Assembly: GCA_011321845.1 (NCBI GenBank)
Contig: DROQ01000211.1
Coordinates: 21,911 to 85,910, forward strand
DNA from: Planctomycetota bacterium
GTDB taxonomy: Bacteria; Planctomycetota; UBA1135; GCA-002748355
Length of the DNA: 64,000 bases
Reading direction: 5' to 3'
Below the pieces are notes generated by a model. That model was given only the letters and a program-made list of their open reading frames with translations, was not told where the DNA came from and searched no databases. Positions 1-64,000 of the stretch are shown here, one piece after another. Numbering within the stretch: the stretch's first letter is position 1; the number at the start of each line of letters is the position of its first letter. The position numbers were made by a program, and so were the translations under genes.

Positions 1-2
1 CG

Positions 3-116
3 CGGGCTCTGGGCATCGACCCCAAGGACCAGCAGGGCCTGGGGCCGGAGCGCTCCATTCGCCAGCGGATGATCCGGGAGATGGCACCCGAGCCGAGGCA
101 GGCGGCGGACAAATAA
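3..116 (+). CDS. 3' end of an unidentified CDS (partial, continues upstream of window)
   Basis: Open frame from window edge to TAA at 114-116 (..RALGIDPKDQQGLGPERSIRQRMIREMAPEPRQAADK*); no recognisable motif. Confidence 0.3.
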   Translation, partial: RALGIDPKDQQGLGPERSIRQRMIREMAPEPRQAADK

Positions 117-342
117 GAGCGATTGGGGTTCAGAAGGGAGCGATTTTCCTTCTTCTGCTCCCTCCCTCCACTCTGATGTTCCTTTCCCAGGCCCGGTTCC
201 CAGGCCCCGGATTTATCACCGGAAATCGAGACCAAGGGGCGGATCCCCGCCTGCTCCCTGCTTCCCCTCCTTTCCTCTGCTTTTTGCCCCTATTTGTTCC
301 CGAACTTCGTGACCCATGAGGGGGGGATGCGTCCTCTAGGGC

Positions 343-1062
343 ATGGATCCAAGAACTCTGCGAGTCTGGAGGCGCTGGCTGGGGGAGGCCTTCGAGCGGT
401 TCTGCCTTGTCCCGACCTGTCCCGGTTGCGGGAGGCGGGGCCTGGGGGAGGTGATGGAGCTTTGCCTTCCCTGTGGCGCGGAGCTTTGGGGATACGAGGA
501 GATCGCGGCCAAGCCCCCTGGGGAGCTTCCTTGGGTGCGTGCGGTTTGGAGCTACAGGGGGACGGGAGGGCGGTTGGTGCGCCGGGCCAAGTTTGCGAGA
601 GACCCGCTCGCACTCGCCTTCTTGGCCCGAGGGATGCTTCGGTTGTTGAAGGCAGGGGAGATGCCCGGAGGGCGTCCCCGGGGACCCTGGCTGGTGGTTC
701 CCGTTCCCCTGAGCGCTCGCAAGCGCCGGAGGCGGGGTTTCAACCAGGCCCAGGACCTGGCCCAGCGGGTGGCTGAGCGCATGGGCTGGGAGCTGGGCAC
801 GTGGGTGTTGCGCAGGGTTCGGGACACTACCGCCCTGGGGCGGGTTCGGAGGGAGGAGCGGGAGGCCCTCCTCCTGGGAGCGTTCGAGTTGGGCAAGGGG
901 CAACGGAGGAGGGTGTTGGGCCGCCGAATCCTCCTGGTCGATGACGTCGTCACGACCGGGGCGACGATGCGGGCCTGCGCCTCAGTCCTCCTGGATGGGG
1001 GCGCCTCTCGGGTCCTGGGTCTCGCCTCCTGCGCAGCGGGGGGAGAATCGGGGGGGAAATGA
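343..1062 (+). CDS. comF: ComF-family phosphoribosyltransferase-like protein
   Basis: ATG at 343; N-terminal Cys pairs (CPGC..CLPC) and C-terminal PRTase motif LLVDDVVTTGATM typical of ComF/amidophosphoribosyltransferase-like proteins. Confidence 0.75.
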   Translation: MDPRTLRVWRRWLGEAFERFCLVPTCPGCGRRGLGEVMELCLPCGAELWGYEEIAAKPPGELPWVRAVWSYRGTGGRLVRRAKFARDPLALAFLARGMLRLLKAGEMPGGRPRGPWLVVPVPLSARKRRRRGFNQAQDLAQRVAERMGWELGTWVLRRVRDTTALGRVRREEREALLLGAFELGKGQRRRVLGRRILLVDDVVTTGATMRACASVLLDGGASRVLGLASCAAGGESGGK

Positions 1063-1094
1063 GGAGGGGGAGGACCTTTTGGCCCTCCCCCTCC
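1063..1094. terminator. GC-rich hairpin between convergent genes (candidate bidirectional terminator)
   Basis: GGAGGGGGAGG (1063-1073) / 10-nt loop / CCTCCCCCTCC (1084-1094): perfect 11-bp stem directly after comF stop and before the stop of the minus-strand gene; no clear U-tract. Confidence 0.4.
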
Positions 1095-1128
1095 CTGCGA
1101 CCTCAACAGGTCCGTTTCCTGGGGCCGT

Positions 1129-2295
1129 TTACTGGATCTTGATGATCGGGGCCCTGCGGTAGAAGTACCGGGAGTAGACTTCCTTGTTGGGGTCCATTTT
1201 CTGGTTGCTGAGGACGTTGGCGGCTCCATAGCTGTAAACACCGCTGACCTTGACCAGCTTGGGGTCGTAGCCGGTCCCGATGGAGGTCTCGCGACCACGG
1301 GTGATCCCGATGCCCAGTGCGTTGGCGGTGGGGTCGATGATCAGGGCCTGATGGGCCAGCTTGACGCCGACCAGCTTGGGATCGTTGGGGATGTGGCCCC
1401 AGTCCAGATAGACTCCACCCTGACCGGGATTGGAAGTGTTGCTGGGTCCGTTGGAGGTCACGGTGATGGCGTAAAGAAGGGGATTGATGTGCCATTCGCA
1501 GTTCGCCGTGTTGGGAACCTTGACGCCGGCGGCCAGGCGGGTCCCGGCGATGCCGATGACGGGGAGCCCTGCCTTGCGACCGGTTCTCCAGACGTGCCCG
1601 AAGTTGCCATTCAGGTAGTTGGCCCTGGAGCTGTAGAAGGCCTTGGGATTGATGCAGTGGGTGGAGTAGAAGGTCGTGTTCGTTCCACCATTGTAATTGG
1701 TTCCCGCGTGGAGATCGCAATCCACATACCAAGTCCCAGCCTTGACGTCGGAGTCATAGCTGCGGATCTCGACCACCAGGGTCTTGCTGTTGGGGGGAAC
1801 GACAAAGTTGTTGATGTCGATGGTGACATCAAAAGGAGCCGCCTTGCCAGCTGCGGGTTTGGGCGTCGCCAAGAAGGTCACGGTCTTCGGAGCCGAGGGG
1901 CTGCCATAGACGACAGTCCTGTTGCTTCCATGGTTGTCGTCAAACTTGGTGTTGGGCTGGTGGGCCGGCTGGGTGCTCGTCGAAAGAATGACGACCCATT
2001 TGGCCTTGTGCGCTGTGGCGTTTCCGGAGGGCGAAGTGGCGCTCCTACGGAAGCTGATCTTGTCGATGACCTTGGGTTTGGTCGGGTCCCAGGGGAAGGT
2101 CGAGGCGTCATAGAGGAAGACCTCCCTGGCGACATAATATTTGTAGTTGGAAGTGGCGCTGAACGCGACGCTGAAACCACCCCAGAAGTAGCTGGTGCCA
2201 GGCTTGGTGTCGAAGCCCTTGGGTAGGGTGCTGCTCTGGGCGAAGCCGAGCGAGGACGTGGCCGCGATGGCGGCGAGGAGGGCGAATTTACGCAT
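1129..2295 (-). CDS. Secreted hypothetical protein (N/T/S-rich) with a conserved 'IPNDP..Q-ALIID' module
   Basis: ATG 2295, signal peptide MRKFALLAAIAATSSLGFAQS; no known catalytic motif; C-terminal segment IPNDPKLVGVKLAHQALIIDPTANALG shared with three other secreted proteins in the window. Confidence 0.7.
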   Translation of the reverse strand: MRKFALLAAIAATSSLGFAQSSTLPKGFDTKPGTSYFWGGFSVAFSATSNYKYYVAREVFLYDASTFPWDPTKPKVIDKISFRRSATSPSGNATAHKAKWVVILSTSTQPAHQPNTKFDDNHGSNRTVVYGSPSAPKTVTFLATPKPAAGKAAPFDVTIDINNFVVPPNSKTLVVEIRSYDSDVKAGTWYVDCDLHAGTNYNGGTNTTFYSTHCINPKAFYSSRANYLNGNFGHVWRTGRKAGLPVIGIAGTRLAAGVKVPNTANCEWHINPLLYAITVTSNGPSNTSNPGQGGVYLDWGHIPNDPKLVGVKLAHQALIIDPTANALGIGITRGRETSIGTGYDPKLVKVSGVYSYGAANVLSNQKMDPNKEVYSRYFYRRAPIIKIQ

Positions 2296-2501
2296 TGAAA
2301 AGACTCCAATGAAGAGAGGTTGGATTGAAACGATTGGAAAAATAAATCTGCAAAATGGGAACAGAATCTGCCGAAAAGCAAGGATGTTGCAAATGAAGCG
2401 GCAGACCGGATGAGTTTAGAGGGGTTCGGGAATAAGGCAAGGGGGGAAGGGGAGGGCTGGAACAGGACGGCGAGGCATTTTCTTTGAAAGTTTATGCAAC
2501 T

Positions 2502-2540
2502 CTGGCCAGCAACCCTGGCCAGCAACCCTGGCCAGCAACC
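2502..2540. repeat. Perfect 13-nt tandem repeat x3 (CTGGCCAGCAACC)
   Basis: Three identical contiguous copies 2502-2514, 2515-2527, 2528-2540, ending exactly at the stop codon (2541-2543) of the minus-strand channel gene; unit contains palindrome TGGCCA. Confidence 0.95.
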
Positions 2541-3548
2541 TCAACATTGCCCTGGGAGGGTCTCCCGCAACTCCTCGAGGTGGCTGGATTCGCCCAGGGC
2601 AACGAGGATGTCTCCGCTCTCGAGGGTGGTTTCACTGGAGGGGTTGAAGCGCATGACCCCATCGGGCTTGCGGATGGCGACAATGATCAGGCCGTAGCGG
2701 GAGCGGAGGTCGGTCTTGGAGAGGGGGACCCCGTCATAGCTGGAGCAGGGAGGGATCTTGATTTCGTCCAGGCGAAGGGCGTGGGCGCCTTTGCCCGTAG
2801 TGAGGTCGATGAAATCCATGACATTGGGGAGGAGGACGGCCTGGGCCATCCGGCGTCCGCCGATGAGGGTGGGCAGGATGACGACGTTCGCCCCGGCGCG
2901 GCGCAGCTTGCGCTCGGCTCCCTCGTCGGTTCCCCGGGCGACGATCTGGAGTTTACGGTTGAGGAAGCGGGCGGTCAGGGTGAGGAAGACGCTCTCCGCG
3001 TCGGTGGGCATGGCAGAAACGAGGACTTCGGCCCGTTCGATGCCCGCCTGGTTGAGGAGGGGCTCCTCGGTGGCATCTCCCTGGAGGGTGAGGTAGCCCT
3101 CGCGGCGCAGCTCGGCGAGGACTTCTTCGTCCCGGTCCAGGCAGACGACCTGCTTGCCGTGTTCGCGGAGTTCCTTGGCGATCATCTTGCCGATGCGCCC
3201 GATGCCGCAGACGATGATGTGACCCTTGAGGTTTTGGATTTGTTTTTGCATGCGCCGAAGCTCCAGGATGTTGGCGAGTTCTCCCTCGACGATGTGGGAG
3301 ACGGCCAGGCTGAAGGAATACGCGGCTGTGCCCACCCCGAGGCCGATGAGACCGATGAGGACGAGGCGGCCTTCGGAGCCCAGGTCGACGGGGGGGGCCT
3401 CGAAGCCTACGGTGGAGATGGTGATGATGACGTAGTAGAGGGCTTGGACGAAATCGAGGTGGTGGCGGAAGTGGAAGTAGGAGACTCCTGCGACCAGGAT
3501 GAGGAAGAGGAGGAGGAGAGCCCTGAGGAAGGTTCGATTCGACCGCAC
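2541..3548 (-). CDS. 2-TM cation channel with RCK/TrkA domains (MthK/Kch-like), non-canonical filter TVGFE
   Basis: GTG start 3548; two TM helices flanking pore sequence ITISTVGFEAPP; Rossmann motif IIVCGIGRIGKMIAKEL (TrkA-N) and a C-terminal TrkA-C-like region. Confidence 0.8.
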   Translation of the reverse strand: MRSNRTFLRALLLLFLILVAGVSYFHFRHHLDFVQALYYVIITISTVGFEAPPVDLGSEGRLVLIGLIGLGVGTAAYSFSLAVSHIVEGELANILELRRMQKQIQNLKGHIIVCGIGRIGKMIAKELREHGKQVVCLDRDEEVLAELRREGYLTLQGDATEEPLLNQAGIERAEVLVSAMPTDAESVFLTLTARFLNRKLQIVARGTDEGAERKLRRAGANVVILPTLIGGRRMAQAVLLPNVMDFIDLTTGKGAHALRLDEIKIPPCSSYDGVPLSKTDLRSRYGLIIVAIRKPDGVMRFNPSSETTLESGDILVALGESSHLEELRETLPGQC

Positions 3549-3597
3549 GGGGGGGATCTTAGCTTGGGGAGGGGGGGGACGCTTGGATGTTTTCTTG

Positions 3598-3863
3598 GGA
3601 AACGCCGGGAGGGGTTTTCTACCGGGGTTTTTTACGTGAAACGCCTGGAGGGGTTTTCTACCGGGGTTTTCTACGCAAAACGCCTGGAGGCGTTTCCTAC
3701 GTGAAACCCCTGGAGGGGTTTCCTACGCAAAACCCCTGGAGGGGTTTTCTACGTGAAACGCCTGGAGGCGTTCCCTACCGGCGTTCCCTACCGGCGTTCC
3801 CTACTGACGTTTCCTGCTGGCGTTCCCTACTGGGGTTCCTTATTGGGTTTTCTGGTGGGTTCC
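3598..3863. repeat. Tandem palindromic hairpin array, locus 1 (about 6 x 26-nt units plus about 7 x 13-nt half units)
   Basis: Units GAAAC[G/C]CC-TGGA-GG[C/G]GTTTC-CTACGY read directly; followed by tandem GGCGTTCCCTACC half units that decay into the 3' end of the 3827-5581 CDS. Confidence 0.95.
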
Positions 3864-5581
3864 ATTTTTCTTTTTTTGGGGGTGGGGGGTCTGCGGGTTC
3901 TTCTGCGGGGGAAGTTGAGGGAGAGCTTGAGCTGGGTTTCCTTGCCTTTGCGGCGGACGAAGAGGGAGACCTCCTTGGCGCCTTTTTGGAAGGCCCGGAA
4001 GATGCCCAGCATGATGTCGCGGGGCTCTTCGACCTTGTTCTTTCCGATGCGGAGGAAGAGGTCGCCCTTCTTGATCCCCGAGGCTTCGGCGGGGCTGCCC
4101 TTCTGGACACGGGAGACCAGCACTCCTTCGGCGAACTCGATGCCGAGCCGGAACCTGCGGCGCCGGTTTCCGCCCGTCAGCCTGGCGATCTCCGCGCGGC
4201 TGGTGCGGGGGAGGAGCTTGTCCAGGTTGGCGATGGCCAGGGCGCTCAGGGCGATCACCGTCGCGGACTGGCGCTGGTAGGGATCGATGGCCGCGTCGTA
4301 GGTGTCGTACTGGGTATGGTGGGTGTGGGTGTAGTTGGCCCTCCCCTTTTGCAGCCAGAAGAAGCCGGGGACCTTGGCCGAGACGAAGGAGGCGTGGTCG
4401 CTTCCGCCGACGAAGAACCTGAGGGGGCTGACTTCGAATTCGTACTGGGGATCCACCTTGTCGATTCCGGAAAGGGCTTTTCGCAGGATGGGGAGCTGGG
4501 AGGGGGTCGCCTGGAGGCCGGCGCAGTAGTTGGTGCCTCCGTCGTGGACCAGCACGGCCGAGACCCTATCGAGGAGGCCGTCGCTGCGGTGCTTTTTGAC
4601 GTAGGCCCGCGAGCCCATGAGTCCCTGCTCCTCCCCGGTCCAGAGCATGAAGCGGATGCTACGCTTGGGCCTGACCCCTGAGGCCATGAGGATGCGGGCC
4701 GCCTCCAGGGTCGTCGCCGTCCCCGTCCCGTTGTCTGTGGTTCCGGTGGCTCCGTCCCAGGAGTCGAGGTGTCCGCCTACGATGACGTATTCGTCGGGCT
4801 TCTCGGTCCCCACGATGTCGGCGACGACGTTGAAGTTGGGGATGGGGCCTTGGATGAAATGGTTTCGGATGTCGAAGAGGACGCGGGGCTTCTCACCCTT
4901 CTGGACGAGGTCTTTGAGTTTGTTGAACTCATCCACGCGCAGGGTGACCTCGGGGAGGGTGGGGCGCTTCTCCCAGCTGATGCGGAAGTTTCCGCTGGTG
5001 ATCAGGAGCTGGTTGCGGGAGGGAGCGATGAAGCCGAGGACGCCTTGGGTTTTGAGGAAGTCTTTGAGTTTGCGGGTCTTGGGGGAGAAGCGCCTTCGTC
5101 CCCCCAGCCTGCCGAGGATCCAGGCACCCTTGTAGAGATCGGGGCGGGCCTTGGCTTCTTCCAGGGTCTTGGGGAGGAGGAGGACCGGACCCTCCTGGCG
5201 CCCCTTGGTCCCAGCGCTCCAGGCGCGCGTCACAAAGTGGAGGTTCTGGGCAGCGCTTTTGGGAGAGGTGATCTCTCCGCTCCAGGGACCGCGCTCGAAC
5301 CCCACCTTCCAATCGCTCCACTTCTCCACGTGGGCGTTTTCGATCCCGAAGGACTGGAACTTGTCCTTGGCCCAATAGGCGGCGCGGATGGCCTGGGGGG
5401 AGCCGGTCAGCCGGGGGCCGATGCCGTTGGTCAGCTCGTCGAGGTGCTTGGCGACCTGGCTGTTCTGTTTGCCCTCTTGGATGATCCTGTCCCGGACGGC
5501 GCTCGGGACCAGGTTGGGGTCTTGGGCGGAGAGCAGGGTGGGCAGGAAGGCGAAGAGGAGAATCGAGGAGGGATGCTTCAT
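3827..5581 (-). CDS. Secreted M28-family aminopeptidase with C-terminal PDZ domain
   Basis: Internal ATG 5581 gives signal peptide MKHPSSILLFAFLPTLLSAQ; M28 motifs GGHLDSWDGATGTTDNGTG, WTGEEQGLMGS, GGSDHASF; PDZ GVLVSRVQKGSPAEASGIKKGDLFLRIG. The upstream 219 codons of the 803-aa ORF are judged to be shadow sequence. Confidence 0.85.
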   Translation of the reverse strand: MKHPSSILLFAFLPTLLSAQDPNLVPSAVRDRIIQEGKQNSQVAKHLDELTNGIGPRLTGSPQAIRAAYWAKDKFQSFGIENAHVEKWSDWKVGFERGPWSGEITSPKSAAQNLHFVTRAWSAGTKGRQEGPVLLLPKTLEEAKARPDLYKGAWILGRLGGRRRFSPKTRKLKDFLKTQGVLGFIAPSRNQLLITSGNFRISWEKRPTLPEVTLRVDEFNKLKDLVQKGEKPRVLFDIRNHFIQGPIPNFNVVADIVGTEKPDEYVIVGGHLDSWDGATGTTDNGTGTATTLEAARILMASGVRPKRSIRFMLWTGEEQGLMGSRAYVKKHRSDGLLDRVSAVLVHDGGTNYCAGLQATPSQLPILRKALSGIDKVDPQYEFEVSPLRFFVGGSDHASFVSAKVPGFFWLQKGRANYTHTHHTQYDTYDAAIDPYQRQSATVIALSALAIANLDKLLPRTSRAEIARLTGGNRRRRFRLGIEFAEGVLVSRVQKGSPAEASGIKKGDLFLRIGKNKVEEPRDIMLGIFRAFQKGAKEVSLFVRRKGKETQLKLSLNFPRRRTRRPPTPKKRKMEPTRKPNKEPQ

Positions 5582-5677
5582 TTTCTTTCCTTTGATCGAA
5601 GGGGAGGCCTTCCTACGCTGGCGACCCAGAGAATGTGAGCGAAGAAAGGGCTTTGGGGCCGGGGCGGATCTTGATCC

Positions 5678-6142
5678 ATGGCGAGAAAACAGAAAGAAAA
5701 GGGTTGCGTCGAGATCTGGACGGACGGGGCCTGCAAGGGAAACCCCGGTCCGGGAGGCTGGGGCGCTTTGCTTTGCTGGAAGGGCAAGGAAAAGGAACTC
5801 TGCGGGGGGGAGAGCTTGACCACCAACAACCGTATGGAGCTGATGGCGGCCATCCGGGCCCTGGAAGCCCTCAAACGGCCGTGTCGGGTGATTCTCCATA
5901 CAGACTCTCAATATCTTCGGGGCGGGATCACCCAGTGGATTCACGGATGGAAGGCCCGGGGATGGAAGACTGCGGGAAAGAAGCCGGTGAAGAACCAGGA
6001 CCTCTGGGAGCGGCTGGACGCCCTGATCCAAAAGCACGAGATCGAGTGGCGCTGGGTCAAGGGCCACGCAGGGGACGAGGGGAACGAGCGAGCCGATGCC
6101 CTCGCGAACAAGGGTGTCCCCGATGGGCGGGAGGGGAGCTGA
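5678..6142 (+). CDS. rnhA: Ribonuclease HI
   Basis: [42 protein letters not shown]: full RNase H catalytic DEDD context. Confidence 0.95.
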
Positions 6143-6143
6143 G

Positions 6144-6896
6144 GTGGCGGTCCTCGTAATGATCCCGACGCTGCGGGAGGCGGAAGCCCTGCTGGGGCCC
6201 GTTGCCGCGCGCCAGGCCCTCGAGGGGCGGGGGACCATTGGGGGACAGCCATGCTCCTTGGTGGGGATGGGGCCGATCGAGGCGGCGGTGGGGGCGGGGC
6301 GGGCCTTCGCGCGGCATCCCGAGGTGCAGGCTGGACTGCTGCTGGGGCTGGGGGGGAGCTACGACCTGAAAAGGGCGCCGCGGGGGGCGCTCGTGCGGGC
6401 GGAGTGGTTCGGGCTGGATCCGGCGCCCCTGGCTTTTTTGGAGAAGGGGGCCAGGCTGGGCCTGGAGGGGGAGCTGGAGGCGCGGCATCCCATGCCGGCC
6501 GAGGGGTTACCCGCTGCCCTCGGGAATTGGGAGGGCTCCGAAGAGATACTCTCCGGGGGTTTTGTGACGGTGGCGGCTCCCAGCGAGGAGCCCGGAGTTG
6601 GGAGGGAGCTTGGACCCGGGCTCGAGGGTGCAAAGCTTGGGCCCAGGCGCGGGGGGGCGAAGATGGGACCCGGACTGAAAGGGGCACAGCTTGGGCCGGG
6701 GCTCGAGGGGGCCCTGGTGGAGGAGATGGAGGGCTACGCCGTGGCGCGGGCGGGAATGGCCTTTGGCAAAGGGCTGGCATCCCTGCGGGCGATCTCGAAT
6801 GGGGTGGGGGAGCGGGACCTGGCCGTCTGGGACCTGGAGGGGGCTTTTCGGGCCCTTCGAAGAGTGGTGGAGGTCTTGCAGGGGGGGCTGGGATGA
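6144..6896 (+). CDS. mqnB: Futalosine hydrolase (nucleosidase family) with internal 9-aa x4 repeat insertion
   Basis: PNP_UDP-type motifs GMGPIEAAVGAG and EEMEGYAVA; adjacent and ATGA-coupled to mqnD. Start uncertain: GTG 6144 (GGAG RBS, just after rnhA stop) preferred; ATG 6096 or 6123 possible. Confidence 0.7.
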   Translation: MAVLVMIPTLREAEALLGPVAARQALEGRGTIGGQPCSLVGMGPIEAAVGAGRAFARHPEVQAGLLLGLGGSYDLKRAPRGALVRAEWFGLDPAPLAFLEKGARLGLEGELEARHPMPAEGLPAALGNWEGSEEILSGGFVTVAAPSEEPGVGRELGPGLEGAKLGPRRGGAKMGPGLKGAQLGPGLEGALVEEMEGYAVARAGMAFGKGLASLRAISNGVGERDLAVWDLEGAFRALRRVVEVLQGGLG

Positions 6897-7753
6897 ATGC
6901 GGGAGTAGATCGACCTTTGCGGCTCGGGATTTCCCCCTGCCCCAACGACACCTTCGCCTTCTCGGGGATTCTGGCGCAGCTGGATGGGGGAGAGCGATGC
7001 TCTCCCTTGGACTTCGAGCTGAGGCTGCTGGATGTGCAGGCTCTCAACGAAGCCCTCGCCCAGGGGGAGTTCGACGTGGCCAAGGCCAGCTTCCACGCGG
7101 CCCTGCACCTGAGGGAGGAGTTCGGCGTTTTGCCGGTGGGAGCCGCCCTGGGTTTCGGTGTGGGGCCCTTGCTCCTCGCGGCCTCGCCCGAGCTGGCGGG
7201 GCGTTCCCCCGGAGAGGGCGATCGCGTTCTCTGTCCCGGAGCTTTGACCACCGCGACTCTCCTCTACAAGATCCTCATCCCCGGTGGCCCCGAACCCGAG
7301 CACGTCGTCTTCTCGGAGATCATGCCCGCCCTCCAGGCTGGAGCTGCGGACTACGGCGTCGTGATCCACGAAGGCCGCTTTACCTATCAGTCCCGAGGAC
7401 TCCATCTCGTCCAGGACCTGGGCGAGGCCTACGAGCAGCGCACCCAAATGCCTGTCCCCCTTGGGGGCATCCTCGCCCGCAAGGACCTCGGCTCCGAACG
7501 CATCGCCCAGGTGATCGCCGCCATCCGCCGCTCCCTCCAAACCGCCCGCCGAAACCCGGAGGCCACCCTTCCCATCATGGCCCGCCACGCCCAGGAACTC
7601 TCCGAAGAGGTCCTCTGGGAGCACGTCCGCCTCTATGTCAACGACGCCACGCTGGACCTGGGCACCCAAGGGCGGGAGGCTCTCTCAGTGCTTGGAGAAG
7701 AGGCCCTACGCGTTCAGGCGATCCCCGAGGGGGATCCCCTGTGGATTTGGTAG
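6893..7753 (+). CDS. mqnD: 1,4-dihydroxy-6-naphthoate synthase (futalosine pathway)
   Basis: ATG 6893 overlaps mqnB stop (ATGA); N-terminus LRLGISPCPNDTFAF is the MqnD signature as I recall it; periplasmic-binding-protein-like fold length (286 aa). Confidence 0.75.
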   Translation: MNAGVDRPLRLGISPCPNDTFAFSGILAQLDGGERCSPLDFELRLLDVQALNEALAQGEFDVAKASFHAALHLREEFGVLPVGAALGFGVGPLLLAASPELAGRSPGEGDRVLCPGALTTATLLYKILIPGGPEPEHVVFSEIMPALQAGAADYGVVIHEGRFTYQSRGLHLVQDLGEAYEQRTQMPVPLGGILARKDLGSERIAQVIAAIRRSLQTARRNPEATLPIMARHAQELSEEVLWEHVRLYVNDATLDLGTQGREALSVLGEEALRVQAIPEGDPLWIW

Positions 7754-7770
7754 GCAAACGTTCTGCGCAC

Positions 7771-7843
7771 CTCGGGATTCTCCAAGAGCTTTGGCTGACT
7801 TCACCGAAGGTGCCTGAGGCCGAAGCTCTTGGAGAATCCCGAG
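7771..7843. repeat. Perfect 21-bp inverted repeat with 31-nt spacer
   Basis: CTCGGGATTCTCCAAGAGCTT (7771-7791) and its exact reverse complement AAGCTCTTGGAGAATCCCGAG (7823-7843), 18 nt after mqnD stop. Confidence 0.95.
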
Positions 7844-7851
7844 TCGAGGGG

Positions 7852-8095
7852 AGCAAGGGAGCGCCCGGGTAGGACAAGGGAGCGCCCGGGTGGGAAGGGA
7901 AAAGAGGGCTCAGGTTGGGTGGATCAGTCCCACAGGCTGCTCAGGCCGCGTGGCGAAGCCGAACGGCCTGCTTAGCTCGAAAGGTTCCGTCCAACAGCCT
8001 GCTCAGGTCGGGTGGCTCAGGTCGGGCTGCGAAAGCCAAGGGCCTTTTTCCGACAGGCTGCGAAGATCCAAGGGTTCCGTCCGACAGCTTGATCG
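7852..8095. repeat. Repeat-rich non-coding region (direct 18-nt duplication plus two degenerate ~80-nt tandem units)
   Basis: CAAGGGAGCGCCCGGGT twice (7852-7890); GCTCAGGYCGSGTGG four times; GGTTCCGTCCRACAGC twice; ACAGGCTGC three times. Confidence 0.7.
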
Positions 8096-8098
8096 CTG

Positions 8099-9586
8099 TT
8101 AGGGGGCTACGATCCCAAAGCTCAGGCCCTGGGAGGCCGAGAAACCTTGGGCCCCGAGGCGGTCCAGGATGAGGACCTGGCTGCCGAGCTTGAGCCCCCC
8201 GAGGGAGGAGATCGCGGGGATGGAGAGGTTTCTGCTGAGGGCGCCGAGGCTGTTGGTGGTCGCCGGGAGGAGGGTAACAGGCAGCTTGAGAGGATCGATC
8301 AGGATGCGGAGTTCGCCGAGGCGCAGGTCCCCGGGGGAACCCAGGAGGAGGAAGGCCGGACTGCTGGGGCGTGCGTTGCTGAGGCTCAGGCGAAAGGATG
8401 GGGTCCCGGTCCACGCGGATCCAAAGACCTCCAGGAGGGGGGGCCGGTCCTCCCATCCCACTGTGGCGGTTCCGTAGGAGCGGCGAGCACTGGGGTCCGA
8501 CAGAATGCTGAGTCCTTTGTCGGGATCCAGGGCGTAGACTCGGTTGCTGAAGGGTTGGCGGGCGACAGCCAGAACGCCCCGGACTTCGGTGCCACTGCCC
8601 TTCCAGGGGTCGAAGTGGGCAATCTCCTTGGGAGTCCTGGGAGTTCCCAAGTCCAGCATGCGGAGCCCCTCACTCACAAAGCAGACCTGTGCCACTCCCC
8701 GGTCGAGGACCAGTCCCCCTCCCAGGGCCTTTCCACCCGGAGGGAAAAGGCTCCCCAGCATCTTGGGGGCTCCACCCTGGGCAAGGGCGAAGACGGAGAG
8801 GGCACCCCCCTGGGCGTGCGAATCGGTGACGACTCCGAGACTCTCATCCTGGGAAATGGCGATCCCCTCGGGAAAAGCCCTCGCGGTTTTGACGGCCGCG
8901 ATCCGCTTGGGTTGGCTGGGAGTGGAGAAATCGAGGATCTCCAGGCTACCGTTCCATTGGGCGCAGGCGTAGAGCCTGGTCCCCCGGAGGACCCCATTCA
9001 GGAGATAGGAGCCTTTCCAGGTTCCGAGGAATGTGGGTTTGCTTGGATCCGGGCTCAGGCTCAGGAGATGGGAACCTGTGTCTGTCCCCAGGATGGCGAT
9101 CCGGGAGGGAGTGGGGGGAGAAGTCTTGGACGCGTTCGCGGGCAGCTGCTCCGGCACCACACTGTGCGCGTAGCGAAACAGGCTCCCGAGGGCGGTCCCG
9201 GCCAGCCGGGCCTTGGCGGGGTCGCGGAGATCGAGGATCTGCACGCCCGCTCCCCCCTCGCTCACCACGTAGCCAAATCCCCCAAGCACGCAGGCAGAGC
9301 GCCAGACAGAAGGGGGCCCAGGGAATTGGGCGAGGAGCTTGGGTTTGGCGGGGTCGCGCAGGTCGAGCACCTGCGTCCCCTTGTTGTCGAGGAGGAGTGC
9401 GAACTCCCCTCCCTTGGCATCCCGAAAGGCCGCTACCCCGGCGAAGCTCTTCCCCTTCGGGTCGAGGCTTTTGCTGTAGGTCCCCAGAAGTTTGTAGTTC
9501 CTGGAACTCTGAGCCGGCAGACCTCCCCCCAGGCTGAGCAGGCTCAGGAGGAGGGGGAGGTGCAAACCGGGGCGGGTCCGGGGCAT
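8099..9586 (-). CDS. Secreted LVIVD-repeat beta-propeller protein (choice-of-anchor-B-like), paralog 1
   Basis: Internal ATG 9586 gives signal peptide MPRTRPGLHLPLLLSLLSLGGGLPAQS; repeated 'LDLRDPAKP' type LVIVD blades; 1-nt overlap (TAATG) with upstream paralog. Confidence 0.8.
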   Translation of the reverse strand: MPRTRPGLHLPLLLSLLSLGGGLPAQSSRNYKLLGTYSKSLDPKGKSFAGVAAFRDAKGGEFALLLDNKGTQVLDLRDPAKPKLLAQFPGPPSVWRSACVLGGFGYVVSEGGAGVQILDLRDPAKARLAGTALGSLFRYAHSVVPEQLPANASKTSPPTPSRIAILGTDTGSHLLSLSPDPSKPTFLGTWKGSYLLNGVLRGTRLYACAQWNGSLEILDFSTPSQPKRIAAVKTARAFPEGIAISQDESLGVVTDSHAQGGALSVFALAQGGAPKMLGSLFPPGGKALGGGLVLDRGVAQVCFVSEGLRMLDLGTPRTPKEIAHFDPWKGSGTEVRGVLAVARQPFSNRVYALDPDKGLSILSDPSARRSYGTATVGWEDRPPLLEVFGSAWTGTPSFRLSLSNARPSSPAFLLLGSPGDLRLGELRILIDPLKLPVTLLPATTNSLGALSRNLSIPAISSLGGLKLGSQVLILDRLGAQGFSASQGLSFGIVAP

Positions 9587-11043
9587 TATTTTGCGAAGAG
9601 GGTCAGCTTGAGGCCGCGCGTCCCCGACATGCCGAAGGAACCTCCCGGATCCAGCACGAGGAACTGGGAGTAGAGGACCACATTGTTGAGAGAGCTGGAG
9701 GAGGGGATGGGGGCGTTCAGGTGCGCGATCCCCTGGCTGTTGGTTCCCGCCGCAATCAGAATGGGGCTGGGGTTGAACAACTCCACATTGATGGTGAGCC
9801 CGGAGATGTTGAGGTTGCCGGCCTTCCCGCCGACGACAAGGACACCACCACTGTTGGGTTTGGCGTTGGCCACGTGCAGGGCGAAGCTGGGGTTGCCCAG
9901 GTAGGCGGCCCCGAAGGCATTCATCGTCGGGGTCCGTCCGCCGGTTCCGGCCGTCCCCTTTCCATACTTGGTGGCGATGGACTTGGGCCGAACTACGTAG
10001 AGTCCGCTCTGGATATCGGAGAGGATCACAATGCCGGAGGGGAAGAAAGGAAAGCAACCCCAGTCCCCGTTGTAGCCCCTGCTACTGCCGCTCCAGGTGT
10101 CGTAGTACCCCACCTCGACCGGCTTGCTCGGCGTGCTGATGTCGAAGGTCCGATAGCCCTCGGTGTAGTGGGACATATGGCCTACCCGGTCTCGCGAATA
10201 GACGTTGTGAGGGATGGCGCTGGGAGCCCCTTTTGGGTTTCCGCGGAACGTCGCGATCAGCTTGGGGGCGAGTTTGTTCCGGATGTCATAGATCCCCACT
10301 GGCCCTCCGGCGGCTTCGTTCGTGGACATCGCGTAGTTGTTGTCCTTGGTCGCCCAGGCGTTGTGGCAGTAACGGGAGCCGGGAGCCCTCACCGAACCAA
10401 GGGACTTGATGACGGGAGGTGTATTCCGCACTCCGCGCACATCGAGGATGTGGTAGCGGTTGACGTAAATCTCGGCGACGTGGGCGTACCCATCCTGGAC
10501 GTGGAGGTCGTGGATGTAGTTTCCCCTCCAAGTCATCAAATACTTGGGGTTGACGGGGTTCGCGCGCACATCCGCGACCACCATTCCCACGTTGGTCCCG
10601 CAGAGATAGGCCACCCCTTCCTTGGTGTCGATATAGATGTCGTGGCAGTTCCGGTAGATGCTCCGTCCCCAGCCGGAGTTTACCAGTCGGGGGGAGTCGG
10701 GTTTGCTCATGTCGAAGATCCGCATTCCGACGCCGCGGGCTTCGGTCACGACGTAGACATAGTTTTTGTAGGTTTTGATGTCCCGCCAGGTGGAGGTCGC
10801 TCCTCGGAAGAACCCCACCTCGACGGGCTTGCTGGGGTTTTTCAAGTTCAAGATCGAGAGCCCCGTGGTCGTGCCGAGCAGGGCGTACTCCGTACCGTTT
10901 GGAGCGACATATCCCCAGCAGTCGTTGTAACGTCCATGCTTGTTGACATGACTCAGGAGGGTGACATTCCGCGACTGTGCGGGAAGAAGGCTGCCTCCCA
11001 TCAAGCAGGCAGCCAGAGAGAGGGGGAGAAAAGAGTTGCGCAT
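9586..11043 (-). CDS. Secreted LVIVD-repeat beta-propeller protein (choice-of-anchor-B-like), paralog 2
   Basis: ATG 11043 gives signal peptide MRNSFLPLSLAACLMGGSLLPAQS; YNDCWGYVAPNGTEYALLG, STWRDIKTYKNYVYVVTE typical of this family. Confidence 0.8.
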   Translation of the reverse strand: MRNSFLPLSLAACLMGGSLLPAQSRNVTLLSHVNKHGRYNDCWGYVAPNGTEYALLGTTTGLSILNLKNPSKPVEVGFFRGATSTWRDIKTYKNYVYVVTEARGVGMRIFDMSKPDSPRLVNSGWGRSIYRNCHDIYIDTKEGVAYLCGTNVGMVVADVRANPVNPKYLMTWRGNYIHDLHVQDGYAHVAEIYVNRYHILDVRGVRNTPPVIKSLGSVRAPGSRYCHNAWATKDNNYAMSTNEAAGGPVGIYDIRNKLAPKLIATFRGNPKGAPSAIPHNVYSRDRVGHMSHYTEGYRTFDISTPSKPVEVGYYDTWSGSSRGYNGDWGCFPFFPSGIVILSDIQSGLYVVRPKSIATKYGKGTAGTGGRTPTMNAFGAAYLGNPSFALHVANAKPNSGGVLVVGGKAGNLNISGLTINVELFNPSPILIAAGTNSQGIAHLNAPIPSSSSLNNVVLYSQFLVLDPGGSFGMSGTRGLKLTLFAK

Positions 11044-11282
11044 ATGAGATCCCGTTTGGAAGAGAAAACGTAGAAAAGAGGGATTCCCGCCCATCTGATT
11101 CCACGTAAGGAACCAATTGAGCTGTTGAGGGGTAGCCACGCGTGAGAACGCGAAACGGTCTCCCATTCTATCCAAAAGACCGAAGGGATGGCTAGTCCTG
11201 CCGAAAAACCTTGAGGCCTTCCCACAGGATCCCCAACCGGGGAAGGAGGGCCGGAACCTCCGGTCTCAGGAAGGCCAGGGGG

Positions 11283-12647
11283 TCAACTCCGTTCGCGGGA
11301 GCGTGGGCGCCGGCTGCGTTCCCTTCCACCCCTTCCGCTGTCCCTCTCTCTGCGGCCTTCGCTTTGTTTCCAGCCCTTTCCCAGGTAGTCGTCCGTCTCC
11401 AGTTCGGTGATGTCGAGCTTACCCTGGGCGACCATGCGGTCCCAATCCCGCTGTTTGGTGGGGGAGACGAAGGTCAGGGCGGTTCCCTTGGCGCCGGCCC
11501 TGCCTGTGCGGCCGATGCGGTGCAGGTAGGTCTCCAGGGTGCGGGGAACGGCGTAGTTGAGGACGCGGGTCACATGGCTGATGTCCAGGCCCCGGGCGGC
11601 CACGTCGGTGGCGACCAGGGCGCGGATCTTGCCGGTTCGGAACTGGTCCATGATCTTGCGGCGCACGGGCTGGTCGTAGCCTCCGTGCAGGGAGAGAACC
11701 GGATAGGAGAGGCGTTTGAGCCGTTTGGCGAGGCGTTCCACCTCGAGCCGGGATTCGCAGAAGGCCAGGGTCACCGCATCTTCGTCCTGATCCAGGATCC
11801 GGATCATGGCGTCGGGGCGGTCCTCGGCGCGAACCTTCATCCAGAACTGCTCGATCGTACTGGCTGCTTTGGAACTCTTGTTGACTCCCATGGAGATGGG
11901 GTTCTTGAGGTATTTCTCGGCGATCTTCATCAGGGGAGGTGGGAAGGTCGCGGAGAAGAGGAGGACCTGCTTTTCCTTGGGGGTGGCCTCGAGGATCTCG
12001 GTCACGTCGTCGAGGAAGCCGATCTCGAGCATTTCGTCGGCTTCGTCCAGAACGGCGATCTCGACCCAGCCGAGGCTCAGCCATTTTTCCCGGACCATGT
12101 CCAGGACCCGGCCCGGGGTTCCGACGACGATCTGGCAGCCCTTTTGCAATTCTTTGATCTGGTCCCTCATGGGCTCCCCGCCCACGATGAGGGCGGTGCG
12201 CAGCGGTTTGTAGGTCGTCAATTCCTCGAACACCTCGGCGACTTGGAGGGCGAGTTCCCGGGTGGGGCAGAGGACGAGGGCGAGGACGGCGACGCGGTGT
12301 TCGTTGAGGCGGTCCACCACGGGGGCTCCGAAGGCGACGGTCTTACCCGATCCTGTCTCCGCCTTGCCCACCAGATCGCGCCCTTCGAGCGCCTTGGGGA
12401 TGGCGAGCGCCTGGATGGGGGTCGGTTTTTCGAAGCCCATGTCCTCCAAGGCGTCCAGGAGGTCGTCCGAGAGGTCCATCTCGTCGAAGCGTTCGATTTT
12501 GTCGTCGGGGGGAAGCTGCTCCCAATTGGTGGGAATACGTGGTGGTTTGCGGGAGGAGGGGCGGTCCTTGCTGGACCCTCGTTTGCCCCCCTTCTTCTTG
12601 GATGTCGAAATCGTGGACTCCTTTTGAATACTTTGAATAATGTTCAC
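11283..12647 (-). CDS. DEAD-box ATP-dependent RNA helicase with basic N- and C-terminal tails
   Basis: AETGSGKT (motif I), VLDEADEM (DEAD), SAT, HRIGRTGRAG (motif VI); GTG start at 12647. Confidence 0.93.
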   Translation of the reverse strand: MNIIQSIQKESTISTSKKKGGKRGSSKDRPSSRKPPRIPTNWEQLPPDDKIERFDEMDLSDDLLDALEDMGFEKPTPIQALAIPKALEGRDLVGKAETGSGKTVAFGAPVVDRLNEHRVAVLALVLCPTRELALQVAEVFEELTTYKPLRTALIVGGEPMRDQIKELQKGCQIVVGTPGRVLDMVREKWLSLGWVEIAVLDEADEMLEIGFLDDVTEILEATPKEKQVLLFSATFPPPLMKIAEKYLKNPISMGVNKSSKAASTIEQFWMKVRAEDRPDAMIRILDQDEDAVTLAFCESRLEVERLAKRLKRLSYPVLSLHGGYDQPVRRKIMDQFRTGKIRALVATDVAARGLDISHVTRVLNYAVPRTLETYLHRIGRTGRAGAKGTALTFVSPTKQRDWDRMVAQGKLDITELETDDYLGKGWKQSEGRRERDSGRGGRERSRRPRSRERS

Positions 12648-12777
12648 TCTTGCGCGGGTCTCCGCGCTTTTCCTGCTTGTCTTGGTTGGTTTCTTTACGT
12701 GTCTTTTTGGGGAACCAGATTAGCCCTCCGGCTGGGGTGGGGCAACCTTTCTTCCTTTCTCCGCCGGGAGGCTGTAC

Positions 12778-12805
12778 TTGACAGCTCCCCTTGCCTGGGT
12801 AGACT
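12778..12805 (+). promoter_or_regulatory. Candidate sigma70-type promoter upstream of rplC
   Basis: TTGACA (12778-12783) - 16 nt - TAGACT (12800-12805); would give a ~210-nt leader containing a 9-bp GC hairpin CGGCGACCC/GGGTCGCCG (about 12902-12921). Sequence match only. Confidence 0.3.
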
Positions 12806-13017
12806 CCTTTGCCCTCTTTCTCCCGGGATTTCGTTCCGGGGAGGAGGGTTGCCTCCGGGAGAGCTTCCTGGTGGCTGAAAATTCCGGGGCTCTGGACTGA
12901 GCGGCGACCCAAGGGTCGCCGGCATCGGACGGATCCCCTCGAGAACCCTCTTTGGGCTTTGCGGGCTTTGTTTTCAAGGCCGGAGGAACAAAGGGATTTG
13001 GATTCAAGGATGGAACG

Positions 13018-13788
13018 ATGAGAAAACACAAGATGGGGTCTTCGGCCCCGGGCATCCTCGGGAAAAAGCTGGGGATGACCCAATTCTTCGAAGAGGACGG
13101 GACGGTGGTCCCTGTGACGGTGATCGAGGCCGGCCCTTGTCGGGTCCTGCAGGTCAAGGTCAAAGACGTCAACGAGCTTCCCGAGGAGCGGCGGACGGCC
13201 GCCGACAACCGGGGGAAAAAGCTGGGTCGCAAGGAGCGTCTGCGTCGTGCCGATGGGTATTACGCGGTGCAGCTGGGATTCGGATTGCGGCATGAGCGCA
13301 ACTGCAAAAAGCCCAGCCTCGGCCACTCCAAGAAGGCCGGCCTCGAGGGCGGGAGCCCGTATTTTGTCCGTGAGTTGCGCTGGGACAGCCTTCCTCCCTA
13401 CGCGGAGGGCCAGGACCTGGACGTCTCGGTACTCGAGGGCATCGACAAGGTGGACATCACCGGCATGACCAAGGGGCGCGGCTGGACCGGCACCATCAAA
13501 CGCTGGAATTTCCAGCGACAGCCCATGTCCCACGGCACCAAAAAATGTCACCGCCATGTCGGCGGCACGGGCCGAACCTACAGTACCGCCAAGGGTATCC
13601 CCAAGGGCAAGAAGTCCGCGGGACACTACGGTGTTGAAAAGGTTTCCACCCTTGGACTCCAGGTCGTGGGTGTCGATAAGGACCGCAACCTCCTGTTTAT
13701 CAAGGGCAATGTCCCTGGACCGATCAACGGGCATCTGGTGATTCGGCAATCCAAGCGCAGCAAACTCTCGACCGGCAAGAAGAGCTGA
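13018..13788 (+). CDS. rplC: 50S ribosomal protein L3 (uL3), isolated from S10 operon, with ~25-aa insertion
   Basis: GILGKKLGMTQFFEEDGTVVPVTVIEAGPC and TKGRGWTGTIKRWNFQRQPMSHG are uL3 signatures; ATG 13018 preceded by AAGGA; no rpsJ or rplD flanking. Confidence 0.9.
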   Translation: MRKHKMGSSAPGILGKKLGMTQFFEEDGTVVPVTVIEAGPCRVLQVKVKDVNELPEERRTAADNRGKKLGRKERLRRADGYYAVQLGFGLRHERNCKKPSLGHSKKAGLEGGSPYFVRELRWDSLPPYAEGQDLDVSVLEGIDKVDITGMTKGRGWTGTIKRWNFQRQPMSHGTKKCHRHVGGTGRTYSTAKGIPKGKKSAGHYGVEKVSTLGLQVVGVDKDRNLLFIKGNVPGPINGHLVIRQSKRSKLSTGKKS

Positions 13789-13799
13789 AGGGGAAGACG

Positions 13800-13946
13800 A
13801 TGGCTAAATCAAGATTCAAGGGCCGGGGCGCGACCCGGGGTCGCCTCAAGCGCAAGATGCTCGGCAAGGGATCCAGCTCGGTCAACAAGAGGGTGAAAAA
13901 GTCCCTCCCCAAACGCGTTCACCTCCGCTTTCCCTTTCCCATCTGA
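13800..13946 (+). CDS. Small highly basic ORF (48 aa) immediately after rplC
   Basis: ATG 13800 preceded by GAAGGGGAAG; MAKSRFKGRGATRGRLKRKMLGKGSSSVNKRVKKSLPKRVHLRFPFPI; about one third K/R; below ORF-track cutoff; no family recognised. Confidence 0.4.
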   Translation: MAKSRFKGRGATRGRLKRKMLGKGSSSVNKRVKKSLPKRVHLRFPFPI

Positions 13947-13996
13947 ATGAAGCTCTTCATGATTTGGGATCCTGCGGGTTAAGCCGCCCTGGCCTC

Positions 13997-15253
13997 ATGG
14001 ACCTCTGTGTCGTGGGGGCGGGGGCGGCGGGGCTCGCGGCGGCTCGGGCTGCCGCCGAAGCCGGGGCCGAGGTCCTTCTCCTGGAACGGGGGAGCAGACC
14101 CGGCCTCAAGATCCTGATCAGCGGTGGGGGGCGATGCAATCTGACGACTGCCCTCCCTCTCAAGGAAGCCGAGCGTGTGTTCTCCCCCGAGGAGCGACGC
14201 TTTCTCCGCCACGCCCTCCGGGCTTGTCCTCCGCAGCGTATCCGAAATTGGGTCGAAGAGGCCGGAGTGCCGACCTATGTCGAGGACTTCGACAAGGTCT
14301 TTCCCCGCAGTGACCGGGCCGAGGACGTGCGGAGGGTCCTGGTCCAGGCGGCCTTGGAGGCCGGGGTGGAACTCCGCTGCGGGCAGCGGGTCCTGGGCCT
14401 GAGCCCCAACTCCCGGGGTTCCGGGGCAGGAGGCTTCGAGCTGCGCCTGGAGGGCGGGGGGGCGCTCCGTTGCAAGCGCCTGATCCTCGCCACCGGCGGA
14501 CTCAGTTATCCCAAGACCGGGAGCAGCGGGGATGGTTTTGGCTGGCTTCGGGAGATGGGTGTCCCCCTTCGCCCGCTTCTTCCGGCCCTGGTGCCATTGG
14601 TGTCGCCGGCCGGGTGGTTGCATTCTCTCACGGGAACCACCCTCCCCGATGCGGAATGCCAGCTGCGAACCTCTGGCGGTCGGATCGTGGCCAGGCGCCG
14701 CCGACCCCTTCTGTTCACCCACTTCGGGATCTCAGGGCCGGGCCCCATGGACCTCTCGGGCGCCCTGCTTCGTTCCCGGGAGGAGAAGGGGGAGCCGCTC
14801 GGATTCTTCGTGGACCTTTGCCCCGAGGCCGATCTGGAGGCGTTGAGAGAACATTGTTTCGAGGGAAGGGGAGGCCTCCAGGGACGCCTGCGCGCTCTAG
14901 GCATTCCCCGAAGGGTGGCCGCCACCCTCCTCGAGACCTTGGAACTCGGCCAGGCCTCTCCAGCCGAACTCCCTCGCGCAAAACGAAACCGGCTCCTTTC
15001 TACGCTCAAGGGCTGGGAACTGCCCATCTCAGGCTCCCAGGGGTTTGGGCGGGCTGAGACCACGAGCGGTGGCGTTCCTCTCTCGGAGATGGCTCCGAGG
15101 ACCTTGGAGCTGAAAAGGGTTCCGGGCTTGCACCTCAGCGGCGAACTCCTGGATGTGGATGCTCCGATCGGGGGGTTCAGCTTTTGGTTGGCATTTGCCA
15201 CGGGAGCCCTGGCGGGGAGAGCAGCCGCTCAGTCGCTGGGCTCGTCGCTGTAG
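13997..15253 (+). CDS. HI0933/BaiN-like NAD(P)/FAD-dependent flavoprotein
   Basis: MDLCVVGAGAAGLAAA dinucleotide fold plus ISGGGRCNLT family signature; ATG 13997. Confidence 0.8.
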   Translation: MDLCVVGAGAAGLAAARAAAEAGAEVLLLERGSRPGLKILISGGGRCNLTTALPLKEAERVFSPEERRFLRHALRACPPQRIRNWVEEAGVPTYVEDFDKVFPRSDRAEDVRRVLVQAALEAGVELRCGQRVLGLSPNSRGSGAGGFELRLEGGGALRCKRLILATGGLSYPKTGSSGDGFGWLREMGVPLRPLLPALVPLVSPAGWLHSLTGTTLPDAECQLRTSGGRIVARRRRPLLFTHFGISGPGPMDLSGALLRSREEKGEPLGFFVDLCPEADLEALREHCFEGRGGLQGRLRALGIPRRVAATLLETLELGQASPAELPRAKRNRLLSTLKGWELPISGSQGFGRAETTSGGVPLSEMAPRTLELKRVPGLHLSGELLDVDAPIGGFSFWLAFATGALAGRAAAQSLGSSL

Positions 15254-16071
15254 CTTTCGTTTTCGTTGGGGAAGCTTCCCTCGCGGACATCGGCGACGTA
15301 ATTGCGGAAGGCTTTGGACATTTCCTCCGCGATCTCGGCATAGCGCCGGACGAAGCGCGGATGGAAACGCGTGAACAGCCCGAGCATGTCATGGGTCACG
15401 AGGATTTGGCCGTCGCAGTCCGGGCCCGCCCCGATTCCGATGGTTGGGACCTGGACCGCCTCGGTGATCCTCCGACCGAGGGAGGAGGGGATCTTCTCGA
15501 GGACGATGGCGAAGACACCTGCTTCCTCGAGCGCGATGGCGTCTTCGAAGATCCGGTTCGCCTCCTCCGGATCCGTCCCCCTTACGCGGTAGGTCCCGAA
15601 CTGATGGATGGCCTGAGGGGTGAGCCCCAGGTGTCCCATGACGGGAATGCCCGCGTCGGTCAACCTCCGGATGACTTTGCATTGGGCCTTGCCCCCTTCG
15701 AGTTTGACGGCTTCGGAGCGGGACTCCTTGAGGATGCGCCCCGCGTTTCGAAGGGCTTCTTCGTCACTGACCTGGTAGGAGAGGAAGGGGAGATCGACGA
15801 CCACCAGGGCCCGCTTGACAATGCGGGTCACCAGGCGGGCGTGGTAGACCATCTGGTCCATGGTGACGGGTACCGTGGTGTCCAGGCCCTGGACCACGGT
15901 GCCAACGCTGTCTCCGACCAGGAGGACATCCACCCCCGCCTTGTCGAGGATCTCGGCCATCAAGGCGTCGTAGGCGGTGAGGGCTGCGATCCGCTTGCCC
16001 TTTTGTTTCATCCTCCGAAGAGCTTCGGTCGTGATCTTGCGTTTTTTCGGGTGAGCACCCTTGGAACTCAT
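15229..16071 (-). CDS. panB: 3-methyl-2-oxobutanoate hydroxymethyltransferase
   Basis: ALTAYDA, LLVGDSVG, AVKLEGG motifs; start overlaps pcnB stop by 1 nt. Confidence 0.93.
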   Translation of the reverse strand: MSSKGAHPKKRKITTEALRRMKQKGKRIAALTAYDALMAEILDKAGVDVLLVGDSVGTVVQGLDTTVPVTMDQMVYHARLVTRIVKRALVVVDLPFLSYQVSDEEALRNAGRILKESRSEAVKLEGGKAQCKVIRRLTDAGIPVMGHLGLTPQAIHQFGTYRVRGTDPEEANRIFEDAIALEEAGVFAIVLEKIPSSLGRRITEAVQVPTIGIGAGPDCDGQILVTHDMLGLFTRFHPRFVRRYAEIAEEMSKAFRNYVADVREGSFPNENESYSDEPSD

Positions 16072-17981
16072 TACCAGTCTCCAAAGACATCCGGCTCGTT
16101 TTGGGGCTTTTTGGGCCCCGTCTCCGGCTCCGGCGGAGGCGGCGGGATGTAATGCGTTTCGTCGTGGGCATCTCCCTCGCCAATGCGGGGTTTTTTCTTT
16201 TTCTTCCTGGCTCGGTCCTCGGGGACCTTTCCCTTGTCGATGGAGGTCGTGTCTCCCACGATGGATCCATAGGTCGGGATCTGGTTGGGGTCCAGCTCAA
16301 TTTCAGGAAGTGGAGGGAAGTAGCTCTTTTTTTCCTTGGAAGGCCTCTTCCTCTCCTTGCGCTTGGTGCCGCGGGCACCTTGGCCCCGGGGAGAAGAGGT
16401 CTTGGCCTTTTTGCTGCGTTCTTTGCCTCCACCTTTTTTTCGGCTTTTTCCCTCGCCGCGGTTGCCCGCTCCTTGCTTGGGGTTCTCTTCGCGCTTGGAA
16501 CCGCGTCGAGGACGCTCCGAACCTTCCTCCTCGGTTCGGCTCCCGGATCTCGCCTTGGTGGAATCTTCTTGAGAAAACCCCGCCTTTGACGGCCCGGCCT
16601 TTGACGATCCAGCCTTTGACGATCCAGCCTTTGACGACCCGGACAAGGCAGACGCGGCCTTGGAAGACCTTCCCATGGCTCCTCGGCCCTCTTCTTCCTT
16701 GGGTTTCCACTCTTCCCAGACTTCCCAGTCCACGAGGCCTGCGATCGCCCGGACTCTGAGGAGCTGGAGGGCAGGTTGAAAAGCGTCCGAAGTTTTCGGG
16801 CTGCGCCGCCGCCGTCCCTTCTTTCTCTTCTTCTTGCCTTCCTCGTCCTCTCTGGCGATGAGGCTGCCGACCTTGCCAGGTTCCCCTCCGTTCTCGAATC
16901 TTCCCTGAAGGGGGATGATCTTCTTGAGGAGGGCGACCTCCATCCGGGGTGTGTTCAAGTCCTGAAAGAGTCCGCCAATGTTCTCCTGGAGCCAGCGCCC
17001 GTATTCCACCAGTCGTTCAGGAACACCGCCTTCCTCCTTGGCCTTTTCTTCGACATGGAAGAGGATCAGCGAGGCCAGGCAGACCGAGGTGGGGAGGGGG
17101 GGGGCGCCTTTGGCCAACTCTTCCCGGTTGGCGCTGTCCAATCCCTCGAGGATCCGCCAAAAACGCATCCGTTCTTCGGGCTCGGCAGCTTCGAGGCTGC
17201 GCGAGAGGTCGGGGAGGAGGACCTTGAGCGCCCCGGAGTCCCGGAGGAGCTGGAAGGCCCGCAAAGCGAATCCACTCTTGAGAAAGCGTAGGAGTTCTTC
17301 GTAGATCCGCGGAGGCGCCCCCAGCTTGAGGTCGGGGGCGGCTTCGCACATCGCGTCCCAGGTCGTGGGCTCGATTTGGAAGGCGAGCCGCGAGGAGAAT
17401 TTGATCGCGCGGAGAATGCGGATGGGATCTTCCTTGAGGCGGATGAGGGGCTCCCCGATGGTCCGGATCAGGCCGTTCTGAAGGTCGGGGATGCCCTCGA
17501 CATAGTCGATGACCATGTCGCTCTCCGGCTCATAGAACAGCGCGTTGATCGTGAAGTCCCTGCGGTAGGCGTCCTCTTCGGCGTTTCCGAAGGCGTTGTC
17601 GCTGCGGATCAGGAGTTCGGATTCTCCCTCCTCCTCGTCCTCCTCCGAGGGCTGGGGACGCTGACGAAAGGTGGAGACTTCGAGAATCTTGCCTTCGAAG
17701 TGGAGATGGGCCAGCTTGAACCGGCGCCCAATGATCCTGCAATTCCGGAAGAGACTCTTGACCTGGCGCGGTCTGGCGGAGGTGGCGATATCAAAATCCT
17801 TGGGTACGCGGCCCAAGAGGAGATCTCTGACGCAGCCGCCCACCAGGTAGGTCTCGTGACTTTTTCTGCGGAGCCTTCGGACTACCCTGACGGCGTCTTC
17901 ATCCAGAGCCCGGGGGGGAATCCCCGTTCGCTCGTAGATGCGTGCCTCCAGTCTTGCGTCTTCCAGTTCAGTACCAACCAA
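16071..17981 (-). CDS. pcnB: Poly(A) polymerase / tRNA nucleotidyltransferase family protein with ~250-aa basic low-complexity tail
   Basis: LVGGCVRDLLLGRVPKDFDIAT and RRDFTINALFY (Pol-beta NTase head); tail has SSKAG x4 encoded by 15-nt tandem repeat 16582-16641; TTG start at 17981. Confidence 0.85.
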   Translation of the reverse strand: MVGTELEDARLEARIYERTGIPPRALDEDAVRVVRRLRRKSHETYLVGGCVRDLLLGRVPKDFDIATSARPRQVKSLFRNCRIIGRRFKLAHLHFEGKILEVSTFRQRPQPSEEDEEEGESELLIRSDNAFGNAEEDAYRRDFTINALFYEPESDMVIDYVEGIPDLQNGLIRTIGEPLIRLKEDPIRILRAIKFSSRLAFQIEPTTWDAMCEAAPDLKLGAPPRIYEELLRFLKSGFALRAFQLLRDSGALKVLLPDLSRSLEAAEPEERMRFWRILEGLDSANREELAKGAPPLPTSVCLASLILFHVEEKAKEEGGVPERLVEYGRWLQENIGGLFQDLNTPRMEVALLKKIIPLQGRFENGGEPGKVGSLIAREDEEGKKKRKKGRRRRSPKTSDAFQPALQLLRVRAIAGLVDWEVWEEWKPKEEEGRGAMGRSSKAASALSGSSKAGSSKAGSSKAGPSKAGFSQEDSTKARSGSRTEEEGSERPRRGSKREENPKQGAGNRGEGKSRKKGGGKERSKKAKTSSPRGQGARGTKRKERKRPSKEKKSYFPPLPEIELDPNQIPTYGSIVGDTTSIDKGKVPEDRARKKKKKPRIGEGDAHDETHYIPPPPPEPETGPKKPQNEPDVFGDW

Positions 17982-18120
17982 TTGCGTGCCCCCGGTGATT
18001 CCTGGGAGGAAAAAAGGCTTTTCTACCCTGTTCCCTGGGATGATTCATGAGAAAAGGCGCGAAGTTCGCGATCCTTTCCCAGAAAAGCCCCAGGCTCCCC
18101 CGGGGGGGAGGCCGGTGGGA

Positions 18121-19632
18121 TCATTTGGGGAAGTACATTTCTCCCGTGTCGATGGACTTGGAGCCTTGACCCGTTCCTCCCCCGACGACCATGATCTGGC
18201 CTTCGCGCAGGGAGAGGGCGGGGGCGCCCGCACGGCTGATGCCAAGGGAGGTTGCGGGGCCGAAGCGGGCGGTGGCGGGATCGAAGACCTCGCAGCGCGC
18301 GGTCGCCGTTGGCTTGTCCAGGGTGCCCTGGGCCCCTCCGATCACGAGGATCTTGCCCCCCGCGAGGCGGGCGAGGCTGGGAAGGGTGCGCGCGACGGCC
18401 ATGCTCCCGACCCGGGTCCAGCGCCCGGTGGTGGGATCGAAGCGTGCCGCGTCCTTGATTGGTTTGGCGTCGGTGATCAGGAGACTGGAGCGTGCTCCCC
18501 CTGCCACAAGGATCCGTCCGCTTTTGAGCCTGATCTGGCTGTGGGCGGCCGTAGTGAAGGGAAGGGAACTGGCCCCGGAGAACCGGTTGGTTTTGGGGTC
18601 GAAGATCTCGCAACGGCTGGTCATTCCGGGGAGGCGGAAGAAGCCGTTGAGGCTGATGCCCCCCGCGATCAGGATCTTGCCGTTAGGAAGAAGGGAGGCG
18701 GTGTGGGCGATGCGCTCCCGGCTCATGTTGGGGCCGGCCGAAAAACGCCCCGTCTTGGGGTCGTAGATCTCGGTGGATTTCTTCATCGAGCCCACGGCTT
18801 TGAGGGCGCTGGAGATGTCCGAGAGGCCGCCTGTGATCAGCACCCGGCCGTCGGGGAGGAGGCTCGCGGTGTGGCCCGCCCGCGGGACGGAAAGGGAACC
18901 GGTGGGGCTGAACTTGTTCGTCTTGGGGTCATAGAGTTCGCAGGTCTTGAGGACGCCCGCGCTGTTTGCGCCACCCACTACGAGGATCTTGCCGTTCTTG
19001 AGGGCTGTCGCTGTCAGGAGGCCGCGGGCGCTGGCCATGTTGGGGCCGGGGCGCCAGGTCTGACGAGCGGGATCGTAGATCTCGGTGGAGGAGAGGCCCG
19101 AGCCGTTGAGGAGGCTCCCGGATCCTCCGCCGATGAGGATGACGGATCCCCCGGGGAGGGGAGCCATGGCGGGCATGGCCCGCGAAACTTTGAGGAGCTT
19201 GCCTCGCTGGACCCAGGTCCCTCCGGTCCCCAAGGTGGAGACGATGTCATTGGAGAGCAGGCCCGCCAGGTAGACCTTGCCCGGGATCGTGAAGGCCTGG
19301 AAGTGGATGCGTTTGCTGGCGAGGCTGGTGTCGTTGGGGAGGGGGAGGCTGAGGGTTGTCGTCCCGGGACCGAGGACGACCAATTGGTAGAGGGAAATGA
19401 GATCCAGGCCGACCGACAGGCTGCGGGGATCTTTGCCGTCAAAGAGCTTCAAGGGGGTTGGACCTGCGTTGAGGGAGGGAAGCAGGATCGCGGCCTTACC
19501 GGCCGGTCCTTGCAGCTCCAGACGAAGGGCTTTGCCAAGGGTGCCGCCCGTCTTTCCGAGGACAAAGGTTTGAGCTCCCGCGGAGGCGCAGAGGAGGCTC
19601 GCAATCAGGGCATAGCGGTGGAGAGGGATCAT
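18121..19632 (-). CDS. Secreted Kelch-repeat beta-propeller protein
   Basis: Signal peptide MIPLHRYALIASLLCASAGAQ; 6-7 blades each with GG..x..(E/C)(I/L/V)(Y/F)DP.T..(W/F) e.g. STEIYDPARQTW, TCELYDPKTNKF. Confidence 0.85.
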   Translation of the reverse strand: MIPLHRYALIASLLCASAGAQTFVLGKTGGTLGKALRLELQGPAGKAAILLPSLNAGPTPLKLFDGKDPRSLSVGLDLISLYQLVVLGPGTTTLSLPLPNDTSLASKRIHFQAFTIPGKVYLAGLLSNDIVSTLGTGGTWVQRGKLLKVSRAMPAMAPLPGGSVILIGGGSGSLLNGSGLSSTEIYDPARQTWRPGPNMASARGLLTATALKNGKILVVGGANSAGVLKTCELYDPKTNKFSPTGSLSVPRAGHTASLLPDGRVLITGGLSDISSALKAVGSMKKSTEIYDPKTGRFSAGPNMSRERIAHTASLLPNGKILIAGGISLNGFFRLPGMTSRCEIFDPKTNRFSGASSLPFTTAAHSQIRLKSGRILVAGGARSSLLITDAKPIKDAARFDPTTGRWTRVGSMAVARTLPSLARLAGGKILVIGGAQGTLDKPTATARCEVFDPATARFGPATSLGISRAGAPALSLREGQIMVVGGGTGQGSKSIDTGEMYFPK

Positions 19633-19815
19633 GTTGGAATCCTGGTTTAGGGATGAAGGAGAAAAGGAGAAACGCGTGAGCGCGTCATCTTCTAGATCTG
19701 AAAAGATTCCTCGATTTTCTCTTTTTCCTTAGGGGAGTCAAGGAGGAGGATGGGTGTCGCATTCGCGGGAACTGGGGCTACAATCCCAGGCAAACATCCT
19801 CCAGGCAGGGTTGCG

Positions 19816-20847
19816 ATGAGCAAGAAGAAAGAAAAGAAGGCCCAGAGAAAGACAGGCTCCGAGCGGAAACCCGAGGGAATCCTGGGTTTTGAGCGGCCCA
19901 TCCTGGAGATGGAGAACAAGATCCAGGAGTTGAAAACCCTCGCGCAATCCACCCACCTCAACCTGAACGGTGAAGTCACCGCTCTCGAGGAGAGGCTCCG
20001 CAAAGTGACCTCCCAGGTCTACGAGCGGCTCACCCCTTGGGAGCGGGTCAATGTCGCCAGGCATCCCGATCGGCCGGTGACTTCCGATTACATCGCGAAG
20101 ATGTTGGACGATTTTGTCGAATTGCATGGCGACCGTCTCTTCGCCGATGATCCGGCCATCGTGACGGGTCTTGCGACGATGGAGGGGCGGCGCTTCCTCC
20201 TGGTCGGCCACCGCAAGGGCAAAACGGTCAAGGAGAGGCTTCTCTGCAATTTCGGCTGCGCCCACCCCGAGGGCTACCGGAAGGCGATGGAAAAGATGCG
20301 GCTGGCCGAGAGGCTCGGCCTCCCCATCGTCACCTTGATCAATACCCCTGGCGCCTATCCAGGGATCGGGGCCGAGGAGCGCGGCCAGGCCCGGGCCATC
20401 GCCTACAACATTCGTGAGATGTTCGGCCTCAAGGTCCCCATCCTGGCCCTGGTCATCGGGGAGGGGGGCTCGGGGGGAGCTCTGGGGATCGGGGTGGGAG
20501 ACCGGGTTGGCATCCTGCAGTACGCTTACTATTCGGTGATCTCCCCGGAAGGCTGCGCAGCCATTCTATGGAAGTCCGGGGACAAGGCCCCCGAGGCGGC
20601 CGAAGCTCTCAAACTCACCGCTCCGGACCTGGTCGAGCTGGGGATCGTGGACGACGTGGTGCAAGAACCCCTTGGGGGAGCCCATCGGGACCCCGCCCTG
20701 ACGATTTCCCATGTCAAGGAGTGGATTCTGACCCACTTGGATCGCCTCAGCCGGCTTTCGACCGAGGAGCTCTTGGAGGGGCGTTACCGGAAGTTCCGGA
20801 ACATGGGCGAGGTCCGGATCCAGGAGCCCGCGGCTTCGGGTGAGTGA
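19816..20847 (+). CDS. accA: Acetyl-CoA carboxylase carboxyltransferase alpha subunit
   Basis: FERPILEMENKIQEL, FADDPAIVTGLATMEGRRFLLVGHRKG, GAYPGIGAEERGQA; ATG 19816. Confidence 0.93.
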   Translation: MSKKKEKKAQRKTGSERKPEGILGFERPILEMENKIQELKTLAQSTHLNLNGEVTALEERLRKVTSQVYERLTPWERVNVARHPDRPVTSDYIAKMLDDFVELHGDRLFADDPAIVTGLATMEGRRFLLVGHRKGKTVKERLLCNFGCAHPEGYRKAMEKMRLAERLGLPIVTLINTPGAYPGIGAEERGQARAIAYNIREMFGLKVPILALVIGEGGSGGALGIGVGDRVGILQYAYYSVISPEGCAAILWKSGDKAPEAAEALKLTAPDLVELGIVDDVVQEPLGGAHRDPALTISHVKEWILTHLDRLSRLSTEELLEGRYRKFRNMGEVRIQEPAASGE

Positions 20848-21065
20848 TCTATTTTCCTATCTCCTGTCTTTTTCCACCTTTTCTCTCATTCCATCCGCCT
20901 TTGCCGTAGATCAGAGCCTCCATATTCGGGCCCCCCTTTGTCGAAGGAGGCCTAGTCGGGTCCTGGCCGTGGGCGTTCGAGATCTCGAAGAATCCTGACC
21001 TCGAAATCCAGGCTGGCAAATGCTAAGGATTCGGAAAGAGCTTCCGGCTCGATCCCAGCGAAAGA

Positions 21066-21737
21066 ATGAGCGCAGAAAAAAAACAAGCTCCGAGCGTTTC
21101 CCGCTTCTACCAGGCCATGAAGGCCTCGGGGGAAGAGTACGGGAAAAACAGCCCTTCTCCGGATGTGGGGGACAACGACTTGATCCAGGGGGCGTTGGAT
21201 GGGGACTTGGATTCTTTTGCAGGCTTGATGCAGCGGTATGAGAGGCGGGCCTTTTGGTGCGCTTTTCACGTATTGGGGGAGGTTGAGGAGGCGCGGGATG
21301 TGGTGCAGGATGCCTTCCTCAGAGTGCATCGGAGTCTGGAGCGCTTTGATTTCGATCGCAATTTTTATACCTGGCTCTATCGCATCGTGACCAATCTCTC
21401 GATCGACCGTCTCCGCAAGCGGAAGAACGAGGTGACCCTGACGATTGACGATGAGCGGGCCGCGGTGGTCCCGGACCCCACAGTTCTGGGTTCGACACCC
21501 GAGGAGCAGATGGTGTGCCGGGAACGGTCCTGGAAAGTGCGCAAGGTTCTGGACAGCCTCCCTGCGGCCTTTCGGACGGTGATGGCGCTCCGGGATCTTC
21601 ATGGACTTTCCTGCCGAGAGATCGGCCCCATCCTGGATTTGACCTATGCGACGGTCCGTTGGAGGTTGCACAAGGCCAGGCGCTTGTTCCGCGATGCCTG
21701 GGAGCGGGCTGAAATGGAGGGAGGGGAATCCCAATGA
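21066..21737 (+). CDS. ECF-type RNA polymerase sigma factor
   Basis: Region 2 DVVQDAFLRVHRSLERFD..FYTWLYRIVTN and region 4 LRDLHGLSCREIGPILDLTYATVRWRLHKAR. Confidence 0.9.
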   Translation: MSAEKKQAPSVSRFYQAMKASGEEYGKNSPSPDVGDNDLIQGALDGDLDSFAGLMQRYERRAFWCAFHVLGEVEEARDVVQDAFLRVHRSLERFDFDRNFYTWLYRIVTNLSIDRLRKRKNEVTLTIDDERAAVVPDPTVLGSTPEEQMVCRERSWKVRKVLDSLPAAFRTVMALRDLHGLSCREIGPILDLTYATVRWRLHKARRLFRDAWERAEMEGGESQ

Positions 21738-22510
21738 ATAGGTGGGCAGCAATGAAAAAGAATGAAAGGCTGAGCTGTAAACTCGTGCAGGACTTGATGC
21801 CTGACGCCCTGGGAGGGGATCTGGACCCCAACTCCGTCGCCTCCCTGCGACTCCATGTTGAAGGTTGCCACGAGTGCGCTCGGGAATGGCGGTCCTGGGA
21901 ACGCATCCAGGGGGAACTCAAAACTCTGGCTGAAAGCGTAGAGCTTCCGGATGCCTTCTTCGAGGACCTCCGAGAGGGGGTCCTGAGCCAGATTCGCGCC
22001 CAAGACGAGGGGGTGGCCCAGGAGCGCCAACTCCAGGAGATCCACGGCAAGGCGCTCCCCCTTTCCCTCTTCGCACCCCAGAGGCTCAAACCCCTCCTGC
22101 TGCGGGGGAGTCTCCTGGCCGCGACTCTTTTGATTGGATTCTTCCTTGGACGGGATTTTGGCGCTTCCCCGGGTGGATCCTCGGGAGACGAAGGGGACGG
22201 CTTCCGCACGACCCGGGCCGTTTCGGTGCAGCAGCCCACTGGGCTCTCCCCCTCCGAACTCAAGAGCATCAAAAACGCCGGCGGGTTGGATCCTGTCTCG
22301 GCCGAACGCCTCAAAGAACTCGCACAGGACCCTCAATTCGCGGTGCGACTCCGCATGCTCTTCCAGGAGATGGAGACCCAGCTCTCAAGCGGGAGCCCCG
22401 GGATTCGGACTGCCTCCTTCCAGGATGAAGAAGAGAGCAGCCCAGGGGGACTGGGGCTTGGAGTTCCCGCTTCCCCGATCCTCACCAAGGTGGGAAAGAC
22501 GGATTTCTAG
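21734..22510 (+). CDS. Single-pass anti-sigma factor (zf-HC2)
   Basis: ATGA-coupled to sigma gene; HVEGCHECAREW zinc-finger motif; TM LLLRGSLLAATLLIGFFLG. Confidence 0.8.
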   Translation: MNRWAAMKKNERLSCKLVQDLMPDALGGDLDPNSVASLRLHVEGCHECAREWRSWERIQGELKTLAESVELPDAFFEDLREGVLSQIRAQDEGVAQERQLQEIHGKALPLSLFAPQRLKPLLLRGSLLAATLLIGFFLGRDFGASPGGSSGDEGDGFRTTRAVSVQQPTGLSPSELKSIKNAGGLDPVSAERLKELAQDPQFAVRLRMLFQEMETQLSSGSPGIRTASFQDEEESSPGGLGLGVPASPILTKVGKTDF

Positions 22511-23827
22511 ATGTCCTGGTTCTTGGGGGATTCTCTTTTGTCTTTGGCGCGACCCTTTCGGGGGGGGCTGTTCGTGGCGCTCGGCCTGGCGGGCCTTGTT
22601 TCCGCGCAATCCCTGGGAGGCCTCCCTCCCCAAGGGAAGGGGGAGGGCGAGCACAAGGCGAGTCGCCTCTCCACCCCCATCCTCAGGGCTCTTTCCGTCG
22701 AGGTGGAGCAGCTCAAGCGCTCCGTCGATTACCAGGCCGGGATGTGGCTCTATTCGGGGAAGGGGAGGTTTTTTCATCATGGCATTCACCTTGGGCATGG
22801 TTTGATCGCCGCTCCGTATTCGGAGGAGTTGAAACCGGGGGACTGTGGGTTTGCCTACTTCAAGCGTGGCAAATACCGCGTCCTGCACATTGGGAGCGAT
22901 CGCCCCTTTGTGAGTTTTTTCCGGCTCCCGGATCGGGTGGCGCTGGATCGTCTGCCGATTCCCAAGTTGCCGACTCCCCTGGGAAAGGGGGAGGAGCCCG
23001 GAAACCTTGTGGTTCTGGTGGGTCCCTTGGGGGAAACCCGCCTCAGCTTCCTTCCCCACCTCCCGAGGTTCGGGATGTCTCGTCGGGGAAGCCGGCCTTC
23101 GGGGAAGGGAGTTTCCCGGGTGAGCAGGCGCCGCTCTCCTTTTGGGTTTTTCGGGTTCATTCTGCCGGGAGAATCCGTTCCTGGAGGGTCGGTTGCTTTG
23201 AATCCCAAGGGGGAATTCCTCGGGATGGCCGTTCGAGGCCCTGAGCGACGGAGGGGCATCAATCCCCGCAAACGTCTGAGGGGCCCCTCCGGGCTCGACC
23301 CCACCCAGCATGGCCCCAACCAGCCTGTCCCGAACAGGCATGGCCCCAAACCCGGTTCCGCCTCGGCCCGGGACTCTTCCTCCAAGGAGCAGAGAACCCG
23401 TCCCTCCTCCGCTCCGGGACCCAAGCTCCGCCCAAGGGCCTCCAGGCGGGGGGATCGGAGGGACTCCGCTTGGGGCGCCTATTCGGTCGTGCTCTCCCAG
23501 CGCATTCTCATGGGGAGGGCCGAGCGCTGGTCCCAAAAAACCAAAGATCTTCTCCCTAACCGAATCCTCCTGGGGATCTCCCTGGATTGGCGACGGGCGA
23601 AAAAAGACCAGGGGGCTGGGATCGTTGTTACGGGACTTTTCCCTGGGGCACCCGCGAGCCAGGCCGGAATCCAAGTGGGGGATCGCCTCCTCCGTTTTGG
23701 ATCCAAGACCATCCAGAGCCGCAAGGATCTGCAGGAAGCCCTTGCGAACCATAAGGTCGGGGAGGTCGTCCCTGTCCTTCTCCGCCGGGGAAAAAGGGAG
23801 CTGCCGGTTCAGATCCATTTGAACTGA
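22511..23827 (+). CDS. Exported PDZ-domain protein with a possible divergent trypsin/HtrA-like N-terminal region and long basic linker
   Basis: Starts 1 nt after anti-sigma stop; signal/TM LFVALGLAGLVSAQS; ILPGESVPGGSVALNPKGEFLGMAV loosely resembles the GNSGGP..G..IGI block; clear C-terminal PDZ (GIVVTGLFPGAPASQAGIQVGDRLL). Confidence 0.65.
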   Translation: MSWFLGDSLLSLARPFRGGLFVALGLAGLVSAQSLGGLPPQGKGEGEHKASRLSTPILRALSVEVEQLKRSVDYQAGMWLYSGKGRFFHHGIHLGHGLIAAPYSEELKPGDCGFAYFKRGKYRVLHIGSDRPFVSFFRLPDRVALDRLPIPKLPTPLGKGEEPGNLVVLVGPLGETRLSFLPHLPRFGMSRRGSRPSGKGVSRVSRRRSPFGFFGFILPGESVPGGSVALNPKGEFLGMAVRGPERRRGINPRKRLRGPSGLDPTQHGPNQPVPNRHGPKPGSASARDSSSKEQRTRPSSAPGPKLRPRASRRGDRRDSAWGAYSVVLSQRILMGRAERWSQKTKDLLPNRILLGISLDWRRAKKDQGAGIVVTGLFPGAPASQAGIQVGDRLLRFGSKTIQSRKDLQEALANHKVGEVVPVLLRRGKRELPVQIHLN

Positions 23828-24059
23828 GCAACCAGAGCCGGGAAGCAGGCTGGGCCCTTGCCGGAGCCTGCCTTCCAGGGGGCGGGAATCCTTGAAATTC
23901 CCTGGGAGTTTTTCTTGGGAATCTTCGCATTCGTGCCCGATAGGGGGGACGAAAAAACGGGCTCTCGGCCCGGAATGGGTTTCCCCAATCCCGAGGATCC
24001 GCTCGATTTCGAGACCATGGACCCTTCGGGGCGGCCAAGGAAAAGCAAGGAGACGGACG

Positions 24060-25262
24060 ATGGAACATCCAAGGAGAGGGCGGTTTCTACTTCCCACGCG
24101 GATTACGACCCTGACAGGAGCCTTGCTCCTCGTCGCGGGACTCCCAGCCCAAGGGCGAATGGAAAAAGACCTGGACCCTCTGCAGGTTTTCGAGCAGGAG
24201 CCATCCAAGCTTCAGGACCGTATCGAGCAGAGGATGAAGGACCTGGAGAGGAAGATCGAATCTCTCAAGAAGCGCCTGGAGAAGGAGCGCATTCGAGCGA
24301 GAGGTGCCCAGGGGCCCAGGGGAAAGGTGATCGAGCGTTCCTCTGTCTCCGAGATCCAGATGCGCATGGGGAAGGATGGAGTGAGGGTCGAGATCAAGGA
24401 GAAGGGCCCCGACGGCAAAATGAAAAAGAGGGTCTATGAGGACAAGGACCTCCAGAGTCTTTTGCGCGCCCATCCCGAACTCAGGAAGAAAATTTCCGTG
24501 GGGGGAGGCTTGGGTTTGCCGGGGCTCCCGAAAATGGATTTCGACTTCGATTTCGATTTCGATTTCGGGGGCCATGGCTTTCCCAAGCTCAAGGGGCTTC
24601 CCATGCAACCTGAGCACCTACGTGAACTGATGGAGGAGATGCGCCGGATGTTCGGCAAGGACTTCCCCTTTCCCTTCGAGCCTTTCCCGCAGGGGGGAAT
24701 GGCCCCACGTCCTCCAAAAGCTCCCTCTCGGGGCAAGGATCCCGTTCGGATTATCAAGGGGCAAGATGGCGTCCGTGTCGAGCTGAGGACGCCCAACGGA
24801 AGCCGGGTCTTTGAGGGGAAGAGCCTGGAAGAGCTCCTCCGGAAGCATCCCGAACTGAAGGGAGTGGTCAAGAAAGGGAAAGCTTTGCGTGGCAAGCTCG
24901 AGCCTGAGTTCAGGGGAGGAAGGGTCGGAACTCTCCGTCCTGTTCCCCCGAGGCATGAGGTTCCCCGGGATGATGGACCCAAGCTGGGAATCTATCTCAA
25001 GGAAGGGGCAATTGGTCCGGCTTTGCGTGAGTATCTGGATCTGCCCGAAGGAGCTGGGCTCTGGGTGCAGCGGGTTGTGCCTGGAAGTCTTGCTGAGAGA
25101 TTGGGGATGCGGGAGAAGGACATCCTGGTGCGGTTGAATGGCCAACTGATCAAGGGGCCGGGGGATGTTGCAAGGGTTCTCAGGGAGTTGGAAGATGACG
25201 CCCCGGTCAAGGCTGAAGTGGTCCGGCGGGGGCGGGAAGTTGTGTTGAAGGGTAGAAGGTGA
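24060..25262 (+). CDS. Secreted PDZ-domain protein with coiled-coil, (DF)5 repeat and duplicated ~35-aa module
   Basis: ATG 24060 gives signal LTGALLLVAGLPAQG; DGVRVEIKEKG..LQSLLRAHPELRKK and DGVRVELRTPNG..LEELLRKHPELKG duplication; C-terminal PDZ (GLWVQRVVPGSLAERLGMREKDILV). Confidence 0.65.
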   Translation: MEHPRRGRFLLPTRITTLTGALLLVAGLPAQGRMEKDLDPLQVFEQEPSKLQDRIEQRMKDLERKIESLKKRLEKERIRARGAQGPRGKVIERSSVSEIQMRMGKDGVRVEIKEKGPDGKMKKRVYEDKDLQSLLRAHPELRKKISVGGGLGLPGLPKMDFDFDFDFDFGGHGFPKLKGLPMQPEHLRELMEEMRRMFGKDFPFPFEPFPQGGMAPRPPKAPSRGKDPVRIIKGQDGVRVELRTPNGSRVFEGKSLEELLRKHPELKGVVKKGKALRGKLEPEFRGGRVGTLRPVPPRHEVPRDDGPKLGIYLKEGAIGPALREYLDLPEGAGLWVQRVVPGSLAERLGMREKDILVRLNGQLIKGPGDVARVLRELEDDAPVKAEVVRRGREVVLKGRR

Positions 25263-25270
25263 GGGGGAGG

Positions 25271-25374
25271 GGAAACGCCTGGAGGCGTTTCCTGCCGGCG
25301 TTTTCTGCTTGAAACGCCTGGAGGCGTTTCCCACCGGCGTTTTCTACCGGCGTTCCCTGCCGGCGTTTTCTACG
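25271..25374. repeat. Tandem palindromic hairpin array, locus 2
   Basis: Two perfect GGAAACGCCTGGAGGCGTTTCC hairpins interleaved with 13-nt half units GGCGTTTTCTRCY; starts 9 nt after stop at 25262. Confidence 0.95.
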
Positions 25375-25459
25375 GGGATTCGGGTGGAAGAAGGGGCTTG
25401 GACAGGGAGGGGGAATCCTTCAAGATGCCGAGCATTCTCCTTGGTTTGCGAGGCTGGGA

Positions 25460-26494
25460 ATGCGAAGGCCAATCACTCTGTTTACGGGTCAATGGGCGGA
25501 TTTGCCTCTGGTGGAGCTTTGTTCCAAGGCCCGGGATTTCGGGTATGAGGGGCTGGAGCTGGCGAGCTGGGGGGATCACTTCAGTGTAGAGCGGGCGCTG
25601 GGGGAGGATGGGTATTGTGCGGGGCTCTGGGACTTGCTCGAGGAGCACGGGCTCTCTTGCTGGGCAGTCAGCAACCATCTCGTGGGGCAGGCGGTCTGCG
25701 ATCCGATCGACGAGCGGCACCGTGGGATCCTGCCGGCCTCGGTCTGGGGCGATGGGGATCCGGAGGGGGTCCGGAACCGGGCCGCCGAGGAGCTGAAGAA
25801 CACCGCCCGGGCCGTGCGGCGGTTTTTCGACCAGGGCCCTTCCGAAGCAAGGGAGCGGGAACCCGTGGTGACGGGGTTCACAGGGAGCCCGATTTGGCAC
25901 ATGGCTTACGCCTTTCCTCCCGTCTCGGAGGATCGGATCGATGCAGGCTTTGGCGAGTTCGCCGAGCGCTTTCTTCCTATCCTGGAAGTGTTCGCGGAGG
26001 TGGGGCTGCGCTTTGCGCTCGAGGTGCACCCGACCGAGATCGCCTTCGACACGGCCACGGCCGATCGCGCGCTCGCTGCCCTGGGAGGACACCCATCCTT
26101 CGGATTCAACTTCGACCCTTCCCATCTGCTCTACCAGGGGGTGGACTACCTGGGATTCCTCCGGGAGTTCCATGACAGGATTTTTCACGTCCACGTCAAG
26201 GATGTGGCCATGGCCAAGGGGGCGACCCGGGCGGGGGTCTTTGGGGGGCATCTCCCCTTTGGGGCCTTGGACCGGTGCTGGGACTTTCGCTCTCCAGGGA
26301 GGGGGGACGTGGATTTCGAGGGGATTGTGCGGATCCTCCAAAAGATCGGCTACATGGGGCCTCTCTCGGTGGAATGGGAGGATCCGTTGATGGACCGGGA
26401 GCATGGGGCGGCAGAGGCCTGCGGTTTCGTGCGTCGCCTGGATTTTCCGCCCAGTATGCGCGCTTTTGACGCGTCATTTTCCGAGACTGATTGA
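25460..26494 (+). CDS. Sugar phosphate isomerase/epimerase (xylose-isomerase-like TIM barrel)
   Basis: Length and N-terminus ([14 protein letters not shown]), HVHVKD and LSVEWED metal-site-like blocks typical of AP_endonuc_2 TIM barrels. Confidence 0.65.
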
Positions 26495-26503
26495 GTTCGT
26501 TCG

Positions 26504-27799
26504 ATGACACAAGCACCTCCTCTTTCTCCCACGATCCGGCGAAAGCTCTCGTGGATGATGTTCCTCCAATACGCGATCTGGGGTGCCTGGCTGCCCCTGC
26601 TCTGGCCCTACTTGTCCGGACACTTGGGGTTCGAGCCGGGGCAGATCGGTTGGATTTTTGCTGTGGGAGCGGTGGGGGCCATCCTGGCGCCTTTCGTAGC
26701 CGGGCAGATCGCCGATCGCTGGTTCGCGACGGAGCGCTTTCTGGGAATCAGCCACCTCCTCGGGGGAGCGCTGGTCTGGCAGCTCCCGGGGATCTCGAGC
26801 TTTCAGGGCTTCCTCCTGTTCAGTCTCCTTTATTCCTTGGTGTATTCCCCCACTTTGCCGCTGACCAACTCCCTGTCTTTTCATCATATTCCGGACAGGG
26901 ACCGGGATTTTGGGCGGATCCGCGTTTGGGGGACCGTGGGCTGGATCTTCGCGGGGATCGCGATCGGCCAATGGCTTGCCTACCGGCACACGCCAGCCGA
27001 AGGGAGTGTGGAGTTGATCGCGGCTGCCCAAAAAGCGGGGATGGCGGACGCCTTTCGGCTGAGCGCCATCCTTGGGATCCTCCTGGGGGTCTTCTGTTTT
27101 TTCCTGCCCCACACTCCTCCGAAAAAGGGAAAGGACAAGCTGGCGTTCAAGGAAGCCACCCAGGAGGTGCTCCACAGCCGGACGCTCTTGGTCCTCTTCC
27201 TCCTTGCCGTTCCGGTGAGCTGCATCCATCAGTTCTACTTTGTTCACACCGCCGGTTTCCTGGGAAACTATCAGCTTGGGGTGGAGACTTGGATCAATAA
27301 GATCTTTGGGGTGGGAGGAGGTGGATTGATGACCGTTGGGCAGATGTCGGAGATCCTGGTCCTCTCCTCCATTCCCTTGCTCGCACGACGTTTCACGCGC
27401 AAGACTCTGCTCGCCATCGGCCTCTTCGCCTACGCGGCGCGTATGGCCCTCTTCGCCTATGTGGACATTCTTCCGCTTCCAGTTCTCTTCACCCTGATTC
27501 TTGGGGTTGCGATGCACGGCCTCTGCTTTGGTTGCTTCATTTTCGTCTCCTTCATGATCGTGGATGAGGAGTGCACTCCCGATGTGCGTGCCAGCGCACA
27601 GAGTCTCTACAATCTTGTGATCATTGGGGTCGGGATCATCGTGGGGAGCAAGCTGGCCGACGCGGTCGCCAGTTGGGCCATGGGCGAGGGGAACAAGTTG
27701 GATTACCACAAACTCTTCAGCGTTCCGATGTGGGCGGCCCTCGCCTGCCTGCTTGTCTTATTCCTCTTCTACCCTCGTAAGAAGGGAGCCCTCTCATGA
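26504..27799 (+). CDS. MFS transporter, nucleoside:H+ symporter-like (NHS family)
   Basis: 12 predicted TM; N-terminus LSWMMFLQYAIWGAWLPLL resembles NupG LSFLQFCLWGSWL. Confidence 0.7.
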   Translation: MTQAPPLSPTIRRKLSWMMFLQYAIWGAWLPLLWPYLSGHLGFEPGQIGWIFAVGAVGAILAPFVAGQIADRWFATERFLGISHLLGGALVWQLPGISSFQGFLLFSLLYSLVYSPTLPLTNSLSFHHIPDRDRDFGRIRVWGTVGWIFAGIAIGQWLAYRHTPAEGSVELIAAAQKAGMADAFRLSAILGILLGVFCFFLPHTPPKKGKDKLAFKEATQEVLHSRTLLVLFLLAVPVSCIHQFYFVHTAGFLGNYQLGVETWINKIFGVGGGGLMTVGQMSEILVLSSIPLLARRFTRKTLLAIGLFAYAARMALFAYVDILPLPVLFTLILGVAMHGLCFGCFIFVSFMIVDEECTPDVRASAQSLYNLVIIGVGIIVGSKLADAVASWAMGEGNKLDYHKLFSVPMWAALACLLVLFLFYPRKKGALS

Positions 27800-29283
27800 A
27801 ACTCTCCATCTCCCTCAGCCTGGTCTTGGCCTTTGTTTGGGTGAGTTCCTCCCTGGGGAGAGGCCAGAGCCGCCCCCAAAAAACCAGCCCCCAAAAACTC
27901 CAAGTTCTCCTCCTGACGGGAGAGAACAACCATGATTGGAAGTGGACCTCCAAGGAGATCGCTAGTTTCTTGGATCGGTCGGGACGTTTTTCCGTGCGGG
28001 TCGAACCCCATCCCGCGGCCTTTTTGCGGGAGGGGAATTGGAGGGCTTTCGACGTTTTCTTCGTGGACTACAATTCGGCCTTCACCTCGAAAAAACGCTG
28101 GGGAGAGGAGGCGGAGAAGCATCTCCTGGAGGCCGTCCGGGAGGGAAAGGGGCTCGTTCTCCTTCATTCGGCGAACAACTCTTTTCCTGGCTGGGATGCC
28201 TGGGCGGAGCTAGCGGGTCTGGTCTGGCGAAACAAGAGTGGGCACGGGCGCTTCCACAGCTTCGACCTCACCTGGGAGCAGCCCGAACACCCGATTCTCA
28301 AGGGAATGCCCCGGATGTACAAGCATCCCGATGAGCTGTACCACCGTTTGGTGAATCCGAGGGGAGTCTCTTTCCAGGTGCTGGCCAAGGCGCTTTCATC
28401 CAGGGCTTCGGGCGGGACGGGGAAAAGAGAACCGATGGTCCTCGTCCATGAATTCGGCAAAGGCAGAGTGTTCCATACGACCTTGGGCCATGTCTGGCCC
28501 GGGAGCCTGAAATCCCGCGCCAGCCTCCAGGATCCCCTGCTGCGGCTGCTTCTCGCGCGGGGGACCGAATGGGCGGCGACGGGGGAGGTGACTTTGGCTG
28601 GCGAGCCTGCCCGGGTTTGGGATCCCAACCGCCTGAGTCCGGCGGAGAGGGCGGCGGGATTCCGCCTCCTTTTCGATGGGAAGTCCCCAGGGAGTTGGCG
28701 GGGGTACCGGCGCAAGGGATTTCCAAAGAAGGGGTGGGTCGTCGAGGACGGCTGCCTGCACCATCTCAAGAGGGGGGGAGGGGGAGATCTGGTCACGAGG
28801 CGGGAGTTCGAGGACTTCGAATTGAAACTCGAGTGGCGCATCGCCCCCGGTGGGAACAGCGGGATCATGTACCTCGTTTCCGAGGAGGAGCCCGCTCCCT
28901 GGATGACGGGGCCCGAGATGCAGGTTCTGGACAATGCCGCTTACCATGGGGGAAAGAACACATGGACTTCGGCGGGGGCACTCTACGCCCTGATTGCCTG
29001 CGGAGAGGATGTCGCCAGGCCCGCCCTCGCCTGGAACCAGGTCCGCATCCTGAAACGAGGGAACCACGTCGAGCACTGGTTCAATGGGGTCATGGTCCTC
29101 AGCTATGAGTTGGGCTCGAAACGGCTCCTGGACCTCATCCGGGGGAGTAAATTCGGCAAAATGCCAAAATTTGCCAGGGCTCGCAGGGGGTTGATCGCTC
29201 TCCAGGACCATGGAGACGAGGTTTGGTACCGGGGAATCAAGATCCGAGAGCTGAAAAGACCCGCGACAAGGAAATCCCGCTGA
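27796..29283 (+). CDS. Secreted ThuA-like domain fused to DUF1080 (3-keto-disaccharide hydrolase-like) domain
   Basis: ATGA-coupled to MFS gene; N-terminal LLLTGENNHDW..LLHSANNSF (ThuA-like); C-terminal FRLLFDGKS..GWVVEDG..GNSGIMY..IALQDHGDEVWYRGIKIREL (DUF1080). Confidence 0.7.
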   Translation: MKLSISLSLVLAFVWVSSSLGRGQSRPQKTSPQKLQVLLLTGENNHDWKWTSKEIASFLDRSGRFSVRVEPHPAAFLREGNWRAFDVFFVDYNSAFTSKKRWGEEAEKHLLEAVREGKGLVLLHSANNSFPGWDAWAELAGLVWRNKSGHGRFHSFDLTWEQPEHPILKGMPRMYKHPDELYHRLVNPRGVSFQVLAKALSSRASGGTGKREPMVLVHEFGKGRVFHTTLGHVWPGSLKSRASLQDPLLRLLLARGTEWAATGEVTLAGEPARVWDPNRLSPAERAAGFRLLFDGKSPGSWRGYRRKGFPKKGWVVEDGCLHHLKRGGGGDLVTRREFEDFELKLEWRIAPGGNSGIMYLVSEEEPAPWMTGPEMQVLDNAAYHGGKNTWTSAGALYALIACGEDVARPALAWNQVRILKRGNHVEHWFNGVMVLSYELGSKRLLDLIRGSKFGKMPKFARARRGLIALQDHGDEVWYRGIKIRELKRPATRKSR

Positions 29284-29647
29284 ACTTGGTTTTCCCTTGC
29301 GATGGGGCAGGGGGTCTGTTTACGGTTTCTGCGACACTTTGCCGCATTGCAACAGTGCCGCAGTCTCTCTAAGACCTTTGCCTTTTTACCTCTTCTGGCC
29401 CTCGGGCGATGAAGCTATGTTTCTGGTGGGCTTGGTCCCCGGAGCCATGTGGCTTCGCTGCCTAGGAGGGGAGGTTGGGGGTGTGGCGGGTTGGCCTTGC
29501 ATGTTTTTTCTCCTCATCGCAAGGACTCGAGGGGTGCGTGGCCGGATGATGACGGGTGCGACTTCCTCTCGCCATCTGGGCGGATGGTCAGGTTGGGCGG
29601 TTTTTTTGGGGCGGCTTTCTCACGAGGCGAAATCCTAGGTATCTCCT

Positions 29648-30298
29648 ATGGAACAACAGTTATTCCCGAAGTGGACGAATAAGATTCGGAATGTTCTTGG
29701 AGCGGGGGCGGGGGCCTTGGGCGTGTATGCGCTCATCTTCTTCGGCTACGCCGCCTCTCCTAAGACGATCAACGTCGGTTATCAACCCGAGCAGCCGGTT
29801 CCCTTCAGCCATGCGCTCCACGCGGGAGAGCTGGGAATGGACTGTCGGTATTGCCATAACACCGTTGAGACCGCGGCTTTGGCTGCAGTCCCCCCTACGG
29901 AGACCTGCATGAACTGCCATGCCCGAATCCGGACCAAGAGCCCCAAGCTGGCCCTGGTCCGAGAGAGTTACAGGACCGGAAAGGGGATTCCCTGGGTCAA
30001 GGTTCATGATCTTCCCGATTACGTCAAGTTCAACCACAGCGCACATGTCACCCGAGGGGTGAGTTGCGTCTCCTGCCATGGACGGGTGGATCGGATGGAA
30101 CAAGTTCGACAGGTCGAGCCTCTCAGCATGGGGTGGTGCCTCAACTGCCACCGAAACCCGGAGGCGGTCCTGAGACCCAAAGACAAGGTGACGGACCTCG
30201 CTTGGAAGCCCAAGGAATCCCAGGAGACCCTGGGGGCCAGGCTCAGGAAGGAATACAAGATCAACCCCCCGACCAACTGCTCGACTTGTCACCAGTGA
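29648..30298 (+). CDS. actA: Alternative complex III subunit ActA (pentahaem cytochrome c)
   Basis: Five CxxCH motifs: CRYCH, CMNCH, CVSCH, CLNCH, CSTCH; N-terminal TM; first gene of act cluster. Confidence 0.9.
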
Positions 30299-30389
30299 GG
30301 CCCTGTTGAACCCCCTTACGAATCCATCTCAGATGACATCCTCGAACAACCATTCGAAGCCACCTTCGGCGCTCTCTTCGGAGTCGCAT

Positions 30390-33368
30390 ATGACCGCGAA
30401 AAAGACCTATTGGCGCAGCCTGGACGAGCTGGCCGATTCTCCCGATTTCCGGCGCTTCTTGGAGCGGGAGTTCCAGGATCCGGAGAACATCCCTCCTGTG
30501 ACGCGCCGCCGATTCCTCCAGTTGATGGGGGCTTCGATCGCCCTCGCCTCGGCCGCGGGTTGTCGCTGGGAGGAGGACCACCTGGTCCCCCTGAGTTCCC
30601 GGCCCGAAGGCTTTGCGCCGGGAGTTCCCAGGCATTTCTCGACGACTTGGGATTTTATGGGGGTGGGCCAACCTCTGGTGATCACGAGCTATGACGGTCG
30701 ACCCATCAAGGTGGAGGGCAATCCCGACCATCCGATGAGTCTTGGAGCGACCAACACCTTTGCTCAAGCCATGATCCTGGAACTCTACGATCCCGAGCGG
30801 AGCCGTCTGGTCCTCTCCAAGGGAGAAGAGAAGACCTGGACCGATTTCTTCCGTCTCTGGCAGGGCCTGGCCAAGACCTTCAAGGGGAACGGGGGCGAGG
30901 GGCTTGCCTTCCTGGGCCTGGAAAGTTCTTCCCAGATCGCCGCGGAACTCGAGGGACGCCTGAAAAAGACCTTCCCCAAGGCTCGCTTCGTGAGTTACGA
31001 GGCGGCCGGACGGGACAATGTTCGGGAGGGGGCCAGGCTGGCTTTTGGGACCGAATTGGAGCCTGTCTACGAACTGGAAAGAGCGGACATCATTGCCAGC
31101 TTCGACTGTGACTTGCTCCACGGGGAGCCCGCTTCGGTTTCCTACCAGCGGGGTTTCGCCCGGCGTCGCTCACCCGAGGGGGCCGAGATGAATCGCCTCT
31201 ACGCGGTGGAGAGCAGCTATACACCCACGGGTGCCATGGCCGACCATCGTCTCCCACTGCGTTCGGAGCAGGTTGGAGTCATGATCGCGGCCCTCGAGGC
31301 CAAATTGATGGGCGAAGCGCTCCCCAAGGCCGAGTTCCTCGCGGACGGGAAGATCAAACAGTTCCTGGATGTCCTTGCGGAGGATCTCCTGGCTCACAAG
31401 GGGAAGGCCGTGGTCGCTGCTGGACCCCAACAGCCGGCCTGGGTCCACGCCAAGGTTTTCAACATCAACGCCAAGCTCGGAGGCTGGGGCTCGACCGTGA
31501 GGTTCCGGTCGGTCCCCGCCGGGGACAAGGGGATCAAGGCTCTGGCCTCTCTCGCTTCCGAGATGAAGGCAGGCAAGATCCAGACGCTCTTCGTCCTCGA
31601 AGGGAACCCTGTATACGATGCCCCCAAGGACCTGGACTTCGAGGCCTCTTTCGCCAAAGTCCCGACCACGGTCCACCTCGGAACGCGGGTGGATGAAACG
31701 GGCAAGCTCGCCACTTGGCATCTCCCCCTAAGCCACCCCTTTGAAAGCTGGGGCGAAGCCGTGGGGGCGGATGGTTCCCTCTGCCTTTCTCAACCCCTGA
31801 TCGAGCCGCTCTATGGGAGCGCCTCTCGGATCGAACTCCTCGCCTTTCTGGAGAAGGGGAGCTGGACCAAGGGCAAGGATCTGGTCCGGGAATGGTTCAA
31901 GGGCCGAAAGGGGAGCAAGGATGAGGATTGGAAGAAGGCATTGATCCGCGGATTCCTCCCCGGAGAAGGGTTCGCCAGCGTGGGGGCTCCCAAGAGGGTT
32001 CCCCTCCCCAAGCTTGGGGCCTCGGCGACCGCAAGCCGCCTCCCGGCGGGGCAGGTCGAGCTGGTCTTTGGTGCGGATCGTTCCACATACGATGGGCGCT
32101 TCGCCAACAATGGTTGGCTCCAGGAGCTGCCCGATTTCATCACCAAGTTGACATGGGATAACGCGGCTTTCATCGGGTTCCAGACTGCCAAGGACCTTGG
32201 TTTGAAAAATGGGGACATGATCCGCCTGAGCCATGGGGGTCGTAGCCTGGAACTCCCCGCCTATCTCCTCCCCGGGCAGGCAGAAGGTTCGGTTTTCCTG
32301 CCTCTCGGCTATGGGAGGCGTGAGGCCGGAACGGTCGGAGGGTCCAAGGAAAAGGGGGTGGAGCCGGTCGGTTTCGACACCAATCTCCTGAGGTCTTCCC
32401 AGGCCGCTTGGATCGCCACCGGGGCCAAGGTGGAGCCCACGGGGGCCCACTTCACCCTGGCCATGACCCAGGATCATTTCGCGATCGACGCGATTGGAAT
32501 GAAGGGACGTCGGGAGAAGGCGGAGAGCTTGATCCTCGAGGCCGATTTGGAGGAATTCCGCAAGGATCCCGAGATCGTAGATGAGGAGTCCAAAACCTTT
32601 TTGGAAGCACCTTCCCTCTTTACCGAGATCGAATACAAGGGGGAACAAAAGTGGGGGATGTCCATCGATTTGGCCAAGTGCACGGGATGCAACGCCTGTG
32701 TGGTGGCTTGCCAGTCCGAAAACAATATCCCCGTCGTAGGCAAAGAGCAGGTTCTCCATGGAAGGGAGATGCATTGGATCCGCATTGACCGCTACTTCTC
32801 TGGAGAGCCCGAGGATCCGCAGATCGTCCAGCAGCCGATGCCTTGCTTGCAGTGCGAGCTGGCACCCTGTGAGCAGGTTTGCCCTGTAGCAGCCACCACG
32901 CACAGCGAAGAGGGCCTGAACGACATGGCCTACAACCGCTGCATCGGGACTCGATACTGTGCGAACAACTGCCCGGTCAAGGTCCGGAGGTTCAACTACT
33001 TCAACTACTTCAAGAAGGAAGATTATGACGAATCCTTCGAGGTGAAGAAGCTGATCTTCAACCCTGAGGTCACCATCCGACATCGGGGTGTCATGGAGAA
33101 GTGCACCTACTGCGTGCAGCGCATCAAGGCTGTCAAGATCCCAGCCAAAAACGAGGGACGCACCTTGAAGGACGGCGAAATCAAGACGGCCTGCGAGCAG
33201 GTCTGTCCCGCCGAAGCCATCCGCTTCGGCGATTTGAAGGATGAAGGGAGTCGTGTCTCCAAGGACCACTCCAATCCTCGAGTTTATGAGCTGCTGCCCG
33301 AGCTGAAGCTGAAGGCGCGCACGAAATATCTGGCCCGCATTCGAAACCCTAACAAGAAACTGGGGTGA
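30390..33368 (+). CDS. actB: Alternative complex III subunit ActB (molybdopterin-oxidoreductase-like plus 4Fe-4S domain)
   Basis: [14 protein letters not shown], Tat motif [20 protein letters not shown], Fe-S clusters [37 protein letters not shown]; ATG 30390 with GGAG RBS (TTG 30306 / ATG 30333 alternatives). Confidence 0.9.
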
Positions 33369-33374
33369 TCCTGG

Positions 33375-34820
33375 ATGTCCAACGAGCTGAGTAGTGTCGA
33401 TTTTCTAGCGGATGACCCCACGCAGAGGGCTCCGCTGGTTTCTCCAGACCTTGAATTCAAGGATGTCACGGAGACTGTCTGTGGAGTTGCCGAGAAACCC
33501 AGGCCTCCCAAAGCTTGGTATGTAGCCTTTGGGATCTCCCTGGCTCTCACGGGGATGTTGTTCTCCATGATCGCCTACCTGGTCATCACCGGTGTAGGGG
33601 TCTGGGGAAACAACTCTCCTGCCTTTTGGGGCTTCCCCATCGTCAACTTCGTGTTCTGGGTAGGAATTGGCCACGCAGGGACCTTGATCTCCGCGATCCT
33701 CTTTCTCTTCCGGCAGAAGTGGAGAACCAGCATCAACCGCTTCGCGGAGGCGATGACGATCTTCGCTGTCGTTTGCGCGGGCTTGTTCCCCGGGATTCAC
33801 GTCGGCCGTATCTGGTTCGCGTACTGGCTCTTTCCCATCCCCAACCAGATGGAAATGTGGCCCAACTTCCGCTCACCCCTCCTTTGGGACGTTTTCGCGG
33901 TGGGGACCTATGCGACCGTCTCTCTCCTGTTCTGGTATTTCGGGATGATCCCCGATCTCGCCAGCCTCAGAGACAGGGCCAAAGGCAAGATCGCCAAGCT
34001 TCTCTACGGGATCTTTTCACTGGGATGGTCAGGCTCGGCTCGGCATTGGCATCGTTACGAACGCGCCTATTTGATTCTGGCTGCCCTGGCAACACCGCTG
34101 GTCCTCTCCGTCCACTCGGTCGTTTCCTTCGACTTTGCCGTCGCTCAGCTCCCGGGCTGGCACTCGACCATCCTCCCTCCCTACTTCGTCGCAGGCGCCA
34201 TCTTCAGTGGATTCGCGATGGTGGTGACCCTGATGTTGCCCGCCCGCTTGCTCTTCGGTTTGGAAAAGATCGTGACCATGCGGCACATCGAAAACATGAA
34301 CAAGGTCATCCTCGCGACGGGAATGATGGTGGGTTACGCCTATGCGATGGAGTTTTTCATTGCTTGGTATAGCGGGTCCCCTTCGGAACGCTTCGTCTTC
34401 ATCAACCGGGCCTTCGGTAACTATGCCTGGGCCTATTGGATCATGGTGAGTTGCAACGTGTTCATTCCGCAGCTCTTCTGGTTCAAGAAACTCCGTCGGA
34501 ACCCCTGGGTGATCATGTTCGTTGTCCTGTTTGTCAACGTGGGCATGTGGTTCGAACGTTTCGTGATCGCGGTTACATCCCTTACCCGGGATTTTACTCC
34601 CGCGAGCTGGGGTTATTTCTCACCGACTTGGATTGATATTGGAATGCTGGTCGGGAGCTTTGGACTCTTCTTCACCTTGTTCCTCCTCTTCCTGCGCTTC
34701 TTGCCGATTGTCGCGATCTCCGAAGTGAAAGGAGTGATGCCACAAGCGCATGGGCATCAGGACGGAGGCCATGGTGAGGTCAAGGAAGCAGCTGAGGCTG
34801 GCGCAAGCACCAACTCCTAG
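33375..34820 (+). CDS. actC: Alternative complex III subunit ActC (NrfD/PsrC-like quinol-interacting membrane subunit)
   Basis: ~10 TM helices, position after actB, size 481 aa. Confidence 0.85.
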
Positions 34821-34875
34821 ACCATTCTTGAGACCCTCCCTTGAAAGAAACACAAACAAAACTCGGTTTTGAAAA

Positions 34876-36114
34876 ATGACGGATAAGAGCATGCAAGCAT
34901 CCGCAAATGCAGACCCCAAAGGGGAATCTGCCCCAGTCGCAGGGATCCTGGCTGAGTTCGATGGGCCAGGGGCTCTGAAAAAGGCTGCGGTCCAAATCAG
35001 AGACGCGGGGTTTACCCGTTGGGACTGCTATTCCCCTTTCCCCGTCCATGGGATTGATCCAGCTATGGGGGTTCGCCCAACCATCCTCCCCTGGATCATC
35101 CTGGGGATGGGGCTCACTGGTCTCACGATCGCGACGGCTCTCCAGTGGTGGACCAATGGAGTGGACTATCCTTTCTTGATCTCAGGCAAGCCCCTCTTTG
35201 GATTGCCGGCGAACATCCCGATCATGTTCGAGCTGACCATTCTCCTCAGCGCCTTCGGTGCCTTCTTCGGCGCCCTGATTCTCAATGACCTCCCCAAATT
35301 CTACCGGCCGATCTTCTCTTCCAAGCGTTTCAAGAAGGTGACCGACAACGGATTCTTTATTGGGATCGAGGCCAGTGACCCTCATTACGACTCGAAAAAG
35401 ATCCAGAGCCTTTTCCGCCAGATGGGTCCTCTTTCGGTGGAGGAGTTCCATGATACGGATCCTCAGGGCGCTCTCCCAAAGGCGTTCTTTCGCGTGGGAA
35501 TCATCCTCTTCCTCTTGGGACTCATCCCTCTTGCTTTGGCCTTGAAGTCCAGACACTCCACCTCAAGCAGTCCTCGTTGGCATTTCTGGAGGGATATGGA
35601 TTTTCAACCTGTGGCCAAAGCCCAGAGAGCCAGTGCTTTCTTCCCCGATGGCAGGGTGATCCGTCCCCAGGTGGAGGGAACCTTCGCCCGGGAGCAGGCT
35701 GATGACAATCCCCATCTCAACCAGGGGCGCGTGAACGGCAAGTTCGCCACGACCTTTCCCATGAAACTCTCCATGGAGATGCTGGAGAGGGGGAAGGATC
35801 GCTTTGATACCTACTGTGCTCCCTGTCATGGCAAGGACGGGAGAGGGCAGGGTCTTGTTGCGAAACGTGCATCTACCCTTGGCGAAGGGACCTGGGTGCC
35901 GCCAAGCAATCTGGTCGATCCCCGCATTGAAAAGATGCCGGTGGGCGAGATCTATCAGGCCATTCGATATGGCGTTCGAAACATGCCCAAGTATGGGCCA
36001 CAAATCAAAGTCGAGGACCGCTGGGCGATCGTTGCTTACATTCGGGCACTCCAAAGGAGTCAGAATGGAACGATCAAAGATGTCCCGGAAGCCGACCGTG
36101 GGAAACTGAAGTAG
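34876..36114 (+). CDS. ActD-ActE fusion (DUF3341 membrane domain plus monohaem cytochrome c)
   Basis: N-terminal ILAEFDGPGALKKAAVQIRDAGFTRWDCYSPFPVHG (ActD/DUF3341), C-terminal CAPCHGKDGRG and PKYG..AIVAYIRAL cytochrome c. Confidence 0.85.
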   Translation: MTDKSMQASANADPKGESAPVAGILAEFDGPGALKKAAVQIRDAGFTRWDCYSPFPVHGIDPAMGVRPTILPWIILGMGLTGLTIATALQWWTNGVDYPFLISGKPLFGLPANIPIMFELTILLSAFGAFFGALILNDLPKFYRPIFSSKRFKKVTDNGFFIGIEASDPHYDSKKIQSLFRQMGPLSVEEFHDTDPQGALPKAFFRVGIILFLLGLIPLALALKSRHSTSSSPRWHFWRDMDFQPVAKAQRASAFFPDGRVIRPQVEGTFAREQADDNPHLNQGRVNGKFATTFPMKLSMEMLERGKDRFDTYCAPCHGKDGRGQGLVAKRASTLGEGTWVPPSNLVDPRIEKMPVGEIYQAIRYGVRNMPKYGPQIKVEDRWAIVAYIRALQRSQNGTIKDVPEADRGKLK

Positions 36115-36127
36115 GGAGCCGAAAGAG

Positions 36128-37375
36128 ATGAATCACCCCAGCCCGGAAGTGGTCCTGAATGATGACCGCCACCTTGGTCCCCTGGGTCCGAAGATCCTTC
36201 GGATCGCGGGAGGACTTGGGATCGTCCTGTTGATCCTTGGGCTCGTCCTTGGGATTACGGGAAGCGGAGGCGGCATGAGTCGTTTCCTTTTCGCCTATAC
36301 CGCAGGGTTTGCCTTCATCCTGAGTATCGCTCTGGGGGCGATGTTCTTTGTGTTGGTCAACCATCTGACTCGGGCGGGTTGGTGTGCCACAACCAGGCGC
36401 ATCGCTGAGATCACGATGGGGACCATGCCGTTTTTGGCCATTTTGTTTCTTCCGATCTTGATCAGCGTTTTGATGGGCTACGGAGGATTGTTCTCCTGGG
36501 CCGACCATGAGATCGCCTCCAAGGACCATTTGATCCACCTCAAGGCCGGCTATCTCAACCCGGTATTCTTCACGATCCGTTGGGTGATCTACTTTGCGGT
36601 CTGGATGCAGATCTCAAGGTATTATTTGGGAGGGTCCGTGCGCCAGGATGATTCGGGTGATCCCGAGATTACCTCCAGGATGCAGAAATGGAGCGCTGCC
36701 TCCATCCTACTTTTCGCCCTTACGCTGACCTTCGCCTCCTTTGACCTCCTGATGTCCCTGGCGCCGCACTGGTTCAGCTCGATCTTCGGTGTCTACTTTT
36801 TCGCTGGATCGGTGATTGCCTTCCAGGCCTTTGGGATCCTGGTCCTAGTTCTCCTCCAACGGAAAGGGAAACTAAAGAAATCGGTGAGCATCGAACACTT
36901 TCATGACTGGGGAAAGCTTCTTTTCGCCTTCGTGTTTTTCTGGGCCTATATCGCCTATTCCCAGTTCATGTTGATCTGGTACGGGAATATCCCCGAGGAA
37001 ACGGGTTGGTTCCACACTCGGATTACGGGTTCCTGGGGTGGGGTCGCCTTGATCCTGGTCTTTGCCCATTTCGTGATTCCTTTTGCGGGTTTGATGTCCC
37101 GCCATGCGAAACGGAACCTGGCTTCCCTCTCCTTCTGGGCGATGTGGATGCTCATCATGCATTGCATCGACATCTATTGGATTGTGATGCCCAACCAGGG
37201 CGGTCACGGACACGGGGAGGCCCCGGGAGTTCATTTCCAGGCATTGGATATTCTCGCGATTGTGGGACTCTTCAGCCTTTTCGTAGCGGGAGCCGCTTAT
37301 ATCGGACGCCACTGTTCCCTCGTGGCGGTCAAGGAGCCGAGATTGGCCGAATCCCTCGCTTTTGAAAACGCTTAG
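36128..37375 (+). CDS. actF: Alternative complex III subunit ActF (second NrfD-like membrane subunit)
   Basis: Polytopic membrane protein, 415 aa, in canonical position after actD/E. Confidence 0.75.
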   Translation: MNHPSPEVVLNDDRHLGPLGPKILRIAGGLGIVLLILGLVLGITGSGGGMSRFLFAYTAGFAFILSIALGAMFFVLVNHLTRAGWCATTRRIAEITMGTMPFLAILFLPILISVLMGYGGLFSWADHEIASKDHLIHLKAGYLNPVFFTIRWVIYFAVWMQISRYYLGGSVRQDDSGDPEITSRMQKWSAASILLFALTLTFASFDLLMSLAPHWFSSIFGVYFFAGSVIAFQAFGILVLVLLQRKGKLKKSVSIEHFHDWGKLLFAFVFFWAYIAYSQFMLIWYGNIPEETGWFHTRITGSWGGVALILVFAHFVIPFAGLMSRHAKRNLASLSFWAMWMLIMHCIDIYWIVMPNQGGHGHGEAPGVHFQALDILAIVGLFSLFVAGAAYIGRHCSLVAVKEPRLAESLAFENA

Positions 37376-37410
37376 ATTTGAACTGGTGTGATGAGAAACG
37401 CAGTAATTCT

Positions 37411-37554
37411 AAACCTGTCAAAACCTGTCAAAACCTGTCAAAACCTGAATGATTTCTGAACCTGAAAGACTTCCGAAACTGAAGGCTTTCCGAGACTGAA
37501 AGATTCCAAAACGGACTGAAAGATTCCAAGACGGACTGAAAGATTCCAAAACGG
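37411..37554. repeat. Two sets of short direct repeats in the actF-cox gap
   Basis: AAACCTGTCA x3 (37411-37440, 4th partial) then five units of ACTGAAAGATTCCAARACGG (last three 20-nt copies 37495-37554 nearly identical). Confidence 0.95.
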
Positions 37555-37570
37555 AAGGGGCCTAAAAGCC

Positions 37571-37864
37571 ATGGCGTTATTACATTTCGAACAGGACCGC
37601 CCGAATGTTGGGGCCATCGTTTCCATCACGCTGATCGGAACGCTGGTCCTATATCTCTTCATCCTCGTTGCGGATGTCCTCTACCATGTGACCTCCAGCC
37701 AAAGGGCGGAGACGATGGGGGGAGGAATGCTGGAAAGGGCGCAAAGCTTCTATGCAAAGCAAGAGGAGGCTTTCAGCGACTACCGGTACATCGATAAGGA
37801 GAAAGGCAAGGTTGCGCTTCCGATTCGACGGGCCATGCAGCTCGTTTTGGAGGAGGAGAAATGA
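37571..37864 (+). CDS. Small single-TM protein of unknown function inside ACIII-cox cluster
   Basis: ATG 37571 after GGAAGGGG; TM IVSITLIGTLVLYLFILVADVLY; stop overlaps SCO1 start (ATGA). Confidence 0.6.
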   Translation: MALLHFEQDRPNVGAIVSITLIGTLVLYLFILVADVLYHVTSSQRAETMGGGMLERAQSFYAKQEEAFSDYRYIDKEKGKVALPIRRAMQLVLEEEK

Positions 37865-38736
37865 AAGAGATGTCAAGGACACCGCTCCTCCATCTCTGGT
37901 CCATCGGGCTCTCTCTCCTTCTTTTGGGAGGACGGGGCCATAGCCAAAAAAACGTGCTCCCCAAGGAATTGGAGGGGATTGGGGTGGATCAGAAACTCGG
38001 TGTTCAGATTCCAACCCAGCTTATGTTCCGGGACTCTTCCGGAAGAAAGGTCTCTTTAAAGGCTTTCTTCGACGGAAAACGACCGGTCTTTTTGACCTTC
38101 AACTACACGGATTGTCCCCAGCTCTGCAGCTTGCAGCTCAATTCCTTGAACGAGGCTTTGAAGAGCTTGGATTGGACTCCTGGCAAGGAGTTCAGGATCC
38201 TAACTGTGAGCATGGATCCCACGGAAACCCCGGAAAAGGCGGCGGGAACCAAGGCGCTCTATCTTCATGCCCTCGCCGAGAAGAAGGGTGGTGAAAAGGA
38301 CCTTCGGAATGGATGGGAATTCCTTACAGGTGAGGACAAGAATATTCGCGCCCTCGCCGATGCGGTTGGGTTTCATTATCGATTTCTCCCCGATCGCAAA
38401 GAGTACGCGCACAAAGCCGCGCTGATCACCCTCTCACCGGAGGGAAAAGTGCTGCGTTATCTTTCCAACATCAACTACAGCCCGAGAGATTTGAAATTCG
38501 CCTTGCTTGAAGCAGGGGAGGGGAAGGTTGGGTCGGCCGTCGACAATTTCTTTCTTTCCTGCTTCGACTATGACCCCAGGCGGGGAGGGTACGTCCTCGC
38601 CGCGGTCCGGATCATGAAGGTCGGTGGAGTCTTGACGCTGCTCCTCCTCGGATTGTTCTGGTTCTCAATGGCCCGAATGAAAAAGAAAAAAGCTCTGTTA
38701 CTCGAAGGCCAAGGCCACGAGGAAGGGGATCTCTGA
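37861..38736 (+). CDS. SCO1/SenC copper chaperone for oxidase assembly
   Basis: Thioredoxin-fold motif FNYTDCPQLCS and downstream conserved H (YAHKAALITLSPEG). Confidence 0.88.
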   Translation: MKEMSRTPLLHLWSIGLSLLLLGGRGHSQKNVLPKELEGIGVDQKLGVQIPTQLMFRDSSGRKVSLKAFFDGKRPVFLTFNYTDCPQLCSLQLNSLNEALKSLDWTPGKEFRILTVSMDPTETPEKAAGTKALYLHALAEKKGGEKDLRNGWEFLTGEDKNIRALADAVGFHYRFLPDRKEYAHKAALITLSPEGKVLRYLSNINYSPRDLKFALLEAGEGKVGSAVDNFFLSCFDYDPRRGGYVLAAVRIMKVGGVLTLLLLGLFWFSMARMKKKKALLLEGQGHEEGDL

Positions 38737-38743
38737 AACGAAC

Positions 38744-39721
38744 ATGTTGCACGCACTAACTTCGATCTTCGCCCAGCAGGGCTCCGGAGGCTACAAGTGG
38801 ATGCCTGAGAGGGCTTCTTCCTATGCTTCCGAGGTGGACTGGGCTTTCAACTTTGTCTATTGGCTGTCAGTCTTCTTCTTCGCGCTGATCGTCATCCTGA
38901 CCGTGGTCTTCGCCATCAAATATCGGAGGCGGCCCGGGGTGGAGCCGGACAACAGTATTACCCACAACACGAAACTAGAGGTCTTCTGGTCGGTTGTTCC
39001 TCTAGGCCTCGTGGTGGTCATCTTCTGGATCGGCTTCTCGGGGTTTGTCGATATGCGGACCTTTCCCAAGGATGCCATGGTGGTGAAGGTGCACGCCAAG
39101 ATGTGGAGTTGGACCTTTGAATATCCCAATGGGGTCGAATCCACCGTTCTCCATGTGCCTTTGGGTAAGAAGGTGAAGTTGCGGATGGATTCCGAAGACG
39201 TCCTCCACAGTTTTTGGGTCCCCGCCTTCCGGGTGAAACAAGACGTGGTTCCCGGACGTTATACCTATCTATGGTTTGAAGCGATCAAGACCGGGACTTT
39301 CCCCGTCCTGTGCACCGAATACTGCGGCGCAGGTCACTCCAACATGCTCACCACCGTAGAGGTCCAGGAGCCTGCTGCCTTCGAGGCCTGGCTCGAGGAA
39401 GAAGGAAGCGGAAAAAACCTTTCTCCTGTCGAGCGGGGGAAGAAGGTGTTCAATCTCAAGGGCTGCGCAGGTTGCCATACAACCTCCAAGGACAAGAAGA
39501 AGCTGGTGGGGCCACCTCTTTACGGGGTCTTTGGGCATGATGTTCCCCTGCTCAATGGAAAGAAGGTCCTGGCTGACGAGAATTATCTGCGGGAATCCAT
39601 CCTGGATCCCAACGCCAAGATCGTGAAGGGCTTCACCTCTCCTTCCCTGATGTCGGTGATTCCATTGAAAGACAAAGAACTCGATGCCTTGATTGAGTAC
39701 TTAAAGAGCCTCAAGGATTGA
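38744..39721 (+). CDS. coxB: Cytochrome c oxidase subunit II with fused cytochrome c (caa3-type)
   Basis: CuA site CTEYCGAGHSNM; C-terminal haem c motif CAGCHT. Confidence 0.93.
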   Translation: MLHALTSIFAQQGSGGYKWMPERASSYASEVDWAFNFVYWLSVFFFALIVILTVVFAIKYRRRPGVEPDNSITHNTKLEVFWSVVPLGLVVVIFWIGFSGFVDMRTFPKDAMVVKVHAKMWSWTFEYPNGVESTVLHVPLGKKVKLRMDSEDVLHSFWVPAFRVKQDVVPGRYTYLWFEAIKTGTFPVLCTEYCGAGHSNMLTTVEVQEPAAFEAWLEEEGSGKNLSPVERGKKVFNLKGCAGCHTTSKDKKKLVGPPLYGVFGHDVPLLNGKKVLADENYLRESILDPNAKIVKGFTSPSLMSVIPLKDKELDALIEYLKSLKD

Positions 39722-39733
39722 GGGAGAAATAGA

Positions 39734-41457
<1,724 letters not shown>

Positions 41458-41461
<4 letters not shown>

Positions 41462-42177
41462 GTCAAGCGATCGATACCATTCATGGGGCTGTGGATCACC
41501 ATCCCCATGACTCCCAGGTTGCCCATCATTTTGAGAACGCCGAACAGCAGTTTGAATCGGCGAAATTGGGGATGTGGGTTTTTCTCGTTACCGAGATCCT
41601 CTTCTTCAGTGGTCTTTTCTGTGTCTATGCGGTCTATCGTTCGCTTCATCCCGAGGTGTTCCTTTACGCGCATCAATGGCTTGATAAGGGGCTGGGGGCG
41701 ATCAACACCATCGTGTTGATCGTGAGCTCCTTTACGATGGCCTGGGCCGTCCGGAATGCTCAGCTGGGCCAGAAAAAAGCCTTGATGATCAACTTGACTT
41801 TGACTCTCCTTTGTGCGGCAACCTTTATGGGGATCAAAGCCGAGGAGTACTCCCAAAAATACGAGCATGGAACAACCTGGGGAGCCTCCTTTCAGCCCCA
41901 TCCCGATGCCTTTGGGGAGGTTCATGGAGGAGAGATCAAAAAGGAGGATATGCCGAGGAATACGCAAATCTTCTTCAGCATCTACTTTGCTCTGACCGGC
42001 CTTCACGGATTCCACGTTTTAGTCGGGATGGGTTTGATTCTTTGGCTATTGATTCGGGCCGCGAAGGGCCAATTCGGTCCCCAGTATTTCACACCGGTGG
42101 ATATTGTGGGACTCTATTGGCACCTGGTGGATTTGATATGGATCTTTCTTTTCCCCTTGCTCTATCTCATCCATTGA
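41458..42177 (+). CDS. coxC: Cytochrome c oxidase subunit III
   Basis: ATGA-coupled to coxA; [32 protein letters not shown] and [17 protein letters not shown]. Confidence 0.92.
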
Positions 42178-42260
42178 CGTGGCTAGGTTGGAGCGAAGCC
42201 GGCTGCCAGGCGGGTTGGAAGAAGAGCTTTGTCTTGGAAAGCTTGAACAAGAAAAACTGA

Positions 42261-42677
42261 ATGTTGGGAGATGGTGAGATGAGCGGACAAGCTAAGGTGC
42301 AAGAGCAAGGACATGGTGGGGATCACGGCTTCGCCCATCCCGTCCCGTTGAAGATCCTCGTTGGAGTTGCCGCCGCTTTGATCCTTTTGACGATCCTGAC
42401 CGTGGTCGCCTCCGACTTTGATTTCGGGGCTTTTGACATTTGGATTGCGATGGGAATCGCCTTGGTGAAGGGAAGTCTTGTGGCTCTTTTCTTCATGCAT
42501 CTCTTCTGGGACAAGCGCTTTAACGGCTTTGTCTTCATCGCTTCTCTTTTCTTTGTCGCCATTTTTATTGGCTTTGTTCTCTTGGACACCCACACCTACG
42601 AATCTTCGGTGAAACAATGGGTCCAAGATCACCCTCAAAGCGGGCACGCCCTTCCTGGTGGTGGGGAACATAAATAG
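42261..42677 (+). CDS. Cytochrome c oxidase subunit IV (bacterial caa3 type)
   Basis: Three TM, HPVPLKILVGVAAALILLTILTV and LVALFFMHLFWD typical of small subunit IV; alternative ATG 42279. Confidence 0.75.
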   Translation: MLGDGEMSGQAKVQEQGHGGDHGFAHPVPLKILVGVAAALILLTILTVVASDFDFGAFDIWIAMGIALVKGSLVALFFMHLFWDKRFNGFVFIASLFFVAIFIGFVLLDTHTYESSVKQWVQDHPQSGHALPGGGEHK

Positions 42678-42744
42678 AAAATCCTCGGCCGGCTCTCTCC
42701 GGCAGATAAGAAATGGGGGTAAAGGCTTTTGCGAGGATCCCTTG

Positions 42745-44070
42745 ATGGATCCTTGCATGAGGGTCGAGGTCAACTTTTCCTGGTTGCTTCGCATGAGGTG
42801 GCTGGCCGCCCTTGGACAAGGGGTCACCGTTGCCGTCGCCTGGATTCTTCTCAAGGATACGGTTCCCGTCATCCCTCTCTTCGCTCTGGTCGGAGTTGTG
42901 GTCGCGACCAATCTGGGCCTCTCGGGACTTCTGAAGAGGGCACGCCTGGACCCCCAGAAAGCCGACAAATTCTGTCGAGTGGGAGAAGGGCTCATGGGCT
43001 TTGTCCTCTTCATGGACCTGGTTCTCCTTACCGGAATGCTTTGTCTCTCAGGAGGAGCCGCCAACCCATTCTCGGTATTTTTCCTGGTCAATATGGTTCT
43101 GGGCACCCTCCTTCTCCATGGAGCATGGCCCTGGGTTCTGGCAACGGCCGCGATCGTATTCTTTTGGATCATTCTTTTCTTCCATAGTTCATGGGTCGAT
43201 TTCCTTCCCAAAGGGCCGGTGTTTCCCGATTTCCCCCATGGCCCCACCTGGTTTGGTTTGGGCTTTGCCTTGGCCATGGCCTACGCGGGCCTGATTCTCG
43301 TTTTTTTCATGACCAAGATCGGTGGCGAACTGAGCAGGAATCGGAGACAGTTGGAGCGGGTCCGCAAGGAAAAAGAACAGGCTGACCGTTTTAAGGCCCT
43401 TTCCACTCTGGCCGCGGGAGCAGCCCATGAGCTTGCTTCACCCCTGTCGACGATTGCCGTGATTGCCAAGGATTTGGAGTTGGCGTTGAGCGGCGAAGGT
43501 GAGGGATTTCATCCAATGGAGGATGTGCATCTGATTCGGACGGAGGTGCAGCGTTGCCGGGGGATCCTGGACCAGATGTCCGTCAACGCAGGCAAGCATG
43601 TCGGGGAGGGTCTTGTCGAAGTCGGGCCTCGGGAACTGGCGGAATATGTCACGCCCCATTCTCCCTTTCAGGAGCGGGTGCGGGTGTCGATTGCCCCGGA
43701 AGCGAAGGATGCCCTCGTAAGGATTCCCAGGGAGGCGGTTTCCCAGACCCTTCGGAGTCTGGCCAAGAACGCCCTGGACGCGAGCAAGGAAGACCAGGAC
43801 ATTCAAATGGACTTTGCCTTGGAAAATGAGTCTTTGGTGATAAAAATTGTCGACCAGGGGACGGGGATCTCCCCGGAGAACTTCCCCAAGATCTTCGATC
43901 CCTTTTTCTCCACCAAAGAACCTGGAGCGGGCATGGGTTTAGGGCTCTATCTCTGCCGAACTGTGATCGAGGATATGGGGGGCAGCCTCAGGATTTCCTC
44001 GGAATGGGGGAAAGGGACTGTGGCTTGTATCCGACTCCCCCTTGTTTCAGAGGGGCAAGAAAGGGGTTGA
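42745..44070 (+). CDS. regB: RegB/PrrB-type redox-sensing histidine kinase
   Basis: Membrane N-terminus with quinone-site heptapeptide GGAANPF (GGXXNPF), H-box AAHELASPLSTI, redox-box cysteine in VQRCRG, G-box GAGMGLGL; start ATG 42745 or 42757. Confidence 0.8.
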   Translation: MDPCMRVEVNFSWLLRMRWLAALGQGVTVAVAWILLKDTVPVIPLFALVGVVVATNLGLSGLLKRARLDPQKADKFCRVGEGLMGFVLFMDLVLLTGMLCLSGGAANPFSVFFLVNMVLGTLLLHGAWPWVLATAAIVFFWIILFFHSSWVDFLPKGPVFPDFPHGPTWFGLGFALAMAYAGLILVFFMTKIGGELSRNRRQLERVRKEKEQADRFKALSTLAAGAAHELASPLSTIAVIAKDLELALSGEGEGFHPMEDVHLIRTEVQRCRGILDQMSVNAGKHVGEGLVEVGPRELAEYVTPHSPFQERVRVSIAPEAKDALVRIPREAVSQTLRSLAKNALDASKEDQDIQMDFALENESLVIKIVDQGTGISPENFPKIFDPFFSTKEPGAGMGLGLYLCRTVIEDMGGSLRISSEWGKGTVACIRLPLVSEGQERG

Positions 44071-44175
44071 ATTGCATGGTTCTCGGATCTTTCTCCGGCG
44101 AAATCTGAGTTTAGACGCTATGGTTCCCTGGCAAGAAACCGGTCTCAATCCAACCCCAATGGGGTGGGAGTAAGT

Positions 44176-44766
44176 ATGAATCATCCAAATGGTGGTCAAG
44201 CGGGTGGAACGCCTGGCCACGCGGACGAAAGTAGGCACAGCATTCTCCTGGTTGATGATGACCGGGTTTTTCGGGAACGGCTTCGCCTGACCTTTGAGAG
44301 GCGGGGATTCGATGTTCGCGACGCCTCCAATGCGGAAGAGGCCATCCAGTCCGCGCTCAAGGACTCACCCGAGTACGCGGTGGTGGACCTCAGGATGCCC
44401 GGAAAGAGCGGCTTGCACCTGGTGAAAGAGCTGCACCAGATTGACGAAACAACAAAAATCATTGTTCTGACTGGTTACGGGAGTATTGCCACAGCAGTGG
44501 ACGCGGTTCGCCTGGGAGCCGTGAACTACCTGCAAAAACCAGCCGATATCGATGATATTCTCGCGGCCTTTGCCAAGGGAACCGGTGAGGTCTTGGATCC
44601 CAAGACCCCGACCTACCAGGCGCCGACCCTCGCCCGGGCCGAATGGGAGCATATCAACCGGGTCCTCTCCGACTGCGGAGGCAATATCTCCGAGGCTTCG
44701 CGCAGGCTGGGGATCCATCGGCGCTCGCTCCAAAGAAAGCTGCAAAAGTACGCGCCCAAAAAATAG
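44176..44766 (+). CDS. regA: RegA/PrrA/ActR-type response regulator (receiver plus Fis-type HTH)
   Basis: LLVDDD..VVDLRMPG receiver; C-terminal GNISEASRRLGIHRRSLQRKLQK matches the conserved RegA HTH; ATG 44176 with GGGAG RBS. Confidence 0.85.
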   Translation: MNHPNGGQAGGTPGHADESRHSILLVDDDRVFRERLRLTFERRGFDVRDASNAEEAIQSALKDSPEYAVVDLRMPGKSGLHLVKELHQIDETTKIIVLTGYGSIATAVDAVRLGAVNYLQKPADIDDILAAFAKGTGEVLDPKTPTYQAPTLARAEWEHINRVLSDCGGNISEASRRLGIHRRSLQRKLQKYAPKK

Positions 44767-44815
44767 CGGGCTCAACCGATCCGGCCGCTGCATCCGCCGG
44801 GCAAAATCGGGCAGA

Positions 44816-46732
44816 CTAGGATCCCGCTTGCCTGCCCCCGTAGTGGATTTCTTCCAGTTTGCGGGTGCCTGCTTCGAGGCGCAGCCGCTTTTCCGGAGGG
44901 AGGCGACAGCGGCGTAGCAACTCACCCGGGGTTTCGTGGGGTTTGCGTTGGATTTTCAATCGCCGGAGGAGGCGGTTGTACTCCCGAAAGGCCCGGGGAA
45001 GGTTCCTTCCTCTTCGCTGGAGAAGGAGGGCGACGGTGCCCAGGCTCATGGCCAGGCCCATCAGACTGAGCCAGAAGGAGGGGGAGCTGAGGAGAGCCCT
45101 CTGTTGCTTTCGGTCGAAGCCGAGCAGGGACCGCCAAAGTTCGGAGAGGAAGCCTGTCTTTCCAAGCTCCGCTGCTTCGGGGTTGGAAAGGGTGGGGGCT
45201 GAGGCGGCCGGGGTCGCGTCGAAGACGACCCAACCCCGCTTGGGATCGGGGACCTCCACCCAAGCGTGGGCGTCCTTTTGCCGGATCGTTCCACGGTTTC
45301 TGAGGCTGTCCCATTCCCGAAGGAGAAAACCGGTGGCCACCCGGGCGGGGATGTGGAACTCTCTCAGGCAGAGGGCCAGGGCGGTGGCGAAGAACTCGCA
45401 ATGAGCCCCTTTGCCGGCGAAGAGGTCTTGGAGGTTCCGGGCGGCTCCCTTTTCACCAGGGAGGAGATAGGGGGCGAGGGCGGAAATCTTCTCCGCGAGG
45501 ATCCGGGCAATTCTTAGCTTGGACATCCCAGGGCGGAGGGTGGCCCTCACCTTGTCGAGGAAGGCCCTACCTCCCTGGGGGAGCTGATCCATGGGGGGAA
45601 TGAGAAGGGTGGAACGAAGGAAGCTGGGGACTCTCCCTGGGCTCTGAGGTCTCCCAAGGCGAAGGAAATAGGAAAAGCTCTCTTCGTTCACCGGGATCCA
45701 GGGACGCGTAAAGGTTCCATCTTGATGCCCTTGGATGGCCTGGTTTCGTGTCTCGATCTGGATGCTTTCCTCGGGGAGGAAGAGCTGTTGCATGCCGGGA
45801 AGCGAGGTCTTTACCTCCAACACGCAATTCTCCTCGGCTCTTGCTTTGCGCTCCCAGCTGAGGGAGGAGTTCTGGTGCCAGTAGGGGGGGAGTTTGTTCT
45901 TTCCCGGGTGGGTGGTCCTCGGATCCTTCTCCCAACGACCCGAGTGGAAGAGGGAGAGGGTGGAGCCCCGCCAATAGCGGGGGGGGAAGGGGAGCTTGCC
46001 CTTGATCACTCGAAGCTCGAGAACGGGTTTGTTGGAGAGCCTGGTGGGACCTTTTTGGCCTAGCTCGATACGGTCCGAAAACCCGACCTGTTGTCCGAGG
46101 TTTTGCGCCTGCAAAAATTGGCTCGCCCAGCCCTCCCGTTGGAAGTCACGAGGGAGCAGGCCGAAGCCGAGGAAACTGAAGGCAAGAGCGAAGATCGAGA
46201 TACGGAGGGCCCGACTCGCCTCGGGTTGGGTCCCCGGAGCGTCCGGGTCCAGTCCGGCTTGTTCGATGGAGCGGAGCTGGAAGGCGAAAAAGAGTCCCGG
46301 CACATAGGCGAGAAAGAGAAGAATGTAGCTCGAGTCGGGCGAAAAGAAGGCGGTCACAAGGGCGATGAGGAAGCCGTTGAAGAAAAACAGATCGGGGTTT
46401 TGGCGGCGTCCCAGGTTGTTGAGGAGGTGAACCTGGCAAAAGGCGGCGAGGATGAGTCCATCCTCGAGCAGGTAGCGAACCCCTGTCTCTTTGGCGTCCA
46501 GGGCCAGGAGGGCGAAGAGGGCGAGGACTCCTGCGTTCCAGAGGATCTTCCAGGAAGGCCGTTCGATCCAGCTCTGGAAGAGGGGAGAGGCCAGAGTGAG
46601 GGCGAAAAAGGGGAGGATCCATTGCCAACCGACGACCCCTGTGATCTGGACGAAGGCAGTGCTGCAAAGGGTCAAATAGAGGCAGATTTTGCGGAGCCTA
46701 TTCCCCATGGGACCCTCCCAGGGGTTTCGCAT
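44816..46732 (-). CDS. Transglutaminase-like membrane protein (TgpA/DUF3488-like)
   Basis: N-terminal polytopic region; core HCEFFATALALCLREFHIPARVATGF..DAHAWVEV (Cys-His-Asp). Confidence 0.85.
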   Translation of the reverse strand: MRNPWEGPMGNRLRKICLYLTLCSTAFVQITGVVGWQWILPFFALTLASPLFQSWIERPSWKILWNAGVLALFALLALDAKETGVRYLLEDGLILAAFCQVHLLNNLGRRQNPDLFFFNGFLIALVTAFFSPDSSYILLFLAYVPGLFFAFQLRSIEQAGLDPDAPGTQPEASRALRISIFALAFSFLGFGLLPRDFQREGWASQFLQAQNLGQQVGFSDRIELGQKGPTRLSNKPVLELRVIKGKLPFPPRYWRGSTLSLFHSGRWEKDPRTTHPGKNKLPPYWHQNSSLSWERKARAEENCVLEVKTSLPGMQQLFLPEESIQIETRNQAIQGHQDGTFTRPWIPVNEESFSYFLRLGRPQSPGRVPSFLRSTLLIPPMDQLPQGGRAFLDKVRATLRPGMSKLRIARILAEKISALAPYLLPGEKGAARNLQDLFAGKGAHCEFFATALALCLREFHIPARVATGFLLREWDSLRNRGTIRQKDAHAWVEVPDPKRGWVVFDATPAASAPTLSNPEAAELGKTGFLSELWRSLLGFDRKQQRALLSSPSFWLSLMGLAMSLGTVALLLQRRGRNLPRAFREYNRLLRRLKIQRKPHETPGELLRRCRLPPEKRLRLEAGTRKLEEIHYGGRQAGS

Positions 46733-47615
46733 GCACGAGGAAGGAGTCGAGGTCCTTCCAGCTCTTGGCCTGCTTTCCGAATCGAATCTCTCCGTCCTGG
46801 CAGAGCAGGGTCAGCTCTCCTCCAGCCCTTCGTTGCTTTTGCCCTAAAAAAGCAAGGGCCTCCAGCTGCCGCTCAAAGGCCTCGCCCTGCTGGTTCTCAT
46901 CCAGCACGAACATTTCCTCCTTTTGAAGAGGAGGCTCGAGTTCCTCCCGGAGCACAAGGACGCCTCTTTGCGCCGATTTTTTCCAGTAGACCCTGGTCGG
47001 ATCGTCCCCTGGCCGAAACTCACGGACACCGGCCATTTCCTCTCCCTGTGGGCTCAGGAGGGATTCCTTTTCATTTTCCCCTGCCTGCCGGCTGTCTCTC
47101 GGTTTGGTCCTGTGTTCATGGGGGAGGGGTTTGGGGAGGATCCACAGGGAGAGCTCTTGGACAAAGGTTTTATGCGCCCGAAAGAGGCCGAGCGGGTAGC
47201 TCGTCCTCAGCCGAAACCGGCTCATCGCCAGGACCCCGCGGGCCTGGGCGGGGAGGCTCGCATGGGACCTGGCCAAGGATTCCCCCCCCCTCCCCAGGGA
47301 GGCGAGCCGTTTTTTTCCACGAGGTGTTCCTGGGATGTCCAAACCCCAGAGGTCGATGGCCCGGGCCTTGTTGCTTGCCTTCCATTGCAGGTCGAGGCGG
47401 AGCGGTTCGCCGGCAAAGCCCCAGACCTCCGAAGGGAAACGAACTTCGACTCCAGCGAGGAACCTCCAGGGAAGTAAGAGGCCTAGGAGCAGAAGGAGGG
47501 ACTGAAAGAGGATGAGGAAGAAGAAAAGGTTGGTGTAGGGCGTTGCCGTGTAGGCGAACCAGCATAGCCCGTAAAAACCCATCGCTTTGATTCCCAGAGA
47601 AGTGGGGATCATCAT
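46698..47615 (-). CDS. DUF58 domain protein
   Basis: VREFRPGDDPTRVYWKKSAQRG signature; two N-terminal TM; overlaps both neighbours. Confidence 0.85.
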   Translation of the reverse strand: MMIPTSLGIKAMGFYGLCWFAYTATPYTNLFFFLILFQSLLLLLGLLLPWRFLAGVEVRFPSEVWGFAGEPLRLDLQWKASNKARAIDLWGLDIPGTPRGKKRLASLGRGGESLARSHASLPAQARGVLAMSRFRLRTSYPLGLFRAHKTFVQELSLWILPKPLPHEHRTKPRDSRQAGENEKESLLSPQGEEMAGVREFRPGDDPTRVYWKKSAQRGVLVLREELEPPLQKEEMFVLDENQQGEAFERQLEALAFLGQKQRRAGGELTLLCQDGEIRFGKQAKSWKDLDSFLVHAKPLGGSHGE

Positions 47616-48652
47616 GCCTCGATCGGGATCTCCCCAAGGATCTCCTCGAGGAAGGGGGTGGCGTCGCCCCCGTCCCGAGGATGGAGTCGATGCGCGAGGC
47701 AGGGAACGGCGAGTTCCTTGAGGTCGTCCGGAAGAACAAAGTCCCGCTCCATGAGGAAGGCCCTGGCCTTCGCGGCTTGGATCCAGGACACTCCTGCCCG
47801 GGGACTTCCTCCCAGGCGGATGGCGGGGTGGTCGCGAGTGGCGAGAATGACGCGGTGGGCGTAGAGGGCAACGGGCTCGAGGACGCGCACCTTGGGCACG
47901 AGTTGTTGCAGTTCGATCCAGTCCTGGGCGTGGATGAGAGAGGGGATGGACTCCGGTTCTTTCCCAAGCCCCATGTAGAGATCCAACTCGTGCTCACTGC
48001 TGGGATAATCCAGTTTGAGACGAAGCAAGAAGCGGTCGATCGCCGCCTCGGGCATCTCAAAGGTTCCATGGAATTCCATGGGGTTGAGCGTCGCCAAGAC
48101 CATGAAGGGACGAGGAAGCTCCAGGGTTCGCCCATCCAGGCTCACCGTGCCTTCCTCCATCGCTTCCAGGAGGCTGGAGAGAGTCCGCGGGCTGGTCCGG
48201 TTGATTTCGTCCGCCAGGACGATGTTGGCGAACAGGGGGCCGGGGAAGAAGACGAACTTGCCTCGATCCTGCCTCCAGACCGAAGTTCCCAGGATATCCG
48301 TGGGAAGGAGGTCGTTGGTGAACTGGATGCGTTTGCAGCTTCCTCCCAAGGCCTTGGCCAGGCTGCGTGCGAGGAGCGTTTTGCCGATCCCGGGGATCCC
48401 CTCGATCAGGCTATGCCCTCCCGAGAGCGCGGCGACAAGGAGGTGATCCAGGATCTCCTCCGGAACCTTGATGACCTGCCCCAAATGTCTACGAAGATCT
48501 TCCCTGAGGCCGGCACATCCCTTCAATCCGTTTTGAATGGTTTGCAAGTTCCCCCCCTTTGTCCCGCTATCGGCAAGACAAGAGAAGTGCATGAGCCGGA
48601 GCGGAGAGGGAATTGAAAAAAACCCCGCAAGGCGATGCGGGGTTTTCATCAT
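47612..48652 (-). CDS. MoxR-family AAA+ ATPase
   Basis: Walker A IEGIPGIGKT, Walker B VLADEINR; start uncertain (ATG 48652 or 48592). Confidence 0.9.
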   Translation of the reverse strand: MMKTPHRLAGFFSIPSPLRLMHFSCLADSGTKGGNLQTIQNGLKGCAGLREDLRRHLGQVIKVPEEILDHLLVAALSGGHSLIEGIPGIGKTLLARSLAKALGGSCKRIQFTNDLLPTDILGTSVWRQDRGKFVFFPGPLFANIVLADEINRTSPRTLSSLLEAMEEGTVSLDGRTLELPRPFMVLATLNPMEFHGTFEMPEAAIDRFLLRLKLDYPSSEHELDLYMGLGKEPESIPSLIHAQDWIELQQLVPKVRVLEPVALYAHRVILATRDHPAIRLGGSPRAGVSWIQAAKARAFLMERDFVLPDDLKELAVPCLAHRLHPRDGGDATPFLEEILGEIPIEA

Positions 48653-48757
48653 CCCGGGTTCTGGAATCAGCTCGGGAAGAGCCGAGACCGCCTTGGGATG
48701 GGGGGAGCGGCAGGCCTGGCTCTTCTCCGCCGGGACCGCCGAGTCAGGGATGGGGCC

Positions 48758-49102
48758 CTAGAGCGTGTCTCGGGGGGCGGCTCCAGGCTCCTGGCCCTTG
48801 AGCCTGGCGAGGTGGGCCCGATTACGGCCCCGAAGCGCCTTGACAAGGGGGAAGCTCACAATCTTGTCGCCCTTCTTGAGCTTGATGACTCCGCTCTTGA
48901 TGACCTTGGTGGAGACGCGGATCCGCATGACTGTCCCCTCGGGGGTCAGGATCCGGATCTTCTGGAGGTTGGGCTTGAACTTCCGTTTGGTGCGGCCGGT
49001 GATCTTGAGGCCGACGCCTCCCTTTTTCTTGGGTAGGCCTCGGCGGGCAACGGCATTTCCAACCCGGGTCTTTTTGCCCGTGACTTGACAGACTCGCGGC
49101 AT
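48758..49102 (-). CDS. rpmB: 50S ribosomal protein L28 (bL28), long form
   Basis: Internal ATG 49102: MPRVCQVTGKKTRVGN..KFKPNLQ; upstream 54 codons of the ORF rejected. Confidence 0.85.
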   Translation of the reverse strand: MPRVCQVTGKKTRVGNAVARRGLPKKKGGVGLKITGRTKRKFKPNLQKIRILTPEGTVMRIRVSTKVIKSGVIKLKKGDKIVSFPLVKALRGRNRAHLARLKGQEPGAAPRDTL

Positions 49103-49223
49103 CGTTCGATTCCTGCGTCCAGTGAAAAAGGATAGAGTGATTCTGACGAAAGGGGGAAAAGCATAGCTGGGCCCCAGGCCCCTTGCAAGAAGGGGATCCG
49201 CAAATCCCTGGGGGTTGCCCCTC

Positions 49224-50162
49224 CTAGGGCTTGAGGAGGGATCCCTGAGGGTCTCCCTTGCCACGTCGGAGCCAGAGGAGGACCAGGCCCACCAGGATCA
49301 TCGCGAAACAGAGTTCCTGGCCCCGGGAAAAGGACCAGAGAACGAGCCCGAGCTGGGGATCCGGCTGCCGGAAAAACTCGATGAAAAAGCGGAAGATCCC
49401 GTAACCGAGCAAAAAGAGGGCTCCATAGGTCCCTGTACTCAAGGGTTTTCCGGCTTTTTGGCGGTTTCGGTAAATCCCCCAGAGGATCAGGAAGAGGAGG
49501 AGGCCCTCTCCAAGGGCTTCATAGAGCTGGGAAGGGTGCCTGAGGGGAACCTGGGACTTGATCCGGAGCCATTCTCCGTCTCCCAGGGCCTTGAGGATCC
49601 GAAGCTCCTGCTCCCGCTTTTCGAGGCCGCCCAGGCCCAATAACTGGGCGGCGACAGGGTCGGTGGGAAAGCGCATCCCCCATGGGAGGTCCTTGCCCGC
49701 GATGCGCCCGTAGAGTTCTCCATTGATGAAATTGGCGATGCGTCCGAAGAAAAGTCCGGGGGGACCCACCAGGGCGAGGGCGTCCGTCAGTTTCCAGAAG
49801 GAGAGTTTGTTGCGCCGGGCGAAGAGCAGGGTCGCGACAAAGATTCCGATCAGGGCTCCGTGGAAGGCCATTCCTCCCCTCCAGACCTGGATGATCCGAT
49901 GCAAGGGCCAGAGGAGGGAAGGGTCATAGAAGAGGATGTAGCCCACCCTGCCCCCGATCATGACTCCCAGGATCAAGTAGAGGATGAGATCCGAAACCTT
50001 CTCCTCGGCGAGGGGGAGGAAACCGCTCCGGCAGAGGCGCACAAGGAGGTAATGGCCCAGGACAAAACCGACCAGGTACATGAGGCCGTACCAGCGGATG
50101 TCGATGGGACCGGGAAAATCGATCAGGACCGGGTCGATGCCCGGAAAAAGAATCTCACCCAT
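49224..50162 (-). CDS. lgt: Prolipoprotein diacylglyceryl transferase
   Basis: IRWYGLMYLVGFVLG, GGMAFHGALIG, GRIANFINGELYGR. Confidence 0.93.
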   Translation of the reverse strand: MGEILFPGIDPVLIDFPGPIDIRWYGLMYLVGFVLGHYLLVRLCRSGFLPLAEEKVSDLILYLILGVMIGGRVGYILFYDPSLLWPLHRIIQVWRGGMAFHGALIGIFVATLLFARRNKLSFWKLTDALALVGPPGLFFGRIANFINGELYGRIAGKDLPWGMRFPTDPVAAQLLGLGGLEKREQELRILKALGDGEWLRIKSQVPLRHPSQLYEALGEGLLLFLILWGIYRNRQKAGKPLSTGTYGALFLLGYGIFRFFIEFFRQPDPQLGLVLWSFSRGQELCFAMILVGLVLLWLRRGKGDPQGSLLKP

Positions 50163-50313
50163 GGAGTGGAATTTAACGATCCTTCCTCCTCGTTACACGT
50201 GGAGAAAGGATCGGATTCACTGGGAGCGATTCGCTCGGTCTCTCGGGAGCCTAGGGCTCCTGTGGAGGCGGGGGAAACTCCGTGCCCCCGCTCGGCAAAG
50301 GTCTTGTCCAGAA

Positions 50314-50628
50314 TCAGTCCTGGACTTCGAAGAGGTTTTTTCTGCGCTTTCGCGCCAAGAAGCCGAGTCCCGCGAGCGCGGCAAAGGAGAGGCTGATCGG
50401 CTCGGGAGTGGGGTTGCCCTGCCCATGGCCTCCTCTGTGTCCTTTTTTATGGCCATGGCGACCATGTTTGTGTCTCTTGTGCCAGCGATGATGGTATCTC
50501 CTCCAGCGGCCTCTTCCACCACCGTGGTGGGACAAGTCCATCTCGACTGCTTCTGGAACGACGACTTCGGCCGGAGGGAGGGCCGGAGAGAACGATAGGC
50601 ACAAGTTGAGGGCCAAGGTTGCGATCAT
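50314..50628 (-). CDS. Small His/Arg/Lys/Gly-rich protein with PEP-CTERM sorting signal
   Basis: AAGGA RBS 9 nt upstream; N-terminal hydrophobic leader; HHGGGRGRWRRYHHRWHKRHKHGRHGHKKGHRGGHGQG; C-terminal PEPISLSFAALAGLGFLARKRRK (PEP motif, TM, basic cluster). Confidence 0.7.
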   Translation of the reverse strand: MIATLALNLCLSFSPALPPAEVVVPEAVEMDLSHHGGGRGRWRRYHHRWHKRHKHGRHGHKKGHRGGHGQGNPTPEPISLSFAALAGLGFLARKRRKNLFEVQD

Positions 50629-50778
50629 GAAAATTGGTCCTTGAAAGAAGTGGGGAATGGGGAAAGACCCCGAACACTCTTATTCTAATTCATGATCGTT
50701 TCTTTGGCCGAAAAGCGAAAGAAAGAAAGATGGAAAAGGGGATTTTTTTTCTTCCCTATTTCTTTTGATCTGGGAGTT

Positions 50779-52824
50779 TTAACGGATGTTCTTGTCTGAT
50801 GGTTTCCAGGAATGCTCCCAAATCTTGCTGCCATCGGAACGATAAGCGCCGAAGACGACTCTGCGTTCTTTTCCCTTGCCCATTACTTGGACACGCCCGA
50901 AACTCCTCTCCTTGGTGATCCAAGTTCCCGGGACCCGGATGGGATTGGCCTTTTCCTTGGGGAACCCGCCCACTCCCGCACCCAACGGGCTGCTCGTGAA
51001 TTCGGGCCAGAGGGGTCCATCGGAGCTGTGGCGGTAGGCCAAGAGTTCGCTGGCATGGCGATCTCCAGAAAGAAATACGATTCCTCCAATTTCGTTTCTA
51101 TGGATGAAATCAAAAAGTCGCTTTTGTTCCCTTGGGAAGGCACCAAATCCCTCAAAGTAAACAAGAGGGTTGGTCATCTGCCCGCCATTCACGATGAATT
51201 TAAAACGAGCTTTGGAGCTCAATAGGCTGTCCATCAACCATTGCAATTGCCTTGCCCCCAACATGGCCTTCGTGCGGGAGTTTTGGCTCCGGTTGGGGCT
51301 CCGAAAACTGCGGTCGTCGAGCATGAAGAATTCACAATCGCTCCAGGTAAAGTTGTAGAAGCAGCCTGGGGCCTTTGCCGTTCCATAGCGAGGCTGGGGC
51401 CAGTAGTCCTTGAAGATCCGCAGGGAATCCTCCTTGAGGCGGAAGCTACGGTCGGAGTCGTTGGGGCCATAGTCGTGGTCGTCCCAGATCGCGTAGTGCT
51501 GGGTGGAGGCCCAGAAGGCTTGGAGGGGGGCAAAAGAGCGGCTGCGGCGATACCTCCGACGGATCCCCTGGGGGCTTAGCCAGTCAGGTTCCCGCAGGTA
51601 GCAGTTATCCCCCAGCCAGAGCATGAAGTCGGCCCTCTGCTTGGCCATGGCTTGGAAGATTTCGTAGCCTCCCCCATAGGGCTTCCCCGGACGGTCGCTC
51701 TCCTTCTCGTTGATATAAAGACAGGAGCCAAAGAGAAAGTCCAGATCGGGGGCAGGTCCCCGGTACCGCCATTGCTTTTGAGTCCGAAGCCGGCCTTCGC
51801 CGGCGGGGAGGCCGTCCAGCAGGATGCGGTACTGGTATGTGGTACCGGAGCCAAGTTCCTCCAGGACGATCCTGGCGATGCAGTCTCCGTCCCGGCTGGT
51901 GCGGAATTCCCGGCTGAGGCTAGGGGCCGATGGGGAACCTTGCTTCCAGTAAGCCACACGGACACGGGCGGGTTTCCTGGTCTGCACCCAGATGCAGGCC
52001 TGGTGCATTGCCGCCCAGGCGTTCATGGGACCTGCGCGCAGCCTTCTTTCGGGGCGCTTTCCTCCATCCGGGCGGAGCGCTTCCATCCGGCCGTTGCGGG
52101 GATTCCAGGAGCCATACATGGGGTTTGGGAGGACGATCCAGGTCCTGCCCCAGTGCCTTGAGAGTCCCTTTTGCTTCCGTTGACCTGGGGAGAGGAAGTC
52201 GCCCTCGCTGTCTCCCAGGAGGAGGAGGATCCGATGGCGCGCGGCGACCCTGCGCCTTCGAGCACCCTTGTCCGAGGTCTTGTCCTTGAGCAAGAAGGCA
52301 GAGTCATCCCGGGTAAAGGGGAAGCCCAGCTGCTCCATGTTTTCCCGCGTGGGGGCGAGGAGGGACTTGTGCCGGTTGCTGACATAGAACACCTTCAGCC
52401 CCTTCCTGGCCGCCTCCTGGCAGAAGGCGACGGCCCCGGGGATCGCGCGGGCCTTCTTCTCACGGACCCAGGCGGCCCAGGAGGCAGGGTTGTAGGATTC
52501 CCCGCTCAGATGCAGGCGGGCCTGGTACGCCGAGTTGTCGAGCAAGGTTTCGTCCAGGTCGCAGATGATGGCCGGGCCGGCCCCTTTTGGGATCCTGGTC
52601 TGTTCCAACGCGGCGGTCCAATGGGGATCTCCGAGTCCCCGCTCGAGTTGGATCCGGGCCAGGGCGAAGGCCTGGAGGCAGAGCGCCCGATACTCCGGGC
52701 TCTTTTGGACCCAGAGGGTCGTTTGAAGGCCTCGCGGCTCCAACCCTTGGGAGGAGGAAGTCCTCAGTGCCGTCGCGGAAAAGAGGATGGGGAGGAGGAG
52801 AGGGAGGGAGGTTCGTGCATTCAT
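50779..52824 (-). CDS. Secreted fusion: class C/e(P4)-type HAD acid phosphatase plus PhoD-like metallophosphatase
   Basis: Signal peptide; ICDLDETLLDNS, YVSNR, GDSEGDF, LPNPMYGSW (e(P4) family) then WLGDNCY, IWDDHDYGPND, FLSGDRHASEL (PhoD-like). Confidence 0.85.
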   Translation of the reverse strand: MNARTSLPLLLPILFSATALRTSSSQGLEPRGLQTTLWVQKSPEYRALCLQAFALARIQLERGLGDPHWTAALEQTRIPKGAGPAIICDLDETLLDNSAYQARLHLSGESYNPASWAAWVREKKARAIPGAVAFCQEAARKGLKVFYVSNRHKSLLAPTRENMEQLGFPFTRDDSAFLLKDKTSDKGARRRRVAARHRILLLLGDSEGDFLSPGQRKQKGLSRHWGRTWIVLPNPMYGSWNPRNGRMEALRPDGGKRPERRLRAGPMNAWAAMHQACIWVQTRKPARVRVAYWKQGSPSAPSLSREFRTSRDGDCIARIVLEELGSGTTYQYRILLDGLPAGEGRLRTQKQWRYRGPAPDLDFLFGSCLYINEKESDRPGKPYGGGYEIFQAMAKQRADFMLWLGDNCYLREPDWLSPQGIRRRYRRSRSFAPLQAFWASTQHYAIWDDHDYGPNDSDRSFRLKEDSLRIFKDYWPQPRYGTAKAPGCFYNFTWSDCEFFMLDDRSFRSPNRSQNSRTKAMLGARQLQWLMDSLLSSKARFKFIVNGGQMTNPLVYFEGFGAFPREQKRLFDFIHRNEIGGIVFLSGDRHASELLAYRHSSDGPLWPEFTSSPLGAGVGGFPKEKANPIRVPGTWITKERSFGRVQVMGKGKERRVVFGAYRSDGSKIWEHSWKPSDKNIR

Positions 52825-53657
52825 CTTTGATGGGGACCCGCTCGGAGGGTTTTGAAAATACGTCTTCGAATCCGCAAATAGCCCTCATCCTCAGGGGCGA
52901 GGGCGAGAGCCCTTGTGATCGCGAGCAATGCCTGGTTGGGTCGTTTCCTGGCCATCTGGGTCTCGGCGATCCTGGCGAACCATCCAGGCTGATCGGGGTG
53001 CTTGTCGGCGAGTCGTCTCAGGGCGACCAGGGCCAGGTCGTGGGCTCCGGTGGTCGTCGCGGTGGCGGCGAGGTCCCTGAGGATCCCATCGGATTCCCCG
53101 TCCAGTTCGAAGGCTTTCCGGAGGGCCCCGAGAGCTTCCGTGGGTCTTCCCTCCTGGAGCAGGATACGCCCCTTCTGGTGCCAGGCGAAAGAACTCCCTG
53201 GGTCCCGGAGGAGAGCTTTCTGGACTGTCCTTTTTGCGAGTTGGATCCGCCCCTGTTTCGCCTCGAGTCGGGCCAGGAGGACAAAGGGGAAGGCGCGGTG
53301 GGGTGCCTTTTCCGCCGCACGTTGGTAGAGGCTTTGGGCCTGTTTCGCATCGCCCCTCTTCTCCGCGAGGATGCCGAGGTTGGCCAGGGCGTCGGCGGCG
53401 AGAGGGTTGATCTCAAGGCAGCGCCCAAAGGCGCGTTCCGCCCTCTTTTCGTGCCCCAAAAGGGAGTAGAGGCGCCCAAGGTTGTACCAAGAGTCCTCGT
53501 CTCTCGGGTCGGCCGCCACCGCCTTCTGGTAGAGGTCGATGGCCTCCCTTGTCTTGCCGTCCCGATCGAGGGCGAAGGCCTTTTCGAAGAGGGTGGGTCC
53601 CGCACGGCCCCCAAAACACCCCACCAATAGCAATAGGGAGAGGGGAAGGCCTCGCAT
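52821..53657 (-). CDS. TPR-repeat lipoprotein
   Basis: Lipobox LLLLVGC; repeated TPR consensus (AIDLYQKAVAADPRDEDSWYNLGRLY etc.); overlaps both neighbours. Confidence 0.85.
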   Translation of the reverse strand: MRGLPLSLLLLVGCFGGRAGPTLFEKAFALDRDGKTREAIDLYQKAVAADPRDEDSWYNLGRLYSLLGHEKRAERAFGRCLEINPLAADALANLGILAEKRGDAKQAQSLYQRAAEKAPHRAFPFVLLARLEAKQGRIQLAKRTVQKALLRDPGSSFAWHQKGRILLQEGRPTEALGALRKAFELDGESDGILRDLAATATTTGAHDLALVALRRLADKHPDQPGWFARIAETQMARKRPNQALLAITRALALAPEDEGYLRIRRRIFKTLRAGPHQR

Positions 53658-54715
53658 CAGTTTTTCCTCCGTGGCGGCAGGAGCCCGCCCTGGTCGAGGT
53701 CGCGTTGCAGGGACCTCCTGGCGGCCGCTTCGGCGGCGTCGGGGTCTTCGCTTCCCCCGAAGAGAACCTGGCTGGGGTCGGCCTTGATCCTCGCCATCGC
53801 GAGCTTCATCTCCTCTGCCGCCACGCGAAGGTTGTGGAGGAGGAGAAAGAGGTCCCGGTCGTTACGAACAAGGATGTCATCCACGCGGTCCAGGAGGCCA
53901 TCCACCTTGGTCTTGGCCTCGATGAGGTTTTTTCTCAGGCCCTCCAGGAGTCGTTCGCCGCTGTCCAGGCTGCCCAGCAGTTTCGGCTGGATCCTTGCAC
54001 TCATCTTTTTCCATTGTTCCAGGAGGGAGAGGGAATGGTCCACCATCTTGGCCGAGGACTCGAGGACGGCCTGGAGTTTAGGATCCCAGCTTTGCAGCAC
54101 CTTCTTGCCTTCCGCAACCAGGGCACTGGTCTCCTGTGCGGTCTTGGCTCCTTCCCGGGTCATGCTTCGTAGGTCCTCGATGAGGCCGGGCAGAGAAGCC
54201 TTGCCTTCTTCGGGAGTGAGGAGCAGGTCCAGATGCCCGAGAAGGCTCTCCAAGCGCTTCGCCATCTCTTCGCCGCGTTCCAGGAAGGTGTCGATCCCTC
54301 CCAGAGTCGCCAGCAGAGTGTCGCCGCTCTTCAAACGGGTCGCCCCCTGGGGAGCCGCGTGGATGTCCACATAGCGTGCACCCAGGAGGCCATCCGAGCG
54401 GACCTCGATCTTGGATTCTTTGGCGATGGGCGCCTTGGGGTCCACGGCGATGGTCATCTTGACCCGGAACTCGGGGTAACTCCTCTTGCGCTCTCCCTCA
54501 CTCCTCCAATGGATCCGAAGAACTTCTCCGACCTTGAGCCCTTCGATTCGAACGGCTGTGCCAGGATCGAGCGGGAGGCCCCGCCTCAGGAGGAGGTGGA
54601 CCTGTACACGTTTGTCGAAGAAACCTTTGAGCTTCCCTCCCCAGAGAACGAAACCCAGGAAAAGGAAGAAGGAGAGGAAGACGAAGGTGCCGGCGATGAG
54701 GTCTTTGGCGTGCAT
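53657..54715 (-). CDS. mlaD: MlaD/MCE-domain protein with ~200-aa helical C-terminal extension
   Basis: N-terminal TM, MCE block LDPGTAVRIEGLKVGEV..KIEVRSDGLLGARYVDI, then long heptad-like helical region. Confidence 0.85.
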   Translation of the reverse strand: MHAKDLIAGTFVFLSFFLFLGFVLWGGKLKGFFDKRVQVHLLLRRGLPLDPGTAVRIEGLKVGEVLRIHWRSEGERKRSYPEFRVKMTIAVDPKAPIAKESKIEVRSDGLLGARYVDIHAAPQGATRLKSGDTLLATLGGIDTFLERGEEMAKRLESLLGHLDLLLTPEEGKASLPGLIEDLRSMTREGAKTAQETSALVAEGKKVLQSWDPKLQAVLESSAKMVDHSLSLLEQWKKMSARIQPKLLGSLDSGERLLEGLRKNLIEAKTKVDGLLDRVDDILVRNDRDLFLLLHNLRVAAEEMKLAMARIKADPSQVLFGGSEDPDAAEAAARRSLQRDLDQGGLLPPRRKN

Positions 54716-54718
54716 ATG

Positions 54719-55531
54719 TCAGTCTCCCTCCAAGAGGAGTTTGCGAAAGTCCATGGTGGATTCTTGGAAGCCGAGTGGCCCATCCTTGCGCCCTTCCACG
54801 AATTGCCGGACCACAGGGTCTTCGCATTCTCGGATTTCCTGTGGGCTCCCATCAAAGAGAATCTCACCCTTGTAGAGCATGATCAAGCGACTGGCGATGC
54901 GGTAGGCGCTCTGCATATCATGTGTCACGACCAGCATGGTCACATCATGGGTGGTGGCCTGCTTGAGAAGAAGGTCATCGATCCCCGCAACCGTCACGGG
55001 GTCGAGCCCTGCCGAGGGCTCGTCGATGAAGACAAGGGCCGGATCCAGGGCCATGGCACGGGCCAAGGCCGCGCGTTTGATCATCCCTCCGCTGAGCTCG
55101 TCGGGAAACCTCTCCGAAGCGGCGAAGAGCCCTACCTGATTGAGCTTCATCCCCACGAGGATGTCGATGGTCTCGTCGGCGAGGCCCGAGTGGCGCCGGA
55201 TCGGAAGGGCGACGTTGTCGTGAATGCTCATGGAGCTGAAGAGCGCTCCCCCCTGGAACATGACGCCGAATTTGAGGCGGAGTCGGTCCATGGCCTTGCG
55301 GTCCTTGGGCCTAAGGACCTCTCCCAGGAGCCGGATTTCGCCTTCCTCGGGGATGGTGGCTCCGATGAGACAGGAGAGCAGGGTGGACTTGCCTCCTCCC
55401 GACGGTCCCAGGATCGCGAGCCGCTCTCCAGGGTGGACGCAGAACGAGATCCTGTTCAAAACGCGCCTCCCGTCGAATTCCTTGACGAGGTCGCGAACCT
55501 GGATCACTGGGTCTGTCTCGGCGTAGCTCAT
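54719..55531 (-). CDS. mlaF: MlaF-type ABC transporter ATP-binding protein
   Basis: Internal ATG 55531 (ATGA with mlaE); GPSGGGKSTLL, LSGGMIKRAALARA, VFIDEPSAGLD. Confidence 0.9.
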   Translation of the reverse strand: MSYAETDPVIQVRDLVKEFDGRRVLNRISFCVHPGERLAILGPSGGGKSTLLSCLIGATIPEEGEIRLLGEVLRPKDRKAMDRLRLKFGVMFQGGALFSSMSIHDNVALPIRRHSGLADETIDILVGMKLNQVGLFAASERFPDELSGGMIKRAALARAMALDPALVFIDEPSAGLDPVTVAGIDDLLLKQATTHDVTMLVVTHDMQSAYRIASRLIMLYKGEILFDGSPQEIRECEDPVVRQFVEGRKDGPLGFQESTMDFRKLLLEGD

Positions 55532-56289
55532 ATCGTAAAGTAGGCGAAAACCGCGTCGGCCGCGAGAACAGCTACCATGCTGAGGACGACGGCGCGCATC
55601 GTCGCTGTTCCCACGCTTGAGGCACCTCCCTTGAGGTGAAAGGCTTCGAAACAACAGATGTGGGCGATGAGCGCCCCAAAGACTGCGCTCTTGAGCCCTC
55701 CGACGAGGATGTCCGAGGTTTGGATCCAGTCCTGGGCGACTCCCATGAAAGTCATTTGGGGGACGTCGAAGAGGCTCGCGCCCGTGAGGAGGGCGAAGAC
55801 GAGAGCGGAGATGTCGCTGAGGGTAGTGAGGCAGGGGAGGACAATGATCAGCGCGAGGAAGCGCGGGACGACGAGGAATTGAATGGGGTCGATGGCCATG
55901 GTCTCGGCGGCGAGGATTTCGTCGTTGACTTTCATCGTGCCCAGTTCAGCGGTGAAGGCGGCGCCGACCCGCCCTGAGACGATGATGGCCGTCATCAGGG
56001 GGCCCATTTCGCGAGTGACGGAGACGCCGACCAGGGCACCCACCATCTCCACCCTCCCGAACTGCGCCAACTGAAACGCCGTTTGAAGAACAAGGATGAT
56101 CCCGACCAGACCCGCGAAGAGCAGGACGATGGGGGTGCTCATCAGCCCCGCTCGGAGAATCTGCTCGATCAGCAGGGGGATGCGAAAGCGCCATTCTTTT
56201 TTGGGGGCCACTGCAACCGAGGTGGCGGTCCGGCAGAAGAAGTGGAAGGAGCGCCCTACCTTCTCAACGGCTTTTAGGGGGGACAACAA
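55528..56289 (-). CDS. mlaE: MlaE-type ABC transporter permease
   Basis: VSVTREMGPLMTAIIVSGRVGAAFTAELGTMKVNDE matches the MlaE core; TTG start 56289. Confidence 0.85.
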   Translation of the reverse strand: MLSPLKAVEKVGRSFHFFCRTATSVAVAPKKEWRFRIPLLIEQILRAGLMSTPIVLLFAGLVGIILVLQTAFQLAQFGRVEMVGALVGVSVTREMGPLMTAIIVSGRVGAAFTAELGTMKVNDEILAAETMAIDPIQFLVVPRFLALIIVLPCLTTLSDISALVFALLTGASLFDVPQMTFMGVAQDWIQTSDILVGGLKSAVFGALIAHICCFEAFHLKGGASSVGTATMRAVVLSMVAVLAADAVFAYFTI

Positions 56290-56296
56290 GGGGAGA

Positions 56297-56632
56297 TCAA
56301 AGGCCTTCGGGGATTTGGTCGTCCAGGTGGTCGCGGATGTCGAAGAACTCCTCGAGCTTGGCGAGTTCGAGGATCATCCGCACTTGTGGGGAAGGAGAGA
56401 GCAGCACAAAGGGGACTTGGATCCGTTTTGCCCAACGGAAACCTTCGATGAGGACTGCGATCCCCGAGGAATCCATGTGCGTGACTCCTGACAGGTCCAG
56501 GGCGAGGGGACGTTTTTTGCTCAGGAGGATGTGTTCCAATTGTCCTCGCAGCTCGGGGGAGGTGGCGAGGTCCACATCCCCCTGGATGGCGAGAGTGACC
56601 CAAGCCGCCGTCTCGTTCTTATGAATTTCCAT
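56297..56632 (-). CDS. STAS-domain protein (anti-sigma antagonist / MlaB-like) with phosphorylatable DSSG motif
   Basis: Internal ATG 56632; LDLSGVTHMDSSGIAVLIEG equals the SpoIIAA/RsbV phosphoserine loop; 7 nt upstream of mlaE. Confidence 0.85.
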   Translation of the reverse strand: MEIHKNETAAWVTLAIQGDVDLATSPELRGQLEHILLSKKRPLALDLSGVTHMDSSGIAVLIEGFRWAKRIQVPFVLLSPSPQVRMILELAKLEEFFDIRDHLDDQIPEGL

Positions 56633-57029
56633 CGCCGCTTCTCCTTGTGCGCTCCAGGGCCAATGTGTTCCAGCCGTCCTTGCTGCGCGAAGAACAGATT
56701 TTGTCGAAGAAGGCCTTGATGATGTGGACGCCGATCCCACCCGGGCTGACCTTTTGCAAAGGCCGCCCTTTGCAGCAGGTGAAGTCAAAAGGTTTCCCGC
56801 GATCCCGGATCCAGACCTTGAGGCTCTCATGGTCCTCCTGGACCTCGATTTCAATGGGGCCGGGGGCGTCCTGGGGGTAGGCGTGCCGGATGACATTGGA
56901 GCTGGCTTCGCAGAGGGCGAGACAGAAAGCGTCTAGTTCCTGCTCGCTGAGCCGCCCCCGGAACTCTTCGGTGATTTTATCCCGGAGGCTCTTTAAGCAA
57001 GGCGGCGTGGCTTGGCATCGGAAAATCAT
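56619..57029 (-). CDS. RsbW/SpoIIAB-type serine protein kinase (HATPase_c_2)
   Basis: N box EASSNVIRHAY, DRGKPFD, GGIGVHIIKAFFD; overlaps STAS start by 14 nt; ATG 57029 (TTG 57044 alternative). Confidence 0.8.
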   Translation of the reverse strand: MIFRCQATPPCLKSLRDKITEEFRGRLSEQELDAFCLALCEASSNVIRHAYPQDAPGPIEIEVQEDHESLKVWIRDRGKPFDFTCCKGRPLQKVSPGGIGVHIIKAFFDKICSSRSKDGWNTLALERTRRSGDGNS

Positions 57030-57123
57030 CGCTCTGGCATCCAAGACTACCCGGAGGGCCGAGGGTTTCTCTTCTCTTTTTTTGGGATCCTTTTTCGGGG
57101 GAAAACTGTATACCTGGACTTTA

Positions 57124-57144
57124 ACCTTCTAGTCACTGGAAGGT
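57124..57144. promoter_or_regulatory. CueR/MerR-type operator dyad upstream of copA
   Basis: ACCTTCT-AGTCACT-GGAAGGT, one mismatch from a perfect 7-7-7 dyad; resembles the E. coli PcopA CueR box ACCTTCC-N7-GGAAGGT (from memory); 25 nt upstream of copA ATG; cueR encoded in the same operon. Confidence 0.6.
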
Positions 57145-57168
57145 TTGCGGCCAAGGGAGAACTCCGAA

Positions 57169-59424
57169 ATGACCCAACTCGTTCCAAAGCCACCGTCGAG
57201 CACAGAGCCCCGAGAGGGTGGGGCCAGGGTTTCGTCCCCGCCCTCTCCCCGAGCGTTTCGGTTCAAGATCACGGGGATGACCTGCGCGACCTGCGCCGGG
57301 CGGATCGAAAAGGTTCTGCGGCGCCTGGACTCAGTCCTCTCGGCTCAGGTCAACTTGGCAACCGAGGTGGCGACGGTAGCCATCGGGCCCGGTCCTGGCG
57401 AGGAGGGAGCCGATGCCCTGATCGCCGCCATCGAGAGGGCGGGCTTCGGGGCACGGCTCGCGGACTCCGAAGACAAGGTCGCCGAGGAGCGCGAACAGCG
57501 GCAGCGGCGGCGGGAAAGCTGGATTCTTCTGGTTTCCGTTCTGCTGACTCTCCCCCTCGTCGCCCCCATGCTCCTCCATCCCTTTGGGCTTGTCTGGGCG
57601 CTCCCCCCCTGGCTGCAACTCGCCCTGGCGACACCGGTCCAATTCCTGGTGGGTTGGCGCTATTACCAAGGCGGCTGGGCGGCCCTTCGGGCGCGCACGG
57701 GCAACATGGATCTTCTTGTGGCCCTCGGCACCAGCGCTGCCTATGGGCTGAGCGTCTGGAACCTCGCCCAGGGGAAGCCTCACCTCTACTTCGAGGCTTC
57801 GGCGGCGGTCATCACCCTGGTCCTCTTCGGCAAACACATGGAGGCCCGAGCCAAGCGAAGCGCGACGGCTGCCATCCGGGCTCTCATGGCCCTGCGGCCC
57901 GATACGGCCAGGGTTCTCCGCGAGGGGGAGGCGATCGAGATCCCTGCCGAAGCCGTGGGCAAGGGCGAGGTCGTGCTCGTCAAACCCGGGGAGCGCATCC
58001 CCATGGACGGGGTGATCCTGCGCGGGGGTAGCCAGGTCGACAACTCCATGCTCACCGGGGAGAGCATGCCCGTTCGAGTGGAGGTGGGGGACGAGGTCAC
58101 GGGGGGGGCGATCAATGGGGAGGGGCTCCTCGAGGTCCGGGTCACCAGGGTGGGAGAAGAATCGACCCTGGCCCAGATCGTTCGGATGGTCGAGGGAGCC
58201 CAAGCCAAAAAAGCGCCCATCCAGCGGGTCGTGGACCGGGTCGCGGCGGTCTTCGTGCCGGCTGTCATTCTGGTTGCGCTTGGGACCCTGGTCGCTTGGA
58301 TGATGGCCGGAGTGGGGACCGAGGTGGCCATCGTCAACGCGGTCGCCGTGCTCGTGATCGCCTGTCCCTGCGCCCTTGGTCTTGCGACCCCGACGGCCTT
58401 GATGGTGGGGACCAGCGCGGCGGCGCGGGCGGGCATCTTGATCAAGGACGCCGAAGCCCTGGAGCAGTCCCACAGGGTGCAGACCGTGGTCTTCGACAAG
58501 ACCGGGACACTGACCCAGGGCCGGCCCATGGTGCAGGGCATGGTGGCGCTTCAGGGGACGGAGAGGGAGTTGCTCTACTGGGGGGCTTCGGCGCAGCAGG
58601 GGAGCGAGCATCCCCTGGCCAGGGCCCTCCTCAAGGAAGCGGAGAGGCTCGAGATCCCGCTGGGCCCGCTCACCTCCTTCAAGGCCCTGATGGGCAAGGG
58701 GCTCGAGGCCGTTGTGGGCGAGCGCCCCATTCTGGTCGGCAGCCAAAAGCTGATGGAGGAGAGGGGCATCTCCCTGGAGGATCTGCCTCCCGAGTTGGAG
58801 GCCTGGGAGGCCCGGGGGATGACCCTGGTGTTCGTGGCCCAGGGGGGCGAAGAGAGGCGGTTGCTCGGCGTTTTCGGGCTTGCCGATGCCTTGCGTCCTT
58901 CCTCGGCGCAGGCGGTCGCTTTTCTCCAGAGCCAGGGGATCGAAGTCGTGATGCTGAGTGGAGACCACCGTGCGGCCGCCGAGTTGGTGGGAAAGCGGCT
59001 TGGGGTGGATCGCACGATCGCCGAGGTGCTCCCAGGGGAAAAAGCCGATGTGGTCAGGGAACTGTCCCAGTCCGGTCGCGTGGTCGCCATGGTGGGGGAC
59101 GGCGTCAATGACGCGCCCGCGCTGGCGGCAGCCCAGGTGGGGCTTGCCGTTTCGAGCGGGACGGACGTGGCCATGGCCACAGCCTCGGTGACCCTGATGC
59201 GGCCCGATCCGCTGCTGGTGGGGGACTGTCTCTCGGTCTCCAAAGCCACCACGCGCAAGATCCACCAGAACCTGTTCTGGGCCTTTGTCTACAACATTGT
59301 CGCCATCCCCTTCGCGGCCATGGGCTACCTCAACCCCGTGATCGCGGGCGCCGCCATGGCCATGTCGAGCGTGAGCGTTGTGAGCAATTCGCTGCTCCTG
59401 CGCCGCTGGAGGCCGAGTCGATGA
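57169..59424 (+). CDS. copA: Copper-translocating P1B-type ATPase
   Basis: [18 protein letters not shown] in [27 protein letters not shown]; ATG 57169 after GGGAGA. Confidence 0.95.
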
Positions 59425-59843
59425 AGACCCAGGACAAAGGCCGCCGTTTGACGATCGGGCGCCTCGCCGAGGAGAGCGGGGTCCCGACCAAGACGATTCG
59501 TTATTACGAGGAAGTGGGGCTGCTTCCCCAGCCCGTCCGTGGAAGCAATGGCTACCGTCGCTACGAGGAGAGTGCCGTTCACATGCTGCGCTTCGTGAGC
59601 CGGGCGCGGGAGATGGGCTTTTCGATGGAGGAGACCCGGGAGCTGCTTGCCCTTTGGCTGGACAAGGGGCGTAAGAGCGCCGATGTGCGGGCGATCGCCT
59701 TGCGTCACCTTGCGACCATTACTCATAAGATTTCCAAGTTGCAGGGGCTTCAGGCCACTCTGCAGCACCTCGTGCGCTGCTGCCACGGGGACGACCGGCC
59801 TGATTGTCCGATTTTGGAGGCTCTAGCGGAGGAGGAGAGATGA
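59421..59843 (+). CDS. cueR: MerR-family Cu(I)-responsive regulator
   Basis: [27 protein letters not shown]; metal loop [14 protein letters not shown] matches E. coli CueR C..GDD..DCPI(I/L)E. Confidence 0.88.
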
Positions 59844-60097
59844 AGACTTATGGAATCAAGGGAATGACTTGTGAGGGTTGCGTTGGGGCGGTGACGAAGG
59901 CGCTTCAGGCGGTTTTGGGGGATGTGGAGTTTGAGGTTTCTTTGGCGGAGAACTGTGTGAAGGTGAAGGGGGAGCATGATCCGGAGAGGGTGAGGGAGGC
60001 GGTTGAGGGGGCGGGGTTTGAATTTGGGGGGGAGGGGGGGCTGGAAACACCTGGAGGTGTTTCCTACGGAAAACGCCTGGAGACGTTTTCTACTTAA
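59840..60097 (+). CDS. copZ: CopZ-like heavy-metal-associated chaperone with repeat-encoded C-terminal tail
   Basis: ATGA-coupled to cueR; [18 protein letters not shown]; last ~18 codons ([18 protein letters not shown]) lie inside hairpin array 3. Confidence 0.8.
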   Translation: MKTYGIKGMTCEGCVGAVTKALQAVLGDVEFEVSLAENCVKVKGEHDPERVREAVEGAGFEFGGEGGLETPGGVSYGKRLETFST

Positions 60098-60198
60098 AAC
60101 GTCTGGAGACGTTTTCTACATGAAACGTCTGGAGACGTTTCCTACTTGAAACGCCTGGAGGCGTTCCCTACCGGCGTTTCCTACCGGCGTTTCCTGCG
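60043..60198. repeat. Tandem palindromic hairpin array, locus 3 (5 full units plus 2 half units)
   Basis: GGAAACACCTGGAGGTGTTTCC, AAAACGTCTGGAGACGTTTT, GAAACGTCTGGAGACGTTTC, GAAACGCCTGGAGGCGTTCC etc.; between convergent copZ and 60206-62428. Confidence 0.95.
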
Positions 60199-60205
60199 GG
60201 GGGGG

Positions 60206-62428
60206 CTATTTGGGGGTGTGGGGGACGGTTTGGAAGAGGAGGACGAGGGCGCGTTGGAGGACGCGGCGGTCCTTGTCATCGATGCTGCCCTTTTGGACGA
60301 TCTTGTCGACTTGGGAGAGGAGGGCGGCGAAGGAGGGGTTGGCGCGGGCGAAGTTGGGGTATTCGCGGTGTTGGAGGCATTCCTTCAGGATCTTGCGCAT
60401 TTGGAGGGCGTCGCTGAGGCGGGCGCTGGGTTTGGCGAGGAAGGGGAGGGGGGCGCGGCGCTCGAGGAGGCCTTGGAGAAGGAGTCGGGAGAGGCGCAGG
60501 ACGCGGGCCATCTTGGCGTAATCGAGGTTGCGGGGCTGGTCGCTCGGGCGGTGGTAATACCAGGGGGTCGCTGAGCTGACGAAGAGGTAGGGGACCTTTT
60601 TGGCCCGAAAGGACATGTAGTCGCTGCGGGCGAGGGACGGGCCGAAGGGCTCCAGGATGTAGTTGCCGAGAGGAAGGATCTGGAAGGGTTCGCCCTTGAA
60701 CTTGGGTTGGATCTTTTGGATCAGGGTCTCCAGGGCGGGGCTGTGTTCACTGCCCATCAGGTAGATGTCGCCTTTGCGCCAGGGGAGGAAGTTTCCGCCG
60801 ACCAGGTCGTAGATCAGGGCGAAGCGGATGCGCGCGCAGGGGATCACCTCGTGGGAGACGAAGCGACGGGAGCCGACGAGTCCCTTTTCCTCTGCGTCGA
60901 AGAAGACGAAGGCGAGGTGGTAGGGGAGCTTGTGCTTTTGCGGGGCGAAGGCGGCGGCCAGGGCGAGGGTGACAGCGACTCCGGAGGCGTTGTCGTCCGC
61001 GCCGGGGTAGTAAGTCCTGGCGCGCTTGCCGAGGTGGTCGTAGTGGGCACCGATCAGGAGGTAGTCCTTGGCGTCTTTGTTCCCCGGGAGGATGCCCACG
61101 AGGTTGCGGCAGCGGGCGCGTCCATAGCGGAATTCATGGACATAGCCGGCTCCTTCCTTTCCGCGAACACCAGGTTCGAGGCCGAGGGCCTCGATGCGCT
61201 GGAGGAGCCAGTCGCCGGCCTTGCGCCCCCCGGGGGTGCCGGCGCCGCGGCCTTGGAATTCGGGAGAGGCCAGCTTGGAGACATCCGCTCGGAGCGCGGC
61301 CTCGAGTTTGGTGGGAGACTTCTGTTGAGGAGGGACGAGGAGGGCGAGCAGGCGGCGGCTCAGGGGTTTGAGCCTGGCGTACTCGCAATTGCTCATGAGG
61401 GCGACGCCGCTGTGGAGTTCGGGAAGGGCGAGAAGCCAGGTCCGGGTCTTTTCCTGAGCGCCTGCGTGCTCCACCAGCCGTTTGCCGGCGTAGCGACCGA
61501 GGGCGAAGCCCAACCCGTAACGCGTCCGCTTGCCATTCTTCAACGCGGGGCTGGTCCAGAGGGTCTCCCAACTCTTCTTTTTGAGCAAGGATGGGCTTCC
61601 CCAGGCTGCGCCGAAGCGCGCGAGGTCCACGACATGGGACAGGAACCCGCCCCCCGGCAGCTTCCAGCTCACGTCCGTGTTGCTGGAGGGGAAGGGCTCT
61701 CCCTTTTTTCCGAGCCGCTGGTAGCCGACCGCCCGCCCGGGGATGTCCTTCCACTGGTAATCGGGCTCCAGGCTGGAGAGGCCGAGGGGGAGCTTGATCC
61801 TCTTTCGCACCTGTTCCCAGTAGGGGACGCCTCCCGCCCGGCGGAGTACCGCGCCTGCCAGGATGAAGCCATGGGTGGAGTAGCTGTATTTGGTCCCGGG
61901 CTCGGCGATCAGCGGGGAGTCCTTGAAGGTGTCGAGGGCCAGGATGAGGTTGGCGAAGGGATGCTTCTCTTTGTAGCTGCGCTGGGTCCGGATGACCTTG
62001 CCGTTTCGGTAGTGCACGATCCCCGCCTGGTGGGCCAGGAGGCGCCGCATGGTGATGGGCCAAGGTTTCTTGGGAAACTCCGGGACATAGCTGCGGATGT
62101 CCTTGTCCAAATCCAGCTTGCCCTGCTCCACCAGCTGCATGGCAGCGATGGCGGTCAGAGGTTTTGAGATCGATGCCCAGCGATACTTGGTCTCCTTGCT
62201 GGCGGGGATCCTGGCCTCGCGGTCGGCGAAGCCATAGCCCTTGGCGTAAACGACCTTGCCTCCTCGAAACAAGGCGACCGAGAGTCCGACAAGGTTTTGC
62301 CGCCGCATACTCCGCTGCGCCAGCGCATCCACCTTTGCGGGGAGGGTTGGAGCTGCTTCTTGTGGAGGGGATCCCTGGGGAGCCAGGGCCATGAGAGGAA
62401 GGAGCGAGGAGAGGATGGTCGGCATCAT
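60206..62428 (-). CDS. Secreted fusion: serine hydrolase (class C beta-lactamase/PBP-like) plus M28 peptidase
   Basis: Internal ATG 62428 gives leader MMPTILSSLLPLMALAPQ; SxxK SISK in YRWASISKPLTA; C-terminal GAHYDHLG, GADDNASGVA, FFDAEEKGLVGS (M28). Confidence 0.8.
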   Translation of the reverse strand: MMPTILSSLLPLMALAPQGSPPQEAAPTLPAKVDALAQRSMRRQNLVGLSVALFRGGKVVYAKGYGFADREARIPASKETKYRWASISKPLTAIAAMQLVEQGKLDLDKDIRSYVPEFPKKPWPITMRRLLAHQAGIVHYRNGKVIRTQRSYKEKHPFANLILALDTFKDSPLIAEPGTKYSYSTHGFILAGAVLRRAGGVPYWEQVRKRIKLPLGLSSLEPDYQWKDIPGRAVGYQRLGKKGEPFPSSNTDVSWKLPGGGFLSHVVDLARFGAAWGSPSLLKKKSWETLWTSPALKNGKRTRYGLGFALGRYAGKRLVEHAGAQEKTRTWLLALPELHSGVALMSNCEYARLKPLSRRLLALLVPPQQKSPTKLEAALRADVSKLASPEFQGRGAGTPGGRKAGDWLLQRIEALGLEPGVRGKEGAGYVHEFRYGRARCRNLVGILPGNKDAKDYLLIGAHYDHLGKRARTYYPGADDNASGVAVTLALAAAFAPQKHKLPYHLAFVFFDAEEKGLVGSRRFVSHEVIPCARIRFALIYDLVGGNFLPWRKGDIYLMGSEHSPALETLIQKIQPKFKGEPFQILPLGNYILEPFGPSLARSDYMSFRAKKVPYLFVSSATPWYYHRPSDQPRNLDYAKMARVLRLSRLLLQGLLERRAPLPFLAKPSARLSDALQMRKILKECLQHREYPNFARANPSFAALLSQVDKIVQKGSIDDKDRRVLQRALVLLFQTVPHTPK

Positions 62429-62874
62429 TGGTCCTTGCGAAAGGGAGAGGGTCCAGGATCTTCGAGCCACTCCTCGAAGATTTTTTTCCAAGGCTCGGGG
62501 ATGGGCTGTTTGCTCATGTGCCGCATGTCCACCGAGACGGTGCGGATACGAGCGACGGCGAGGCGCTGTTTGCCTTGTTCGTCCTTGGACATCCAGAACT
62601 CGAAGTGCACCGAATGCTTGCCCAGTCCGATGATCCGGAGTCCGATCCAGGGCTCGTCCCCGTAGCGAATCTGTCCCAAAAAATCCGACTCGATGTGCAC
62701 GGCGGGCAGCCCGAAATGCTGCTTGTGCAAGACCTCCGCGTAGGGGATGCCCAGGGCGTCCTGCCACCAATCCTCGAAGACCTGGTGAAAATAATGAAAA
62801 AAACTCGGGTAATAGGCGATTCCCGCGTCATCGATGTCGCCGAACCGGTATCGGAATTGCTTCGCGAACTTCAT
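62425..62874 (-). CDS. Hotdog-fold acyl-CoA thioesterase (4HBT/YbgC-like)
   Basis: ATG 62874; YRFGDIDDAGIAYYPSFFHYF active-site-like N-terminus; ATGA-coupled to downstream hydrolase. Confidence 0.6.
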   Translation of the reverse strand: MKFAKQFRYRFGDIDDAGIAYYPSFFHYFHQVFEDWWQDALGIPYAEVLHKQHFGLPAVHIESDFLGQIRYGDEPWIGLRIIGLGKHSVHFEFWMSKDEQGKQRLAVARIRTVSVDMRHMSKQPIPEPWKKIFEEWLEDPGPSPFRKDQ

Positions 62875-62966
62875 GGTCCCTAGAATAGGTTCGTCCCCGG
62901 AGGAAAGGATCCCCTTTTGATCAGAATTCTTCCAACCCCCACCCTTCCTTGAAATGGAGCGCGGCG

Positions 62967-64000
62967 ATGACTTTGGTATCCTTCTTGCTTCCCCTCGTCT
63001 TCCTTGTCCAGCAGAACAAGGGTTACCCATTCGAGGAACCCATCCTCCTCCGAAGCGGGGGAGAGATCATCGACGTGGAGATGGGACATGCCGCTCCGCT
63101 GCTGGTGGACCTGGATGGGGATGGAAAACGAGAGCTTCTTGTCGGCCAGTTTGGTGAAGGCAGGCTGCGGATCTACGAGCGGACCCGGGAGGCAAAGGCT
63201 TATGATTTTGGCCCCGTCCGTTACTTCGAAGTGGGGAAACATCTGGGGCGTGTCCCAACGGGTTGATGCGTGGGTTTCGGTCCGCAGTTCGCGGACCTCG
63301 ACGGCGATGGCAAGAAGGACCTCGTCTCGGGTTCCTGGCCGGGGGAGGTTTATTGTTTCAAGGGCCAAGGCGGGGGGACCTTTGCGGCCCCGATCAAGCT
63401 GGGATTCGAGGATGGAACCGAGCTGAACGTGGGCAAGGCCGCCTCCGTGGCCGTGGGGGATTGGGACGGTGATGGGGATCTGGACCTCCTCATCGGGGTG
63501 ATCTCCGGAGAGGTCTGGTTCGTTCCCCGGGTGGCGAAGGAATGGAACAAGGGTTTCGGACCCGGCCAGAAGATCCAGGTCGGCTCGAAAGATCTGCGGG
63601 TGCCGGGGGGAGACGCGGGGCCCGCGCTGGCGGATTTCGACCGGGACGGAATCACGGACCTCCTGGTGGGTGCGGGAAACGGGAGCGTGCTCCTCTATCG
63701 CCGCGTCCGTAAGGGGGACGCGCTGCTGTTGCAACCTCCCCAGATCTTGCTTCCCCGTGGGGATTCCCAGCCCAAGGATCCCAAGCGTCATGGGCAGCGC
63801 TCCAAGCTCCAGGTCCTCGACTGGAACGGGGATGGACGCATGGACCTGTTGGTGGGCGACTTTTCTACAGAGCCGGGCGCTGCCCCCAAGTTGAGCCAGG
63901 CCCAGCAGGAAAAGAAAAAGAGCCTCCTCGCCCGGCGCAGCCGGATCTCCGCGGGTCTGGGGGAGAGGATCCGCGCCCTGTCCAGAAAGGTTCGCAAGGC
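62967..64000 (+). CDS. Secreted FG-GAP/VCBS-repeat protein, partial at window end, interrupted by one in-frame TGA (63264-63266)
   Basis: Signal MTLVSFLLPLVFLVQQ; repeats VDLDGDGKRELLVG, FADLDGDGKKDLVSG, GDWDGDGDLDLLIG, ADFDRDGITDLLVG, LDWNGDGRMDLLVG all in one frame on both sides of the TGA. Confidence 0.75.

What the first reader, a model, noticed from the sequence alone, without database searches (positions are those of the whole stretch)
3598..3863. Family of tandem palindromic hairpin arrays (26-nt units plus 13-nt half units), locus 1, running into a gene's 3' end
Six consecutive ~26-nt units, GAAAC[G/C]CC-TGGA-GG[C/G]GTTTC-CTACGY (8-9-bp stem, constant TGGA loop), are followed by about seven tandem 13-nt half units, GGCGTTCCCTACC. 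The same element, in the same orientation, recurs at 25271-25374 and 60043-60198. Stem variants are internally self-complementary: CGCC/GGCG and CCCC/GGGG here, CACC/GGTG and CGTC/GACG at locus 3. These are compensatory changes, implying the hairpin itself is maintained. All three loci abut a stop codon and are flanked by long G-runs (e.g. 3565-3581 and 3877-3895). Here the last 12 codons of the M28-PDZ peptidase (MEPTRKPNKEPQ*) are encoded by decayed half units. The element could be REP/BIME-like, a stacked terminator or mRNA 3' stabiliser, or a protein-binding array. I do not recognise it as a described family.
Basis: seen in the sequence. Interest (0 to 1): 0.7.

Follow-up and report, generated by a model that had tools for sequence, protein, structure and literature searches.

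The report
Tandem arrays of GTAG-tagged REP hairpins
The three repeat arrays are real and belong to a known class of bacterial non-coding repeats, the GTAG-tagged repetitive extragenic palindromes (REPs), here a previously unlisted family from an uncultured hydrothermal-vent planctomycete, arranged unusually as one-directional tandem arrays ending in a run of half units.

Summary
Three arrays in the same orientation (3599-3863, 25272-25373, 60044-60197) are built from a 20-nt hairpin, GAAACGCC-TGGA-GGCGTTTC, followed by CTAC. They also contain 13-nt half units made of the right arm plus CTAC. The motif gives 18 matches against 0.02 expected.

On the minus strand each unit reads GTAG plus hairpin. 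That is the defining layout of GTAG-tagged REPs (Di Nocera 2013), which are already reported in Planctomycetes.

The source is a Planctomycetota MAG from vent metagenomes. The arrays are identical in 4-5 independent assemblies. At least 12 more loci of the same organism carry them, and no other organism gave a true match. A related strain has an array-free allele at locus 1.

Across 58 units the loop and tag are nearly invariant (55/58 each). Four of the 8 stem pairs show compensatory double changes (0 of 500 shuffles reach the score). The TAG of the outermost GTAG often serves as the stop codon of the neighbouring gene.

Three features are unusual. The units stand only in head-to-tail arrays, a layout that is rare among REPs. 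The arrays end in polar half-unit tails. The base of the stem is A/T-rich.

No RAYT transposase was found in about 110 kb, and the whole genome could not be scanned. I file it as a new member of a known kind, of moderate interest.

The parts
3599..3778 (+). Array 1, hairpin section. Six hairpins (starts 3599, 3638, 3677, 3703, 3729, 3755), each an 8-bp stem, TGGA loop and CTAC tag. On the minus strand each reads GTAG-stem-TCCA-stem. The first two are each followed by one extra half unit, giving a 39-nt period.
3780..3863 (+). Array 1, half-unit tail. 13-nt units GGCGTTCCCTACn (minus strand: GTAG plus the 5' arm only). They are intact to about 3830 and decay outward to about 3863. They encode the last 12 codons of the peptidase on the minus strand.
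3827..3829 (-). TAG stop codon of the M28-PDZ peptidase gene. It is the TAG of the GTAG tag of half unit 3819-3830.
   Evidence: the array-free allele L126 ends KKRKM-TAG
3565..3581 (+). G-rich tract directly before the head of array 1. A similar tract precedes the head of every single-orientation array inspected.
3827..5581 (-). M28/PDZ peptidase gene that reads into the tail of array 1.
   Evidence: gene call of 584 aa with Pfam M28 and PDZ
2541..3548 (-). TrkA-type K+ channel gene. Its start lies about 50 nt beyond the head of array 1.
25272..25373 (+). Array 2: hairpin, half unit, hairpin, three half units (module order ABB ABBBB). It begins 9 nt after the stop of a plus-strand PDZ-protein gene (25262) and lies 86 nt upstream of a plus-strand sugar-phosphate isomerase gene (25460).
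60044..60197 (+). Array 3: five hairpins with different stems (CACC, CGCC/GACG, CGTC, CGTC, CGCC/GTTCC), then two half units. It lies between convergent genes.
60026..60040 (+). G-rich tract before the head of array 3. In sister strains a TAG stop of the CopZ-like gene lies inside it; in the window it reads GAG, so the ORF 59804-60097 runs into the array.
60206..62425 (-). Beta-lactamase/M28 gene whose 3' end faces the half-unit tail of array 3. An 8-nt G run (60198-60205) lies between them.

Best explanation
The arrays are a lineage-specific family of GTAG-tagged repetitive extragenic palindromes (REPs) in an uncultured hydrothermal-vent planctomycete.

The basic unit, read on the minus strand, is GTAG + GRAACNCC + TCCA + GGNGTTYC. 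It folds as a hairpin when the DNA is single-stranded or transcribed.

The pattern of conservation is an invariant unpaired tag and loop with a freely covarying stem. This points to recognition by a structure-specific protein. By analogy with all studied GTAG REPs, that protein would be a REP-associated HUH tyrosine transposase (RAYT/TnpA-REP), which would have seeded the copies at many intergenic sites (inferred, not shown).

Once at a site, the units multiply locally by 26-, 39- and 13-nt replication slippage. This would produce the head-to-tail arrays and the terminal runs of half units (inferred).

The arrays fill the space after genes. Because GTAG supplies a TAG in all three frames within 39 nt, any gene reading into the tail ends there (shown).

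When transcribed they would put stable hairpins into 3' untranslated or intercistronic RNA. Their most likely effect is the one shown for E. coli REPs: protection of upstream mRNA from 3' exonucleases and punctuation of operons. They may equally be near-neutral selfish DNA (inferred).
For: Anatomy: an 8-bp stem, a 4-nt loop and an unpaired tetranucleotide. CTAC is present in 55 of 58 units and TGGA in 55 of 58. On the minus strand the units read GTAG-hairpin.

Covariation: 4 of 8 pairs show double changes and 95.8% of cells are paired. None of 500 shuffles reach the score, and slid controls give about 0.

Dispersed and lineage-restricted: an exact scan of 241 million metagenome records hit 13 contigs. 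Twelve came from the one JGI metagenome that also holds this organism, and one was a chance hit. One more locus is on another contig of the source assembly. Viral contigs gave none. Short-read contigs often break inside arrays.

Gain and loss: a related strain (97.5% identical on one side) has an 81-nt spacer with no array at locus 1. A relative at about 75% identity has degenerate related hairpins 26 nt apart at the locus-2 site, and another relative has none.

Position: all arrays lie between genes, and most between co-directional or convergent genes (L110 is the one seen beside a gene start). The TAG of GTAG serves as the stop codon in window locus 1, L104, L105 (both sides), L106 (both sides) and L114.

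Head-to-head inverted arrays share a conserved, structured spacer in L105, L110 and L114.

All of these traits are listed for GTAG REPs in PMC3733652: sub-families with complementary stem changes, G-T pairs, HH dimers with conserved spacers, TAG used as a stop codon, location downstream of ORFs, and presence in Planctomycetes. GTAG plus hairpin is the substrate of TnpA-REP (PMC8266576).

Folding is far more stable than in shuffles: z = -5.2 as RNA and -7.3 as DNA.
Against: No RAYT gene was found in the roughly 82 kb contiguous region or the other contigs held, about 110 kb in total. This rests on phmmer with E. coli RayT and on the Pfam lists of called genes. The rest of the genome could not be searched.

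The organisation is atypical. No singletons occur in 64 kb. [quoted passage not shown]

Half units (tag plus one arm) cannot fold, and they are not described in the papers read.

The base of the stem is A/T-rich. The element therefore fails the rule of at least 3 G/C in the first 4 basal pairs, which is used to search for REPs in PMC6006769.

The GTAG strand lies on the presumed lagging strand in all informative single arrays. This is the opposite of what the IS608 lagging-template model would predict for active copies.

No transcript data are available, so every RNA-level role is inferred.
Confidence: 0.72

Rival explanations
1. Replication-linked single-strand hairpin arrays. The elements are oriented with respect to the replication fork, not to genes. 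They would then act, or be generated, on the lagging-strand template, for example as polar pause or priming signals, or as products of an ssDNA enzyme other than a classical RAYT.
For: All three window arrays share one orientation although their neighbouring genes differ: minus/minus, plus/plus and convergent. GC skew is positive over the entire window.

GC3 skew calibrated on window genes separates the two strands: plus-strand genes 0.00 +/- 0.09, minus-strand genes -0.29 +/- 0.10. By this measure the CTAC strand is the G-rich, presumed leading strand in 9 of 9 informative single arrays: the three window arrays, L103, L108, L109, L112, L115 and L132.

Window locus 2 and L132 break the alternative rule that the GTAG strand is the sense strand of the upstream gene.
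Against: Composite loci carry both orientations side by side (L105, L106, L107, L110, L114).

Strand calls on 1-5 kb contigs are noisy: L104 is ambiguous, and within L132 the genes disagree.

In 8 of 10 single arrays, orientation also fits the gene rule, so the two explanations are confounded. The sample is small.
Confidence: 0.12
2. An RNA decoy or regulator. Plus-strand transcripts would display UGGA loops (a GGA motif, or GGAGG together with the stem), like CsrB/RsmY-type sponges for CsrA. Minus-strand transcripts would display CCUCC anti-Shine-Dalgarno mimics.
For: The loop is invariant (55/58 TGGA). Locus 1 gives weak E-value hits to CsrC, RsmY and sX13.
Against: The scores are 13-18 bits against gathering thresholds of 50-61, and nothing in the window reaches a gathering score.

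The arrays are scattered after unrelated genes rather than forming one sRNA gene. In most loci the sense transcript carries UCCA, not UGGA.

No promoter-like site was found at locus 1. No CsrA ORF was found in the sequence held, which is uninformative for the whole genome.
Confidence: 0.04
3. A double-stranded DNA binding-site array. A protein would recognise the 12-bp GTAGGRAACGCC site repeated every 13 bp. In this reading the hairpins are only pairs of inverted sites.
For: The half units keep the tag and one arm at a strict 13-nt period, and they cannot fold on their own.
Against: The stems covary freely between units (CGCC, CCCC, CACC, CGTC, AGCC). No single 12-bp site is therefore conserved, whereas complementarity is. 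A sequence-specific dsDNA reader would not tolerate this, but a hairpin reader would.
Confidence: 0.06
4. Stacked intrinsic terminators.
For: The hairpins are stable and G+C-rich at the top, and they lie directly after stop codons.
Against: No T/U tract follows the hairpins on either strand. The scan found 1 terminator-like site against 2.3 expected. Orientation is not tied to the upstream gene.
Confidence: 0.04
5. An assembly or chimera artefact.
For: All the data come from short-read metagenome assemblies. Contigs frequently end inside arrays.
Against: The arrays at loci 1-3 are identical in independent assemblies from different samples and pipelines. Adjacent units differ in sequence, so they can be assembled. 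Only arrays with identical neighbouring units (L105, L108) may be collapsed.
Confidence: 0.02

Closest known systems
GTAG-tagged REP super-family (Di Nocera, De Gregorio & Rocco 2013, PMC3733652), including the SMAG repeats of Stenotrophomonas and families GTAG-20/21 of Rhodopirellula baltica
   Same: An unpaired GTAG directly 5' of a short perfect stem (6-9 bp is typical) with a 2-4 nt loop. Sub-families differ by complementary stem changes, with occasional G-T pairs. The elements are intergenic, lie mostly after ORFs, and the TAG of the tag serves as a stop codon. There are HH dimers with conserved, structured spacers, and clusters. The families are species-restricted, and the super-family is present in the PVC super-phylum.
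   Different: Here the units are almost exclusively head-to-tail with a fixed 2-nt spacer, whereas HT arrangement is rare in the published families. No singletons occur in 64 kb. There are polar tails of half units (tag plus 5' arm). The stem base is A/T-rich. The stem and loop sequence was not found in the paper's text or supplements; its Figure 1 could not be read.
E. coli REP/BIME with RayT (TnpA-REP; PDB 4ER8; PMC3479197, PMC8266576)
   Same: A GTAG guide tetranucleotide plus a hairpin, read as single-stranded DNA. The elements are extragenic and stand in tandem clusters.
   Different: BIMEs alternate REP and inverted REP, separated by linkers. E. coli REPs are longer and have a bulge that is required for activity. 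A cognate RAYT gene is known there and has not been found here.
REPINs of Pseudomonas fluorescens (Bertels & Rainey 2011; cited in PMC3733652)
   Same: The head-to-head inverted pairs (L105, L110, L114) with a conserved spacer resemble REP doublets. The family is within-genome and evolves quickly.
   Different: The replicating unit proposed for REPINs is the inverted doublet. Here most loci are one-directional arrays.
Thauera sp. MZ1T GTAG-1 and Thermomicrobium roseum GTAG-23 clustered REPs (PMC3733652)
   Same: GTAG REPs that occur mainly as tandem clusters detectable by tandem-repeat finders, and that can extend ORFs.
   Different: The stems and loops differ, and no half-unit tails are reported. 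I could not inspect those arrays directly.

Membership tests
GTAG REP super-family (Di Nocera 2013) | A short stem-loop: stem of 5-13 bp and a short loop | tested here: met
   8-bp stem and 4-nt loop in 58 of 58 units; 95.8% of stem cells are paired
GTAG REP super-family (Di Nocera 2013) | An unpaired GTAG (or close variant) at one end of the stem-loop, conserved in more than 90% of members | tested here: met
   CTAC lies immediately 3' of the hairpin on the plus strand, which is GTAG 5' on the minus strand, in 55 of 58 units. The variants are CTGC, CCAC and CTAT
GTAG REP super-family (Di Nocera 2013) | Repeated at many dispersed, mostly intergenic sites of one genome | tested here: inconclusive
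   15 distinct loci were seen: 3 in the window, 11 on JGI contigs and L132. All are intergenic, and there are 3 arrays in about 82 kb of contiguous sequence.
GTAG REP super-family (Di Nocera 2013) | Sub-families with alternative complementary stem residues | tested here: met
   Stem types CGCC/GGCG, CCCC/GGGG, CACC/GGTG, CGTC/GACG and AGCC/GGCT, and G/A paired with C/T at the base; 33 double-change cells
REPtron (REP + RAYT system; Nunvar 2010, Ton-Hoang 2012) | A RAYT/TnpA-REP (HUH-Y1) gene in the genome, flanked by the cognate REPs | not testable with these tools
   None was found in about 110 kb held, using phmmer with E. coli RayT and the Pfam lists of called genes. The rest of the genome is out of reach. 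Di Nocera et al. note that REPtrons can be missing from some REP-bearing species or strains
Canonical short-hairpin REP as operationally defined for searches (Quentin 2018, PMC6006769) | GTAG or GTGG 0-2 nt 5' of a fully paired basal stem of 7-20 nt with a loop of 2-5 nt | tested here: met
   Distance 0, stem 8, loop 4
Canonical short-hairpin REP as operationally defined for searches (Quentin 2018, PMC6006769) | [quoted passage not shown] | tested here: not met
   The basal four are GAAA, AAAA or GGAA, so 0-2 G/C. This is a search filter rather than a biological definition, but it means standard REP finders would miss this family
BIME (E. coli type) | Regularly alternating REP and inverted REP | tested here: not met
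   The window arrays are strictly one-directional. Only some other loci have two opposed arrays
CsrB/RsmY-type sRNA | A match to the Rfam model at gathering score | tested here: not met
   13-15 bits against 57-61
CRISPR | Repeats separated by unique spacers of similar length | tested here: not met
   The units abut with only 1-2 nt between them

The most novel reading that the evidence does not exclude
The arrays may not be ordinary RAYT-spread REPs. They could be a replication-oriented hairpin system. The CTAC strand lies on the presumed leading-strand sequence (the lagging-strand template) in every informative one-directional array. The units exist only as head-to-tail arrays with non-folding half-unit tails and G-run heads. 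These features could mark a distinct mechanism that makes or uses them at the fork. Candidates are a different single-strand DNA enzyme (Planctomycetes are the main home of the little-studied class 3 HUH-Y1 proteins) or a polar replication or segregation signal.
Probability: 0.1. Interest if true: 0.7.

Novelty: new member of a known kind. Interest (0 to 1): 0.35.

Why it matters
The finding extends GTAG REPs to an uncultured vent planctomycete. The family's A/T-rich stem base would escape the published REP search rule.

The array-only, polar architecture with half-unit tails is a natural case for studying how REP clusters grow, by slippage or by enzyme action. It also bears on whether REP orientation is set by replication or by transcription.

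Practically, these arrays break short-read assemblies of this lineage. They also supply stop codons and extend or truncate neighbouring ORFs, as in the peptidase tail and the CopZ read-through. Annotators should mask them.

Tried and rejected
1. The genome-collection scan used the 17-mer AAACSCCTGGAGGSGTT. The pattern was too short: it gave 98 single chance hits in unrelated taxa and no arrays.

2. L113, the one metagenome hit outside Ga0256832, sits in an A/T-rich context as a single unit. I rejected it as a chance hit.

3. Rfam at gathering score found nothing in the window. The E-value hits are far below threshold.

4. Viral contigs gave no match.

5. Paper searches for the sample and run accessions found nothing.

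6. A RAYT search by phmmer with E. coli RayT, and a CsrA search, against six-frame translations of everything held found nothing.

7. Searching the protein collection with array-encoded peptides, to enumerate further loci, gave only one hit (P0121, locus L132). Gene callers rarely call ORFs through arrays.

8. The central hairpins of the composite loci were searched in the window and are absent.

9. A look-up of window ORF 62880-63791 failed, probably because the start codon differs from the called gene.

10. Which strand folds was examined by comparing G-T with A-C mismatches. The minus strand has 9 wobble against 5 A-C. This is dominated by one repeated terminal-unit type and is not decisive.

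11. The general inverted-repeat scan of the window was uninformative.

Full report
WHAT IS THERE

In a 13-nt register the arrays are built from two modules. Module A is nGAAACGCCTGGA (left arm plus loop). Module B is GGCGTTTCCTACn (right arm plus CTAC). An A followed by a B makes a hairpin with an 8-bp stem and a TGGA loop, followed by an unpaired CTAC.
- Locus 1 reads ABB ABB AB AB AB AB, then about six more B units that decay outward.
- Locus 2 (25272-25373) reads ABB ABBBB.
- Locus 3 (60044-60197) reads AB AB AB AB AB BB.

Tandem Repeats Finder reports periods of 39, 26 and 13. The hairpin pattern has 18 matches against 0.02 expected. The half-unit pattern has 23 against 1.7. All three arrays have the same orientation on the plus strand.

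THE KEY RE-READING

On the minus strand every unit is GTAG-GRAACNCC-TCCA-GGNGTTYC. This is a conserved unpaired GTAG placed directly 5' of a short perfect hairpin. The half units are GTAG plus the 5' arm only.

SOURCE AND REALITY OF THE ARRAYS

Exact-protein look-ups place the window on a 99.7-kb contig of a hydrothermal-vent metagenome (ENA ERZ940665, run SRR4453772). Copies that are 99.96-100% identical occur in Logan, ENA and JGI assemblies of other runs. NCBI names the encoded protein as coming from a 'MAG TPA: Planctomycetes bacterium'.

All three arrays are base-for-base identical in these independent assemblies, although SNPs occur nearby. They are therefore not assembly artefacts. Short-read contigs do often end inside arrays.

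HOW WIDESPREAD THE ELEMENT IS

An exact scan of 241 million metagenome records with a 24-nt degenerate unit found 13 contigs. Twelve come from the one JGI metagenome (Ga0256832) that also contains this organism. The thirteenth is a single chance match. Viral contigs gave none.

A search of the protein collection with array-encoded peptides found one further locus on another contig of the source assembly (L132).

This makes 15 distinct loci, 58 aligned hairpin units (plus 7 in L132) and roughly as many half units. About 82 kb of contiguous sequence holds 3 arrays and no singletons.

My scan of the genome collection used too short a pattern and was wasted. The genome-wide number is therefore unknown.

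COMMON ARCHITECTURE

Everywhere, the arrays are runs of hairpins followed at one end only by a run of half units. The hairpin next to the half units is of one type, GAAACGCC/GGCGTTCC, in the 13 such units among the 58 aligned. L132 has the variant GAAACACC/GGTGTTCC. Both carry an A-C mismatch on the plus strand, which is a G-T wobble on the minus strand.

Adjacent hairpins usually have different stems, such as CGCC, CCCC, CACC, CGTC and AGCC.

Five contigs carry two arrays in opposite orientation, head to head with the GTAG tags outside. In three of them (L105, L110, L114) the arrays are joined by the same three-hairpin spacer.

A G-rich tract precedes the head of all six one-directional arrays inspected. 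G runs are, however, generally common on this strand: 57 runs of 6 or more in 64 kb.

HAIRPIN CONSTRAINT

In the 58 units the loop is TGGA in 55 and the tag is CTAC in 55, while the 2-nt spacer is free. Four of the eight stem pairs show changes on both sides, 33 cells in all, and 95.8% of cells are paired. None of 500 shuffles reach the covariation score. Sliding the partner by 1-3 columns abolishes the signal.

The arrays fold far better than shuffles: z = -5.2 as RNA and -7.3 as DNA.

Selection on a folded single strand would do this. So would hairpin-templated correction during replication, and I cannot separate the two. Both require that the hairpin forms in vivo.

Invariant unpaired bases with a covarying stem are what a structure-specific protein reader would produce.

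RELATION TO GENES

All arrays are intergenic.
- Locus 1 lies between two minus-strand genes.
- Locus 2 lies between two plus-strand genes.
- Locus 3 lies between convergent genes.

GTAG puts a TAG in all three frames within 39 nt. Any gene reading into the tail therefore stops there. The TAG of the outermost tag is the stop codon of the peptidase at locus 1 (3827-3829). The same holds for the flanking genes in L104, L105 (both sides), L106 (both sides) and L114. This explains why the loci abut stop codons.

In the window a TAG-to-GAG change, relative to sister strains, lets the CopZ-like ORF run into array 3.

No hairpin is followed by a T tract, and the terminator scan is below the shuffle expectation. 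These are not canonical intrinsic terminators.

GAIN AND LOSS

A related strain (L126) is 97.5% identical on the channel side of locus 1 but only 80% identical on the peptidase side. It has an 81-nt spacer with no array, and its peptidase ends ...KKRKM-TAG.

A relative at about 75% nucleotide identity (GCA_027024805.1) has three degenerate related hairpins at the locus-2 site, two of them 26 nt apart. Another relative has an unrelated hairpin there and no family member in 21 kb.

The family is therefore older than this species but turns over quickly.

COMPARISON WITH WHAT IS KNOWN

Di Nocera, De Gregorio and Rocco (2013, PMC3733652) define a super-family of REPs by an unpaired GTAG at one end of a short stem-loop. 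Their description includes the following traits:
- stems mostly 6-9 bp with short loops;
- sub-families with complementary stem changes, and frequent G-T pairs;
- location mainly after ORFs, between co-directional or convergent genes;
- predominant head-to-head dimers with conserved, sometimes structured spacers, and clusters;
- presence in Planctomycetes (R. baltica, Planctomyces spp.) and Verrucomicrobia.

Every one of these traits is seen here. TnpA-REP (RAYT) enzymes bind the folded single strand and use GTAG in recognition and cleavage-site choice. In group 3 systems particular loop bases are essential and the stems are perfect (PMC8266576). This matches the conservation pattern seen here.

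WHAT IS NOT TYPICAL

1. [quoted passage not shown] Here it is the rule, with a fixed 2-nt spacer, and there are no singletons in the window.

2. The polar tails of non-folding half units are not described in the papers I read. Modules A and B share CCT at the same place in the 13-nt register, and L104 contains a B/A chimera of the kind a 13-nt slip would make. I therefore think slippage at the array end is the likeliest origin, but this is inference only.

3. The base of the stem is A/T-rich. The element fails the rule of at least 3 G/C in the first 4 basal pairs used to search for REPs by Quentin et al. 2018.

4. No RAYT was found in about 110 kb (and the gene lists). The rest of the genome is out of reach with the tools left. 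Di Nocera et al. note that REPtrons can be missing from REP-bearing strains.

ORIENTATION

GC3 skew of window genes separates the two strands cleanly: plus-strand genes 0.00 +/- 0.09, minus-strand genes -0.29 +/- 0.10. By this measure the CTAC strand is the G-rich, presumed leading strand in 9 of 9 informative one-directional arrays: the three window arrays, L103, L108, L109, L112, L115 and L132. L104 is ambiguous.

In 8 of 10 arrays the GTAG strand is also the sense strand of a gene that reads into the tail. Window locus 2 and L132 break that rule.

The composite loci contain both orientations. The sample is small and the contigs are short. I report this as an open lead, not a result. If real, the orientation is opposite to the one expected for excision-competent IS608-type elements.

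OTHER RIVALS

The plus-strand loop UGGA (GGAGG together with the stem) gives weak E-value hits to CsrC, RsmY and sX13. These are four-fold below the gathering scores, and the arrays are not organised as an sRNA gene.

A duplex-DNA site array is unlikely. The 12-bp 'site' is not conserved, whereas complementarity is.

VERDICT

I classify it as a new member of the GTAG REP super-family with an unusual array-only, polar architecture.

Its spread by a RAYT and its effect on mRNA 3' ends are inferred by analogy and are untested.

Interest is moderate (0.35). The points worth following are the half-unit tails and the possible replication-linked orientation.

Noticed in passing
window 2496-2540: A 13-nt tandem repeat, CTGGCCAGCAACC x3.5 (96% identity), lies directly after the stop of the TrkA-type channel gene. 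It contains the palindrome CTGGCCAG. The period is the same 13 nt as the half units, but the sequence is unrelated.
   Followed up: no
window 37411-37555: An intergenic stack of direct repeats: AAACCTGTCA x4, then GACTGAAAGATTCCAAAACG x3 with 17-nt variants, upstream of a plus-strand gene. They look like operator or iteron-type binding sites.
   Followed up: no
window, whole: Homopolymer runs are strongly asymmetric between strands: 57 G runs of 6 or more against 19 C runs, and 23 against 4 for runs of 7 or more. This parallels a positive GC skew across all 64 kb regardless of gene orientation.
   Followed up: partly
window 60026-60034 and ORF 59804-60097: In sister assemblies the CopZ-like HMA gene ends at a TAG inside the G-rich tract before array 3. 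In the window that codon is GAG, and the ORF continues into the array, adding array-encoded residues.
   Followed up: yes
L126 versus window 1102-4636: Identity is mosaic: 97.5% on the channel side of locus 1 and 80% on the peptidase side. An apparent recombination breakpoint therefore coincides with the array site.
   Followed up: partly
L105 250-330, L110 2455-2535, L114 1055-1135: A conserved three-hairpin spacer joins opposed arrays at three different loci: GGAAAAGCC-TCCA-GGCTTTTCC (the innermost GTAG-tagged hairpin of one array), GGAAAACCC-GNA-GGGTTTTCC and GCATCAAAAGCC-RAA-GGCTTTTGATGC. It is absent from the window.
   Followed up: partly
L132 5005-5205 and 5254-5345: One array lies about 50 nt upstream of a tRNA-Ser(GCT) gene, and consists partly of 39-nt ABB units repeated three times.
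   Followed up: no

Follow-up and report, generated by a model that had tools for sequence, protein, structure and literature searches.

Kinases of the RsbW/SpoIIAB fold are classically anti-sigma factors. Partner switching with other outputs has been described as well, for HenR/All4160/Alr3423 of Anabaena (bioRxiv 10.64898/2026.04.08.717354), SypE/SypA of Vibrio fischeri (PMC4517449, PMC10120452) and RbaV/W/Y of Rhodobacter (PMC3999984). In E. coli, the phosphomimetic change T52E in the STAS protein MlaB lowers its binding to the ATPase MlaF, and T52A cripples ATPase activity (PMC7367683, PMC5016091); MlaF residues Tyr261, Leu265 and Leu266 dock in the MlaF-MlaB groove (PMC7367683), and STAS-MlaE fusions occur in nature (PMC5016091, PMC1810536). 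No published description of a kinase/STAS switch on an MCE lipid transporter was found in the searchable literature, in agreement with the sequence-only reading of the locus studied here, which knew of no described system of such architecture.

Seven minus-strand ORFs were confirmed at positions 50779-57044 of a 64-kb window (the whole stretch of Planctomycetota DNA that was analyzed), and the junctions recomputed from their coordinates, -14, +7, -4, +3, -1 and -4 nt, reproduce the tight packing noticed before; this spacing suggests that the genes may form a single transcript. HMM searches gave Pfam matches for the kinase, STAS, MlaE, ABC_tran, MlaD, TPR, Acid_phosphat_B and PhoD, bearing out the domain assignments made from the letters, among them an RsbW/SpoIIAB-type Ser kinase with N and G boxes, an exact SpoIIAA/RsbV phospho-loop, a needle-like long MCE protein and a TPR lipoprotein with an LLVGC lipobox. 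Paralogues of any of the seven genes were not found elsewhere in the window, nor was a second STAS gene found in the operon.

The kinase gene (56619..57044) encodes 141 aa when read from TTG 57044; the public annotation starts it at ATG 57029 (136 aa), which is the probable start. The protein matches HATPase_c_2 (3.5e-20) and its best solved relative is RsbW (6m36, 5.8e-7), but it scores far under the equivalog cut-offs of both RsbW (42.6 bits against 145 in NCBIfam) and SpoIIAB. As modeled by AF2 (pLDDT 88) it has the SpoIIAB/RsbW fold, the top fold matches being SpoIIAB 1th8_A (TM 0.75-0.79), RsbW and UsfX. Among 41 relatives the ATP-binding residues of the N and G boxes (E46, N50, G102, G103 and G105) are invariant, and at least 90% retain D81.

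The STAS gene (56297..56632) shares 14 nt with the kinase gene and encodes a 111 aa protein matching Pfam STAS (1.7e-20) and STAS_2 (9e-15), as well as the NCBIfam anti-sigma factor antagonist model (65.9 bits, over the cut-off of 53.45), whereas it fails the mlaB_1 family model (27 bits, cut-off 90). The best matches in the PDB were TM1442 (4.5e-12) and SpoIIAA (1e-7), and profile E-values were 2e-27 for TM1442, 2.6e-7 for P. aeruginosa MlaB and 7e-5 for E. coli MlaB. Judged by sequence, the protein is an antagonist of the SpoIIAA/RsbV class; the proposal that it is the counterpart of MlaB thus rests on its position in an Mla operon, not on family membership, and it is presumably both the MlaB-equivalent subunit and the substrate of the kinase. 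The protein has the loop HMDSSGIAVL, with DSSG encoded at 56462-56473, which aligns with DSSG of SpoIIAA and DSAG of TM1442; its first Ser, Ser55 (codon 56468..56470), is the predicted phosphorylation site and aligns with Thr52 of E. coli MlaB, which has DTGG at the loop position. Every STAS protein compared from the kinase-STAS-Mla loci (68/68) carries D-S-S-G.

The transporter core begins with an MlaE-family ABC permease (55528..56289, 253 aa; Pfam MlaE 2.3e-67), which scored 215.8 bits against the TIGR00056 MlaE family, over the cut-off of 212.2. It is followed by a 270 aa ATPase of the MlaF type (54719..55531) with an LSGGM signature (ABC_tran 2.6e-28), whose best NCBIfam match is MlaF at 206.7 bits, under the equivalog cut-off of 441, and which aligns over its full length with E. 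coli MlaF (6xbd_I, 8e-53) and also with MceG (8fed_G). Alignment with the C-terminal extension (CTE) of E. coli MlaF delimits a comparable one here, residues ~247-270 (54722..54793, ...DGPLGFQESTMDFRKLLLEGD), in which Tyr261/Leu265/Leu266 correspond to Phe/Leu/Leu; by this alignment MlaF retains the C-terminal "handshake" residues, and an aromatic-x3-hydrophobic CTE motif was seen by eye in nearly all of 38 aligned MlaF from related loci. The CTE alone is no proof of a STAS partner, since it has also been reported in a Veillonella system without MlaB (PMC10665443).

The long MlaD/MCE protein (53657..54715, 352 aa) has a single MCE domain between a TM helix and a ~200-aa helical extension, with the Pfam MlaD match (1.8e-11) confined to residues 37-119. 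Its AF2 model shows an N-terminal TM helix (3-33), a beta domain (37-138, pLDDT ~70-86) and helices (141-341, pLDDT ~50-60), and the best fold matches of this model were M. smegmatis Mce1A-F (8fed; 1.5e-11 over ~290-355 columns), followed by E. coli MlaD, which matched in the MCE domain alone. The protein is probably of the needle type and probably forms a hexamer, which would be a homohexamer because the locus holds a single MCE gene. The next gene (52821..53657) encodes a 278 aa lipoprotein with the lipobox LLVGC and matches to TPR families down to 3e-30. Homologous TPR lipoproteins with a lipobox Cys follow MlaD in loci L001, L008, L009, L015 and L097, while an ABC_trans_aux (PqiC-family) lipoprotein takes this place in 11/17 long loci, plus L014 and L098.

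To what extent these genes travel together was examined in relatives of the kinase. STAS lies directly downstream in 10/10 looked-up relatives (34-41% kinase identity), including Planctomycetota, Desulfobacteraceae and KSB1 MAGs, and all long-enough contigs continue into MlaE; the contig of L013 stops just past STAS. The order kinase-STAS-MlaE was found on eight sufficiently long contigs (L008, L009/L010, L011, L014, L015, L016, L097 and L098) with unrelated flanking genes, MlaF and MlaD following wherever contig and gene calls permit. We also sampled the 80 closest metagenomic relatives of the kinase (28-42% identity), counting only loci with enough sequence: STAS was directly downstream in 58/70, STAS plus MlaE in 43/54 and MlaF in 33/44; none of these loci had a downstream STAS without MlaE, and 11 of the 54 were non-syntenic. 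The 63 syntenic loci fall into 46 kinase clusters at 70% identity, with a GC of 37-73% and median spacings of 9.5 nt (kinase to STAS) and 50 nt (STAS to MlaE). A phosphatase-kinase-STAS trio with no Mla genes nearby was seen in L099 (Terrimicrobiaceae), L063 and L076. The loci were picked by kinase similarity and do not represent independent lineages. Linkage on this scale far exceeds what chance would give, and the architecture is widespread, not peculiar to the Planctomycetota genome studied. The conserved unit comprises six genes, kinase-STAS-MlaE-MlaF-MlaD-lipoprotein, with a PP2C gene upstream in about half of the loci; hence, of the seven-gene system originally proposed, the seven packed genes are present here but only those from kinase to lipoprotein form the unit kept elsewhere.

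In 19/38 loci the gene immediately upstream, on the same strand, encodes a GAF- or REC-PP2C (SpoIIE-family) phosphatase, and 4 further loci have a SpoIIE phosphatase gene at another place (23/38 in total); GAF-SpoIIE-kinase fusions exist among related loci, and L008 carries FHA-GAF plus SpoIIE after the cassette. No PP2C was found in the 64-kb window, and neither a sigma factor nor a PP2C within ~6 kb either side of the operon, as the sequence-only reading had stated for an adjacent sigma factor. The window holds a single sigma-like ORF, of the ECF type (21156-21680, 35 kb from the operon). No Sigma70 family occurs among neighbor families found in at least 2 of 17 long loci; a SigB probe of 96 loci (L001-L096) gave no match, and an RpoE probe gave one distant match in a locus besides the one in the window.

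These results give strong comparative-genomic support to the idea, put forward from the sequence, of a kinase/STAS phospho-switch with a lipid transporter as its output. In our preferred reading, to which we assign a probability of about 0.6, the operon encodes an MCE-type lipid ABC transporter (MlaE permease, MlaF ATPase, needle-type MlaD and, as their partner, a lipoprotein of the periplasm or outer membrane) whose STAS subunit is controlled by a dedicated partner-switching phospho-module. Unphosphorylated STAS would bind the helical subdomain and CTE of MlaF, like E. coli MlaB, stabilizing or activating the ATPase on the transporter; the kinase, translationally coupled to STAS, would dock on STAS at the helical face that MlaF uses and phosphorylate Ser55 of the DSSG loop. 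Phospho-STAS would then bind neither partner, turning the transporter off, until a PP2C (SpoIIE-family) phosphatase with a GAF, REC or FHA-GAF sensor resets the switch; in the studied organism its gene would sit elsewhere in the genome. We infer that STAS binds MlaF and that phosphorylation prevents this, as well as the direction in which the switch acts. The invariant phospho-loop, the invariant ATP-binding residues of the kinase and the PP2C in 23/38 loci point to purifying selection on a working phosphorylation cycle, and the recurrence of this gene arrangement in dozens of distantly related bacteria suggests an apparently undescribed on/off switching of a lipid transporter.

The linkage data fit equally well with the opposite wiring, in which the transporter replaces the sigma factor: the kinase itself would attach to MlaF or MlaE and inhibit transport, and unphosphorylated STAS would only sequester the kinase, lifting the inhibition without being a transporter subunit. 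It is the kinase that binds the effector in canonical systems, the kinase model is nearest SpoIIAB/RsbW/UsfX, and STAS is a canonical antagonist by sequence, remote from MlaB. We know of no ABC ATPase that binds a GHKL kinase, however, and we consider this wiring unlikely, given that the CTE triad docking in the groove between MlaF and STAS is retained in this MlaF, that STAS-MlaE fusions exist in nature, and that STAS bound to MlaF is established in the MlaFEDB complexes of E. coli, P. aeruginosa and A. baumannii (PDB 6xbd, 7ch8, 7d06). A conventional anti-sigma switch, the kinase holding a sigma factor encoded elsewhere and the transporter being a member of its regulon in the same operon, seems quite unlikely: the kinase and STAS families and folds are those of anti-sigma/anti-anti-sigma pairs, the trio stands apart from Mla genes in three loci and the window has its ECF-like ORF, but no SigB/SigF-type sigma appeared in the 96 probed loci, no Sigma70 neighbor recurs, and co-regulation alone hardly explains a near-overlapping kinase-STAS-MlaE order kept across 46 clusters while the sigma gene, the usual neighbor, is never there. 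To our knowledge, moreover, RsbW-type kinases do not regulate ECF sigmas. That STAS is a constitutive, structural MlaB-like subunit, the kinase being a relic or sensing ATP/nucleotides without transferring phosphate, and phosphorylation irrelevant, is barely credible; E. coli MlaB does work without a known kinase, but its DTGG contrasts with the phospho-acceptor loop invariant here, and the kinase residues and the matching PP2C argue in the same direction.

A further possibility takes all seven genes as one machine, the needle MCE transporter feeding lipid or phosphoester substrates to the last gene product (50779..52824, 681 aa), a secreted fusion protein that joins an e(P4)-type HAD-IIIB acid phosphatase (Acid_phosphat_B 4.5e-39, residues 75-240; 184.5 bits against TIGR01533 e(P4), under the cut-off of 216) and a PhoD-like metallophosphatase (DUF7800 plus PhoD, 2.8e-27, residues 384-625), in which a Sec-type signal peptide and DLDET and DDHD motifs could be read. 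The 4-nt overlap of the TPR and phosphatase genes suggests co-translation, L001 keeps the arrangement, and in L015 a gene of the PAP2 lipid-phosphatase family is found close to the cassette; nevertheless, the fusion follows the cassette only in the close relatives L001/L007 (71% identity), is absent there in every examinable relative below ~75% identity (L008, L009, L014, L015, L097 and L098) and had no tblastn match in any of the 80 metagenomic loci, which makes the one-machine arrangement very doubtful. A periplasmic phosphoesterase, which the sequence-only reading had built into the transporter, is therefore not a feature of the system; the fusion is a lineage-specific passenger, probably co-transcribed, outside the conserved machine, and in its own clade it may connect the operon with the turnover of phosphate or phospholipids.

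When the locus is compared with known systems, its MCE protein resembles those of mycobacterial Mce1 (8fed/8fef) and E. coli PqiABC, in which a subunit with a TM helix and one MCE domain continues into a long helical region that builds a periplasm-spanning needle. As in PqiABC, a lipoprotein gene follows the MCE gene and relatives' loci carry the ABC_trans_aux family of PqiC, although a TPR lipoprotein replaces PqiC in the studied clade; Mce1 uses six MCE paralogues instead of one, and both Mce1 and Pqi are devoid of the STAS subunit and kinase present here.

The regulatory half recalls the SpoIIAA-SpoIIAB-SpoIIE and RsbV-RsbW-RsbU/P modules of Bacillus, with a DSSG STAS, a ~140-aa GHKL Ser kinase that superposes as a model on SpoIIAB/RsbW, adjacent and overlapping kinase and STAS genes, and a PP2C/SpoIIE with an N-terminal sensor. 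The Bacillus order is STAS, kinase, sigma, whereas here the kinase precedes STAS and scores far under the RsbW and SpoIIAB equivalog cut-offs, the sigma gene is not linked and an MCE ABC transporter is the invariant neighbor. In the Anabaena, Vibrio and Rhodobacter systems an RsbW-like kinase likewise phosphorylates a STAS protein and a SpoIIE-type phosphatase (REC- or GAF-linked) reverses it, the controlled target being non-transcriptional or of an uncertain envelope-related kind; none of these systems acts on an ABC/MCE lipid transporter, their targets being a glycosyltransferase, a biofilm polysaccharide pathway and the production of gene-transfer agents.

With MlaFEDB the locus shares MlaE, an MlaF that carries the LSGGM signature and ends in the handshake extension, an MCE protein and, within the operon, a single gene for a small STAS protein, in which a Ser/Thr starts helix alpha-2 at the same aligned position (Ser55 = Thr52). 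It differs in its order (kinase-STAS-E-F-D versus F-E-D-C-B), in being without MlaC and MlaA, and in its MlaD, which falls outside 'true Mla' as defined in PMC7790496 because of the helical extension. Its STAS protein is of the SpoIIAA/RsbV class and is accompanied by a dedicated kinase and, in relatives, by a PP2C phosphatase. We know of no dedicated kinase or PP2C phosphatase for MlaB, and the locus offers a natural test system for the open hypothesis of MlaB phosphoregulation.

Seven genes on the minus strand, between positions 50779 and 57044 of the window, make up the operon, and when the gene boundaries were recomputed both the coordinates claimed by the sequence-only reading and its junctions of -14, +7, -4, +3, -1 and -4 nt were recovered; each of its domain calls was likewise backed by Pfam when the HMM check was run. 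The first gene (56619-57044) encodes a kinase of 141 AA if translated from a TTG codon, matching HATPase_c_2 (3.5e-20), while the identical kinase in the public annotation of a Planctomycetes MAG begins at the ATG at 57029. It is followed by a STAS protein of 111 AA (56297-56632; Pfam STAS, 1.7e-20), MlaE of 253 AA (55528-56289; Pfam MlaE, 2.3e-67), MlaF of 270 AA (54719-55531; ABC_tran, 2.6e-28), MlaD of 352 AA (53657-54715) with one Pfam MlaD domain at residues 37-119 (1.8e-11), a lipoprotein of 278 AA (52821-53657) matching TPR families of Pfam and having the lipobox LLVGC, and finally a phosphatase fusion of 681 AA (50779-52824) composed of Acid_phosphat_B (4.5e-39), DUF7800 and PhoD (2.8e-27). 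A scan of positions 50100-57400 returned no promoter-like site and 10 terminator-like sites against 8.6 +/- 3.3 in shuffled sequence, being thus uninformative on transcript structure.

The kinase displays the attributes of an RsbW/SpoIIAB-type GHKL serine kinase, that is, the HATPase_c_2 domain, the N-box Glu and Asn, the G-boxes and a SpoIIAB-like fold. The N- and G-box residues E46, N50, G102, G103 and G105 show no variation among 41 relatives, at least 90% of which retain D81. RsbW is the closest solved structure (5.8e-7), and the AF2 model (pLDDT 88) superposed best on SpoIIAB (1th8_A), RsbW and UsfX with TM values of 0.75-0.79. Scores with the RsbW/SpoIIAB equivalog models NF003144, TIGR01924 and TIGR01925 were 42.6, 34.9 and 32.0 bits respectively, below their cut-offs of 135-155.

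The STAS protein passes the anti-sigma factor antagonist model TIGR00377 (65.9 bits, cut-off 53.45) and scores below the MlaB model NF033618 (27.1 bits, cut-off 90). Its nearest solved structures are TM1442 (4.5e-12) and SpoIIAA (1e-7), and its DSSG motif (codons at 56462-56473), placed where helix alpha-2 starts, matches in alignment the corresponding loops of SpoIIAA (DSSG) and TM1442 (DSAG); the first Ser of the loop, Ser55, is the predicted phosphorylation site. D-S-S-G was invariant in 68 out of 68 sequences, namely the window protein and 67 STAS proteins from kinase-STAS-Mla loci. Moreover, a profile of 66 linked STAS proteins matched TM1442 at 2e-27, SpoIIAA and RsbV at ~5e-19, MlaB of P. 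aeruginosa at 2.6e-7 and MlaB of E. coli at 7e-5. Aligned to this profile, E. coli MlaB places its Thr52 on the first Ser of DSSG; the MlaB sequence employed reproduces the score and range of 6xbd_K. Thr52 occupies the centre of the MlaF-MlaB interface in E. coli, where T52E makes the binding to MlaF weaker and T52A severely impairs the ATPase (PMC7367683, PMC5016091).

As for the transporter, the MlaE permease exceeded its cut-offs (TIGR00056, 215.8 versus 212.2 bits; Pfam MlaE, PF02405, 227 versus 22.5). The ATPase has MlaF as its best NCBIfam match over a full-length alignment, yet it reached 206.7 bits versus the 441 of the NF008809 equivalog cut-off. It aligns end to end with E. coli MlaF, sharing with it the unusual LSGGM signature, and LSGGM or ISGGM was found in 38 of 39 MlaF proteins. 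E. coli MlaF has a C-terminal extension (CTE) whose 'handshake' residues Tyr261, Leu265 and Leu266 sit in the MlaF-MlaB groove (PMC7367683); the window protein has Phe, Leu and Leu at these positions, and the tail motif (aromatic, three residues, hydrophobic) was recognized by eye in nearly all of the 38 linked MlaF proteins of the printed alignment. The AF2 model of MlaD, built on 8 homologues with a mean pLDDT of 63 and used for secondary structure and the MCE domain only, shows a TM helix, an MCE beta domain and helices at 141-341; its best fold matches were the needle-forming Mce1A-F of M. smegmatis, followed by E. coli MlaD over the MCE domain only, the helical part of this single-chain model being of low confidence (pLDDT 50-60, TM ~0.3). 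'True Mla' systems are defined by an MlaD with a single MCE domain and a C-terminal helical region of less than about 50 residues, with MlaC and MlaA encoded in the genome and MlaC within the operon (PMC7790496); here the single MCE domain (37-119) is followed by ~200 residues of helix, and this long MlaD leaves the cassette, from kinase to lipoprotein, outside that class. MlaC and MlaA, lacking from the operon according to the sequence-only reading, were found neither among the seven genes nor among 10 scanned flanking genes. Across related loci the position after MlaD is always taken by a lipoprotein gene, which encodes a TPR lipoprotein with a lipobox Cys in the window and in loci L001, L008, L009, L015 and L097, and an ABC_trans_aux (PqiC-family) lipoprotein in most other lineages. 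Such a lipoprotein agrees with an MCE system of the needle type that has an outer partner, and with the lack of MlaC/MlaA in the operon.

A first, word-indexed search with the kinase gave 3 close relatives, and a scan of genome contigs with one narrow pattern from a six-sequence kinase alignment gave only L007, which is the contig of L001; the distant ones were reached by a full phmmer scan of 1.84 billion representatives together with a profile search, extending to 34-41% identity. Close relatives (77-80% kinase identity) retain the whole operon including lgt, L28 and MoxR, as expected at such distance. Synteny in relatives, on which the claim of a coupled kinase, STAS protein and Mla transporter had been staked beforehand, held in the loci of 34-41% identity: in every one looked up the STAS gene lies directly after the kinase gene and the cassette runs on to the limit of the contig, with different flanks. 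The order kinase-STAS-MlaE-MlaF-MlaD-TPR was seen in L009/L010 (relative P0153), in L015 (P0205, Planctomycetes MAG) and in L008 (P0004), the latter continuing with FHA-GAF and SpoIIE, while L014 (P0154) reads PP2C-kinase-STAS-MlaE-MlaF-MlaD-ABC_trans_aux. GAF-SpoIIE precedes the kinase in both L097 (P0158, Desulfobacteraceae MAG), which continues with STAS, MlaE, MlaF, MlaD and TPR, and L098 (P0236, KSB1), with STAS, a small ORF, MlaE, MlaF, MlaD and ABC_trans_aux. Three loci are shorter, L011 (P0005) reaching the contig end after kinase-STAS-MlaE-MlaF, L013 (P0006) after kinase-STAS, and L016 (P0156) showing kinase-STAS-MlaE and then two ORFs without a firm Pfam call. The sole exception among named taxa was L099 (Terrimicrobiaceae MAG), which has a divergent STAS, GAF-SpoIIE and the kinase, with no Mla genes nearby. 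A sharp drop in score after 4-5 clusters had suggested a kinase family limited to the clade of the window, an idea discarded because the relatives with lower scores, P0154, P0156, P0158, P0205 and P0236, share the cassette.

Metagenomes were also scanned with the 41-sequence kinase alignment, and the best 80 loci (28-42% identity to the window kinase) were probed by tblastn with the window proteins. Within this set, a STAS gene directly downstream of the kinase and on the same strand was present in 58 of 70 loci having at least 450 nt downstream, STAS plus MlaE in 43 of 54 with at least 1300 nt, and MlaF in 33 of 44 with at least 2400 nt; tblastn found no locus among these 80 with a downstream STAS and no MlaE. 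The 63 syntenic loci correspond to 46 kinase clusters at 70% identity (31 at 60%), with GC contents of 37-73% and operon-like median spacings of 9.5 nt (kinase-STAS), 50 nt (STAS-MlaE) and 27.5 nt (MlaE-MlaF). Since MlaE genes make up very little of any genome, the kinase-STAS-MlaE adjacency is not due to chance; the loci, which are not phylogenetically independent, were picked by kinase similarity and the sample thus describes one kinase subfamily. Eleven loci were non-syntenic: L019 has MlaF, MlaE and STAS divergently upstream, several carry a GAF-PP2C adjoining or fused to the kinase and nothing Mla-like, and two show an unrelated context. The GAF-PP2C and kinase pair was observed with no Mla genes in the flanks in L063 (6688-8357) and L076 (800-2472), and with a divergent STAS in L099 (2191-4431), indicating either that the module is detachable or that the transporter is encoded elsewhere.

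In many loci the gene directly upstream of the kinase encodes a ~420-460 AA protein, a GAF+SpoIIE PP2C phosphatase (SpoIIE down to 4e-46). Counted by PP2C-domain hits, it lies directly upstream on the same strand in 19 of the 38 syntenic loci for which 1400 nt or more of upstream sequence are available, and 4 further loci have one at another place. One 557-AA chain of L044 (10-1683) joins GAF, SpoIIE (PP2C) and HATPase_c_2 kinase domains; phosphatase and kinase also share one chain in the mycobacterial Rv1364c-type fusions. No PP2C was found in the 64 kb of the window, hence in this lineage the phosphatase of the switch would lie elsewhere. Pfam families were counted for 125 neighbouring ORFs of 17 long syntenic loci, giving MlaD (14), ABC_trans_aux (11), SpoIIE (9), Response_reg (6) and GAF (5), with no Sigma70 family among those seen at least 2 times. 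The lack of an adjacent sigma factor noted earlier was confirmed, neither a sigma factor nor a PP2C lying within ~6 kb of the operon. Probing with SigB and RpoE sequences gave no SigB-type match across 96 loci (L001-L096) and one distant ECF gene. In the window itself a single sigma-like gene was detected, an ECF sigma-like ORF (21156-21680, plus strand; 33% identity to E. coli RpoE over 180 AA, 6e-21) that is 35 kb away from the operon, and its recovery indicates that the RpoE probe works.

Upstream and divergent from the kinase is a CopA/CueR/CopZ set (57145-60097, plus strand) encoding a CopA P-type ATPase, a MerR/CueR regulator and a CopZ-like HMA protein, and beyond it lies an 854-AA fusion of beta-lactamase and peptidase M28 (60206-62770, minus strand). 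Fusions of this type adjoin the kinase directly upstream in L009/L010, thus the copper genes look like an insertion between them in the window lineage. The downstream flank comprises a small His-rich ORF, lgt, the ribosomal protein L28 gene (in the homologous position in L001), MoxR and a transglutaminase. The lgt gene (49224-50162, minus strand), for prolipoprotein diacylglyceryl transferase, sits ~0.6 kb downstream of this lipoprotein-encoding operon and is also a neighbour in L001. The His-rich ORF (50314-50628, minus strand; 104 AA, without Pfam match) ends in ...PTPEPISLSFAALAGLGFLARKRRKN, where PEP, a hydrophobic stretch and a basic end look like a PEP-CTERM sorting tail; a 96-AA ORF takes its place in L001. 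In L097 a gene for a TolC-like outer-membrane efflux protein (OEP; 2923-4407) just upstream of the GAF-PP2C gene recalls the tolC reported beside mlaEFD in Veillonella. Elsewhere in the window, GC is 0.53-0.555 over 34001-44000 versus 0.60-0.68 in the remainder, and this segment may have been horizontally acquired.

Given the linkage, residues and folds observed, the best-supported reading of the locus, to which we assign a probability of about 0.6, is a partner-switching phospho-module with the transporter as its output. Unphosphorylated STAS would be the MlaB-equivalent activator or stabiliser of MlaF, the kinase would phosphorylate Ser55 so that STAS detaches, and the sensor-linked PP2C would reset the switch. 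The STAS-MlaF contact and the sign of its effect are proposed by analogy with E. coli MlaFB and SpoIIAA-SpoIIAB, and a function of STAS as MlaB, defined by binding to the helical subdomain of MlaF and by being needed for MlaF association and activity, is suggested by its place in the operon, by the CTE of MlaF and by the alignment of Ser55 with Thr52. The same module could be built with the kinase as the transporter-binding component, which we regard as unlikely given the handshake residues of the MlaF tail. A conventional switch, in which the kinase would sequester a sigma factor encoded elsewhere, would agree with the RsbW-like kinase and the TIGR00377 match, but no sigma gene is linked at the locus or recurrent in relatives, and we hold this reading to be quite unlikely. 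That STAS is purely structural and the kinase idle seems very improbable, the DSSG and N-/G-box residues being invariant.

The sequence-only reading had further included the secreted phosphatase in the machine. This fusion bears a Sec-type signal, and its DLDET and DDHD motifs look intact as read from sequence; it is above the Pfam cut-offs (Acid_phosphat_B, 134.7 versus 27; PhoD, 96.2 versus 27) and below the equivalog ones (e(P4) TIGR01533, 184.5 versus 216; PhoD, 33 versus 1000). It follows the cassette only in L001/L007 (71% identity), which are on the same contig, and the double phosphatase was dropped as a general machine part, being missing from every more distant locus; the e(P4)/PhoD fusion is a lineage-specific addition outside the conserved system. 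Functional coupling in a seven-gene machine is accordingly quite unlikely, for all the tight packing of the genes. In the Planctomycetes cassette L015 the TPR gene is followed at 0.7 kb by a PAP2-family (lipid phosphatase) gene (13042-13944), at a place equivalent to that of the e(P4)/PhoD fusion; that two different phosphoesterases come after this cassette may be coincidence.

Beyond this locus, we give roughly even odds to a widespread undescribed class of partner switches (GAF/REC/FHA-PP2C, RsbW-fold kinase, DSSG STAS) that would turn an MCE/Mla-type lipid ABC transporter, instead of a sigma factor, on and off directly at the post-translational level, through phosphorylation of its MlaB-equivalent STAS, in Planctomycetota, Desulfobacterota, KSB1 and many uncultured lineages. 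To our knowledge, post-translational regulation of lipid traffic between bacterial membranes is largely unknown. Widespread across many phyla, the cassette ties a kinase, and in relatives also a phosphatase with its sensor domain, to an MCE transporter encoded together with a STAS protein. It also suggests that many 'anti-sigma factor' and 'anti-sigma factor antagonist' annotations in non-model bacteria are transporter regulators, and it points to signals sensed by GAF/REC domains as inputs to lipid homeostasis of the envelope.

Full-text literature, subscription-only articles excepted, gave no mention of an RsbW-type kinase or PP2C tied to an Mla/MCE transporter, nor did an Mla phylogenomic survey (PMC10665443), an mce phylogenomic paper (PMC1810536), a review of STAS-only proteins (PMC8256260) and a paper on PPM-phosphatase specificity (PMC11418112). 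An MlaF-bound STAS subunit is already known; for the best-studied system, MlaFEDB, two structural and biochemical papers suggested that this subunit, MlaB, might be phosphoregulated at Thr52, both stating that neither a kinase nor phosphorylation in vivo is known (PMC5016091, PMC7367683). If our reading is true, the cassette would supply the missing kinase and phosphatase for that hypothesis of 2016 and 2020, and offers natural systems for its direct test with a few purified proteins. Partner switches whose output is not a sigma factor are already known or coming to light, such as SypE/SypA, RbaV/W and the HenR/All4160/Alr3423 system of a 2026 Anabaena preprint, and the present cassette would extend partner switching to the control of an ABC transporter.

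Follow-up and report, generated by a model that had tools for sequence, protein, structure and literature searches.

The segment at 60044–60197, between copZ and a convergent beta-lactamase/peptidase M28 gene, is probably one cluster of a lineage-specific family of GTAG-tagged REP-like elements in an uncultured hydrothermal-vent Planctomycetota host; on the same reading, the C-terminal tail that it appears to give CopZ is a by-product. The family shows every descriptive feature of GTAG REPs for which we could look: a small palindrome, an unpaired GTAG, dispersal near ORF ends and subfamilies whose stems covary. Throughout, the window denotes the whole 64,000-nt stretch of DNA analyzed, and the segment is called locus 3.

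The array consists of five 26-nt hairpin units and two 13-nt half units. TRF reports a period-26 array at 60045–60171 (4.9 copies, score 156) and, after it, a period-13 run at 60160–60195. Hairpin cores begin at 60044, 60070, 60096, 60122 and 60148. On the plus strand, each unit reads left arm (G/A)AAAC-NN-C, loop TGGA, right arm G-NN-GTTT(C/T), tail CTAC and a 2–3-nt linker. The 26-nt unit of the minus strand is 5'-GTAG-(G/A)AAAC-NN-C / TCCA / G-NN-GTTT(C/T)-nn; its GTAG head is unpaired and leads into a 20-nt core that forms a hairpin of 8 bp around a 4-nt loop. The features of the region are as follows, with unit sequences written in plus-strand order.

59840–60034, plus strand: copZ as in relatives, 64 codons plus codon 65, which reads GAG in this assembly, against TAG in four near-identical contigs
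60026–60040, plus strand: G7-A-G7 run with the mutated copZ stop codon; G6-TAG-G6 in relatives
60032–60097, plus strand: copZ read-through extension, in this assembly only; 21 codons plus TAA, with codons 69–85 from units 1 and 2 and the linker that follows
60044–60067, minus strand: unit 1, GAAACACC-TGGA-GGTGTTTC + CTAC, stem ACACC/GGTGT; on the minus strand, GTAG plus hairpin
60070–60093, minus strand: unit 2, AAAACGCC-TGGA-GACGTTTT + CTAC, stem ACGCC/GACGT, with a single C.A mismatch on the plus strand that is a U.G wobble on the minus strand
60096–60119, minus strand: unit 3, AAAACGTC-TGGA-GACGTTTT + CTAC, stem ACGTC/GACGT
60122–60145, minus strand: unit 4, GAAACGTC-TGGA-GACGTTTC + CTAC, stem ACGTC/GACGT; present twice in strain L040
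60148–60171, minus strand: unit 5, 'terminal' type, GAAACGCC-TGGA-GGCGTTCC + CTAC, stem ACGCC/GGCGT
60173–60184 and 60186–60197, minus strand: two half units, GGCGTTTCCTAC C and GGCGTTTCCTGC; GTAG head plus 5' arm alone
60198–60205, plus strand: G8 run separating the array from the convergent gene's stop codon
60206–62425, minus strand: convergent beta-lactamase/peptidase M28 gene, stop at 60206–60208; 739 aa as called on contig L001

The half units, which on the plus strand show the right arm and tail only, adjoin the stop of the minus-strand gene. Unit 5 has an outer A.C mismatch on the plus strand (G.U on the minus strand), outside the 5-nt core quoted by the earlier note; its type is the most frequent of the family, with 13 copies. 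As that note had described, the array lies between convergent genes, copZ on the plus strand and the beta-lactamase/M28 gene on the minus strand, and its stems include the self-complementary variants ACACC/GGTGT, ACGTC/GACGT (twice) and ACGCC/GGCGT. It is GTAG-first relative to the transcript of the beta-lactamase/M28 gene and antisense (CTAC) relative to copZ. The whole array is base-for-base the same in an independent ENA assembly (L001), and a Logan contig (L002) matches it too, but ends in unit 3 and so covers the first two and a half units. Because the identical array is found in an independent assembly, the stem variants are not sequencing errors, a doubt that the earlier note had itself raised. 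The 9-mer GTTTCCTAC, allowing at most one mismatch, occurs 28 times, compared with 8.0 ± 3.2 in shuffles (0 of 100 shuffles reached 28). The array region was also folded on both strands, as the earlier note had proposed, and folds better than shuffles (z of –3.2, –7.6 and –6.6).

Across the family, the two sides of the stem change together. Over 16 distinct unit types, 95% of cells were paired and four of the eight stem pairs had changed on both sides. None of 500 shuffles reached the observed score, and slid controls were ∼50% paired. The stems fall into five discrete complementary types. When the search was run without constraint on the tail, CTAC was present in 51 of 54 family units, the variants being CTGC, CCAC and CTAT.

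Imperfect pairs are unevenly divided between the strands. Four single-mismatch types (16 copies) form G.U on the GTAG strand, and a single type shows the reverse. The commonest unit (13 copies), unit 2 here and two other types have A.C or C.A in the plus-strand reading, which becomes G.U on the GTAG strand. On the GTAG strand, all five units of 60044–60197 form full 8-bp hairpins, with predicted energies of –6.2 to –10.4 kcal/mol, whereas on the non-GTAG strand unit 2 falls to –2.4 kcal/mol. Where the earlier note had recorded a C.A mismatch, the GTAG strand has a U.G wobble. The suggestion of that note that the mismatched unit is an intermediate is plausible. At the unit 2 position, a perfect GCC/GGC stem (GGCG arm) is found in the strain represented by L040 and L041, and the half-changed form in the window, L001 and L002; the neighboring units are GTC/GAC. 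On the minus strand these make a series of C-G, U.G and U-A across strains and neighboring units.

Unit number varies as well. Relative to the window, the array of L040 is longer by a full unit and shorter by a half unit (net +13 nt), which indicates that arrays change in unit-sized steps of 26 and 13 nt. Among relatives with 72–76% identical proteins, the copZ site of L010 holds a lone hairpin, gcGTAGAAAACCCaggcgGGGTTTTCTACc, with a TAG inside it that is the copZ stop. L006 has several different hairpins at this site, and L008 has a 1.6-kb insertion in place of the array. Elsewhere on its contig, L006 carries a 26-nt-period array, AAAAACCC-AGGA-GGGGTTTT-CTAC-AC, of the same architecture with another stem and loop. 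Arrays have been gained or lost between relatives at 72–76% protein identity, and the differing hairpins and arrays at orthologous sites imply that the architecture is older than the species and that individual arrays turn over.

Two further loci of the same family lie in the window.

3599–3865, minus strand: locus 1, six hairpin units plus more than five half units; family units at 3599–3847
25270–25373, minus strand: locus 2, two hairpin units interleaved with four half units, degenerate tails CTGC/CCAC; between two plus-strand genes

At locus 1, the TAG stop (3827–3829) of an M28-PDZ gene is part of the GTAG head of a half unit, and degenerate half units encode the last 11 residues of the protein. 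It ends in ...KKRKMEPTRKPNKEPQ, whereas a 76%-identical homologue ends in ...KKRKM and has an 80-nt array-free spacer. The locus 1 orthologue in L034 has no array. Stop donation at locus 1 is of the textbook kind, and such behavior is already described for GTAG REPs (PMC3733652); TAG stops also come from GTAG heads for copZ in the relatives L010 and L006. The earlier note had claimed that the element repeatedly remodels the 3' ends of genes. The claim holds for locus 1 only, with its repeat-encoded residues and stop set against an array-free homologue, and not for copZ, considered below. The other genes of the window are ordinary (alternative complex III, caa3-type oxidase, MlaDEF and ThuA-type proteins).

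A pattern scan of JGI metagenomes returned 11 contigs of a single vent sample (Ga0256832), each with 2–6 units. The arrays are often at contig ends, as expected where repeats interrupt assembly. These contigs resemble one another and the window in the repeats only, and the flanks are unrelated. A 191-nt composite is shared by L015 and L031 at 94% identity, and L023 and L031 share a 129-nt match; composites this similar amid unrelated flanks require dispersal. The genes beside the metagenome arrays are housekeeping genes (NAD synthase, TatA, thioredoxin, rubrerythrin and a DUF255 protein). At the three loci of the 64-kb window and on the 11 contigs, every array lies between ORFs or over last codons, and arrays begin 0–11 nt from stop codons. 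An 18-kb extension of the window's contig held no further arrays, two half-unit pattern matches being judged chance. Only three array loci were seen in ∼82 kb, which counts against the REP reading. A unit-pattern scan of 185,579 GTDB species representatives, a set without this lineage, yielded only three isolated matches, all put down to chance, and viral contigs gave none. The exact repeat sequence is absent from the searchable literature.

Where the nearest gene could be called, its 3' end is almost always on the GTAG side of the array, as at locus 1, for the minus-strand gene at locus 3, on both sides of L015 and L016, on the left side of L019, and at L020, L021, L025 and L032. Locus 2 is the exception: its orientation is 'wrong' with respect to the upstream gene, which counts against the REP reading. 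Five loci (L015, L016, L019, L023 and L031) are two-sided and head-head, with GTAG heads outward on both sides. They run from a GTAG-orientation block through one or two unrelated small central hairpins to a CTAC-orientation block, and their half units are always at the outer, gene-proximal edge. The CTAC orientation is on the G-rich strand in 9 of 9 apparently one-sided arrays and 44 of 54 units, although the contigs are short and some 'one-sided' arrays are possibly truncated. GC skew in the window is positive regardless of gene orientation. A replication-strand bias of the arrays is a lead only, being confounded with the gene-end rule.

These properties match those reported for GTAG REPs, which have stems of 6–9 bp, loops of 2–4 nt, subfamilies related by complementary changes and frequent G.T pairs (Di Nocera et al. 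2013, PMC3733652). GTAG REPs occur as head-head, tail-tail and head-tail dimers, the last under-represented, and as tandem reiterations; they adjoin the 3' ends of convergent and unidirectional ORFs, their GTAG termini give flanking ORFs a TAG stop, and they contribute residues to the interior or the ends of ORFs (PMC3733652). The super-family includes the SMAGs of S. maltophilia, Pseudomonas GTAG-1, Thauera GTAG-1 and the PVC-group families of Rhodopirellula baltica and Opitutus terrae; members are found in Planctomycetes and Verrucomicrobia, and REPtrons can be absent (PMC3733652). Like these elements, the present family has an unpaired GTAG next to a stem and loop in the same size ranges, complementary subfamilies, G.T pairs, an extragenic location near gene 3' ends, donated TAG stops, occasional repeat-encoded residues, head-head clusters and tandem units. 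Unlike them, its units here are mostly head-to-tail with 2–3-nt linkers, an arrangement reported to be rare, and this counts against the REP reading. Runs of 13-nt half units (GTAG plus 5' arm) capping the gene-proximal edge are also atypical of described REPs, and the sequence matches nothing in the searchable literature.

REPs are often clustered and often accompanied by a TnpA-REP/RAYT gene (PMC8266576). No cognate RAYT was found in ∼107 kb in total, a small part of the genome, and this counts against the REP reading: the Y1_Tnp domain was absent from ∼50 window ORFs and 20 array-contig ORFs by Pfam and from the 18 kb of extra contig by precomputed Pfam. A tblastn search with an approximate E. 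coli RAYT query was likewise negative. The class 3 Y1 proteins typical of Planctomycetes go with flanking structures that have a CnGA foot, not GTAG (Quentin et al.). E. coli BIMEs/REPtrons and Pseudomonas REPINs, which are REP pairs mobilized by TnpA-REP/RAYT (PMC8266576, PMC3116915), resemble the family in their GTAG-preceded palindrome and in its two-sided composite clusters with inverted halves, with a ∼190-nt composite at unlinked loci. They differ from locus 3, where all units point in one direction, with no alternation of REP and inverted REP and no bulged stem. At each of the three window loci, all units share one orientation.

The CopZ tail was traced to a single nucleotide. In the window, the copZ frame opens at ATG 59840 and stays open until TAA 60095–60097, in the linker just before unit 3, giving 85 aa. 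The ORF thus does run into the array in this sequence, as the earlier note had seen, and codons 69–85 are array-encoded. NCBI annotates the 85-aa CopZ as HHI80908.1 (exact protein match), and the window CopA is HHI80906.1 (exact), both from a Planctomycetota MAG contig of 89,821 nt. The CopZ homologues found are all of 63–64 aa. A 99.7-kb hydrothermal-vent metagenome contig carries this genome region with 4 differences in 10,161 nt, and L001 and L002 are 99.96% identical to the window. At copZ, four near-identical contigs that bear the array read as follows.

L001, ENA ERZ940665: array identical to the window; codon 65 TAG
L002, Logan SRR7787180: array identical as far as reached; codon 65 TAG
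L040, ENA ERZ27262687: array variant; codon 65 TAG
L041, Logan SRR8439053: array variant as far as reached; codon 65 TAG

The native stop, which the earlier note had suggested locating by comparison, is therefore the TAG of codon 65, 9 nt ahead of the array. Codon 65 (60032–60034) is GAG only in the window's MAG, through a T>G change at 60032, and the 21 extra codons are there because this one change removed the TAG. Three copZ haplotypes were found: V60 with TAG, F60 with TAG, and F60 with GAG, the last only in the window's MAG. The change sits inside GGGGGG-T-AGGGGGGG (a G6-T-A-G7 context), 15 nt from the sole other difference between the window and L002 across 6.3 kb, which fits an error or a rare allele. 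Since four contigs with the same or a similar array keep TAG, the tail is a single-assembly stop-loss or an error and not the outcome of remodeling. It is either a strain-private stop-loss or rare allele, or a consensus or assembly error in a G-rich (G15-like) stretch. On the first of these, T>G would convert the native TAG to GAG, and translation would then continue to the first in-frame stop inside the array, with the tail as a by-product. In either case there was no remodeling of copZ by the array, whose part is to supply what is read after the stop is lost. Most likely, the 85-aa 'copper chaperone' HHI80908.1 carries a spurious or strain-private C-terminal extension.

These observations make it very unlikely that the element is a device for rewriting C-termini, with a 21-residue CopZ tail that is real, functional and supplied by the repeat. 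Such a device would account for the frame that is open into the array, for the annotated length of HHI80908.1 and for the 11-residue extension and repeat-derived stop at locus 1, and REP-encoded peptide segments are documented in other bacteria (PMC3733652). For copZ, however, the idea is largely refuted by the TAG in all four contigs, the length of the homologues and the context of the T>G change, and the array is antisense to the gene. Another reading that we consider unlikely is that intrinsic terminators of local origin, bidirectional and built of A-tract, GC stem and T-tract, were duplicated in tandem in place, with no mobile REP family involved. No unit passed a terminator-like scan of 59000–61000 (a stem with five or more T among the next 8 nt), which found two sites versus 2.0 expected, none in the array. 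The GC core is only 4 bp, and the array stems are followed only by TTT(T)C, a T-tract too short or interrupted for the consensus scan. The AAAC-GC core-GTTT order does look alike on either strand, in the manner of Rho-independent bidirectional terminators, and the site between convergent genes is likewise shared with them. Arrays all lie just downstream of genes, in L010 a lone hairpin, GTAGAAAACCC-aggcg-GGGTTTTCTAC, stands precisely between the two stops, and unit-number polymorphism is consistent with slippage. Yet the conserved unpaired GTAG (51/54) is foreign to terminators, units here are multiplied 5–6 times, and the near-identical composites with unrelated flanks mark a dispersed sequence family. 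The terminator idea nonetheless overlaps with the REP reading, because REPs are credited with roles in termination and stabilization.

Slippage alone could in principle maintain a neutral minisatellite, whose hairpins and covariation would be by-products of whole-unit copying. Neighboring units are indeed often of the same stem type (GTC three times in L015 and L020; units 3 and 4 here), and strains differ by whole and half units. We judge this quite improbable, as slippage fails to account for the five discrete complementary stem types, for wobble compatibility on one strand only, for the conserved GTAG or for the presence of the same family at many unlinked gene 3' ends. A CRISPR-like array that has degenerated or lacks spacers, or a known structured RNA gene of another kind, has a negligible chance of being the right reading. 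Its 26-nt units are partly palindromic, with GTTT...GAAAC-like motifs, and recall the short, partly palindromic tandem direct repeats of 24–48 nt in CRISPR arrays. A CRISPR array was rejected, because the units are 2–3 nt apart without spacers and Pfam scans of the window found no cas domains; many small loci at gene 3' ends are also unlike CRISPR. An Rfam search of the whole 64-kb window gave no hits at the gathering threshold, and E-value mode on the array region returned CrfA only, at 20.2 bits versus the 38 required.

The G runs around the array are where the earlier note had placed them (G7 at 60026–60032, G7 at 60034–60040 and G8 at 60198–60205), but the bracketing is specific to locus 3. 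Canonical G-quadruplex motifs are predicted to flank this array only, and the left run fits the motif only in its mutated (GAG) form. G runs also occur near locus 1, and are absent at locus 2 and at several metagenome loci. The window contains 57 runs of at least six G versus 54 expected from base composition. On these grounds we rejected G runs as a feature of the family, and we regard the bracketing as local and unexplained, not part of the element.

If the array is a cluster of GTAG REP-like elements, unit number would change by replication slippage or by unequal exchange between units. The units and the ∼190-nt composite may spread to new loci by a single-strand DNA mechanism of the RAYT/TnpA-REP type, or by some alternative to it. 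The array would serve as the 3' UTR of the gene upstream of its GTAG side, here the minus-strand beta-lactamase/M28 gene and not copZ. The hairpins are putative 3'-end stabilizers or pause/termination elements. With starts 0–11 nt after stop codons, the arrays could also affect translation termination. The original work on E. coli REPs near ORFs affecting translation termination is reportedly that of Liang, Rudd and Deutscher in 2015. Such an effect has been proposed for E. coli REPs that lie no more than 15 nt from an ORF (PMC12306157).

We assign a low probability to the alternative that this is a distinct Planctomycetota REP organization. It would consist of ordered head-to-tail cassettes of differing hairpins capped by 13-nt half units, with the GTAG strand sense to the upstream gene, possibly on the C-rich strand of the replichore, and a constraint on one strand to which the wobble asymmetry points. 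Were this true, the element would be a translation- or termination-coupled 3'-UTR RNA module whose spread is unlinked to known RAYT classes. The candidates for that spread would be the class 3 Y1 enzymes typical of Planctomycetes, or no transposase at all.

On the preferred reading, a lineage-specific GTAG-tagged REP-like family, the finding opens no new mechanism. Its value is that of a well-documented case and of a caution for annotation: repeat arrays that touch stop codons can make spurious extensions seem meaningful. It also offers a natural example of one stem pair at the stages C-G, U.G and U-A in strains and neighboring units, together with a change in unit number. The GTAG-tagged REP type would thereby extend to an uncultured hydrothermal-vent Planctomycete, as a new sequence family belonging to a known class of elements.

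At the end of copZ, the window and the near-identical Logan contig L002 differ at only two positions in 6.3 kb, 60017 and 60032. These lie 15 nt apart, and each is a G/T change adjoining G runs. V60F is a real polymorphism, found in two further samples. The copZ stop-loss (codon 65, TAG to GAG) is seen in this MAG only. In a relative, the spacer between copZ and the beta-lactamase gene carries a 1.6-kb insertion where the hairpin array would be (L008 6196–7821; L009 1971–3596), with four small ORFs, one of which has weak similarity to an aspartic protease.

The 3' end of the M28-PDZ gene lies in the array at locus 1 (window 3827–3865), where the GTAG head of a half unit supplies the TAG stop. 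Degenerate half units at this locus encode the last 11 residues of the protein, EPTRKPNKEPQ. A homologue with 76% identity ends at KKRKM and is without the array.

Other direct and tandem repeats were found in the window and just beyond its end.

Other direct and tandem repeats (window coordinates unless stated)
2496–2540: GCAACCCTGGCCA, 3.5 copies, 96% matches; close to the 3' terminus of a TrkA-type channel gene (minus strand)
6607–6712: period 27, 3.9 copies, 67% matches; apparently in a coding region
16577–16640: period 15, 4.3 copies, 87% matches; apparently in a coding region
37411–37555: three adjoining short direct-repeat sets, AAACCTGTCA (3.7 copies), a 17-mer (3.6 copies) and GACTGAAAGATTCCAAAACG (3.1 copies)
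L036 11189–11463 (approximately window 64155–64429, just beyond the window end): 142-nt tandem duplication, 1.9 copies, 88% matches

The three sets at 37411–37555 are intergenic, with the alternative-complex-III genes on one side and those for SCO1/cytochrome oxidase on the other; GC content around them is lowered, to 0.53, and they resemble iterated binding sites. At the site equivalent to 2496–2540 in L034, a contig from a relative, about two copies of a motif related to GCAACCCTGGCCA are present (1876–1896). The 142-nt duplication, on a contig reaching past the window end, covers the ends of an FG-GAP gene and an RF-1-domain gene.

When the window (1–64000) is divided into 16 bins of 4 kb, 15 of them show a positive GC skew, with a maximum of 0.18, and the remaining bin has a value of –0.004; this positive skew is independent of gene orientation. 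No tRNA, rRNA or other Rfam family was detected at threshold within the 64 kb.

In array-bearing metagenome contigs, hairpin units also occur within a composite of ∼190 nt.

Copies of the composite
L015: 163–353
L031: 967–1157
L023: 2428–2556
L020: 1–111

Four GTAG-oriented units come in a fixed order of stem types, GCC, ACC, CCC and AGCC, followed by two unrelated small hairpins and then by GTC-type units in the opposite orientation. The recurrence of this composite at loci whose flanks are unrelated suggests that it is a larger mobile module.

Follow-up and report, generated by a model that had tools for sequence, protein, structure and literature searches.

We identified, at the 3' end of a 64-kb stretch of planctomycete DNA (64,000 nucleotides, hereafter the window), a gene that very probably encodes a 410-residue secreted FG-GAP beta-propeller selenoprotein, in which the in-frame UGA at 63264-63266 specifies selenocysteine (Sec) and a hairpin just downstream serves as the SECIS element. 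Taken alone, the decoding of this UGA as Sec is almost certain from comparison of homologous sequences. The gene belongs to a large and widespread family of secreted beta-propeller proteins. The features of the gene, all on the forward (+) strand, are as follows:

62967..63263, +: N-terminal part, 99 codons, with a signal-peptide-like hydrophobic start and the first FG-GAP blade (GHAAP...DLDGDG); recognised from the translation and from homology to the N-terminal region of Cys-type proteins.
63264..63266, +: in-frame UGA, putative Sec codon; TGA at this column in 149 homologous genes, Cys in full-length homologues.
63267..63269, +: TGC, the Cys codon of the putative vicinal Sec-Cys (U-C) dyad; Cys in 149/149 sites, which were selected as TGA-TG[CT].
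63279..63297, +: bSECIS-like hairpin within the ORF, with a 7-bp stem (GGUCCGC/GCGGACC) and the loop AGUUC; -12.8 kcal/mol.
63267..64000, continuing past the window end, +: downstream coding part, with four further FG-GAP blades and then the beginning of a helical region.

The FG-GAP reading frame opens with the ATG at 62967, meets the TGA, and is then open through 64000. A preliminary description of this DNA had proposed a single TGA in an otherwise intact FG-GAP gene, with no frameshift and with a Cys codon directly after the TGA, and each of these coordinates agrees with our reading. Comparison with the sequence of locus L170 gives a full gene of 1,233 nt, or 410 residues. The further FG-GAP repeats claimed beyond the TGA are borne out by Pfam, which matches the read-through product of the window to FG-GAP_3 (PF13517; 94.5 bits, 6e-27) and FG-GAP (PF01839; 69.3 bits, 2e-19). 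The downstream part of the gene is 99% identical to a homologue (P0001), and in the L170/L171 annotation the N-terminal part is called as a separate gene of 99 aa.

A protein search returned 3,710 relatives falling into two length classes. Relatives of ~400 aa span the whole query and carry Cys-Cys exactly at the position of the TGA-Cys pair (..P-x-x-C-C-[VI]-G-F-x-P-Q..); those in the larger class, of ~300-340 aa, start just past the dyad position. In the DNA of two such 'short' genes, an upstream ORF of 101-102 codons ends in TGA at the same column and the frame continues. Our survey, which drew on 80 loci of species-representative genomes, a further 80 from metagenomes and the initial look-ups, contained 149 distinct homologous genes with TGA followed by TGC or TGT at this column and about 15 Cys-type sites. 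The UGA is thus conserved at a column that holds Cys in full-length forms, not an unconserved residue as the preliminary description had asked homologues to exclude, and these 149 TGA homologues, the Cys-Cys forms and the covarying hairpin described below support its proposal of a candidate selenoprotein. The codon after the TGA is TGC at 135 and TGT at 14 of the 149 sites, which were chosen as TGA-TG[CT]; the use of both codons indicates selection on the amino acid. Two further TGA sites, L038:9534 and L082:4883, have D or H in place of this Cys (U-D, U-H).

Carriers of the TGA that derive from genomes belong to the Planctomycetota (Pirellulales, Gemmataceae, Phycisphaerae and Sedimentisphaerales), Verrucomicrobiota and Armatimonadota, and the others are metagenomic. 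Individual genomes can hold many members: MAG_CPA_17 (JBBCJD01) has at least 17 distinct TGA sites (loci L060, L061, L067, L075, L050 and L056), partly in head-to-tail arrays of 4-5 genes, and CBDFNI01 has at least seven (loci L014, L022, L023, L034, L046 and L072). The records of NCBI, JGI and ENA alike show members as two genes. A library search with the 99-aa N-terminal fragment was dominated by giant multi-repeat FG-GAP proteins and gave no count of split genes. Sequence variants within the family include a W-U-C-T-S-S-T-P-Q subfamily (L145, L153, L154, L156 and L162) and Gly variants such as L151 (GGSVGF).

Gene neighbourhoods differ among the loci that we compared and, not being conserved, provide no operon clue to function. 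The Cys-type genes at L166 and L168 (P0005 and P0013) are flanked by very large Peptidase_M56-WD40 repeat genes whose products, upstream of the Cys-type genes, have 1,062 and 1,833 residues, a context not seen at Sec-type loci. Close upstream of the FG-GAP gene, the window has a Cu-type P-type ATPase gene (57145-59421) and, at 59804-60097, a small ORF of the CxxC heavy-metal-associated-like type. Just past the 3' end of the window, on the strand opposite to the FG-GAP gene (L170:3860-4279), is a gene whose 139-aa product has an RF-1 domain and is an ArfB-like peptidyl-tRNA hydrolase; that it lies beside a recoded UGA gene is probably coincidence. Elsewhere, a contiguous respiratory cluster (29648-42174) encodes multihaem cytochrome c, alternative complex III subunits (Fe-S/ActB-like, NrfD and ActD), SCO1 and cytochrome c oxidase subunits II, I and III. 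The window also has two large M28-type peptidase genes on the reverse strand, one at 3830-6238 (-) with Pfam Peptidase_M28 and PDZ domains, and one at 60206-62770 (-) in which an M28-like region was recognised by eye after a beta-lactamase-like N-terminal part. A palindromic unit, AAACGYCTGGAGRCGTTT, recurs in three intergenic tandem clusters, at 3600-3773, 25273-25329 and 60045-60166, with 6, 2 and 5 copies respectively, those of the last cluster recurring about every 26 nt; its 13 distinct sites compare with 0 expected from shuffles, and it resembles the REP-like or terminator-like repeats of gene ends.

The hairpin consists of the 5' arm GGTCCGC (63279-85), the loop AGTTC (63286-90) and the 3' arm GCGGACC (63291-97), and the TGA is separated by 12 nt from the stem and by about 19-20 nt from the loop. 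These coordinates agree with the perfect 7-bp stem 12 nt past the TGA and the GU-containing 5-nt loop AGUUC reported earlier, and they confirm a loop spacing, given there as 20 nt, within the 16-37 nt bSECIS range. The consensus bSECIS model (Zhang and Gladyshev, as summarised in PMC13188914) calls for a loop of 3-9 nt with a G in its first two positions, a stem of 4-16 bp, 16-37 nt from UGA to loop and a minimum free energy of -7.5 kcal/mol or lower. On all four counts the window hairpin conforms, with a 5-nt loop beginning A-G-U, a 7-bp stem, a spacing of about 19 nt and, for the isolated 19-nt hairpin, -12.8 kcal/mol. By a strict contiguous-stem test, 72 of the 149 family sites conform on all four; the remaining sites miss the -7.5 kcal/mol threshold because they have just a 5-bp core. 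A G within the first two loop positions is found at about 90% of family sites, with a spacing of 19 nt. The folding energy of the local 66-nt region is unremarkable relative to shuffles (z = -0.19, in 61%-GC sequence), and an Rfam scan of the window, hairpin included, gave no match. A local z-score is uninformative in GC-rich coding sequence. The significance of the hairpin comes from comparative data and not from thermodynamics.

The family-wide core of the hairpin is the inner 5 bp, which pairs 63281-85 with 63291-95 (offsets 17-21 with 27-31, where the T of the TGA is 0). All five core pairs are present at 120 of 149 Sec-type sites versus none of 15 Cys-type sites. The paired share of cells in 70 diverse sequences is 85.5%; sliding the 3' arm by 1-3 nt lowers it to 26-44%, and the covariation score was reached by none of 500 shuffles. 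The informative pair, 21-29 (AU 43, GC 16, GU 5, CG 2), has on one side a synonymous site (Pro CCA/CCG) and on the other a site that changes the amino acid (Val GUG / Ala GCG). Codon choice within the stem is also strongly constrained when set against the same genes' own codon usage: Val is GTG in 122/122 cases (own-gene background 0.38), Gly is GGT in 76/77 (0.11), Thr is ACT in 41/49 (0.08) and Ala is GCG in 22/22 (0.35). At a Gly outside the stem, two codons upstream, all four codons are in use, and Cys-type genes encoding the identical peptide PQ[LV]VDLDGDG have GTC for Val and no stem. In the PMLGD subfamily (L033, L040, L051 and L095) the hairpin is kept with a shift of 1 nt (CUCCC/GGGAG). 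Part of the stem complementarity is due to protein conservation, because the stem overlaps conserved codons (G-P...D-L). Orthologues with the TGA, which the preliminary description had proposed to examine for the hairpin, thus keep it with compensatory changes, and Cys-type genes have lost it; these patterns support the interpretation that it behaves as a SECIS element.

A Pfam scan of about 40 genes in the 64-kb window found no selA, selB or selD, and the window contains no tRNA-Sec and no tRNA of any kind. Among 82 related loci scanned for tRNAs, there was a single tRNA-Sec, at L050:2544-2636; a family member lies 3 kb away, and the genome is the one that carries at least 17 paralogues. This tRNA was recognised by ARAGORN, with the anticodon TCA, and by Rfam (RF01852; 70.8 bits against a threshold of 47); the genes flanking it are not sel genes. 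Complete selA/B/D sets have been reported for some Planctomycetes (PMC4807772), and this and the L050 tRNA-Sec speak indirectly for Sec machinery. By its ribosomal protein L3, the organism falls within an uncultured lineage of Planctomycetota, and MAG GCA_027003555.1 has an L3 identical to it.

A lone internal stop in an intact ORF resembles a fresh nonsense mutation, and the preliminary description had listed a recent nonsense mutation or a sequencing error as its alternatives; that Sec machinery is not seen in the 64-kb window would fit as well. We nevertheless rejected a pseudogene or an unreal TGA arising from sequencing or assembly error as highly improbable. A near-identical strain (99.7% to the window) retains TGA-TGC and the identical hairpin in two independent assemblies, both of which read TGA and not TGC or TGG at this site and yield the complete 410-residue product, the TGA occupies the same column in 149 diverged genes, and dN/dS is 0.15 both upstream and downstream of the TGA (21 independent pairs of related Sec-type genes). 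Reassignment of TGA to a sense codon throughout the genome (code 4 or 25), for which nothing speaks besides the in-frame TGA, is less probable still and was also rejected: TGA is an ordinary stop in the window, where it terminates 22 of 49 putative genes, and no further credible internal TGA turned up when this 61%-GC sequence was scanned, the remaining matches being adjacent genes in the same frame.

The annotation of two genes by gene callers could instead reflect a genuinely split gene, in which a 99-residue product ends at the TGA, a C-terminal protein restarts at the conserved GTG 27 nt downstream (present at offset 27 in 122 of 149 sites) and the two pieces assemble. The invariant GTG would then be a start codon and not an element of the stem, and we consider both the restart and this reading of the GTG very unlikely. 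From the TGA to the GTG, 8 codons are conserved in amino acid yet vary synonymously (Cys TGC/TGT in 149/149, Gly in 140/149 with four codons, Phe TTC/TTT), and they are therefore translated; translation runs across the UGA. Moreover, a start codon is missing at offset 27 in 25 sites, 9 of which have none in the next 90 nt either, and 21 of the 25 still form all five stem pairs. A start codon leaves unexplained both the third-position T of codon 5 and the CCA/CCG-GUG/GCG covariation, and the Cys-type homologues are single polypeptides. On the strength of the conserved intervening codons and of stems kept where the start codon is missing, the GTG restart was rejected. A programmed read-through that inserts a near-cognate Trp, Cys, Gly or Arg under the influence of the hairpin would account for translation across the UGA, given that downstream structures can stimulate read-through and that no Sec machinery was found in the 64-kb window. 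We regard this as improbable, though less so than the other alternatives: the existence of Cys-type homologues and the agreement with the bSECIS model point to Sec specifically, a tRNA-Sec is present in the genome with at least 17 members, and Sec forms are far commoner than Cys forms, an imbalance that a product simply containing Cys would hardly account for.

If the UGA is decoded as Sec, ribosomes would pause at 63264-66 and the hairpin 12 nt downstream would recruit SelB-GTP-Sec-tRNA(Sec) to the paused ribosome. Sec would then be inserted at the UGA, as we infer for this organism. The product would carry a vicinal Sec-Cys dyad (..VPxG-U-C-[IV]-G-F-x-P-Q..) in a loop leading into the first strand of blade 2, where the dyad may form a redox-active selenenylsulfide or a soft-metal/metalloid-binding centre on the propeller.

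The AlphaFold model of a full-length Cys-type homologue, P0006 (pLDDT 90.7, pTM 0.88), predicts a beta-propeller of five DxDxDG-bearing FG-GAP repeats, followed at the C-terminus by a long helical hairpin (residues 334-388) and a terminal strand, HGxVWLFLRK. The dyad of this homologue (C100-C101) is placed by the model in the loop before the first strand of blade 2, directly upstream of the 'G-F-x-P' FG-GAP signature. A Foldseek search of the PDB with this model retrieved generic FG-GAP propellers only, at a TM of about 0.35, the best matches being the TcB toxin propeller, PVL lectin, CRTAC1, ITFG2 and integrin alphaV; none of the PDB matches offers a catalytic precedent. Conserved residues include the His of GHAAP, the His of HGxVW and the Arg of GxRxK. 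Pfam detects no UnbV_ASPIC domain in the 344 residues encoded in the window, and the full-length C-terminus is a helical hairpin plus one strand, not UnbV_ASPIC. Family N-termini, read directly from the sequences, resemble signal peptides, and the proteins are apparently secreted.

Bacterial selenoproteins known so far are mostly thioredoxin-fold or metal-cofactor redox enzymes. The family would differ from these in its fold, in being apparently secreted and in its vicinal U-C centre, and would add a predominance of Sec over Cys forms and multi-copy expansions inside single genomes. The constrained hairpin provides a natural mutational series (CCA/GUG, CCG/GCG and the shifted CUCCC/GGGAG) for SECIS rules outside the Proteobacteria. 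Because annotation systematically splits these genes, selenium use in soil and water Planctomycetota, Verrucomicrobiota and Armatimonadota has probably been under-counted, and, if our interpretation is right, the 7 to 17 or more paralogues of some genomes would mean that Planctomycetota and their neighbours hold much larger selenoproteomes than surveyed. We propose, tentatively and with rather less confidence than for Sec decoding itself, that this is a large, Sec-dominant, secreted family of non-thioredoxin fold whose propeller Sec-Cys dyad could be a new kind of extracytoplasmic selenium centre, acting as a catalytic selenenylsulfide or in soft-metal/metalloid capture.

The preliminary description had called the selenoprotein novel, a claim that holds with respect to current catalogues and has to be qualified by one earlier report. 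A May 2026 inventory lists 119 prokaryotic selenoprotein families, and FG-GAP, VCBS and propeller entries are absent from its Table 1, as is the motif G-U-C-[IV]-G (PMC13188914). NCBIfam release 20 gave no match above cut-off, and the family is mentioned neither in the deep-Sep paper and its supplements nor in the main text of BSepDB. The sole precedent found is Table S9 of Kim et al. 2016 (PMC4807772), which lists four planctomycete 'FG-Gap repeat' candidates, each made up of two adjacent annotated genes split by an in-frame UGA, with bSECISearch positive for 3/4; the gene pairs of that study include IMG 2643315136/7, 2643315207/8 and 2643291570/1. They differ from the genes described here in that the aligned residue is Gly and not Cys and an ASPIC/UnbV domain is named, where Pfam finds none in our gene; they appear in that supplementary table only, without family analysis (PMC4807772). 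Since Gly variants occur in the family, these candidates, compared here by description, may be members.

The closest genetic parallel is with selenoprotein genes that carry the SECIS within the ORF, for which E. coli fdhF is the prototype. The window gene shares with them an in-frame UGA and a stem-loop downstream within the coding sequence, and the 12 nt that separate its stem from the UGA come near the 11 nt reported for the fdhF minimal SECIS. With bacterial bSECIS genes generally it shares a small loop with G then U first, a spacing of 16-37 nt and the existence of Cys homologues. In contrast to these systems, the perfect 7-bp stem shows no evident bulged U and matches no Rfam model, and the protein families of fdhF-type genes are unrelated to the FG-GAP propeller.

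As for the dyad, mammalian thioredoxin reductase carries the motif GCUG, and the preliminary description had compared G-U-C-x-G to its reverse; the adjacency of Sec and Cys stands, and the likeness is one of resemblance only. Adjacent Sec and Cys also occur in CopZ-family (2Fe-2S)-binding protein form 1 (GxUC) and in the CU-motif proteins SaoL, HgcA, MbdU and SaoC (Table 1 of PMC13188914). In CopZ form 1, the CU-motif proteins and thioredoxin reductase, the dyad serves metal or organometal binding or as a selenenylsulfide redox centre. Those proteins have other folds and mostly the C-U order, whereas here the order is U-C and the dyad would be internal, in a propeller loop of an apparently secreted protein. 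Nor does the protein have a Trx-like fold with UxxC or CxxU; its motif is vicinal U-C and its predicted fold a beta-propeller. Known FG-GAP/VCBS propellers (integrin alpha, CRTAC1/ASPIC, Psathyrella PVL lectin, TcB and ITFG2) share the Pfam FG-GAP match and a calcium-loop-like DxDxDG in each blade. Unlike the present family, which combines five FG-GAP repeats with a long helical hairpin and a terminal strand, they are not known to contain Sec or a conserved Cys-Cys at this position. Together, these comparisons support a new selenoprotein family that uses the ordinary bacterial mechanism of Sec insertion and is unusual in its fold, its location, its U-C dyad, the dominance of its Sec form and its paralogue expansions.
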